Assembly (NCBI GenBank): GCA_002269645.1
Contig: NIVC01000433.1
Coordinates: 131,418 to 195,417 of the forward strand
Length of the DNA stretch: 64,000 bases
Direction of reading: 5' to 3'
Origin: Macrostomum lignano
Lineage: Eukaryota
The position numbers and the translations under genes were made by a program. The notes below the pieces were generated by a model, which was not told the DNA's origin, did not search any database, and saw nothing but the letters and a program-made list of their open reading frames with translations. Positions 1 to 64,000 of this stretch are shown piece after piece (within the stretch, counting starts at the first letter, position 1; every line of letters starts with the position of its first letter).

Positions 1-2328
1 CTAGCCATACCTGGCAGACTCAGCTCGAAAGCCAATATGATCATGTTATGTACACAAGCTTATTGATAGCTTAGCCATAAGCTCGCCGCATCAAACTAAA
101 ACTCATAACCTACACAGCTTCGCGATTTCCACAAAGTCAACTCAGACTTTACGAGAGAACAAACAAATATTTGTCGCAGAGCACATTCTTTCCGCCTGAT
201 TAGTGATCCGGCTGCCTTTAATCGTATCAAGCTCTGCCGGGTGTAAGTCGTGTTTATTCGTGTATATTTCATTTTCTCATTTATTTGCTAATCAGGGGTT
301 TTGGTGATCATGAAGTTTGGGGGATTGCTGCAAAGAGGTTCAAATGGTCAGTTGTTTTTTAAGATTAAAAAACTTTGTTTTATAATTTACAGAAGTTTAA
401 TTTTTTCAATTCGCGTTTGCTTATCGATTATAACAAAACTGTGTAAAATTTCGAAATCTAAATTTTCGATGGTCGAAGGTTTTTGCTCAGTACAAGTATA
501 GCTAACTCAAAAACAATGTTTGGTAAGTTCGCATCGACGATAGGAATTGTTTTGTCGATGTTTGTCTACGACGCGTCAAACTCTCTAGTAGGAAATTGGC
601 AACCTTTGACAAGGGGCCTTGAAATCGGTTTCGACAGGGCACGAAAAGGTAGCTCGATCGTTGACATGTGAATTTTAGATAAACGGGAAGCCAAACTTCC
701 GTGAGAATTTTACAAGCAGGAATTGACAGATTCTCTTTCAATACGTGAACAAGTGCCGTACCACTACCCCTGTTGCAATTCCATTCAGCGAATTTACAAT
801 TTCAGCTGCTGGTTTCTTGCTAAAATGAACCGTGGTTGCATGAATGTAATCCTTTTATGCTTAGTCCTTCTAACGAATTTGTTGGTATAGATCCGACAGA
901 AGTAAAGACGTGTCATTTCGAGGTGTGTGTGACGTATAATGTGGCGGCCTCGAGAATGATCGGCGAAGGCAAATAAATACGGCAGAGGCAATTTTGTAGC
1001 GGTAGCACTTGGCAATAATATCGGCTAATGCGATCAATGGCCGCAGACTTTATTTATAGTTACGTTGTTATTGTCAACAGAGACAGGTCAAAGTACTAGT
1101 TGGATTCGTAACGATGCACTGGCGGCTACACAACAATGAGTTAGATAGTAGAAGGCAGTGTGGTTCGATGAGTTGAGGCAGTGGCGACGAGGTGATGGCG
1201 GTGAACGTACGGTGGCGGTGCTCGTAGTGAGAGCTCGAACAGACAGTAGGAGTGGCGTGACTGAGAGTGGCAGAGGCGTGGCCTAGGGCCGTGGCGTAGT
1301 GAGGCAGGAAGAGGGCAACCAAACAAGAGTGCCGGGCGGCAAGGGTCTACAGGCAGGGACGCAAAGCCAGGATCCGAGAAGGTTAGCCCCGAGCGCACGG
1401 CCAGACAAAACTGATGAGGAGCGGGCTGGGGGTGGGTGCGCGAGGAGAACTTAGTATAATTAATGCGCGGCTTTTCTATTGGCCGGCTGGGAAAAACAGA
1501 AAACAGAATTATCGATCGCGCTGTACGTAGGCTTTACAAATGTACGCAGACTGATTAAAATTCTTTGGGCACTACTTTAAGCAGACGTGAGAGTACAAAA
1601 CCAACAATATTATAGATTCGTACCGTATGTCAAAACGGCCCTTGGCGGGGCTACTTAAACTGACAACGTCACATGTGGATGAGGTTTCATTTCGGAATGG
1701 GGATAACGCTTCATTTCGGGGATGTGGATGACGCGTCATTTCGAGGATGTGGATGCCGTGTCATTTCTCGATTGTGGATAAATTGTCATTTCTAGGTTGT
1801 GGATGTACTATTTCGAGGATGTGGAAGACGTTTCATTTCGAGGATGTAATTGCTGTTTTGAGAATGTGATTTTTAATCAACCCAGAACGAGCGATCATGC
1901 AGGAGCGTTAATAATCTCCTGGTCTAACAGAGTGAGATTTCTAACGAGTATTTCGTGACAGTGGATCAAGGACCACTGAAGTGTTTCCACATTTTGCCAA
2001 TAATTTTACAAAATAGGTGTCAGCTGCTGATTGTAGAAAATTCTGTTTAAGTTCGTGATTTAAAAGGGCGTGTGATGATTGCCTAAAAAAGACTGCAAAA
2101 GGTCGCCAGACAGACGAAGGAACGAAGTAATCCTAAATCGGTATTAAGCCTCTGTAGCCTCAAGCTCAGACTAAATCAAATTCTAGAAGAACAGCTCTAA
2201 AAGTCTTCTGGGATTTACCCAGTCTAATCAAGCCCAAGACTTATTGTTCAAGGACACACAGGCTCTGAGGCAGTGCAAGTGCAAGCTAGCTGGGAATTAT
2301 TGAGGACCCACTGCTGCTGTCTCAGGGC

Positions 2329-2635
2329 TCAACCTTTTATCACTTTGTAAAGCATTTGATAAGTGGCCATTTGGTTCCTCGTATTAGGCTGCTGGTGCTG
2401 CCTACGACATGAAGAATATATTTAATAAAAGAATTCGATGCAAGGATTTCGCTCTGGTGTCCCATTACTGATAAGCAGAACTCACCCTCTGAATCTCCGG
2501 CACGATCCAGCGTAGCTATAGAACACTTCCTTGAAGCATTTTTCTTCTCTTGGCCTCACTGACCGGCAGTCGGAAGAGAGTGGAAGGTCAGACAGCAGCC
2601 ATCGCTTCAAGGAACGGAAAGAAGACCAATCTTTC
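2329..2635 (-). CDS. Candidate two-exon fragment of an unknown gene (exons 2635-2486 and 2401-2329)
   Basis: Pyrimidine-rich acceptor TTCTCCCCGCAG, a 150-nt open exon (phase 2 to 2), donor GTGAGT, a short AT-rich intron ending TCGTAG, then an in-frame second exon. Product RKDWSSFRSLKRWLL...MATYQMLYKVIKG has no recognisable domain. Confidence 0.35.
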
Positions 2636-3238
2636 CTGCGGGGAGAATAAGGGCAGGGGCATTGGGACAATTCAGATGCCGGCCCTTAATAATCGATCAT
2701 AATAAATTTGGTGCGCCCTCGCTTATCTCAATTCCAGCTGTTGTGTGCAAGCGAGTGCAGCCAGGCGTGCAATGAGATTATTTTTTTGAGTCAGGAACAG
2801 CCAAGTGCACAGAGGTCAGCCGCCGCGGCCATTGATTAATAACAGTAGTTTCTAAAGTATTCGGGATAAAAACTGTCTGTTATTATTTGAACTCTGATAC
2901 ATGTAAGCAAGTTAAAAAATAATAAACTATAGTACATTGGATAGCCGTTTTCTTGAAGTTAAAACTAGACAAATTGTTTTATTAGTGGTCGATACGCTGT
3001 TTTTCTGGAAAAAAGTCGGTAACTATTCAGCAAATACGCCCACACTGAGTTGTTCATTCGCTGTCCCATCGGCGGTTCTCATTGGTTTGGCCAGGCCTCA
3101 GAAGATTTCCAGATTGGCACAGGAGGGAGCTGCAAAATTAGCAGATAACATGGAAGGATGATAGATAAAGCTCATCGCCCGAGCTGACTGGCACAGAAAC
3201 TGTAAGCCATCAAACTATATAGCCGTCTTAGCACAGAA

Positions 3239-4546
3239 ATGGCCTGCTTCAACGCCTCCTTGGAGAGCTTAAAACGCCTTAGCGATGGAAGATTGTTTTT
3301 AAAACTTTTCGTCTGCACCATTATGAGTTTGGTAACCATAGCAACAATTACCGGCAATATTCTCGTAATAGCGTCGGTTATTAACTTTCGTCGTCTCCGA
3401 TCGCGAATCTGTTTTCACCTGCTGGCTTCGTTGGCTTCTGCCGACATCGCCATAGCCATTCTGGTGATGCCCTACTCCACCCTTTACCACATGCTCGGCT
3501 GCTGGCCCTTGGGCGACGCATTCTGCAAGTTCTACCTGTCCTCCGACATCATGTGCTGCACCTCTAGCATCCTTCATCTGTGCCTCATCAGTCTAGACAG
3601 ATACATCGCTGTCACCAACCCGTTGCACTACAAAGCTCTCGTTCGACCGCGCCGAATCTGGACAATGGTGGCAGCCGTTTGGATCATCAGCGTCGGCCTG
3701 AGCTTCGGTCCCGTCTTTTCCGGCTCGTTCGGCCTCACCCTGCCGGACCGAAATGCCACGGTAGCTGCGTCCACCACCGCCCAGGCCTCATGCCGCATGG
3801 ATGTCAATCAAGTCTACGCGGTGGTCTCCGCTCTGACGTCATTCTTCCTGCCCCTCGTGGTGATGACCATCGCCTACGTTCGAGTCCACCGGATCGCCAC
3901 TGCGCACACGGAGAGCGTTCGACGCCGTAAAGCGATCGCGTCGCTGTCCAGATCGAGCGGCGACCAGTCGGCCACTGGCGGCGTCAGGAGCCTCGTGCCG
4001 CAGAGCCTGCGAATGAGCAACAGCGAGACCAAGGCCACGAAGACTCTGGGCCTCATCCTTGGCTGTTTCTACGCCTGCTGGCTGCCGTTTTTCCTGCTCT
4101 ACGTGGCCTGCCCGTTCGTTAGCGACAGGTGCGCGTCTCTGCCCACCTGGCTGATGCCCCTAGTGACGTGGATTGGCTACGCGAACTCCGGCGTCAATCC
4201 GGTGGTTTACTGCTCAAATCAGCGCGAGTTCCGCCTGGCCTACCTGCGCCTGCTCGGCTGCCGGAAGGAATCCGACCTGCAGTATCTGCGATCCGAGCGC
4301 AACACCATCAGCCTGTGCCGTCGGGCCAACGACTACCAGCTTAGCAGCCAGCTTAGCAACAATGTCCAAGCGAGAATTGAGCGAGTTGTAAACCCGAGAG
4401 CAGGTGAAAATTGCTTAGGCCTGAGCGATGGCCGTAGTCTAGGCGACATGCCGCTAACAGATATTGTTTGCAACGATCCGGAAGTTGAAATGTCTCAATC
4501 TGAGCAATCGTCGTCTGTGCATCAGTTTAAAGACGGAGAAGTTTAG
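3239..4546 (+). CDS. Intronless class A biogenic-amine GPCR (beta-adrenergic-like octopamine or D1-like receptor), 435 aa
   Basis: Seven hydrophobic helices. TM1 GN, TM2 LASAD, TM3 Asp in DIMCCTSSIL, DRY, TM5 SALTSFFLP, TM6 CWLPFF, TM7 WIGYANSGVNPVVY. Confidence 0.93.
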   Translation: MACFNASLESLKRLSDGRLFLKLFVCTIMSLVTIATITGNILVIASVINFRRLRSRICFHLLASLASADIAIAILVMPYSTLYHMLGCWPLGDAFCKFYLSSDIMCCTSSILHLCLISLDRYIAVTNPLHYKALVRPRRIWTMVAAVWIISVGLSFGPVFSGSFGLTLPDRNATVAASTTAQASCRMDVNQVYAVVSALTSFFLPLVVMTIAYVRVHRIATAHTESVRRRKAIASLSRSSGDQSATGGVRSLVPQSLRMSNSETKATKTLGLILGCFYACWLPFFLLYVACPFVSDRCASLPTWLMPLVTWIGYANSGVNPVVYCSNQREFRLAYLRLLGCRKESDLQYLRSERNTISLCRRANDYQLSSQLSNNVQARIERVVNPRAGENCLGLSDGRSLGDMPLTDIVCNDPEVEMSQSEQSSSVHQFKDGEV

Positions 4547-4817
4547 TGCAAACTATAAAAGGCAATAAAAATACGTATGTTTCTACTTGTTGAGATAGAC
4601 TAACTATCAATATAAATAAATGGTTGAGGCAAATAAACAATCGCTTTGAATTCGATGCCAGTGCATTTTTGAATATTTTTTTTGCAAAATTGGAGCATAA
4701 ATTCTGTTATATAAAGTAGCTCTAAATGAAATACGAGCGTATTGGAGCTGAAAAATATTTAAATGAAAGTTATGCATATAATTGTTTATTTCTCGGGTAA
4801 ATTACCAGTTCTACATT

Positions 4818-5435
4818 AGTTAAATCACCGGTTCTCCATTGAGCAAATCACCGGTTCCCCATTGGGTAAATCACCGGTTCTCCATTGAGCAAATCACCGG
4901 TTCCCCATTGGGTAAATCACCGGTTCTCCATTGAGCAAATCACCGGTTCCCCATTGGGTAAATCACCGGTTCTCCATTGAGCAAATCACCGGTTCTCCAT
5001 TGGGTAAATCACCGGTTCTCCATTGAGTAAATCACCGGTTCTCCATTGGGCAAATCACCGGTTCTCCATTAGGCAAATCACCGGTTCTCCATTTGAGTAA
5101 ATCACCGGTTCTCCATTTGATAAATCACCGGTTCTCCATTGGGAAAATCACCGGTTCTCCATTGGGTAAATCACCGGTTCTCCATTTGAGTAAATCACCG
5201 GTTCTCCATTTGAGTAAATCACCGGTTCTCCATTTGATAAATCACCGGTTCTCCATTTGATAAATCACCGGTTCTCCATTTGATAAATCACCGGTTCTCC
5301 ATTTGATAAATCACCGGTTCTCCATTTGAGTAAATCACCGGTTCTCCATTTGAGTAAATCACCGGTTCTCCATTTGATAAATCACCGGTTCTCCATTTGA
5401 TAAATCACCGGTTCTCCATTTGATAAATCACCGGT
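4818..5435. repeat. 23-24 bp minisatellite (AAATCACCGGTTCTCCATTGAGC), about 26 copies
   Basis: Direct tandem repetition with palindromic ACCGGT core. Confidence 0.95.
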
Positions 5436-7419
5436 GTTAAAAAGCTGCAGTGTGCTTGGATAATTTTTCACCAAAATCACTAGCTGTCATCCTACCTTTG
5501 AACAATATTAGTCAGTTGTTTAGGTAAGTCAGACCTTCCTGAGATTCCTTCAGTCTTCAACTGGGTTCATTTCCGTTTGGAAATCAGCCCTGATCTTAGC
5601 CAGCAAATTCTGAAATATTCGCTCAACTGAGCCAAAATGAATGAAAGAACAGTATTAATTTCCTTCTTTACCATAACTGGGAACCGATTTAGAAATAATT
5701 AATTAGACGTACAAGCAAAAGTACAATTGCATAACTTGTTTAAATATGAAATAACGTTTACGAAGCTTTCAAAGAATAATAGGTAATACGCCAAAAAAAG
5801 AACTTGTTCTCTGAATCTTAATTAGAGTACTAATGATATCAAGATGACGACTGAATGCTTGGGAGACCTGCTGAGGATGTTCAACAGTCGAGGCTTGATC
5901 AGCGAAACTCCAGAAATTTGCAACAGGGTGTCCATAGTCACCTGGCGCCACCTGTTGAAGGTCCAGAAGCTCCGCCTAAGTGAAGGCCAGTTTGTTCGCC
6001 TGTGGCCCATCTAGTAGTATAGTATTCCCTACTATTCTTAATATTAGGCTATGCACGTCTACTGTATTCAGTAACGGACAATGACCAAGCCAGTCTGTTT
6101 TGACTTCCGACTGCGTTATTTTCTGACTGATTATAGTTTTCTATACATGTTCAGTGTCGATTAATAGCAAAGCTGAGCATTAATCGTTTTTACTCGAGAC
6201 AACAAACTTCTGAGCAACCCAGTGAAAGAATTTTTAGTTTTCATGCAGCCAATCAAGAGATATTGACTTTTGAGTTTTGGCCTCCAGCCAATTTTACACG
6301 ATTTTACACGAGTGTAGCGTCAATTTCTACTCTAGTTGTCCATAGCGTTGCTCCGCTCCAGCGCATCAAAAAAATTGTCAGGGGGGGGGGATTTCTTCCT
6401 TTCTAACGGTTAAGGCGCTTGAACACGGAAGTCCAGAATGTGATTTAGTGCTAGAGCAACCCCCCAGCGCACAGGTGAGCATGCATTATTAAGATTATTA
6501 TATAGGCTTGTTTAAACAAATCCTAGAGTTAGATAAAGCTATCTGCAGTGTAACATATAGCCGGAGTTCGATAAAGGCTGATTTCAATACTCGTAACTGG
6601 TAAACACTCATGGCGTAACCCAATACCGAAAACCGAGCATGTAGTGGTTATTAAACCAGCCGGGCAGAGGTCTCTCAGAGACCTTCAGGCTATGAGTTGA
6701 CGGATGCTGGGGAAAAAGAGGCTGCACGAGATGATGGAGATTTAATAAGCCACCAACATCTGATGCAGCGTGGCTAATGCGTTATCTGAGCTCATTTTTG
6801 GTCGCCTATAATTAGCTGCGAGCATACATTCCATCTCTGCAGGGTATTGAGATTAGCTTCATTAATAAACAGGATTAGTCGTTATGCAGCACGCAAGCAG
6901 GATAACCTCCTTGTGTGACCTCCATCAGATCCACTGCTATTCGTTTGGACAAGCATTCACTCCCCCCGAATTGATCTTCTTCAGAGTCTCAGCTCAGTTA
7001 TTGACTTACCTGTGTGACAAAGATTACTGCGTGTATCTGTGTGGAATCTTGAGACTAAAGAAGATGGAGAGGGAGAGGGAGGGATAGCTAGTGGGAGAAG
7101 GAGAGAGGGAGGGCACCCCAATCTCAGATGCTGACGCGGTGAAAGGACTGATAAAAGTCAATTTAGTTAATGTTGCCGATATTTCGAGTTAGGCTACTCT
7201 TCATCAGGGCACTATGCGATTAAAATTTATTTGGCGTGAATTGCCGTCAATATTTAAAGGCCATAACGACAGGGACGATCGATAAAGGGAGATTGAGAGT
7301 GCCCAAGCGCATAAAACAGTACACATGGCCAGTACAATAGAGACTCCAAGAATGCAGAGTGGGTGGCTAGATCCTGTGCAAGCGAGCCGGCTAAACGACC
7401 TTAAAGAGAGGGAGGGAGA

Positions 7420-8588
7420 AGCAAGGAGAGCGAGAAGCTGATGGAGAAGGAGGGGGAGAAGGAGAGGGAAAGGGAGAGAGGGAGAGGTGAGAGGAGAGAG
7501 GGAGAGGAGAGAGGGAGAGGAGAGAGGTGAGAGGAGAGAGGGAGAGGAGAGAGGAGAGAGGGAGAGGAGAGAGGTGAGAGGAGAGAGGGAGAGGAGAGAG
7601 GGAGAGGAGAGAGGAGAGAGGAGAGAGGGAGAGGAGAGAGGAGAGAGGAGAGAGGTGAGAGGAGAGAGGAGAGAGGAGAGAGGTGAGAGGAGAGAGGTGA
7701 GAGGAGAGAGGGAGAGGTGAGAGGAGAGAGGTGAGAGGAGAGAGGTGAGAGGAGAGAGGAGAGAGGAGAGAGGTGAGAGGAGAGAGGTGAGAGGAGAGAG
7801 GTGAGAGGAGAGAGGTGAGAGGAGAGAGGAGAGAGGAGAGAGGTGAGAGGAGAGAGGTGAGAGGTGAGAGGAGAGAGGTGAGAGGAGAGAGGTGAGAGGA
7901 GAGAGGAGAGAGGAGAGAGGTGAGAGGAGAGAGGTGAGAGGTGAGAGGTGAGAGGAGAGAGGTGAGAGGAGAGAGGTGAGAGGAGAGAGGTGAGAGGAGA
8001 GAGGTGAGAGGAGAGAGGTGAGAGGAGAGAGGTGAGAGGTGAGAGGAGAGAGGTGAGAGGAGAGAGGTGAGAGGAGAGAGGTGAGAGGAGAGAGGTGAGA
8101 GGAGAGAGGTGAGAGGAGAGAGGTGAGAGGAGAGAGGTGAGAGGTGAGAGGTGAGAGGAGAGAGGTGAGAGGAGAGAGGTGAGAGGAGAGAGGTGAGAGG
8201 AGAGAGGTGAGAGGAGAGAGGTGAGAGGAGAGAGGGAGAGGTGAGAGGAGAGAGGGAGAGGTGAGAGGAGAGAGGGAGAGGTGAGAGGAGAGAGGGAGAG
8301 GTGAGAGGTGAGAGGAGAGAGGTGAGAGGAGAGAGGTGAGAGGAGAGAGGAGAGAGGAGAGAGGTGAGAGGAGAGAGGTGAGAGGTGAGAGGAGAGAGGT
8401 GAGAGGAGAGAGGTGAGAGGAGAGAGGAGAGAGGAGAGAGGTGAGAGGTGAGAGGAGAGAGGTGAGAGGAGAGAGGTGAGAGGAGAGAGGTGAGAGGAGA
8501 GAGGGAGAGGTGAGAGGAGAGAGGGAGAGGTGAGAGGAGAGAGGGAGAGGTGAGAGGAGAGAGGGAGAGGTGAGAGGAGAGAGGGAGA
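7420..8588. repeat. Polypurine low-complexity array (GAGGAGAGAGGT / GAGAG units)
   Basis: About 1.2 kb of nearly pure G/A. The 414-aa L/S/P ORF on the minus strand is an artefact of this repeat. Confidence 0.97.
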
Positions 8589-10470
8589 ATCTGAAATGGC
8601 ACAGCTGAAAAAGCGAGAGAGGCGAGACTGTTCAATCGGTCAGCACGATCTGTCAGTCCACCAGGTACATCGCGGCAGCATCAGGAACGGGTCGGATCTC
8701 CGCCGAGAGAAGATCGAGAGATGAGCCACTCAAGATTGCCTGGCAACAAGCACGTGCCCGAACTCGCGGCTCAGTACGAAAGATGTTTTAACTCGTCGCG
8801 ATTGGCCGCGAGTAGCCAACAGCTCTGCACCAAACGATCGACAACAAAATTATGAAAAAACATGTTTTTCTGCTGGTTTGAATCTCATTTTTTAGCTTCG
8901 ATCCTTCTATAGGCTGGGATTGACTCTCCCCTCGTACTTGAAGACGTGGCTAAGATTTTCGGAGTGCCTTCCCAACAAGCTATTTTTGCCTTGGATGCAA
9001 AATTGACTGCCAAGCCCTGCCTCAGCCTGCTGGCTAGAAAAACTTTGATTAATTTCGCTTCATCTGTGTGCGTAGCCAACAGCAGAATAAAGTGCAACTC
9101 CGTATATCCAGGCCTTTCAAATCAATTTAGATGTTAGTTTTGAGGTGTGATAAGAATTATATTTGCAGTCTCCCATACTAACTGGTTCGAGTCCGTTTGG
9201 CGACGTAAGAGAACGATCTTAGAGTGCGAGTATCTGATCAATTATTGCTCAATACTGTACTCGGTAAATATTGTGTCTTCCTCTTCCACTCAAATAATCA
9301 TGGTTAGTCTCTATGAGCGTATGTCGTGATTGATTTCAGGAAAAAAACGGCTTGACCGATTTTATTGAGACTTGCACAGTTCGATCAGAATTTTTCTGTG
9401 ACGGTACAATGGTACATGTGTCCTGGCTTAGAAATTGCTCAATGCTTAAAGGGATTAGTATAGGAAAAACATGCTTTTTGTAAAGCAGAATCTTAGATTT
9501 TGAAAATGTATTGTGATCATTGTAGAGAGAAAAACTGACTGACTGAATGATGGCTTCAAGACAAAGATTCAAAACTATGATCAGGATTCTGGAAAATGAA
9601 AATTCTAGGAGATGAAGACTCCAGGAGACAGTTGTTCTTAGAAATTGAGATTAAATAATAAATTAAAATTCTAAAAATAGGGATTCTGGTACTTAAATAA
9701 TTACAAAATACAGATTCCAGAAATGAGAGGGCGTATATGTAGCAGTGATTCTACAAAGAAAAAATCTACACAGACCCTACATGCACCGATTTCTTAGAGT
9801 CACCTTGGGCATCAGAAAAACCGCTGGTTCCGAGAATCAACAAATAAAGAGGGTGGCGAAGCGTACAGGACTGTAAAAAACTCAAGTTTAATGCTAATAA
9901 ATTCTCTGTAAACCTACCTCAAAATGGAACACATCCACAGAAGTGAATGCACATTGATGTCCGAAAGTTCTAATTCCAATTAATTCTAATTGCAAGTTCG
10001 GACAGATCGTGATTGAGAAATAATTAACAAATACGTCAAGCCCCCACTTCATCAGCGGTTAATAAGTTCCACGCTCAAACGATTCGTGCTAATTGAGTTC
10101 AAATGAGGACACCTCGTCCACAAAGTCGCATTTTCAAAGAAAAAAGGGGACTCCAAAGAGCCGGTTCTTAAGTTCTTCTCCGCCAGGATGTTATTAAAAC
10201 AAAATCCTTATTTGGCAACTGTCGAGCTCAGTCGAACGTGCGTGCGTCTTATTAGAAAACTATCGACCAAACAACCCGCGACACACAGACAGTCAGGAAT
10301 GTGTAGATAACTTAAATGTTAAATTTGAAAAGGCGCGAAGGTTAGTTTTGTTATAACTGCGCGATGCCGTTCTCAAACTAAACCCAATCGACGCATCGAA
10401 AATGCAGTTGCTCATGTAGCAGAATTTCTCAAGTACATTTTGCTCTTTTTGTTTGAAAAATAGACAGCTC

Positions 10471-13400
10471 CTAAGAGCGCAGAGTGTCCAGAAGAGCTGA
10501 GCAGTTTGGTAGTTCGCCGTCAACTTTTTCCCGGTACGCTTGCAGGATCCCGGATGCCAGCCGGAATGCAGGCAGTTCGCCAACCTGAGCTGCGCTGGAA
10601 CAGTTGAACACCTCGTTGAGCTGCCACTGACGCCACAGATCCTCAGCAGATTCCGAGTTGGTGGCCGAATGTTCGTCAACAAACTTCCAGACTGCCTGCT
10701 TGTGTGCTGACACTGCCGCCTCGTTTGGTAGCGCAGAGTCTACCGACTCCCACGGCAGATGCTTCGGTGACATCAAGCTGCAGGCGATGTACACTAGACT
10801 CTCCAAATCAGCGTAGGGAGCTTCCAGTTTGACGTTCGGAGAAAATCGAACAGCACCGTAGACCAGACTGCGCTCTCGTTCACCCCGATAGATCAGGCAG
10901 TTTCGGGTGAGCGGCTCTGCCGAAGCAAAGTCGGCCAAAAGCATCTCGTCGGATCCGAGCAGTTCGAAACTCGACGGTTGAAGGCAGCCGTGCGACCAGC
11001 CGGAGTTGTGCAGCTGGCCGACTTTGTTCAGCATGTCGCGGCACAGTCTCACTGCTGCTGGCGAGTCCAGGCACTTGACCGATGCTCGGTTGCCGTCTGT
11101 ACAATGGTTGTTTGACAAGGATTGGGAATGGTAAAGCAGCGATGGAGTGTCAGAGATGACAGCTACGGAGTGTCAAGGAAACACAGCGATGGAGTGTCAG
11201 GGAAACACAGCGATGGAGTGTCAGAGAAACACAGCGATGGAGTGTCAGGGATGACAGCTACAGAGTGTCAGAGAAACACAGCGATGGAGTGTCAAGGAAA
11301 CACAGCGATGGAGTGTCAAGGAAACACAGCGATGGAGTGTCAGGGAAACACAGCGATGGAGTGTCAAGGAAACACAGCGATGGAGTGTCAGGGAAACACA
11401 GCAATGGAGTGTCAAGGAACCACAGCGATGGAACATAAGGGAAACACAGCGATGGAGTGTCAAGGAAACACAGCGATGGAGTGTCAAGGAAACACAGCGA
11501 TGGAGTGTCAGAGAAACACAGCGATGGAGTGTCAGGGAAACACAGCGATGGAGTGTCAAGGAACCACAGCGATGGAGCATAAGGGAAACACAGCGATGGA
11601 GTGTCAGGGAAACACAGCGATGGAGTGTCAAGGAACCACAGCGATGGAGCATAAGGGAAACACAGCGATGGAGTGTCAAGGAAACACAGCGATGGAGTGT
11701 CAAGGAAACACAGCGATGGAGTGTCAGGGAAACACAGCGATGGAGTGTCAAGGAAACACAGCGATGGAGTGTCAGGGATGACAGCTACGGAGTGTCAGAG
11801 AAACACAGCGATGGAGTGTCAAGGAAACACAGCGATGGAGTGTCAGAGAAACACAGCGATGGAGTGTCAGGGAAACACAGCAATGGAGTGTCAAGGAAAC
11901 AACGATGGAGTGTCAAGGAAACACAGCGATGGAGTGTCAAGGAAACACAGCGATGGAGTGTCAGGGAAACACAGCGATGGAGTGTCAAGGAAACACAGCG
12001 ATGGAGTGTCAAGGAAACACAGCGATGGAGTGTCAGGGAAACACAGCGATGGAGTGTCAGGGAAACACAGCGATGGAGTGTCAAGGAAACACAGCGATGG
12101 AGTGTCAGGGAAACACAGCGATTAAGTGTCAGGGAAACACAGCGATGGAGTGTCTGGGAAACACAGCGATGGAGTGTCAGAGAAACACAGCGATGGAGTG
12201 TCAGGGATGACAGCTACGGAGTGTCAGAGAAACACAGCGATGGAGTGTCAGAGAAACACAGCGATGGAGTGTCAGAGAAACACAGCGATGGAGTGTCAGG
12301 GAAACACAGCAATGGAGTGTCAAGGAAACAACGATGGAGTGTCAAGGAAACACAGCGATGGAGTGTCAAGGAAACACAGCGATGGAGTGTCAGGGAAACA
12401 CAGCGATGGAGTGTCAAGGAAACACAGCGATGGAGTGTCAGGGATGACAGCTACGGAGTGTCAGAGAAACACAGCGATGGAGTGTCAGGGAACCACAGCG
12501 ATGGAGCATAAGGGAAACACAGCAATGGAGTGTCAAGGAACCACAGCGATGGAGCATAAGGGAAACACAGCGATGGAGTGTCAAGGAAACACAGCGATGG
12601 AGTGTCAAGGAAACACAGCGATGGAGTGTCAAGGAAACACAGCGATGGAGTGTCAAGGAAACACAGCGATGGAACATAAGGGAAACACAGCTACGGAGTG
12701 TCAAGGAAACACAGCGATGGAGTGTCAGGGAAACACAGCAATGGAGTGTCAGGGATAAGAGCTATGGACCATCAGGGAAACACTCGGTGGAGTGTCAGGA
12801 AAGGCAGCTTAGAGGGCACAGCCATAGCAAGCCAAACTCACTAATGACTCTCTGCAGCGAATCTTCAACATACTGACAGAGCAGAAAGTGCTGCCTATGC
12901 AACACCAATTGCCTATCATCATTCTTGTTCTCGGAAACCACTCGCCAACAGTCGTTGCCAAGGCAGCCAAATAGGTAGGGTCGGGGAAACGCCGAAGGAT
13001 CTTGGACGGCTCTGAGAATGGCCCATTCGCGAAGCAGTTGCAGCGGCTCGGCCGGGTGAGCGCGGGCGTGCACTTTTAGCAGCACCTGTTGGCCGCAGCG
13101 CAGGGTTCTGGGGTCCAGGCACTGCAGCATCTGGTTGGGTTGGAACGAGGAAAGAAAAGATTGAGAAATCAACGTTGGAAGAAGTTGGAACTTGCATTGT
13201 TACTGTAAGTAGTGAGCTTGAACTGTAGCATTTTCGGTCTGAACAATGTCGGATGTCGAATGATGTTCCTAGTTATTCAGGTGTATTACTGTTAACAGCC
13301 CTGATTTTGTGCTCTAAGTACCTCTATTGGTGTGTTGTTGAAGCATCAAATGATGTGCTGTTGATGTATCTAATAGTGTGTTGTTGCTGTATCTAATAGT

Positions 13401-13917
13401 GTATTGTTGAAGCGTCTAATGGTGCGTTGCATCATATGATCTTATGTTTTTCGTGTTGCCTGCTGAGACTGAGAGTCTTCAGTATTTCAAAAAGTCCCTG
13501 AAAAAACTCCTGGAGAAAGTTTAGTCTCAAAGGCTACTCAGACATATTTTCTACCTGCTCCTTATTCGTTGGAATTCTAATGGCGGGCTCCGCAACCTGT
13601 TTGAACCGTTGCAGATATTGCAACTCCTGGTAGTGCACATTGCGCCGAACCGTAGCTACACAAGTGATAACACCGTCGCGGCTATCCAGGACATTGTCAA
13701 GACGCAACAGGAAGCTCAAAGCTGGATCGTCAGCGAGAGCTGCGGTCACTTTCTCTTTCAGCTCGGCTAAATAGTTGGCCGACTTGGCGGAGTTACCAGA
13801 AGGGAACAGCGGCGATGCCTGCAGTGGATTTGGAGCCTCCTGGCGCATTGGTGGCGGCAAACCGGTTGCATCGATGTCGAAATAGCGCTGCAACTCCGGT
13901 TCCAGCCAGAATGACAT
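10471..13917 (-). CDS. CK1/VRK-like pseudokinase, 3 exons (13917-13555, 13130-12842, 11096-10471), about 425 aa
   Basis: All introns GT-AG and phase-consistent (0, then 1); total 1278 nt. Motifs VLLK, LREW, FPRPYLFG, SHGCLQPSSF (HRD position), LADFA (DFG position), GAVRFSP, ADLESLVY and LPW match CK1-family landmarks. Confidence 0.75.
11122..12790. repeat. 24-bp minisatellite (GAAACACAGCGATGGAGTGTCAAG) filling pseudokinase intron 2
   Basis: About 69 tandem copies. It accounts for all of the (GNTAMECQ)n, (KHSDGVS)n and (LTLHRCVS)n ORFs. Confidence 0.97.
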
Positions 13918-14444
13918 GCTTGCGATTGCTTGCTGTTTGCTGGCTAAATAGCAAATCGTTAATTTTGATGTGTTCCTACACTTGCAATAACAGCACTCAC
14001 TATTAACGCTTCTGTGTGCTTTTTTTAACTTCTGACTACCATATGCTGTCTATGGGTTTCTGTTGCGACAACTTCTTTTTTGACGACACAAAAAACAGAG
14101 AAGGAAGGAAGGCAACTGACTACTATCCAATTCTGTGAAGCAAGACATATGAATACCTTAACGGCTACAAAACCACATGTAGTTAAGCCAACGAGTTGAT
14201 TTACGCTCGTAAGTGAAGTTAGCAAAGACATCACTGGCTATCAAACTGACAAGGCACGTTCTTATGTCTTAATTCAGCGTAGCCAACTCTAGCGAACTGG
14301 AAAGTACATTATACATGGGTAGCTTTAAAAATTCAGAAATAATGTACCACAATGCGATAGCATGTACATGTAAACTTCACTGTGCCTTGGGGAGGACCAC
14401 CGGGCCACGCTTTATAGTCGATGATAGAGATAAAATTGAGCTTC

Positions 14445-15501
14445 TCATAGCGTCTTCATCACAGTTTTGATCACAGTTTTGAGCACAAAGATCAGGCACT
14501 CAAAATTCTTCATCGAGTAGGATAAAACAAGTGCGCTACGAGATCCAGATGCATTAAGATAGTAATAGAGACCTTGTGTGATAATATTGGGATATTCTCT
14601 GTAGACTCCGCTGGCGTCAATGAATGAGCACTCGCTGTACCACCAGCCAGCGGACCGTCCTTATGTGTGGAGCTGCCTCCGCTCCAGTTGTCATTGTCAG
14701 AGTCTGGAGTGCTGAACTGCCAGTTGTTCGGCGAGAAGTTCGAAGTAGTCATCTGTCCGACACTCGATCTAGTTGAGTCTAGCGGTCTCATCGAGCACCT
14801 GTACTTGTCGCTCGCTGGGCCAACAGAGAACGGAGCATTCTCAGCCCAGTACCAGGTGCCGCTCCAGTCGCTGAACTCCCAGCGGACTCTCCACACTCCA
14901 GTGGCGGTGAGCTGGTGGAGCTGCTCCAGTCCCATCCAGTAGTTGAGACTCTCGCCCTGACCGAATCCGCTCGCGTACTCCGCCCAGCTGCGATTGAAGT
15001 TGACGGAGCCGTCGAGTCTGTGCTGGAAGGTCGTCCAGCACTTCACCGGTTTTCTCATCTGCAATGGGCGATGCGGTGCTACGCTCGTACATTTTGTGCA
15101 CGCATATTGATGCGGTGCTGCATTTCGTGCACGCATATTGATGCGGTGCTGCATTTCGTGCACGCATATTGATGCGATTCTGCAAAGTGCAGAAGCCGCA
15201 AAGCAAAGCTCATCTCACTCACCCACAGCTGAGGCAGGCTGAAGTCGCTGGCGTGCCGGCACTTCCAGCCGGCGTCCATCGCTCCCCAATCGCAGGCCAG
15301 CAGTGAGCAGGAGCCCGAGGATGCGTCGAAGCAGACGGCTTCCGCGTTACCAGCAGAAGTCACGCAGTGAATGTCGTTGACCGCCAGCTTCACCGCCAGC
15401 ACCCAGTACTCGGCCAGGTGGCCTCGCTGGAGACTCCAGCAGGACTTCTCGGCCGTGGCAGCCGCTGCCATGACAGCGCAGATGATGAGCAGAGAATGCA
15501 T
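14445..15501 (-). pseudogene. Secreted fibrinogen-related domain (FReD) protein with Cys-rich N-terminal domain; frameshifted near 14662 (pseudogene or assembly error)
   Basis: Signal peptide MHSLLIICAVMAAAATA. Exon 15501-15223, intron GTGAGT...TTGCAG, exon from 15058. Motifs WTTFQHRLDGSVNFNRSWAEYASGFG, YWMGLEQLHQLT and FSTPDSDNDN; GWWYSECS...GVY continues in a different frame after a TAA. Confidence 0.8.
15090..15176. repeat. 31-bp repeat, about 3 copies, in the FReD intron
   Basis: CATTTCGTGCACGCATATTGATGCGGTGCTG repeated. Confidence 0.85.
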
Positions 15502-16619
15502 CGTGTCGGTAGCAGTTGGCTTGTATTCCGCAGTTTTGAGTCCGTGTGTTGGCTTTTTGGAGGCTTCGCGGCCATTATTATAACTTAAGTTTTGTGTATG
15601 TACGCGCTCGTACATCTGGTTGGCAACCACGAGTGCGCATGCGGATGGAGCGATGAAAATTGAGGTGTCAATTCCCCTGTTCAGATGCAAAAACAATGAG
15701 AAAGAATTGTACTCCCTGCTCAGTTTACAGTAACAAAAAAGCTGGGGGGTAGACTATTGGTGAGGCTTATTGTCATGGTCTCAGTGTGACTGTGGAGCAA
15801 AAGGAGGGAAAAGCTACTGATCAAGTTCGCATGGAACTCCGCAGACTCCGCAGAAGTCTATGGAGAAGAGCATGTCCACCAACCGTTATGAAAGTCCTAA
15901 GGCTACTTAGCCTCATACATGTATAAGGTAGTTAAATGATTTGTAGGAATAAGATGTTTAGCTCTGGCTATTGTCCAAATATTACACTGATTATCGCACT
16001 TCGTCCATGACCTAATCGTACATGTACACAAGCCACATGAAGCATGCTACTCAGTCACACGAACTCATGATACTCATCCACTGTTGTGACCTGTCTATAC
16101 GTAAAAGCGGGATCTGGGACATAGCCTTCCGGGATAAAAGTTAAGGTTATCGCTTTTCGCATTTCCTACAAGCCAATTAACAGAGCAGCTTTCGAATTCT
16201 ACATGTACATGCGGACAAGCACTGGTTGCGCCGTTCGCATAGCCGGACCTGACAGAAAAATTGCCACCGTGATCGATAATACGTTTCCATTCCAAGACAT
16301 TTCGATTGCGTTTTAAACAAAGTGACCGATCGATTTTAAACCCCAAAAATGTTGTCTAATACAATGCACATGCATCCGGCAAAATAATTTGCATAATTTG
16401 AGGGCGGAAGTCCTCAATTTTGATTTCATAGCGACCAATGGAACTATATCTGACCCACGTGATCCTCTCCCAGTTAACTTTGTTTTGATTCCTCCCATGG
16501 ACCAACCCAAGCGGAAAAGCCATGAGTGCCCTGGCTAAGATAAAAAAGGTTAAAAAACTGTGGAATCTTTCCCTTCGTATCTATCTAACTTTTGGCTTGT
16601 TGTCGTTCAGCCGTTTGCA

Positions 16620-16840
16620 GGAGTTCTGTATTCAGCAGTAGACTTGTAAGTACGTACATTTACGTAGTTGCCTATGTATCTATGCATCTATGTATCTATA
16701 AATCTATGTACCGATGTACCTACGAGCGTATGCATCTATGCATCTGTGTAACTATGTATCTATGTACCGACGTAACCTATGTAATCTATGTATGTACACT
16801 TTATCTACCTAGCTTTTATCCCATTCTATCCCATCTATGT
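16620..16840. repeat. Degenerate (TATC/TATG)n microsatellite
   Basis: Visible tetranucleotide periodicity just upstream of the ENaC start. Confidence 0.7.
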
Positions 16841-16881
16841 TTAATATCATGCAGGCGGTCAGTCCAATTCAAAGGCTATCA

Positions 16882-19800
16882 ATGGCGGGGATTCTAGCGG
16901 AGGCCATCGCATCGAGTTCAGCTCACGGCATCAGCCGAGCGGCCGCCACCAGCTACAAAACAGTCCGCGTGATGTGGATTCTGCTGTTCTTCATCTGCCT
17001 GGGAATGTTTCTCAATAGTGGCATCAGTCTGGTGCTCAAACTCAGGGAGAACAACCTGACAGAGGAGTACCACCTGGATCAGGTGCCGTTTGTGCTCCCG
17101 GACCTGTACTTCTGCTCCAGCAACCCCTTCTCTGGCCGTTTTCCGTTCACGCTGACAAAATCAGAGGCCGACTTTTGATGTAACCACGCTCTGGTCGCGG
17201 GATACGGCAGGGGAAATTTTTCAAAAGTACCTCCGATCTCCGTGCACCTCCTGAGCAGAGCCGTCGAGACTGGGCCAGGTCTTTGACCAGGCCTGCTGAC
17301 TCCCGCTCTGCTGCACCCCCTTGATGCCTCGGCTCCGTCTCCCGCGCAGCCACACATGCCTTTCCGGAGCCCCTACCTCTCTGTACCTCACCCGTTCCTC
17401 TATTTCCTATGCGCTCTACCCTATTCATTATGCACTTTTCCCGCTTCCCATCTTTTTGTCTCTTTTTGCACTGTTTTCCTGCGCTGTCCCTCCCTCTTTT
17501 GGTATCTACTGACAGTACTTTGTGCGCTCACCGTCACCCCATTCCTACTAAAACTCCCAAACGGTGACGCAAGTCCTGTGACCCCTCTTTCCCCTCGATG
17601 ACTCATCGATGACTCACCACCCCCTCTTGCGCAATCTTTCTCATGCCATTGTTCTCCTCCCCAGATTTCTCATGCGACACCCACACCACCTCCGCTTCTA
17701 TTGTTCTCGTTTTTGATTCTTTTGTTCTCCTCTTCGCACCCAATTATCACATTTTCCCAGATTTTCTCTTTCTTTTGTTCTCGTTTTCGCACCCAATTAG
17801 CACCTTTTCTCCAATGTTTACTTTTCTATTGTTTTTGATTCTCCCCAATTATCCACGATTTCCATTTCCTTTGTTCTCGACCCCAGCCCCATTGTTCTCA
17901 ATGTTTGCTTGCGCAACACTTTCTCGACCTCCCGCTGCGCCAATTATTCCCCCACCCCACCCGGATTGCGCAATTTTCCCATTTCTCATGTTGCTATGCT
18001 GTTCTCATGCTTGTCATCATGACTCATTCTGACGTCATTCTGCCGGCATCCAATCAGAGAGAGGGAGTCATGGAAACGGCCTTGGAGCGGCGGCTGGGAA
18101 GGCTATATAAGGAAGCGGTTTTCGGCCTGAGAATCCTCAGAAGGCTTTTGTCTTGTCCCTATTGTGGACTTGCCGTCAGACCTCGATCTGACCCGTTCGT
18201 CTATAGGACGAACCTCTGCCGGTCCGCGGTCTGTTACCGCCAAGTTATCTTCAGCTCCCCAAACGAGTTCATTTGCCGGCCCGCGATCTGTTACCGCCAA
18301 TCATCTTCAGCATCGCCTGAACTACATCAGCGCCTCGTCGCTTCAGCGCATCGCCGCTTCACTGCCTGCCCGACTGCAGCCAACGGCCGCCCACGGTCAC
18401 TCCGTCGCTCTCTCTCTCTGTGCAGCCGCCGGTAAGTTCCTGTTACTAATTGTGCTCTAATTGCCTTTGCTTATCCGGGGTTCGCCTATTTTCCATTGCT
18501 TGATTAGAGAGCAGAGCCAATTGTGATACCGTATCTTTTGCTGTATTTATTTAATAGTGAAGCCGCCTAATTGCCTGATTATTTCGCCTAAGGGCCTAAT
18601 TATTAACTATTACTAACCTCCTCATTACTCACTCGTTCACCATCATTTCACTCATGGCTTGCTAAGCCTTTCCCCCGGGGTGGCAAAGCATAAGGAAGTT
18701 TGGGTAAGCTAATGGCCTCTCCCTGTGCAAAGCCCGCCTGTGTGTGCGTGCTGCGGGTCTGCGTGTGCGGGCAGTAGAGGGATTAGCGAGTCTTGGCACA
18801 GCATGGCAGTAGGAAGGTTGCAACCCCATGCTGACGCGTCCCTTCGCCCTGAGAAATCTAAACTATAGACAGTACATGTTCGCCTCACACTACTCTTAGT
18901 AATCAAAGCCGCAAGTCAGCCTCGCTCACAGCCACAAAGGATCCCCTGCTGAGAAATCCTCCAGATTGAGCCCAGAGTTCCCGATCATGCCCCAAGCAAA
19001 GACCCTGTACTCGGCTGCATGTGTCTCCCCTGTTAGCCTAAATCCCCTGGTAACCAATCCAGACGGGGCTCTATAGCCTCGAGAGGTCTGGTAGTAAGAT
19101 CCAGGTGCGCCAGGTCACATAGAGTGGTGGCAGCCACTCGGTCATGCTCTGACTGAGTGACCAACTATTGCACCTTGGCTACAGGTGGGGTCCATGTGGG
19201 TCCTTGGCCCTCTGGTCACGAAAGCGCTACCGAAGCTATCAATCATGTGGGCGGGACAGTCTGGTGCTGGAGGTCCGTCAGGTCATTGCCCGATCATAGG
19301 CAGCCTACGGTCATTGCCCCCTCTGGTCATGCGTTCGTCTCTCAACGGAGCGGACGGGCGACAAGGGCGGCTACATCACTTTCTAGATGCTGAAGTGCAG
19401 CGGCTTATCGATGTAGTTGACAGGATTTATGGCTACAAATCAAAACCCATATTTGCATCTGTGCGGGCATTTCTCTTTACATACGGCGTGCAGGCGGCAT
19501 TCCCTCATCATCTGCTGAAAAAGTACCTTCTGGTGAGAAAGGAGCAAGCGATTTTGGGAGCCACAGTTGGCGAAGGCACTCGCATTGAAAAAGTTGAAGT
19601 GAAGACAGTCGACAGCCCCGAGAATTTGATATGCTTCCAGCCGGTTCTGAGTGACCAGCACAAACAGATGTTGGTCAATTCCAGTGACGTACTGGAGATC
19701 CACTTAATGACGGATCCATATTTCCCGGATTTTAATTATTCTGGCTACTCAATGCGGCCAATTTCTGACGAGCAGAACAAATCTTATTCCTTCCTGGACT

Positions 19801-20689
19801 GGCACCCAAGCAAGGTAATTAGCCAGTTAAAAGCTTCCGGTTTCTCCATGCTAATCGTTCTTCCAGGCGCGTATTCGTCGCTAAAGTACGAAAATAATTT
19901 CCTCATGGCTCCCGGGAACGAGTACACAGCTGAGCATGCTAGAGAACTCCTGCAGTGAGGATCTTTACAACACACACTGCCACAGCGACCGATCGCCCGT
20001 GGTCTTCGCCAACTCACTGACTCGAAGGCAGGCAGAATTCACCTACAGCACCGCCGCCTACCTCTACGAGCAAATTAACAGCATTTTGATTGACAGGCTT
20101 GCAGCTGCCACGCCAATGTGCCGCACCCGTTGCCATGGCGATACCGTGACGCTCCCTGGCTTTAAAAAGTTTGCTGAAAGCGAAGATTTGCAAGAAATCG
20201 CCATGCAGAACGCGACGGACTATTGCAAAAGCAGGATACCCTGCTCATATCCGGAGTACAGCGCCAGCTTCTCATTCAGCAAGTGTCCCGGGCTCGGCAG
20301 CTCAACCGCAAAATTCTTTGCAAATTACGAAAATCGTCACTGGATACGTCACTGGATTCACCAAAGTTAGCAAGGAGATGGCGCCTGCGCTTCACCAGCT
20401 GATTGCAGTTGCAAAGCAGATCGATAGCGGCATTCACTCCGCTCATCTAGAGGGCATCTTTCGAAACTACGTAGCGGACTCCATGCTCAATGTCAAGATA
20501 TTCATAGCGTCGATCAAGTCGCCTCAGATCATGCTCACCTGGGCCTACACGTTCACAGATTTCCTGGCTGACACGGGCGGCCTGCTGGGCCTGTACATCG
20601 GCTGCAGTGTGCTCACCCTGTGCGAGCTGCTTTCAAGAGCTCCTCCACCACAGCGCGCTAGTCTTGCTCAAGTGAAAATCCGACGCTAG
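16882..20689 (+). pseudogene. DEG/ENaC (amiloride-sensitive sodium channel family) gene, interrupted by an insertion at 17176-19378 and two further frameshifts (near 19930 and near 20330)
   Basis: N-terminal SSAHGI (HG motif), TM1, PDLYFCSSNPF. C-terminal FLADTGGLLGLYIGCSVLTLCE (TM2 with GxS filter). Removing the insertion gives in-frame ...SEADF-LDAEVQRL.... The three downstream ORF segments lie in three different frames. Confidence 0.85.
17176..19378. mobile_element. 2203-bp LTR-like insertion (probable solo LTR or non-autonomous element) with 4-bp TSD CTTT
   Basis: Termini TGATGTAACC...GGCTACATCA form a 9/10 inverted repeat with TG...CA ends. CTTT lies at 17172-17175 and 19379-19382. Internal TATA-like CTATATAAG near 18103, donor-like GGTAAGT near 18431, and an internal direct repeat at about 18218-18312. 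Confidence 0.85.
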
Positions 20690-21399
20690 ACGCTCAGGTG
20701 CAGCCGAGGAGCCTGAAGATGAAGCTGCTAAAATGAAGGTCATTACGGTCCCTGAAAGTAGCAGCCAAACTGCCTGATCTCAGAGACTTTGTATGGAAAA
20801 GATGTGATAAATACTTTCTAAGCACTGCAGGAAGTTCACACCCAAACTCATCTGTTTAACCAAAGTGTTTAAAAGCTTGCTCCTTTCAGCGAGATTTATT
20901 ATGTCAGTAAGAACTAATCTTATAGAAATGCTGGTAATTAGTGTGAAAATTAAACCTTTTTAATAAGTTTCTGCGAAAAAAAACTCTAGCTGTTAAATGC
21001 TTGATTTAGCATGTTTCGACGTAGTTTCCTGTCTATTATCGAGCATAGTTGTAGTATTATCGAGAAAGCGGCTTTTACACCAGTATATGTCAGATAGTAG
21101 TATAACTATGTCACTCGAAATTAAAGTTATAAATAAGCACAGCGTCTACTCTTTTCTAGTAGTTTTTTGCGCAGTGTCACATAAATTTAATTTGGCAGCT
21201 AAAATTCTTCCACACTTGTACACGTACTTTTTGTTTCATGCTTACCCATGGAAATTATTTAAGTTTTCTAAAATAGATTAGTGCAGCAATATCGTCACAG
21301 ATTGTCAGCCCCTATAGAAGCTAACAGATAAGAACAATAGCACCGCAGCTCTCATCTTGAGCGAGCCATTCTTCTTCTCAGACAAACTGCCCGTCCAAG

Positions 21400-22130
21400 C
21401 GCATAATCCAGCAGCGGTGGCAGATCTTGTGCGAGATGCAGGAACCTGATGGAGTCGCCCTCGGCAGCCAGCAACAGGTTTGGTGCTCTCGGCGTAGTGC
21501 TGCAGTTGGCGAACCAGATTTCCTTGCGACTTGGCCTGATCGTCCTCTGCGCATGCGTTTAGTACGCTCTCGGCTTTTGACTCGAAATCGCTGCGGGAAT
21601 CGGGGGGGGGGATGGTAGTCAGCTTGTTGATTGTCGTCAAGGGGCTTTCTGCACTGTAGAAAAGCCACTAGGTGCTGGCGCCCCCTGCTTCTACGAGTCT
21701 ACGGGCATTGCGGCGCTGCTCCTTCGTGTTACAAGGAATTACATGTATTGTACTTCTACCGGCGGTCTTGTGCCAAGTGCACTGGAGGACATGGCGCGAC
21801 ACAGAACGCTGGCTTCTGCAGCATTTCGGTTCGGTACGTCTGTATGAGAACTGTCAGTGTCCCGCACTTTCATACCGACTGAGGGGTACATTTATTGGTT
21901 TAATTATTCCAAGCTGCTGATCGAGTCAGTCCTGAGTCTTTTTACAACGTTCAAAGGTGACCCTGACCAACCATGCAGAATTGCTATGCATGCTGGACTG
22001 CAATATGCTGCCTTCTGCGTGTCACTACTGACTCGCTTCCTCTTCTAACATCACCTACGAGGAGCTGTATCGCCGGGCCCAGCTCCACCTAAAATCTGCC
22101 CACTGCGCGCGCACCCGTTACTGTCAATCT
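21400..22130 (+). mobile_element. Degenerate non-LTR retrotransposon (RTE-like) reverse-transcriptase C-terminal remnant
   Basis: Broken frames give IVLC...YALG..EIAAGIG, GGLVPSALEDMARHRTLASAAF, IESVL, MHAGLQYAAFCV and NITYEELYRRAQL. From recall these resemble the post-YADD and thumb region of RTE-type LINEs. Many stops and indels. Confidence 0.55.
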
Positions 22131-23705
22131 GTTTCTGGCTAAAGCCGAAATCTCTGATTTTCCTTGGATATTATTTTTACACAATTAGCGTTTTTAGAGC
22201 GTATTTTAGTGTTTTTGAACTTAATGTCCAACCGGCAGCCTATCATAAAAAACGGGTGCTGGTCTGTTAACTAAAACAATCTTAGAAGTAAGTCAAAACT
22301 TATTTCCTTTGAGAAGTTGAACATGCTTACATTTTTCTTTAAATAGCAGTACGCTCAAAAATGTTTGTTAAAATAACTTGATTTACAACACATGCTTGCA
22401 AGTTGTTCTAGTCCGAATATTTTGTGTTTTAAACGAACTTAACGTTGACTGGCTTCAAGTCCCCGTTGTTGTCACAACCAGCGCAGACAGCACTTGGCGT
22501 ATGTGCCACTGCCAGTGGTGGCGGCGTGTGGCGTCTCGCATGTCTTGGATTCAGACCAGACTCTATTTAATGTTCATACTCATATTATATATTGTCTTTT
22601 TGTATGCTTCCAAATTTGATCTATAGGCTACTACAGTACAGTACAGCTACTACAGCTGTATAGACATTTTAAAAAGGCCTTATATAGTGCTATACAATGT
22701 AGGCAATCTACAATGAATAAACAATTGTCATTTGTCAATGTATGCATAAATTGATAATATTTTTGTCTTTTTCACATTTGAATCAAAGCCCATTTTTCAT
22801 AGATTAAAATAGAGAAAACTTGTGTTTTGTATCTATATAGGCTAAAAAAGGCCTATAGGCCTAATTGTAATTAAATTCAAAATATATTCAAAACATGGTG
22901 TATAATTATGCTAGAAAACTGCTAGAAATTTTTGTTTGAGGGGCCTATTGCATTTGTAATAGATAGCCTGATAGGCCTAGGGCTAGGGCCCTAGGGCCTA
23001 GGCTACTAAAATAGACATTTAAATTTTCATGTCTTGTCTTCTAAATTATCAACTATTTTTTAATCTCAAAACTAAAAATTAATATCAAGATAGTCAAGTC
23101 AAGATATATAAATTTCTGAAGTAGGCATATTCATTATAAACAATTAGTCTCCTAAGATATTCAAACAAATACTATAATATATATTATATACAGCAATTTT
23201 AATAACTTACATTATATGTGCATAACTACAAAGTTGCCAACTGTCTTCCATAGCTACCAAAAATATTGTTGACTATTATGCAATATAATCATATTTCAAT
23301 CAAAATATGATAACTACTTAATTTTTAAAAAAGCAATTAATTTACTTTCTAAGCCAACAATGCAAACCAATGTATTCATATCTTTAAAGATTCCCATTAT
23401 CTGCCTTTATTCACATATTCAAGTGTAGACTTTAATATTTTTTAAAATTATTTTCTCTTTATTCAATAGCTAGCCTCCTATCTTACAACTGACTAATATA
23501 CCTTAGCCCTTGGCCCCAATTATTTCTTTCCTAATGCCCAATGAATATTGAGGCCTTATTTTTACATTTCTTCATTCTCATATAAAGACATCCAAGAGGC
23601 AGTTTTCAGTATAGGTATAAATACTTAGTACCCAAAATTTCTAAAGTTGCATCTTAAGAATAATTTTTCAACTCCCCTAAGATACAAAATGAAAAGATCC
23701 TATGA

Positions 23706-29729
<6,024 letters not shown>

Positions 29730-30284
29730 ATTAATGTTTTATTCATACTCATGTTTTAAACTTATTTTTTTCATATTTTATTAGCTCCGCAGTCAAACTA
29801 ATTTTGTTGATATTCATTTTGTTTTAAAATCATAAAAACAACATGAAACGCATTTAAGATAATTTGTTATTATCATATTTATACGTACGAATATAAGTTT
29901 CTAATTGCATTAGGTTAGCAATAATTGCCAAATTAATATTAATAATTTCATTATGCACATTTGTTCTGTCTAATTAACTGTTCCAGTCGCATTTCTGTCG
30001 GGCTCGAACTGAAGAACACAAAGGTGCAATTTCAAGTTTTACAAATTTAACTGTTTGCTTACTTATTTTCTATAAGTTTATAACTATATTAATGCAAGTA
30101 AGTGGTATTTGTTATAGTTAGTTCGCCTGCTGAGGTATAAATATACGTACCGGTGTACTTTTCAATCGTTTGTACTGTTGTAAATGCAGGCGGTGCTTGT
30201 AGTTTCCATTTTTGCTTTAAATTTAAAATTATACTAGGTTGTACTGCACAGTCAACGAATCCTCATTGACTTTGAGGTTCTATG

Positions 30285-31110
30285 AAACTCCGAAATCCCC
30301 AAAGCTACAAAATCTCCAAAAAGCTAAGAAATCCCCAAAAAGCTACAAAAATCCCCAAAAAGCTAAGAAATCCCCAAAAAGCTACATAAATCCCCAAAAA
30401 GCTAAGAAATCCCCAAAAAGCTACAAAAATCCAAAAAGCTACAAAATCCCCAAAAAGCTACAAATTTCCCAAAAAGTTACGAATTCCCCAGAAAGCTACA
30501 AATTTCCCAAAAAGCTACAAAATCCCCAAAAAGCTACAAATTTCCCAAAAAGTTACGAATTCCCCAAAAAGCTACAAATTTCCCAAAAAGCTACAAAATC
30601 CCCAGAGCTACAAAATCCCCAAAAAGCTACGAAATCCCCAAAGCTACAAATTTCCCAAAAAGCTACAAATTCCCCAAAAAGCTACAAATTCCCCAAAAAG
30701 CTACAAAATCCCCAAAAGCTACAAATTTCCCAAAAAAGCTACAAATTCCCCAAAAAGCTACAAATTCCCCAAAAAGCTACAAAATCCCCAAAAGCTACAA
30801 ATTTCCCAAAAAGCTACAAATTTCCTAAAAAGCTACGAAATTCCCAAAAAGCTACGAATTTCCAAAAAGCTACAAATTTCCTAAAAAGCTACAAAATTCC
30901 CAAAAAGCTACGAAATCCCCAAAAAGCTACAAATTTCCCAAAAAGCTACAAATTTCCCAAAAAGCTACAAAATCCCCAAAAAGCTACAAATTTCCCAAAA
31001 AAGCTACAAATTTCCTAAAAAGCTACGAAATCCCCAAAAAGCTACGAAATCCCCAAAAAGCTACGAAATCCCCAAAAAGCTACAAATCCCCAGAGCTGCA
31101 AATTCGCCAA
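30285..31110. repeat. About 19-bp minisatellite (AAAAGCTACAAATTTCCCA)
   Basis: Tandem degenerate copies. The 259-aa K/P/S-rich ORF is a repeat artefact. Confidence 0.93.
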
Positions 31111-31324
31111 ATCGACGAAATCCCCCGAAAGTATAAGATGAAAATTCCACGACTAACAAAGCCAATAAATTTCCAAATCTCATAGACTCAGGAATCGCTC
31201 CTAAAAAAGAATTCGAAAGCCAAGCCTGACTGCATTGTCAACTGACTGTGTCGGAAACGGAAAGCCGAAAGCAACTGAAAATCTTGTCTGCAAATGTCTG
31301 CTGTATTTAATTTTCCACTGACTT

Positions 31325-31921
31325 CTATTCGTCGTCGAACGCCTTCTGCACCAGCTCGCTGATGGTGGTCATGGTGAGGTGGCCGAAGGTCCTGGCCACT
31401 TTGCCGGAGTCGCAGTCGCCGCCAACCACGTGCACCAGACGGACTCGAAGCGTGACTGGCACCATGGGGTCCTCCTCCAGGATGTTGCTGCGCATCTGGC
31501 TGGTCAGGTCGATCCTGCCGGTGAACACGTCCAGCCGCGTGGCTCCGCCCTTGCCTTGGCTTGTCAGTTTCACCTCGACGTAGACGGACTCGCCAAGTTT
31601 ATCCTGAATATCCGAGAGGCTGCGCAGAATTTCGGTGTGCACCGGCTCGCAGGTCAGCTGGATCAGCGCCTTCTGCCTGCCGCTCGGATCGTTGGACGAT
31701 TTGGCTTCGAACTGCAGGCTCTTGAGCGTGAATGCAACGTTGGCGTAGATTCTCAGACTGGGCACTGTGAACAGCAGTTCTCTTAGCGACTTTGCCGACG
31801 GGCCCATCGAGATGCGGCCGGTTAGTCCGAATCCGGCTCGCCGGCTGAGACTTCGGCAAGAGGAGTTTTCTAGCTGGATATCCGCGGGGTCAGCAGCTAC
31901 TTCGCTGGCTTCATCGCTCAT
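31325..31921 (-). CDS. Hypothetical single-exon protein, 198 aa
   Basis: Non-repetitive open frame with GC-rich codon usage like the other exons. ATG at 31921 lies 6 nt after an acceptor-like CTACCAG. No family recognised. Confidence 0.6.
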   Translation of the reverse strand: MSDEASEVAADPADIQLENSSCRSLSRRAGFGLTGRISMGPSAKSLRELLFTVPSLRIYANVAFTLKSLQFEAKSSNDPSGRQKALIQLTCEPVHTEILRSLSDIQDKLGESVYVEVKLTSQGKGGATRLDVFTGRIDLTSQMRSNILEEDPMVPVTLRVRLVHVVGGDCDSGKVARTFGHLTMTTISELVQKAFDDE

Positions 31922-32119
31922 GGCATTCTGGTAGCAAGTCGCTTGAGTTAACTCGGCTATCCATGGCTCACTTATATAGCTACCCAATGTAATTGTCTTG
32001 ACATCTGCATATACCAGCCACTGCTAATGCCACAGACAATTCTGCAAATCTGATCGACCAAGTTGTTGCAGCAGCATCCTTGTCCATCTTTATTGCCATA
32101 AAACAAAATATCGGTTTTT

Positions 32120-32570
32120 CTATGACGCCAAATTCCGCGTTTAAAAAGCGCCTAATATGAGTTTTAAAATGGCGCCAAATTCTGCGTTTAAAAAGCGCCT
32201 AATATCAAGTTAAAAATAGCGCCAAATTCCGCGTTCCACTTTTGATAAAAGCGCCTAATATCAAGTTTAAAATGGTGGCAAATTTTGATTCCAAAAATCG
32301 CCAAATAATAAATCGAAAGTGGCGCCAAAATCCTTGTTTAAAAAGCGCCAAATATTAAGTCTAAAAAGGCGCCGAATTCCGTGTTAAAAAAGCGCCTAAT
32401 ATCAAGTTTGAAATAGCGCTAAATTTTTAGTCCATAAAGCGCAAATAATATGTCGAAAGTGGCGCCGAATTCCTTGTTTTAAAAGCGCCAAATATTAAGT
32501 CTAAAATAGCGCCAAACTCCGTGTTAAAAAAGCGCGAATTCTGAGTTAAAAACGGCGCCAAATTCTGATC
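32120..32570. repeat. Degenerate about 40-bp repeat rich in GCGCCAAA / AAAAGCGCC
   Basis: At least 7 GCGCCAAA motifs in 450 bp. Confidence 0.75.
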
Positions 32571-33127
32571 ATATATTTTCAGTTGTTGGTCACATCAACT
32601 AGATACGCCATACCCAGTGACAAAACGCAAAGTGCAGAATTAAACAAAACGGCTTTCTCCTCATGAAATAAAAAAATGTTTTCTTGGAATACAAGAGTAC
32701 GCGGCGCACTTTTACTATATACTAACACAATGCCAAGTCTGTAATGAACTATAATATTACTATAATACTAAATGTATTCCACTGGAAATAAATTATTGCG
32801 TTATAATTACCGACACTGAAAGTCAAGCGTCAAGATGGCCGGCAAGTAGTCAACAGAAATAGTAGGTTTTGTGGAGGCAGTTCCGTCATAAGACTGATTG
32901 AATGGAATACCCATCTTCAGGGAGAATTGCAGATTAAGCCGACTGAAGGTTCAGGGGTATTTCGAGTTTGATCCGACTGAAGGTTCTGGGCCAGGGGTAT
33001 TTCGATTTTAGCCTGTTAAAGGTTCAGGGGTATTTTGAGTTTCTGAAGGCTACTGAAGTCTCAGGGGTAATCTTGGTAGTTAGGATACCCCTACAAAAGG
33101 CTCATCGATCATCATGAAGGAGAAGTG

Positions 33128-35236
33128 TCAGATCACACGCTGCCTATCTCGAAGTCTATTAGCAATTCTGCTAACCAGACTCTCTTGAGCTCCTCTGTCA
33201 TCGGTGACGCCGCTGCCACCGCCACAGCCGCCTCTGTTGCCGCCGTCCTCATTTTGCTGCTGATTGAGTCGCCCGGCGATGTCGGCTAAAGCGGCGTCGA
33301 ATTTCTTAGCATCGACCAGCTGATCGGCGGAAATGTCCAGTCGTTGTTTCAGCACGTCTAGCAGAGCAGCTTGATTCTCTTGACGCTGCCGCGTGGTCTG
33401 GAAGTCTGCTTGGAGGGCTTCAATGCGAGACAGTGCCGCGGAGCAGACGTCCTTGATGGCGATGCTGGTGGCCGAGTGCTGTTGTTGACCACGTGGTGAG
33501 TTCGACCTGCGGCTGATTAACGTGTTATATTTCAACTTTCACATATTTAGTGACTAACAGGTGATTCTATTAGGTGTCTAACAGGTGATACTATTAGGTG
33601 TCTAACAGGTGATTCTATTAGGTGTCTAACAGGTGATTCTATTAGGTGACTAACAGGTGATTCTATTAGGTGTCTAACAGGTGATTCTATTAGGTGACTA
33701 ACAGGTGATTCTATTAGGTGTCTAACAGGTGATACTATTAGGTGTCTAACAGGTGATTCTATTAGGTGTCTAACAGTTGATACTATTAGGTGACTAACAG
33801 GGGATTCTATTAGGTGTCTAACAGGTGATTCTATTAGGTGACTAACAGGTGATTCTATTAGGTGTCTAACAGGTGATACTATTAGGTGTCTAACAGGTGA
33901 TACTATTAGGTGTCTAACAGGTGATTCTATTAGGTGTCTAACAGGTGATACTATTAGGTGACTAACAGGGGATTCTATTAGGTGTCTAACAGGTGATTCT
34001 ATTAGGTGTCTAACAGGTAGGTGTCTAACAGGGGATTCCGAACAAGCTGACTGCAACACAGCGGACACCCAAGACAGGTGCTCAGCGTACCTGCCAGCCG
34101 TATCAGCCGTCTGCCCTGGTGTCTTCAACAAGCCCAAGCTCTTGGCTAAGCGATCCACCGAATCTCCGTATTGCTGCTCCTGCTCCTGCTCTTGCTGTTG
34201 CTTTTGCTGTTGCTGCTGCTTTTGCTGTTGCTTCTGCTGTTGCTGGAGCCCAAGACCGGCGGTAGCGGTTGGCCACCTGGGTCCCGGGACTCGTCGTTGA
34301 GCCTGACGAAATTCACGAGTCATTCGCTCCCGTTCTCTGGCCTGCCTGTCCAGCTCGGCCTGAATTTATTTACAATTTAAAAAACAACGCATCGATCAGC
34401 TACTGACGAGTAACAATAAAAGAGAATGAATACTATTTTTGCGATGCACAGTGAAAATTAAAAATTTAGCAATAATTTTTCTTCTAAATTAACTATAACG
34501 AGATTTGAAAAGTAAAGGCCTCAAAGCTCAATCTATCTAGAAAAAACGCGACCTTTGTTAATACTAATTAACCCAATGACGACTTACACTGTAAGTAGAA
34601 GGACGGGAAACCTCGTTTCTTAGAAAAAAATTGAAGGCAGGCTTTTTTGTAAAAATACACTACGGAGATAGGAAGTTTTCATTTTTTCAGCACAAAAATT
34701 GCTATTGCTTTTGATAGGAGCCAGATCCAGTGTTTATCTTTTGATATGCTGTGCCTTTCTTATTGATCTATCGATATTTATAAAACTTTTCGTTCAAAGA
34801 GTTAGGATTCTATGTTAATTTTTTATTCTACGTACATTTGCACGTATCTAAAAACCATTGAAATGGCACGGCTTTAAACGAAAAGCTTTATAAAATATCG
34901 ATAGATCAATAAGAAAGACACAACATATCAAAAGATGAACACTGGATCTGCCCCCTTATCAAAAGCAATAACAATTTTTGTGCTGAAAAGATTTGAAAAC
35001 TTCCTATCTCCGTAGTGTATGTTTTCGGAAAAGCCTGCGTTCAAACACTTTCTAAGAAACGAGATTTTCCCTTCCACTTAAGTCGTCCTTGAATTTACCC
35101 TGACCAATAAAAATTATCGGCCTAAATTTATTTTCTCACCTTGTGCTGCTGCTCACTTCGACTCAGTTGCAATTTTAGCCGGCGAATTTCTGCTTCCAGC
35201 TGATTGGCGTTCTGCACCAGGGACGATGGGATTGGT

Positions 35237-35269
<33 letters not shown>

Positions 35270-38200
35270 CAGAAGGCGCTCGACCGCCTTCGGCAGGAGA
35301 GGCTGCGCTGATGCGAGTCCCGTAGCGACTGTCGAGCGACGGCCCCGTCTGTCGTGGTTGCCAGCGCCGTGAGTGTCAGCTCTGCGGGGCAGGCCGGGAT
35401 GCCTCATTGCGGAGGGCAGCGCGCCTTTGGGGGTGTCAGCGCCATTTCATTTGATTGTGGCCGCCACCATTTCATAATTGATTGTGGCCGCCATTTCATT
35501 TGATTGTGGCAGCCATTGTGGGGAGGTGGGCTGTGGGGTGGTGGTGCTGTGGGGAGGTGGGGGCTGTGTGGAGATGGGCTGTAGGGTGGTGGTGCTGTGG
35601 GGAGGTGGGGCTGTGTGGAGATGGGCTGTGGGGTGGTGGTGCTGTAGGGAGGTTGGGCTGTGGGGAGGAGGGGGCTGTGGGGAGGTAGGGCTGTGGGGAG
35701 GTGGGGGCTGTGGGGAGGAGGGGGCTGTGGGGAGGTGGGGGCTGTGGGGAGGTAGGGCTGTGGGGAGGTGAGGGCTGTGGGGAGGAGGGGGCTGTGGGGA
35801 GGTGGGGGCTGTGTGGAGGAGGGGCTGTGGGGAGTTAAGATAACTTATGCGAGCAGGCCAGAAAGCCAGGTGGTCCCCCAATCGGCACCCCTCACCACTG
35901 CTGACCATCGATGTCGTTCGAGCCCCGATTGTGCCGATTATACTCGTTGCCATGGAGACCGCTGTCGACCTCTGTCACCGACTTAGGCCGCTGCTGCTGC
36001 TGCTGCTGCTGCTCCACAATAGCAGCTGCAGACGCCCTCAGAGCTTGCAGCTCAATATTCTGCTTGTCCGCTTCTAAAAGACGCTGAGTCGCCGCTTCAA
36101 CGAATTGTGGCCAACGAGTGGCAAAGTAAAGAGACAGCTGTTGCTGCGGCTGCTGAACTGGGCGAACCGGCTGAGCAGCGCTGCGTTGGAGAGATTGGGA
36201 CCCACAGATGCTTTTTGAAATCTCTCCTGTGTTCTTGTAATCTGTTCTGTGATTTTGTAATCTGTTCTGTGTTCTTTTAATCTGTTCTGCGTTCTTGTAA
36301 TCTGTTCTGCGTTCTTGTAATCTGCTTTGTGTTATTGTAATCTGTTCTGCGTTCTTGTAATCTGCTTTGTGTTATTGTAATCTGCTCTGTGCTTTTTGTA
36401 ATCTTCTCTGTAGACACGAGATGCTGACTGTAATCTATAGACACGAGATGCTGTAATCTATAGACACGAGATGCTGTAATCTATAGACATGAGATAGTGA
36501 CTGTAATCTATAGACACGAGATGCTGTAATCTATAGACATGAGATGCTGCAATCTATAGACATGAGATAGTGACTGTAATCTATAGACACGAGATGCTGT
36601 AATCTATAGACACGAGATGCTGTAATCTATAGACATGAGATGCTGCAATCTATAGACATGAGATAGTGACTGTAATCTATAGACACGAGATACTGTAATC
36701 TATAGACACGAGATGCTGTAATCTATAGACACGAGATGCTGTAATCTATAGACACGAGATACTGTAATCTATAGACACGAGATGCTGTAATCTATAGACA
36801 CGAGATGCTATAATCTATAGACACGAGATAGTGACTGTAATCTATAGACACGAGATACTGTAATCTATAGACACGAGATGCTGTAATCTATAGACACGAG
36901 ATAGTGACTGTAATCTATAGACACGAGATGCTGTAATCTATAGACACGAGATACTGTAATCTATAGACACGAGATGCTGTAATCTATAGACACGAGATGC
37001 TGTAATCTATAGACACGAGATACTGTAATCTATAGACACGAGATGCTGTAATCTATAGACACGAGATAGTGACTGTAATCTATAGACACGAGATGCTGTA
37101 ATCTATAGACATGAGATGCTGCAATCTATAGACACGAGATGCTGTAATCTATAGACACGAGATGCTGTAATCTATAGACACGAGATGCTGTAATCTATAG
37201 ACACGAGATAGTGACTGTAATCTATAGACACGAGATACTGTAATCTATAGACACGAGATGCTGTAATCTATAGACACGAGGTACTGTAATCTATAGACAC
37301 GAGATAGTGACTGTAATCTATAGACACGAGATGCTGTAATCTATAGACACGAGATACTGTAATCTATAGACACGAGATGCTGTAATCTATAGACATGAGA
37401 TAGTGACTGTAATCTATAGACACGAGATAGTGACTGTAGTCTATAGACACGAGATGCTGTAATCTATAGACACGAGATACTGTAATCTATAGACACGAGA
37501 TACTGTAATCTATAGACACGAGGTACATGTACTGTAATCTATAGACACGAGATGCTGTAATCTATAGACACGAGATGCTGCAATCTATAGACATGAGATA
37601 GTGACTGTAATCTATAGACACGAGATACTGTAATCTATAGACACGAGATACTGTAATCTATAGACACGAGATACTGTAATCTATAGACACGAGATACTGT
37701 AATCTATAGACACGAGATGCTGTAATCTATAGACACGAGATACTGTAATCTATAGACACGAGATGCTGTAATCTATAGACACGAGATGCTGTAATCTATA
37801 GACACGAGATGCTGTAATCTATAGACACGAGATACTGTAATCTATAGACACGAGATGCTGTAAGCTATAGACACGAGATACTGTAATCTATAGACACGAG
37901 ATACTGTAATCTATAGACACGAGATGCTGTAATCTATAGACACGAGATACTGTAATCTATAGACACGAGATGCTGTAATCTGTAGACACGAGATACTGTA
38001 ATCTATAGACACGAGATGCTGTAATCTATAGACACGAGATGCTGTAATCTATAGACACGAGATGCTGTAATCTATAGACACGAGATGCTGTAATCTATAG
38101 ACACGAGATACTGTAATCTGTAGACACGAGATGCTGTAATCTATAGACACGAGATACTGTAATCTGTAGACACGAGATGCTGTAATCTATAGACACGAGA

Positions 38201-39826
38201 TGCTGTAATCTATAGACACGAGATACTGTAATCTGTAGACACGAGATTCTGTAATCTATAGACACGAGATGCTGTAATCTATAGACACGAGATGCTGTAA
38301 TCTATAGACACGAGATGCTGTAATCTATAGACACGAGAAACTGCAATCATCCAATTTGAGCAGCTCACCCCTGGACGCGCCCCTCACTGAGACAGTCGGT
38401 GGTCTCAATCATGGTCTCAGTGTCGGACCTGACGGTCTCCAGCATCGCCTCGAAGGCTGCCAGCAGGGAGCCGTCGCCATCCAGCTTTGCCGCTGTCAGC
38501 TCGGCTGCCAGCTTGGCGTTGGTGGCGGCGCTCATCAGCTGCAGCTGGCGGAGGCCCCTGCCGCTGCCCGACTGCGTGCTCGATGAGAACAGATTTATGA
38601 TCTTGCTCTTCTTCTTCTTTTGGGCCGACTGGCTGAAGTTTTAAAAAATCACCGTTTGTTCTTGCGGCTGATTGATTGCTGATCAATCTCTAGAAATCTC
38701 ACCCCGTGAGAACACGAGAACCTCTAGAAATCTCACCCCGTGAGAACACGAGAACCTCTAGAAATCTCACCCCGTGAGAACCCGAGAACCTCTAGAAATC
38801 TCACCCCGTGAGAACCCGAGAACCTCTAGAAATCTCACCCCGTGAGAACCCGAGAATCTTTAGAAATCTCACCCCGTGAGAACCCAAGAACCTCTAGAAA
38901 TCTCACCCCGTGAGAACCCGAGAATCTTTAGAAATCTCACCCCGTGAGAACCCGAGAACCTCTAGAAATCTCACCCCGTGAGAACCCGAGAACCTCTAGA
39001 AATCTCACCCCGTGAGAACCCGAGAACCTTTAGAAATCTCACCCCGTGAGAACACGAGAATCTCTAGAAATCTCACCCCGTGAGAACCCGAGAACCTCTA
39101 GAAATCTCACCCCGTGAGAACCCGAGAACCTCTAGAAATCTCACCCCGTGAGAACCCGAGAACCTTTAGAAATCTCACCCCGTGAGAACACGAGAACCTC
39201 TAGAAATCTCACCCCGTGAGAACCCGAGAACCTTTAGAAATCTCACCCCGTGAGAACCCGAGAACCTCTAAAAATCTCACCCCGTGAGAACCCGAGAATC
39301 TCTAGAAATCTCACCCTTTGAGAACCCGAGAACCTTTAGAAATCTCACCCCGTGAGAACCCGAGAACCTTTAGAAATCTCACCCCATGAGAACCCGAGAA
39401 CCTCTAGAAATCTCACCCCATGAGAACCCGAGAATCTCTAGAAATCTCACCTTATGAGAACTTGAGATTCTCCAGAAATCTCACCCTTTGAGAAACTGAG
39501 AATCTATAAAACTCCCAACCTACCCGGCTCGCTCAGCCTCCAGCAGCTCAGCTGCCTCATCCTGAAACTCCTTCGCTTTGACCAGCGTGAGCACAGCCGA
39601 ACAGTTCTGCATCAGGGCGCACAGACTCACAAAGTCTTTGTTGCCTTTCTTAGTTAAAATGGCAGGATAGCCCATCCTGATGAAGTCTTTGTTCACGCTG
39701 CGAGAGATCCAGTTGAACACCTCCTGGGTCATGTTGTTGGCCTTGTCTTGATCGGCCGCGTCATTATTGGCGGTGACTTCTGACAGCTGCGACTTCATGA
39801 CCGACTGATTCGAACTCGGTGGCTTT
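33128..39826 (-). CDS. Glutamine-rich coiled-coil protein of unknown function; exons approx. 39826-39524, 38632-38369, ~36246-35906, 35381-35140, 34359-34091, 33506-33128
   Basis: Phase-consistent GT-AG chain. Poly-Q tracts and heptad-like segments (QLEAEIRRLKLQLSRSEQQHKAELDRQARERER; LSRIEALQADFQTTRQRQENQAALLDVLKQRL). The exon 3 acceptor is ambiguous inside a 20-bp repeat. Likely ATG at 39798. Confidence 0.65.
33550..34036. repeat. 24-bp intronic minisatellite (AGGTGTCTAACAGGTGATTCTATT)
   Basis: About 20 copies; produces the (ESPVRHLI)n ORF tail. Confidence 0.95.
34578..35087. mobile_element. About 510-bp foldback / MITE-like long inverted repeat in an intron
   Basis: Arms of about 220 bp. 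TACACTACGGAGATAGGAAGTTTTCA pairs with TGAAAACTTCCTATCTCCGTAGTGTA; TTATTGATCTATCGATATTTTATAAA pairs with TTTATAAAATATCGATAGATCAATAA. No clear TSD. Confidence 0.8.
35500..35830. repeat. G-rich 15-bp repeat (GGGGCTGTGGGGAGG)
   Basis: Runs of GGGG separated by short loops. Confidence 0.9.
36410..38340. repeat. 23-bp satellite (TAGACACGAGATGCTGTAATCTA) with a longer variant, about 80 copies, intronic
   Basis: 1.9-kb tandem array with palindromic TCTATAGA core. Confidence 0.97.
38688..39510. repeat. 34-bp minisatellite (CTCTAGAAATCTCACCCCGTGAGAACCCGAGAAC), about 24 copies, intronic
   Basis: Fills nearly the whole intron between exons 39524 and 38632. Confidence 0.96.
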
Positions 39827-40049
39827 CTAAACTCTAAATCCGTTGATAAAATATTTGCCGAGTTTTAATGCCTATTGCTTATGGCTTAAGTTCCTTATTT
39901 TATTGTACAAACAGAAAACTCGTCAAACGGCCTTGCAAATCTTTTTGGACCATAGACTATAATATGAGGCTGCGGCCATGTGTCAATAGGGTACTGATTT
40001 GAAGCTTTTGTAACGTTTTATCTGATTTACCAAAATATACTAGCATACA

Positions 40050-40350
40050 GCCGCTAAATCCACACCCCTACTCCTCTGCACCCACCCCTCCTCCTCTGGA
40101 CCCATCCCTCCTCTTCTGCACCCACCCCTCTTCCTCTACACCCACCCGTCCTCCTCTGCACCCACCCCTCCTCTACACCCACTCCTCCTCCTATGCACTC
40201 ACCCCTCTGCACCAGACACCCACCCCTCCTTCTCTGTATTCACCCCTCCTCTGCACCCACCCCTCCTCTGTATCCACCTCTCCTTCCTTGCACCCACCCT
40301 CCTCCTCTGCACCCACCCTCCTCCTCTGCACCCACCCCTCCTCCTCTGCC
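40050..40350. repeat. C-rich repeat (CCTCCTCTGCACCCACC)
   Basis: Low-complexity tandem units downstream of the ceramidase stop codon. Confidence 0.85.
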
Positions 40351-40591
40351 CCTACACAATAATTCCTACTGTTAAAGTACACAATCAAAGTTAAGCTTAC
40401 TTCCGATTGCGTAGAGAACTTAAAACGCTAAACTGCATAAAGCAAAGAAGATCGAGTTTCACATGTAATTCTTGTTTAAAAAATCAGTTATGCAAGTTTT
40501 AAACAATGAATGCACACCTACTCAAAAAGATATGTTGTTGAAAAAGTTACAAGTCACTAGGTTAAAACAAAGACTGTTTCCACACAGTCCT

Positions 40592-51761
<11,170 letters not shown>

Positions 51762-52189
51762 GGGTGTGAGATAACTGCTCTAACTGATAGCTAGCTAATC
51801 TGTATAGTAATGTAGCAATAATTCAATTCATTTTCTCTGGCACTGTATATACATTCATAGTTGATATATTGATTTAGATATAACAGCTCCGCATGGCTAC
51901 ACAGGAGCACGCCAAACGATTTTGTGTGTGTGTGTGTGTGCAAGTTATAGAGCTATAGAGGGCCAATGTAGCTTTCCTGTATCGTGACCGCTCTGGCTCG
52001 TGTAGGTTGCAGATATTAGGGAAACACAAACACCGCCTATCTGCAGTGCTGTGCAGCGCTGGGGGCAAGAGAACGGGCAAGTCCTGCCCAATGAAATCTG
52101 TCCCTCTCTCTCTCTCTCTGTGGGGGGGCGATGCAAATCGTGCCGAAAAGTGAGTGAAAATATGAAGGCCGGAAAAGAGATGAGACCTC

Positions 52190-52900
52190 TTGTCAGCTTG
52201 AGATAAGCGGTTGAGAGAACAGAGATAAGGAACCCGGTAGAGAGATAAGCAGTTGAGAGAAGAGAGATAAGGAACCCAGTAGAGAGGATAAGGAACCCAG
52301 TAGAGAGATAAGCAGTTGAGAGAAGAGAGATAAGGAATCAAGTAGAGAGGATAAGCAGTTGAGAGAAGAGAGATAAGGAACCCAGTAGAGAGATAAGCAG
52401 TTGAGAGAAGAGAGATAAGGAACCCAGTAGAGAGATAAGCGGTTGAGAGAAGAGAGATAAGGAACCCAGTAGAGAGATAAGCAGTTGAGAGAAGAGAGAT
52501 AAGGAACCCAGTAGAGAGATAAGCGGTTGAGAGAAGAGAGATAAGGAACCCAGTAGAGAGATAAGCAGTTGAGAGAAGAGAGATAAGGAACCCAGTAGAG
52601 AGGATAAGGAACCCAGTAGAGAGATAAGCAGTTGAGAGAAGAGAGATAAGGAACCCAGTAGAGAGGATAAGGAACCCAGTAGAGAGATAAGCAGTTGAGA
52701 GAAGAGAGATAAGGAACCCAGTAGAGAGGATAAGGAACCCAGTAGAGAGATAAGCAGTTGAGAGAAGAGAGATAAGGAATCAAGTAGAGAGGATAAGGAA
52801 CCCAGTAGAGAGATAAGCGGTTGAGAGAACAGAGATAAGGAACCCAGTAGAGAGATAAGCGGTTGAGAGAACAGAGATAAGGAACCCAGAAGTAAGAGAA
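52190..52900. repeat. 42-bp purine-rich repeat (AGAGAGATAAGCAGTTGAGAGAAGAGAGATAAGGAACCCAGT)
   Basis: Tandem copies with short variants; source of the (YWVPYLSSLNCLSL)n ORF. Confidence 0.93.
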
Positions 52901-53334
52901 AAGAGAAGAATTGAAGGACATCAAGTCATTGAGTTATAAAAGCTGGCTAACATGCAGATACAAACAGTTTGCAAGTTCACACAACTAACTAAGTCAGGCA
53001 TTCGAGCACTGGCAGATTAATTTGGTACAATACATTTCTACAATAATGATACAAGGAATAAAGCTGCATGGGGCCTGCATAAGAATAGAGGGCAGCAGGA
53101 AAAGAAAACACGAACACCACCGAATCCTGATTGATGTGATGAGGTAATGTATGTTGGTTTAGACCAAAGGACTCCATGTAGTTCATAAACTTGTTATCAT
53201 GCTTCATCTACGTCATCCAACATCGACGGTGCTTCTTTACTGGATACGCTACTGAGATAGGTAGTAGTATAGTGACGTGGTGGCTTGGCCACTAATGACA
53301 ATTGATCACAATAAAAAGTATATGACTTTGCCAC

Positions 53335-53990
53335 TCATAATAATTAGTCACAGTCAAAAAGTTTATGGCTTCAACACTCGTGATAATTAGTCACAGTCAA
53401 ATAGTCTATGGCTTCAACACTCGTGACAATAGGTCACAGTCAAATAGTCTATGGCTTTTCCACTCGTGATAATTAGTCACAGTCAAATAGTCTATGGCTT
53501 TTCCACTCGTGATAATTAGTCACAGTCAAATAGTCTATGACTTTTCCACTCGTGATAATTAGTCACAGTCAAATAGTCTATGGCTTCAACACTCGTGACA
53601 ATTAGTCATAGTCAAATAGTCTATGGCTTTTCCACTCGTGATAATTAGTCACAGTCAAATAGTCTATGGCTTCAACACTCGTGATAATTAGTCACAGTCA
53701 AATAGTCTATGGCTTTTCCACTCGTGATAATTAGTCACAGTCAAATAGTCTATGGCTTTTCCACTCGTGACAACTAGTCACAGTCAAATAGTCTATGGCT
53801 TTTCCACTCGTGATAATTAGTCACAGTCAAATAGTCTATGGCTTCAACACTCGTGATAATCAGTCACAGTCAAATAGTCTATGGCTTTTCCACTCGTGAT
53901 AATTATTCACAGTCAAATGGTATATGGCTTCAACACTCGTGATAATTAGTCACAGTCAAATAGTCTATGGCTTCAACACTCCTGACAAAT
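53335..53990. repeat. 43-bp minisatellite (CACTCGTGATAATTAGTCACAGTCAAATAGTCTATGGCTTTTC), about 15 copies
   Basis: Two alternating variants (TTTTC / TTCAA). Confidence 0.95.
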
Positions 53991-54591
53991 AATCACAGCT
54001 AATCAAATATCTTTCGCACTTTTAGGAGCGTAGTTCCTATCTCACTATCTCACGACTTTGTTGCGCGTCCTCGATAGCAGCAGGAAACCCATTAGGAAAA
54101 CTGTTGGGTAAGAAGAAATGACAGTTACTTCTTCTGAGTACGCCTCGTATGTTCGAACAGACCGCAATTTTATTACAGAAGTAAGTCATACAGCCCAGCT
54201 TTCAGCATCTTGAAGTCTGCTCTGTCCTGGGGCGCACACGTAGGGTGTAAAGAACACTGACCTCCTAACCTTCTTCCATTCTTCTACTTTTGTGCCATCT
54301 AAGAGAGGTTTGAGCAGAAAGCCTATTTATACCCCAGGACAATGGAGGAGCTATAGTCAATATACTAGCAATCTACGCCCCCCGTTGGGGAGCCAAAGAA
54401 ATGCAATACACGTTTTTTTAATAAGCTACATGTATCCTTGAAATCTTAAAAAATCTCCTGTCAAACCTTGTAAGCCTTGACATGTCAGTAATTCCCCCCC
54501 ACAAGCTTTAACATATCAACTTCCCCCCTTGACATCTCAGCAATGCCCCCAATAAGCCTTGGAAATCTAAAAATATCTGTCAACCTTCTAA

Positions 54592-54627
54592 CCCTAACCC
54601 TAACCCTAACCCTAACCCTAACCCTAA
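54592..54627. repeat. Interstitial telomeric repeat (CCCTAA)6
   Basis: Six perfect units; a degenerate sister copy lies at about 54840-54890. Confidence 0.9.
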
Positions 54628-55374
54628 AGCATTGAAATTTCAGTAATTCTCTCTAAGAGTCATTATAGCACTACTACAGCATTATAGCGATTCCCTGCAA
54701 GCCTCGACATCGTAGGGATTCCCAAATGAATCTCTTAACTTCGACATGAAGCTTCTTGTAAGCCTTGACATGTCAGCGATGGCCCCCATTAACCTTGAAA
54801 TCTAAAAAATCCCCTGTTAACCTTGAAACCCGATAAAATATAACCCTCAACCCAAACCTGACCTAAACCTAACTTTAACCCAACCTAAAGCCTTGAAATC
54901 TCAGCAATTCTTCTCCCCTAAGCCTTGACATTTTAGTGATTCCTTCTTTAAGAATCACAGCACTATAACGATTTCCACCAAGCTTTGACATCGTAGCAAT
55001 TCCCAAATGAATCTTTTAACTTCGACATGACTTTTCTTTTATGTATACATAGTGCTACTTTTATTTTTTACATGACTCTTCTTCTATCAGCGCCCCCGTG
55101 GCGAGCCAACAAAGAATGCAATAAAAAATTGAGTAAAGTACATGAACTTTGAAGTAGCTTCTGACTTTTGCTTTGACATCTCAGAAAACCCCCCCCCCTC
55201 CGTAATCTCAGTTATTCTCTGATCAGTTATTCTCTGAGAGCCTTTACGTCTCAGTTTTTCTCCCCAGCACAGCATTATAGCTGCATTTAATTTTTACATG
55301 ACACCCTTCATGTCTGACATGACGCTTCTTTTATTCTACCGTGATGCTTCTTAATTTTTTAAATGACACTTTCA

Positions 55375-56820
55375 TTAGTTTTTAAATGAGGCTTCTATGA
55401 TTTTTTACATGACGCTTCTATGATTGTTTACATGACGCTTCTATGATTTTTACATGACGCTTCTACGATTTTTTACATGACGCTTCTACGATTTTTTACA
55501 TGACGCTTCTATGATTTTTTACATGACGCTTCTATGATTTTTTAAATTACGCTTCTATGATTTTTACATGACGCTTCTATGATTTTTTACATGACGCTTC
55601 TATGATTGTTTACATGACGCTTCTATGATTGTTTACATGACGCTTCTATGATTGTTTACATGACGCTTCTATGATTTTTTACATGAGGCTTCTATGATTT
55701 TTTACATGACGCTTCCATGATTTTTTACATGACGCTTCTATGATTGTTTACATGACGTTTGTATGATTGTTTACATGACGCTTCTATGATTTTTTTAAAT
55801 AACGCTTCTATGATTTTTTTAAATAACGCTTCTATGATTTTCAAATGACGCTTCTATGATTTTTTACATGACGCTTCTATGATTGTTTACATGACGCTTC
55901 TATGATTGTTTACATGACGCTTCTATGATTGTTTACATGACGCTTCTATGATTGTTTACATGACGCTTCTATGATTGTTTACATGACGCTTCTATGATTT
56001 TAAAAAAAAAACGCTTCTATGATTTTTAAATGACGCTTGTACGATTTTTTACATGAGGCTTCTATGATTTTTTACATGACGCTTCTATGATTGTTTACAT
56101 GGCGCTTCTATGATTTTTAAAAAAAACGCTTTTATGATTGTTTACATGACGCTTCTATGATTGTTTACATGACGCTTCTATGATTGTTTACATGACGCTT
56201 CTACGATTTTTTACATGACGCTTCTACGATTTTTTACATGACGCTTCTATGATTTTTTACATGACGCTTCTATGATTTTTTACATGACGCTTCTATGATT
56301 GTTTACATGACGCTTCTATGATTGTTTACATGACGCTTCTATGATTGTTTACATGACGCTTCTATGATTTTTTACATGAGGCTTCTATGATTTTTTACAT
56401 GACGCTTCTATGATTGTTTACATGGCGCTTCTATGATTTTTTGAAAAAACGCTTCTATGATTGTTTACATGACGCTTCTATGATTGTTTACATGACGCTT
56501 CTATGATTTTTATATGACGCTTCTATGATTTTTATATGACGCTTCTATGATTGTTTACATGACGCTTCTATGATATTTTATATGCCCCTTTATTATTTTT
56601 ATATGACGCTTTTATGATTTTTTAAATGACGCTTCTATGATTTTTTACATGACGCTTCCATGATTGTTTACATGACGCTTCTATGATTGTTTATATGACG
56701 CTTCTATGATTTTTTACATGACGCTTCTATGATTTTTTACATGACGCTTCTATGATTTTTTACATGACGCTTCTATGATTTTTTACATGACGCTTCTATG
56801 ATTTTTACATGACGCTTCTT
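55375..56820. repeat. 22-23 bp satellite (TTTTACATGACGCTTCTATGAT), about 63 copies
   Basis: Tandem array inside element A. Confidence 0.97.
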
Positions 56821-57959
56821 TTTAAAAAGTCTTTTAGTTTTCCTGACGATGAAAAGCTTTAATTAAAAAAATTAAATTAAATACTCTATGAAAATTCGAA
56901 CCATCGTCTCTGCATTTAGCAGTTCAGTTTGTTCACCTCTAGGCTAGCTCTCATAGTTTTGATAACATCAAATTTTGCACTTATATAATTCAACACTTGA
57001 AAATCCAAGCATAGAGTAAATCACACGAAGCAGTTATGACATAATCAGTTTCTCAGTCAGTCAGTATCAGTTAACAATATGGTTACGCAATTTAAATCAA
57101 GTCTGGTGCTACGCTTCCACTCTGCATTTTCAATTCAAGTCAGAGTTACAATTCAGTTATGATGCAATCTATTTCAGAATCAGAACCAACCAGTCAGTTT
57201 TTTCTCTAGCATTCTTACAATGCATTTCAAGTCGAAAAGTTTGCTTGACCTTTGCAAAAAAGCATGTTTTTCGAATATTTAATGCCTTTAGCATCGAGCA
57301 ATTTCTTAGCCAAGATACATGTACTGTCACGGAAAAATTTCTGATCGAATGGTGCAAGTTTGAACAAAATAGGATGAGCCATTTTTGCTAAAATCGATTG
57401 CGCACAAACAAGATTTTCATTTTTAGTATATAGGACTAGCCATTTAGCCCCCCTCTGGGGAGCCTTGAAAATGACACCAATTGGTTTTTATTTTGGCACA
57501 ACAGCAACCTTACTATAATTATCCAAAATGTTGATTTCCATTAATCAAAAATTACCTTTTCTGACGTTTGAAAAAATAAGTTGCCATGAATCAGAACTTT
57601 CATTAGCCAAAAAGTTTCCTTCATCAGCCCAAAACCCTTTCTAAATCAGCAAATAGTGCTTATCCGTTCAAGCACAAACTCTTAGTGAATATCGTCACTG
57701 GCCGGGGCATACTCTGATCCGCAGCAGGAGCTCAAAATGCAAATCCCTGACGGCCTTAGACCCTCTCTGTTTATTAGCCTAAATCAAAGAATCAAACATT
57801 TAATAAATGCGCTGGTATTTCCTATTAGCAGAAATCAGCATCACTTGTGTGTACTTTTTCATTATCTGAATTACATGAGCTACTTGAGCCGTACTACCTG
57901 ACTATCTGACAATCGCCCAATAACCTAGTAACCCCCCCCCCAAAATTCAGCCATCGTCC

Positions 57960-58400
57960 ATGAGCCTTGACATATCAGCAATTCCCAGTAAGCCTTGGCA
58001 TATCAGCAATTCCCAGTAAGCCTTGGCATATCAGCAATTCCCCCAGTAAGCCTTGAGATCTCAGCAATTGCCCCAGTAAGCCTTGACATCTTACCAATTC
58101 CCCCAGTAAGCCTTGACATATCAGCAATTCCCCCAGTAAGCCTTGAAATCTCAGCTTTCCCCCAGTAAGCATTGAAATCCTAGCAATTCCCAGTAAGACT
58201 TGACATCTCAGCATTTCCCCAGTAAGCCTTGACATATCAGCAAAATTCCCATAGTAAGCCTTGAGATCTCAGAAATTCCCCCCATAAGCTCTGAGATCTC
58301 AGCAATTGCCCCCGGTAAGCCTTGACATCTCAGCAGTTATCCCATTAAGCCTCGACATCACAGCAATTAAACTCGAGCCTTGACATCACGCAATTCTTCC
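57960..58400. repeat. About 29-bp repeat (AGCCTTGACATATCAGCAATTCCCCCAGTA), degenerate copies out to about 59100; related copies at 54430-55050
   Basis: Shared AGCCTTGACAT core near the 3' ends of both Helitron-like elements. Confidence 0.88.
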
Positions 58401-59269
58401 AGCGCAATAAGCCTTGACATACCAACAACCCAACTCCCTTTTCCCAAGAATTCAGCAATACCCTTATAAGCCTTGATAACTCAGCGATTTCTTTATGAGC
58501 TTTGTCAACAGAGTGATTCCACAATGAACTTTGATTATATCTAAGCAAGTCTTTAATTAATGGTCACCCTAACCCATAAGTGAGTCTTGGCGTGTTGGCA
58601 ATTTCCACCATAAGCCTTGAGCCTCAGCATTAAAGTAACTTCCTCATAAATAAGCTTTGTAATCTGAATTTCACCGAAAGCCTTGACCTGTCAGCAATTC
58701 CCCGTAGTAGAGCCAAAGCATTTAAGTTTTCCCCCCAAGAGCATTTAATCTTAGCAACTCCTCGATGGATCATTAATGATTGTCACGACGATCGCTCTAT
58801 AATTGAACCAAAACCATAACCCTTGTAGTAGAATTTCAGCAATTCCCCAATGAGCTTTGGAAATGTTAGCAATTTCCCCATTAGCCTGAAAATTGAGTGA
58901 CCAACCTTTTGATATCTTGGCACTTGCATTTCAACAATTAATTTCAGCAATTTCACAAATGAAACTTGAAATCAAAGCAATTCTCCCCAGAATGACATAA
59001 TTATAGCAATTCCCCTGAGCCTTGAGATCTTATAAATTCTACCGTGAGTCTTGATATCACAGCAATTTCCCATACCAGCATTATGCTCGTAGCAATAGTC
59101 TTAGCAGTCTTAACAGTCTAAGCAATTCTCGATGAAACTTTTACGTTCGACAGGGCGCTTCATTTATGATTGATATGATGATTCTTGTTCGCTTTTTCTT
59201 GCGTTGCGTTTTCTTCTCTTTAAAAGTTTTTAGTAAAAAAATTACAATATTTTACCATAGCTTTCTGCA

Positions 59270-60200
59270 GTTTTTGCAATGGTTCACCAGCATTTCAGCA
59301 ATGGTTCACCAGCATTTCAGCAATTCTTCACCAGCATTTCAGCAATGCTTTACCAGCATTTCAACAATGGTTCACCAGCAGTTTAGCAATGCTTCACCAG
59401 CAGTTTGCATTAGCTATTGTTCACCAGCATTTCAGCAATGGTTCACCAGCAGTTTAGCAATGGTTCAACAGCATTCAGCAATGGTTCACCAGCAGTTTAG
59501 CAATGGTTCACCAGCAGTTTAGCAATGGTTCACCAGCAGTTTAGCAATGGTTCAACAGCAGTTTAGCAATGGTTCACCAGCAGTTTAGCAATGGTTCAAC
59601 AGCATTCAGCAATGGTTCACCAGCAGTTTAGCAATGGTTCACCAGCAGTTTAGCAATGGTTCACCAGCAGTTTAGCAATGGTTCAACAGCATTCAGCAAT
59701 GGTTCACCAGCAGTTTAGCAATGGTTCACCAGCATTTTAGCAATGGTTCACCAGCAGTTTAGCAATGGTTCACCAGCAGTTTAGCAATGGTTCACCAGCA
59801 GTTTAGCAATGGTTCACCAGCAGTTTAGCAATGGTTCAACAGCATTCAGCAATGGTTCACCAGCAGTTTAGCAATGGTTCACCAGCATTTCAGCAATGGT
59901 TCACCAGCAGTTTAGCAATGGTTCAACAGCATTCAGCAATGGTTCACCAGCAGTTTAGCAATGGTTCACCAGCAGTTTAGCAATGGTTCACCAGCAGTTT
60001 AGCAATGGTTCAACAGCATTCAGCAATGGTTCACCAGCAGTTTAGCAATGGTTCACCAGCAGTTTAGCAATGGTTCACCAGCAGTTTAGCAATGGTTCAC
60101 CAGCAGTTTAGCAATGGTTCACCAGCAGTTTAGCAATGGTTCACCAGCAGTTTAACAATGGTTCACCAGCAGTTTAACAATGCTTCATCGGCAGTTTAGC
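59270..60200. repeat. 21/22-bp satellite (AGCAATGGTTCACCAGCAGTTT)
   Basis: About 42 copies inside element B. Confidence 0.96.
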
Positions 60201-62084
60201 TGTGGTTCACCACTGACCTGTGACAATCATTATCGTCACAGGTCACAAAGATAAATTCTTTGCTCCAATGCAGACTCGAACTGCCAACCTTCAGGACTTC
60301 TATGCCTGTTACTGCCTGCCTACTGCGGTTATTGAGCCTATTGACAGATGGTCGAAATAAATCATATGCTATTTAAGAAGATTAGCAGATTAGCTGTTTG
60401 AAGTTAACCCTCAGAAATTGGCAGTTATCACCACAACAACCTGAAATGATCCCTTCATCTAATCCCGCCAAACAGACTGCAGTTATCTCTTAGCAGCCTT
60501 CATTTATTCACTTTGCAGTCTATACAACTTTTATCAACATTTATAACCTCAGCATTAAAATTTGGGCTAGAATTGTCCCTCAGCAAGCAAAAATAATTCA
60601 CTCAGCAGACCGCAGTAATTCCTCCAACATTTTGCAATTAATCCTCAAAAGCTATTATCCACTCAAAACTCTGTAGATAGTTATTATCCTCAGAAGTCTG
60701 CCCCCCCCCCCAATCAGACCGCAGTTATCCACTCAGCAGTTTACAGCTTGTCCCCTCTGCAGACTGAAATGATCCTTTCGACAATCTGCAGTGATCCCCT
60801 CAGCAGTTCTCCTCAGTGTCCTCAGCAAACTTGCCCAGAATTGAACGGCTCACTAATCAATTTTCTATACATACGAGTATATCGGCATCGGAATCTTCTG
60901 CAGTTTAGCAATGATGGCTCACCAGCACTGTTTTGCACAATCAGTGAGCAGATGGCCACTAATCTCCATGCTTCTCAATAATTGAAACCATTTGAAATGT
61001 TTGCAACTTGCAGTTGAAATTCGATTTGCAATCTTCTTACATATTTATTACTTTATTATACGCGTCAGATTAGCACTGCTCTCCCCGATTAGCGCTGCTC
61101 ACCCAGATTAGCAATAGCCTTTGCAAATTAGCACTTAAAAACAGATTAGCACTGCTCTAGAAGCTTAACGTAGCCCCAGCGAAAGTATGTATAAATTTAA
61201 ATGTTAAAAAATTGCATGAATCTGCATGCATGGGAGACATTCGCTGCTTCAATGCAGACTCGAACTGCCGACCTTCTACCAAAAGCCTTATACGAGCGTA
61301 CTATTCAAGAAGTTTAGTAACTTCAGCAGTTTGAAGTTAACCCCCCCCCCCCTTCAGAAATCGGCAGTTATCCCCACAACCTGAAATTAGCTATTCCTTC
61401 TAATCCCGCAAACAGACTACAGTCATACTCTTAGCAGCCTGCAGTTATCCACTTTGCCGTCTACAACTTTCATTAACATCAGCAAACTACAATACTTCAC
61501 TCAGCAGTCCGCAGTTATCCACTCAACAACTTGCACTTAATTCTTCACAGTTTTTATCCACTTTAAACTCTGTAGATAGTTACCCCCTCAACAGTTTGCT
61601 GCTATGCACTCATAAGTGTGGAGGAACTACCTCAGCAGTTTGTTCCATTTTTCCCTTTGCAGTCTGCATGAATGATCCCTTTGACAATCTGCAGTTCCCC
61701 TCAGCATCTTCTGTTCTCTTTTCCAATAATCTTCCAATCTTCCAATAATCTAAAAATGTGCTCAGCATTTTACGGCTCACTAAACAATTTTCAGTACATA
61801 TCGGCATTCTTAAAAAGCTCAAAATTTAGCAATACCTTAAAAAGCAATTTTAATAGCATGGTCTGCAGTTTAATAGCAATTCCATACTTTCATGGTGCGA
61901 GGCAGTACTCGTTGATGGGATCAGTAATACAAGAAGCAGTTTTTTTAAATCAAATTTGATAAGTGGCTTGTGCCAAGTAGCAAAAATTATTTGCTAATTA
62001 ATAAAAAGTGTTGCAATTAAAATTAATAAAAATATGTTATATTTAGTCGAGTCACAAGCTACAAATGAATGAATTTACTTATTT

Positions 62085-62180
62085 TAATTATCCACCGGGG
62101 AGGCGGACTCGAACCTTGGACCTTACGCCTAGCCTAAACCTAGTCCTAGTGTCTCGGCACTGCAGACATATATGCTTCGG
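62085..62180 (-). mobile_element. tRNA-derived SINE-like head (B-box GGTTCGAGTCC); weaker copies near 60260-60345 and 61250-61280
   Basis: B-box and T-arm-like sequence present, but no complete cloverleaf. Confidence 0.35.
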
Positions 62181-63548
62181 CACTGCAGTCAAATACATAG
62201 CAGTGATAGGCTGCATGCTCAGTGTGCACAGTTTTGGTGCTGGCAGAGCCATTGCACAGTTAAGTAAATCTCTCAATTTCAATACTTTTAAAATGCACTG
62301 GCTGATTTCTCTCTCCCTCCAGAGTGCCTGCGCACACTGCCTCCTGCTGAAAAGCTCAGAGTCAGTTTATAGCGAGACTATGCAGTACGCAGTTGTGGCG
62401 CAATCATTTAGCATTGGAATTCAGCCAGTCAAGAATTCAACGCTGCTTGGCCTTCCATTAAAAGCATTTAGATAAACTTGTTTTTCGAATATTTAATACC
62501 TTTAGCATTGAAGCAGATTAAAGAAATTTTAGCTGTCCTCTTTCCAGATAATTACAAAACTTTTGGCGAAAACGCGATCAAAATTGGTCAAGAATTGCAG
62601 TCTGTAGAGCGTTACGAAAAACAGATCTTTGACGCTTAAAGAGCTCGCTGCTAGCCTCCAGAATAATTATATTTTTGACCCCTGGTATGGTTGCGCAATT
62701 TAAATAGAGTAATTATCTAGGCAGTGGGGCCCATGAGTTTTCTGATCAGTTCGCTCTGGCGCAATCATTAAAATTGGCTGTGAAGTTTTTCGCTGATAAA
62801 ATTTTGCATTGAAAAAGCCCATTTAAAACAGTTTTTCGAATATTTAATCCCTTTAGCATTGAAGCAGATTAAAGAAATTTTAACCATACAATCCCAGGCT
62901 GATTACAAATCTTTTGGCGAAAACGCGATGAAAATCGGTGAAGAATTGCTCTCTCTAGAGCGTTATGGACAAGCAAGCAAGCAAGCAAGCAAGCATACAA
63001 ATATTAGAGATTTAGTATATTTAGATTTTGACGAAAACGCGATCAAAATCGGTGAAGAATTGCTCACTCTAGAGCGTTATGGACATTCATTCAAACATAC
63101 AAACCTTAGAGATTTAGTATATTTAGATAGAAGAAGACTAGCTAATTAGAGCTGGCTGCCAGCATCCAGAATAATTTTTTTATTGCCCCCCTTTAAGTTG
63201 GGGCCAGTGAGTTTTCTTATCAGTTGGCTCTGGCGCAATCAATTAAAATTGGCAGTGAAGTTTCTCGCTGATAGAATTTTGCATTGAAAAAGGCTATTTA
63301 AAACAGTTTTCGAATATTTAATCCCTTTAGCATTGAAGCAGATACAAGAAATTTTAACCATACAATCCCAGGCTGATTAGAAATCTTTTGGCGAAAACGC
63401 GATCAAAATCGGTCGAGAATTGCGATCTCTAGAGCGTTATGGACAAGCATACAAACCTTAGAGATTTAGTATATTTAGATAGATAGATTATGGACATTCA
63501 TTCAAACATACAAACCTTAGAGATTTAGTATATTTAGATTAGAAGAAG

Positions 63549-64000
63549 CCATTTAGCCCCCCGCTGGGGAGCCCTAAAATGACACCAATTGGTTTTTATT
63601 TTGACACAAGAGTAACCTTACTATAATTATCCAAAATGTTGATTTCCATTAATAAAATATTACCTTTTCTCATTTTGGCAAAAATAAATTGCCATGAATC
63701 AGAACTTTCATCAGCCAAAAAAGTTTCCTTCATCAGCCCAAAACCCTTTCTCAATCAGCAAATAGTGCTGATCCTTTCAAGCACAAACTCTTAGTGCATA
63801 TCGTCGCTGGCCGGGGCATACTCTGATCCGCAGCAAATATGCAAATCACTGACGGCCTTAGACCCTCTCTTTTAATTAGCCTAAATCAAAGAATGAAACC
63901 TTTAATAAATGCGCTGGTATTTCCTATTAGCAGAAATCAGCATCACTTGTGTGTACTATTTCAATATCTGAACTACATGAGCTACTTCAGCCGTACTACC
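63549..64000 (-). mobile_element. 3' end of a further copy of the Helitron-like family (runs off the window)
   Basis: Near-identical to 57440-57900, including the GCCCCCC-GCT-GGGGAGC hairpin. The CTAG is lost at this junction. Confidence 0.7.

Follow-up and report, generated by a model that had tools for sequence, protein, structure and literature searches.

Within a window of 64,000 nucleotides on contig NIVC01000433.1 of Macrostomum lignano, the reading frame of a DEG/ENaC channel gene breaks off at a 2.2-kb segment and resumes behind it. This raises the question which kind of element the segment represents and whether its arrival silenced a working channel gene.

The element occupies positions 17176-19378 (+ strand, 2203 bp) and runs from TGATGTAACC to GGCTACATCA, two termini whose inverted-repeat match covers 9/10 positions. 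At the left junction the host frame reads GCC GAC TTT TGA, the stop codon being made up of the first three element bases, and the host ORF (16837..17178) is closed by this TGA at 17176-78. Joining 17175 to 19383 yields ...KSEADFLDAEVQRL... in a single open ASC/DEG-ENaC frame. The coordinates thus bear out the sequence-only reading of this locus with respect to the start and end sequences, the CTTT duplication and the TGA created by the first three bases, and also its claim that excision of the element plus one TSD restores the frame. The whole 64-kb window was scanned for TG...CA ends with an inverted repeat of at least 9/10, a matching 4-bp flank and a spacing of 1.5-3 kb, and the element at 17176-19378 alone was retrieved; a BLASTN search of the element against the window revealed no further copies therein. 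Evidently, the boundaries are genuine and a chance pattern is excluded, since this is the sole such configuration in the window and an independent M. lignano copy shows the same two boundaries (see below). The coordinates of all features are collected in Table 1.

Table 1. Features of the element, of the interrupted host gene and of the second full-length copy. Positions refer to the window unless another contig is given.
Feature	Position	Strand	Remarks
Host block 1, N-terminus with TM1	16882-17175	+	P0001 residues 1-97, 70% identity
Left TSD CTTT	17172-17175	.	host coding sequence (GAC TTT), same as right TSD
5' terminal short inverted repeat TGATGTAACC	17176-17185	+	identical 10 bases in NIVC01000110.1 copy
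53-bp tandem repeats, T/C-rich upstream (U3-like) part	17717-17833	+	copy number varies between copies
Core promoter-like block	18030-18110	+	three motifs at aligned positions in both full copies
TGACGTCA, CRE-like	18030-37	+	conserved in NIVC01000110.1 copy
CCAAT	18050-54	+	conserved in NIVC01000110.1 copy
TATATAA box	18104-18110	+	conserved in NIVC01000110.1 copy
Presumed non-coding leader exon	18135-18431	+	placed from TATA position, within 584-nt ATG-free stretch
Consensus 5' splice site G/GTAAGT	18431-18437	+	GGTGAGT in NIVC01000110.1 copy
Best-conserved 3' part (R/U5-like)	18432-19378	+	92-95% identity between the two full copies
3' terminal short inverted repeat GGCTACATCA	19369-19378	+	counterpart GGTTACATCA in NIVC01000110.1 copy
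Right TSD CTTT	19379-19382	.	identical to left TSD
Host block 2	19383-19934	+	P0001 residues 99-279; block 1 frame once element and one TSD are removed
Host block 3	19921-20337	+	P0001 residues 277-425; one-frame shift vs block 2
Second frameshift, 22-bp insertion CACTGGATACGTCACTGGATTC	20338-20359	+	imperfect tandem duplication
Host block 4 with TM2	20360-20629	+	P0001 residues 426-515, 67% identity, another frame
Host C-terminal tail	20630-20686	+	FQELLHHSALVLLK in third frame matches P0001 FELIYICVSLLLK
NIVC01000110.1 copy	L002 7438-9655	-	same two termini, own 4-bp TSD TATC

The host gene is 48% identical to, and collinear with, an intact intronless M. lignano protein (P0001) over 97% of the latter. 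Matches to the Pfam family PF00858 (ASC) cover profile positions 3-84 and 399-453, i.e. the N- and C-termini with TM1 and TM2, and the insertion point lies exactly between P0001 residues 97 and 99. The four host homology blocks are found in the frames +1, +3, +1 and +2. The first frameshift (~19925-19936) corresponds to a 5-bp gap in the window versus the M. lignano gene, and the block-2 frame reaches a TGA at 19956; the second is the 22-bp insertion, and the third (~20633) is a 4-bp insertion after block 4. Short introns were considered as the cause of these frame changes and rejected, as blocks 2 and 3 overlap, and blocks 3 and 4 are only 22 bp apart and enclose no GT..AG. Consequently no uninterrupted reading frame is left, the insertion being accompanied by indels of -5, +22 and +4 bp. 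Judged by its reading frames this gene copy is a pseudogene, carrying three frameshifts beside the element insertion, which may have been the first lesion or a later one, and it is one whatever the insertion did, because three further frame-breaking indels lie downstream. The earlier statement that the insertion knocks out the DEG/ENaC channel is therefore right in so far as an in-frame TGA was placed into a coding exon, but overstated with respect to the three additional frameshifts relative to P0001.

A second full-length copy of the element (2218 bp, 90% identity over aligned columns) was identified on M. lignano contig NIVC01000110.1, where it is intergenic and collinear with the window element over bases 1-2203. 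Its ends, TGATGTAACC...GGTTACATCA, form a perfect 10-bp inverted repeat, and the TSDs at the two independent sites read CTTT/CTTT in the window and TATC/TATC on NIVC01000110.1. The similarity between the two full copies ceases exactly at either terminus, and consequently the element belongs to a discrete, dispersed, multi-copy mobile family of Macrostomum. The sequence-only reading had made itself dependent on further copies with the same termini, and the NIVC01000110.1 copy, which shares both termini but has another TSD, provides for this. A third, diverged copy is present as a fragment within the M. lignano gene model A0A1I8HW68 (P0008). Both complete copies are solitary, and in unique M. 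lignano DNA totalling ~53 kb (~45 kb of it chosen independently of the element) one solitary copy was encountered. Searches reaching further afield returned little: all element ORFs, concatenated and compared with a set of 5.8 billion proteins, matched one junk gene model only, and exact-pattern scans gave 0 matches, whether in metagenome contigs (searched with two patterns), in prokaryotic genomes or in viral contigs. Ten window ORFs, looked up exactly in order to reach this locus or its empty counterpart in further assemblies, gave 0 matches in the collection searched, and flatworm DNA reached via GPCR relatives yielded matches from unrelated animals or without an element copy.

The interior of the element resembles a promoter region followed by a long leader. 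Relative to the window copy, the NIVC01000110.1 copy carries an extra repeat block of 74 columns (~1.4 units) in the tandem-repeat part. The identity between the copies amounts to 84.7-89.6% upstream of the TATA box versus 92.5-95.4% in the last 950 bp. The ATG-free run extends over 584 nt in the window copy and 559 nt in the NIVC01000110.1 copy, lengths that are only weakly significant, as they were matched by 41/2000 and 64/2000 shuffles, respectively. The TATA-like box and the GGTAAGT donor noticed in the sequence-only reading are present and conserved in the second copy. Approximately 1.24 kb of the element lie downstream of the TATA box, which would correspond to a very long R/U5. This part includes a GT-rich stretch (18735-18775) without a recognisable poly(A) hexamer before it; AATAAA and ATTAAA are absent from the + (promoter) strand of both full copies, and a search for 15 common poly(A) hexamers gave a single occurrence, ACTAAA at element position 372 of the window copy only, with none conserved.

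No coding capacity was detected, in agreement with the absence of gag and pol noted earlier: the element ORFs contain no Pfam domains and differ between the copies, so that no ORF is conserved, and one stretch alone (element 1982-2203) is open in the two copies alike, where almost all differences alter the amino acid. Rfam at a permissive E-value and a tRNA scan of the element gave no match. A retrozyme- or Penelope-like identity was discarded because the hammerhead is absent from the element, and a structured RNA behind the conserved 3' half was likewise dismissed, the folding-energy z-scores of 0.02 and 1.55 showing no excess. Heat-shock elements of the published pattern were not found in the element. 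The 2203-bp unit contains no terminal direct repeats, which rules out a small complete LTR element.

From these data we infer that the element is probably the solo LTR of an LTR retrotransposon. TG...CA ends with short inverted repeats, the sites recognised by integrase, a TSD in the range of 4-6 bp and multiple copies with identical boundaries are all in line with an LTR, and so are the TATA-type Pol II promoter motifs (as sequence motifs), which in an LTR define the border of U3 and R, and an R/U5 that is better conserved than the U3; the AATAAA expected in R ahead of a GT-rich stretch was missing. Of the former description as an unusually long solo LTR, the TG...CA ends, the 4-bp TSD and the promoter-like region stood, while the absence of AATAAA keeps the LTR identity at the level of a probable assignment. 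A length of 2.2 kb is long for the LTR of an animal element. The LTR reading is weakened by the absent poly(A) signal, the very long R/U5, the long repeat and the solitary copies. In the LTRs of animal Metaviridae and retroviruses, AATAAA ranks as the best-conserved motif, though a typical rather than a universal one (PMC3601003), and the usual LTR pattern comprises an R/U5 conserved above the U3 and inverted repeats of ~7 bp (PMC3601003).

According to the solo-LTR reading, a full-length LTR retrotransposon would have integrated via a retroviral-type integrase, whose 4-bp staggered cut would have produced the CTTT duplication alongside the TG...CA ends. LTR-LTR recombination would then have deleted the internal gag-pol, leaving a single LTR with its duplication. 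The element lies in sense orientation within the only coding exon of an ASC/DEG-ENaC paralogue that lacks introns, where its first three bases would stop translation behind residue 98, shortly after TM1. It retains the look of a Pol II promoter with enhancer-like tandem repeats, TGACGTCA, CCAAT, TATA, leader and 5' splice site; both promoter activity and use of the splice site are predictions from these motifs.

The closest parallel by description, from the same host genus, is provided by the solo LTRs of M. lignano Ty3/Mdg4 elements (Mag, CsRN1, Gmr1/Osvaldo; PMC12801592). M. lignano harbors many Ty3/Mdg4, Copia and Bel/Pao LTR-retrotransposon families together with solo LTRs, and 137 LTR families were published, 40 of them in the Gmr1/Osvaldo clade (PMC12801592). 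Like these solo LTRs, the element exhibits TG...CA ends, a 4-bp TSD and a TATA promoter motif inside the repeat, occurs solitary near or inside genes, and has a 3' part conserved above the U3-like 5' part. Unlike them, it lacks AATAAA, measures 2.2 kb with 1.24 kb past the TATA box, contains a conserved internal 5' splice site and is devoid of heat-shock elements matching the published pattern. Its U3 is T-rich, as reported for the LTRs of rGmr1 (PMC3601003).

As to the size, the element can be likened by description to the Osvaldo/Ulysses elements, both having an LTR of ~2 kb and a 4-bp TSD, whereas the present element is known without an internal region. In Drosophila, Ulysses, a member of the Osvaldo/Ulysses gypsy-type group, has LTRs of ~2.1 kb and a 4-bp duplication. 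Solo LTRs of retroviruses and ERVs serve as alternative promoters that bring along a splice donor, mammalian LTR-driven chimeric transcripts being an example, and in HTLV/BLV-type LTRs the major splice donor is located in R. The same order of promoter, non-coding leader and 5' splice site facing a host exon is read from the sequence of the element. In contrast to these LTRs, the host sequence downstream of the element is frameshifted and no functional chimeric product is expected.

Alternatively, the 2.2-kb unit could be the whole element, either a non-autonomous TIR element whose movement depends on a DDE transposase or integrase acting in trans and generating 4-bp duplications (Ginger-, Sola- or Academ-like cut-and-paste) or a self-contained cassette of promoter, leader and splice donor. 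Like the element, non-autonomous DDE transposons of the Ginger/Sola/Academ type are solitary, non-coding units with terminal inverted repeats and a 4-bp TSD. Both complete copies fit this description with their own 4-bp TSD and 10-bp terminal inverted repeats, and an LTR-type poly(A) signal was not found. Among the copies examined (two of them full-length), none were paired around a primer-binding site, gag-pol and a polypurine tract. However, the solitary state was seen in just two full copies, and solo LTRs commonly outnumber full elements. The inverted repeats measure only 10 bp, unlike those of Ginger, which are much longer and start with TGTNR. The U3-R-U5-like interior, with its variable enhancer-like repeats, CCAAT, TATA and leader, does not resemble a deleted transposase gene, and no coding-capable relative with the termini of the element occurred among the copies found. 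TG...CA ends with inverted repeats of ~10 bp are the norm for LTRs (PMC3601003). Altogether we consider the whole-element explanation unlikely. A special case, a complete trans-mobilised 'mobile first exon', would be an integrase-dependent cassette of enhancer repeats, promoter, ATG-free leader and 5' splice site that lacks its own poly(A) signal and spreads by read-out and splicing downstream; this is less probable still. If true, the family as a whole would supply Macrostomum genomes with alternative promoters and first exons, and an M. lignano gene model in which an element copy is fused to a DNA-methyltransferase gene would count as one such trace.

That the segment is an intron or introner-type element, cleanly spliced from an intact channel gene, is suggested by the dinucleotides GT (17180-81) and AG (19386-87), which lie close to the two element junctions. 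However, the GT at 17180 is the only one near the 5' junction and follows the in-frame TGA, so that splicing there fails to restore the frame; on this ground the clean intron, which the sequence-only reading had named as an outcome that would speak against it, is excluded at the sequence level. The M. lignano homologue P0001 is intronless and continuous across the insertion site, the 2.2-kb unit also occurs intergenically with its own TSD, and an intron would leave the downstream frameshifts in place. We therefore regard this explanation as extremely improbable. Hardly more credible is an assembly artefact, i.e. a repeat copy misjoined into the gene: Macrostomum genomes are indeed repeat-rich and their assemblies redundant (PMC12801592), but a perfect 4-bp duplication together with exact restoration of the frame is the signature of a true integration and not of a mis-join.

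A further possibility is that the channel gene was functional until the insertion silenced it, and that the element now drives a chimeric transcript containing the 3' half of the channel. The insertion is sense-oriented, with the promoter-like block and the splice donor facing the gene's 3' half, the junction offers a good acceptor-like site (ctttctAG, 19386-19387), and the flanking ORF as well as both TSDs are unmutated, so that the insertion may be young. Against this stand the three extra frame-breaking indels (~19936, 20338-20359 and ~20633), which are unlike homopolymer errors, one being a 22-bp duplication-like insert; furthermore, the first ATG past the junction (19388) does not lie in the channel frame, and the frame it opens closes after 9 codons. 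Such a course of events thus appears doubtful. As regards the earlier suggestion of a chimeric transcript, a useful 3' channel half arising from it is implausible on account of the out-of-frame first ATG and the frameshifted 3' half.

The locus is thus a transposon insertion of the ordinary kind within a dead gene copy, a decaying member of a large channel family, and as such routine for a repeat-rich flatworm genome. For annotation, repeat masking of 17176-19378 is advisable, and the gene is better labelled a pseudogene than a truncated channel. The family itself is distinctive for its unusually long repeat unit, the conserved promoter motifs and splice donor and the lack of a recognisable poly(A) signal, and for these reasons it is a candidate source of LTR-driven chimeric transcripts. 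LTR promoters have already been exploited for M. lignano transgenesis (PMC12801592), and the element family may supply another promoter of this kind.

The element (2203 bp) lies in sense orientation within the single coding exon of an ASC/DEG-ENaC channel gene, and its junctions read ...GCC GAC TTT / TGATGTAACC ... GGCTACATCA / CTTT CTA GAT.... The host ORF (16837..17178) is stopped by the TGA at 17176-17178, and joining 17175 to 19383 yields a single open frame (...TLTKSEADFLDAEVQRLIDV...). The two ends of the element match as inverted repeats at nine of ten positions. A brute-force scan of the 64-kb window for TG...CA ends, an inverted repeat of at least 9/10, an identical 4-bp flank and a spacing of 1.5-3 kb returned this element only. 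The ends, the CTTT duplication, the TGA and the restored frame had been described correctly to the base in the sequence-only reading, as had the TATA-like box, the GGTAAGT donor and the lack of gag and pol; neither a Pfam domain nor an Rfam family or tRNA was found in the element.

Features of the window, of the element and of its second full copy (window positions unless stated otherwise)
Feature	Position	Strand or frame	Remark
Rhodopsin-family, aminergic-type GPCR	3239-4546	+	intact, single exon; ORF 68% identical to M. lignano protein
Fibrinogen C-terminal domain exon	14510-15163	-	neighbouring gene
Host block 1	16882-17172	frame +1	TBLASTN
Left TSD, CTTT	17172-17175		read in window
Element, 2203 bp	17176-19378		between both CTTT
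TGACGTCA	18030-37		conserved in NIVC01000110.1 copy
CCAAT	18050-54		conserved in NIVC01000110.1 copy
TATATAA	18104-10		conserved in NIVC01000110.1 copy
Consensus 5' splice site G/GTAAGT	18431-37		GGTGAGT in NIVC01000110.1 copy
Right TSD, CTTT	19379-19382		read in window
Host block 2	19383-19934	frame +3	TBLASTN; block 1 frame once 2207 bp removed
Host block 3	19921-20337	frame +1	TBLASTN
Indel, -5 bp	about 19936 (19925-19936)		frame-breaking; DNA alignment with intact homologue
Indel, +22 bp	20338-20359		frame-breaking; DNA alignment; imperfect tandem duplication (CACTGGATACGT/CACTGGATTC)
Host block 4	20360-20629	frame +2	TBLASTN
Indel, +4 bp	about 20633 (20630-20636)		frame-breaking; DNA alignment
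Protein-kinase exons	24722-25819	+	neighbouring gene; split by low-complexity intron
Neutral/alkaline ceramidase exon	45931-46362	-	neighbouring gene
Second full element copy, 2218 bp	L002 7438-9655 (NIVC01000110.1)	minus	

A relative of the element was found inside the 21.7-kb M. lignano locus of the channel homologue, and extension of this locus unveiled a second full copy on NIVC01000110.1. The copy aligns collinearly over element bases 1-2203 (90.4% identity in aligned columns, 219 indel columns), and the similarity begins at the first base of the window element and ends at its last; a genomic copy with the same termini, on which the sequence-only reading had made its claim depend, thus exists. 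Its start (TGATGTAACC) and end (GGTTACATCA) form a perfect 10-bp inverted repeat flanked by TATC (...cTATC/TGATG...ACATCA/TATCg...). The copy is intergenic, 8.2 kb upstream of the intact ASC homologue (L002 17814-19517), and its flanks and TSD, which are unlike those of the window, mark it as an independent insertion. The two insertions share their boundaries exactly but differ in their 4-bp duplications; this establishes a discrete element that integrates with a 4-bp staggered cut, a real mobile family. Its position near the homologue reflects either a very abundant family or coincidence. About 540 bp downstream of this copy, a unit of ~700 bp with ~100-bp inverted repeats (catttgggcttacgcgcattgaatttaatcc...; L002 6190-6900, minus strand) resembles a small TIR DNA transposon.

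A third, more diverged fragment forms a spurious exon (residues 1700-1863) of the M. lignano gene model A0A1I8HW68, a 2356-aa 'DNA methyltransferase'; like the window copy, the fragment carries a 57-bp internal duplication not present in the NIVC01000110.1 copy. Just upstream of the translated fragment, which falls in the region of residues 1640-1865, lies an RT-like motif that we take to be of LINE/non-LTR type; fragment and motif together make this model probably a chimeric mis-annotation. Some 45 kb of M. lignano sequence chosen independently of the element (L001 + L003) contained one copy, which suggests, as a rough estimate with a very wide confidence interval, that a genome carries hundreds of copies or more. 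Scans of metagenome contigs, prokaryotic genomes and viral contigs gave no matches.

The first ~930 bp of the element are C/T-rich (A 16%) and contain 53-bp tandem repeats whose number varies between copies. An ATG-free run crosses the presumed start site (584 nt in the window copy, 559 nt in the NIVC01000110.1 copy); its length was matched by 2-3% of shuffles and is thus weakly unusual. Identity between the copies is highest in the last 947 bp (92.5-95.4% vs 84.7-89.6% upstream). No terminal direct repeats were found within the element. No ORF is conserved between the two full copies, and in the sole stretch open in both (element 1982-2203) the differences are nearly all non-synonymous. The conserved 3' part displayed neither excess RNA folding energy nor a global structure signal. 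Several GGTCA/AGGTCA motifs occur there at 19060-19340, with GGTCATTGCCC repeated twice, as does a 10-bp hairpin stem (CACTCGGTCA/TGACYGAGTG) in which the window copy's C-to-T change would keep a G-U pair.

These traits suit a long terminal repeat: TG...CA ends with inverted repeats of about 10 bp, the duplication of 4 bp, an upstream part that is U3-like in being variable and in bearing repeats, a putative TATA promoter and stronger conservation downstream (PMC3601003). Many Ty3/Mdg4 (Mag, CsRN1, Gmr1/Osvaldo), Copia and Bel/Pao families are known from M. lignano, including solo LTRs near genes (PMC12801592). The arrangement that defines an LTR is two copies flanking PBS-gag-pol-PPT. Each full copy stands alone and has preserved its duplication, as expected once LTR-LTR recombination removes the internal part; such a deletion would leave a solo LTR with its duplication. 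LTR-like features and solitary copies together argue that the element is probably a solo LTR. Our confidence is lowered by the poly(A) signal: in the LTRs of animal elements no motif is better conserved than AATAAA (PMC3601003), but AATAAA/ATTAAA is absent from the promoter strand of both full copies, and among 15 common hexamers on this strand a single ACTAAA was detected (element position 372, window copy only), none being conserved. As the element is A-poor, fewer hexamers are expected by chance and their absence is not strongly significant. Furthermore, the sequence that follows the TATA box, 1.24 kb with the splice donor inside, would be an unusually long R/U5. The main rival, a complete non-autonomous 2.2-kb element mobilised in trans, is unlikely in our estimate. 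We are dealing with an ordinary transposable-element insertion; the element belongs to a Macrostomum family and is most likely a long solo LTR. For transposon specialists, the lack of a poly(A) signal and the conservation of the splice donor are of minor interest.

The element cannot be a clean intron: the only GT near the junction follows the stop, the M. lignano homologue has no introns, and the 2.2-kb unit is intergenic on NIVC01000110.1. The chimeric LTR-driven transcript proposed earlier is conceivable, given an acceptor-like ctttctAG at 19386-87 by the 3' junction; however, the first ATG thereafter is out of frame and meets a stop after nine codons, and with the 3' half frameshifted no useful product is expected.

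The N- and C-termini of the host gene both hit Pfam ASC (PF00858), and the gene's only match in a set of 5.8 billion proteins is the intact M. lignano homologue BOX15_Mlig026138g1 (48% identity, 97% of query), encoded by an intronless gene of 1704 bp. The insertion point falls exactly between the residues aligned to 97 and 99 of this protein, and the frame ends just after TM1. TBLASTN with the homologue gave four collinear blocks (see table), the C-terminal tail matching in a further, different frame only. The three indels total +21 bp and restore the final frame, with stops in between. Introns cannot account for them because the blocks overlap or sit 22 bp apart, and the indels do not look like homopolymer errors. 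With the insertion they give four lesions, which make the gene a pseudogene, a decaying DEG/ENaC paralogue. An LTR-like mobile element without coding capacity, as first proposed, is retained, but not a channel knocked out by the insertion as sole lesion. The perfect duplications, together with flanking codons that are still intact, suggest an insertion of no great age.

The protein matches place the window in a macrostomid flatworm, M. lignano or a congener. None of ten window ORFs was present verbatim in the protein collection, and the window corresponds to no annotated gene set there. Large tandem-repeat arrays (87-94% identity between shifted copies) occupy 11137-12808, 36407-38348, 38685-39520, 55291-56819 and 59267-60212, and a strong GC and AT skew was observed at 7000-9000. 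Long open frames of short peptide-like repeats (e.g. PKSYKFPKKLQ, SPVRHLIE) at 30239-31018, 33547-34323, 43113-43502 and 52193-52924 look like minisatellites rather than genes.
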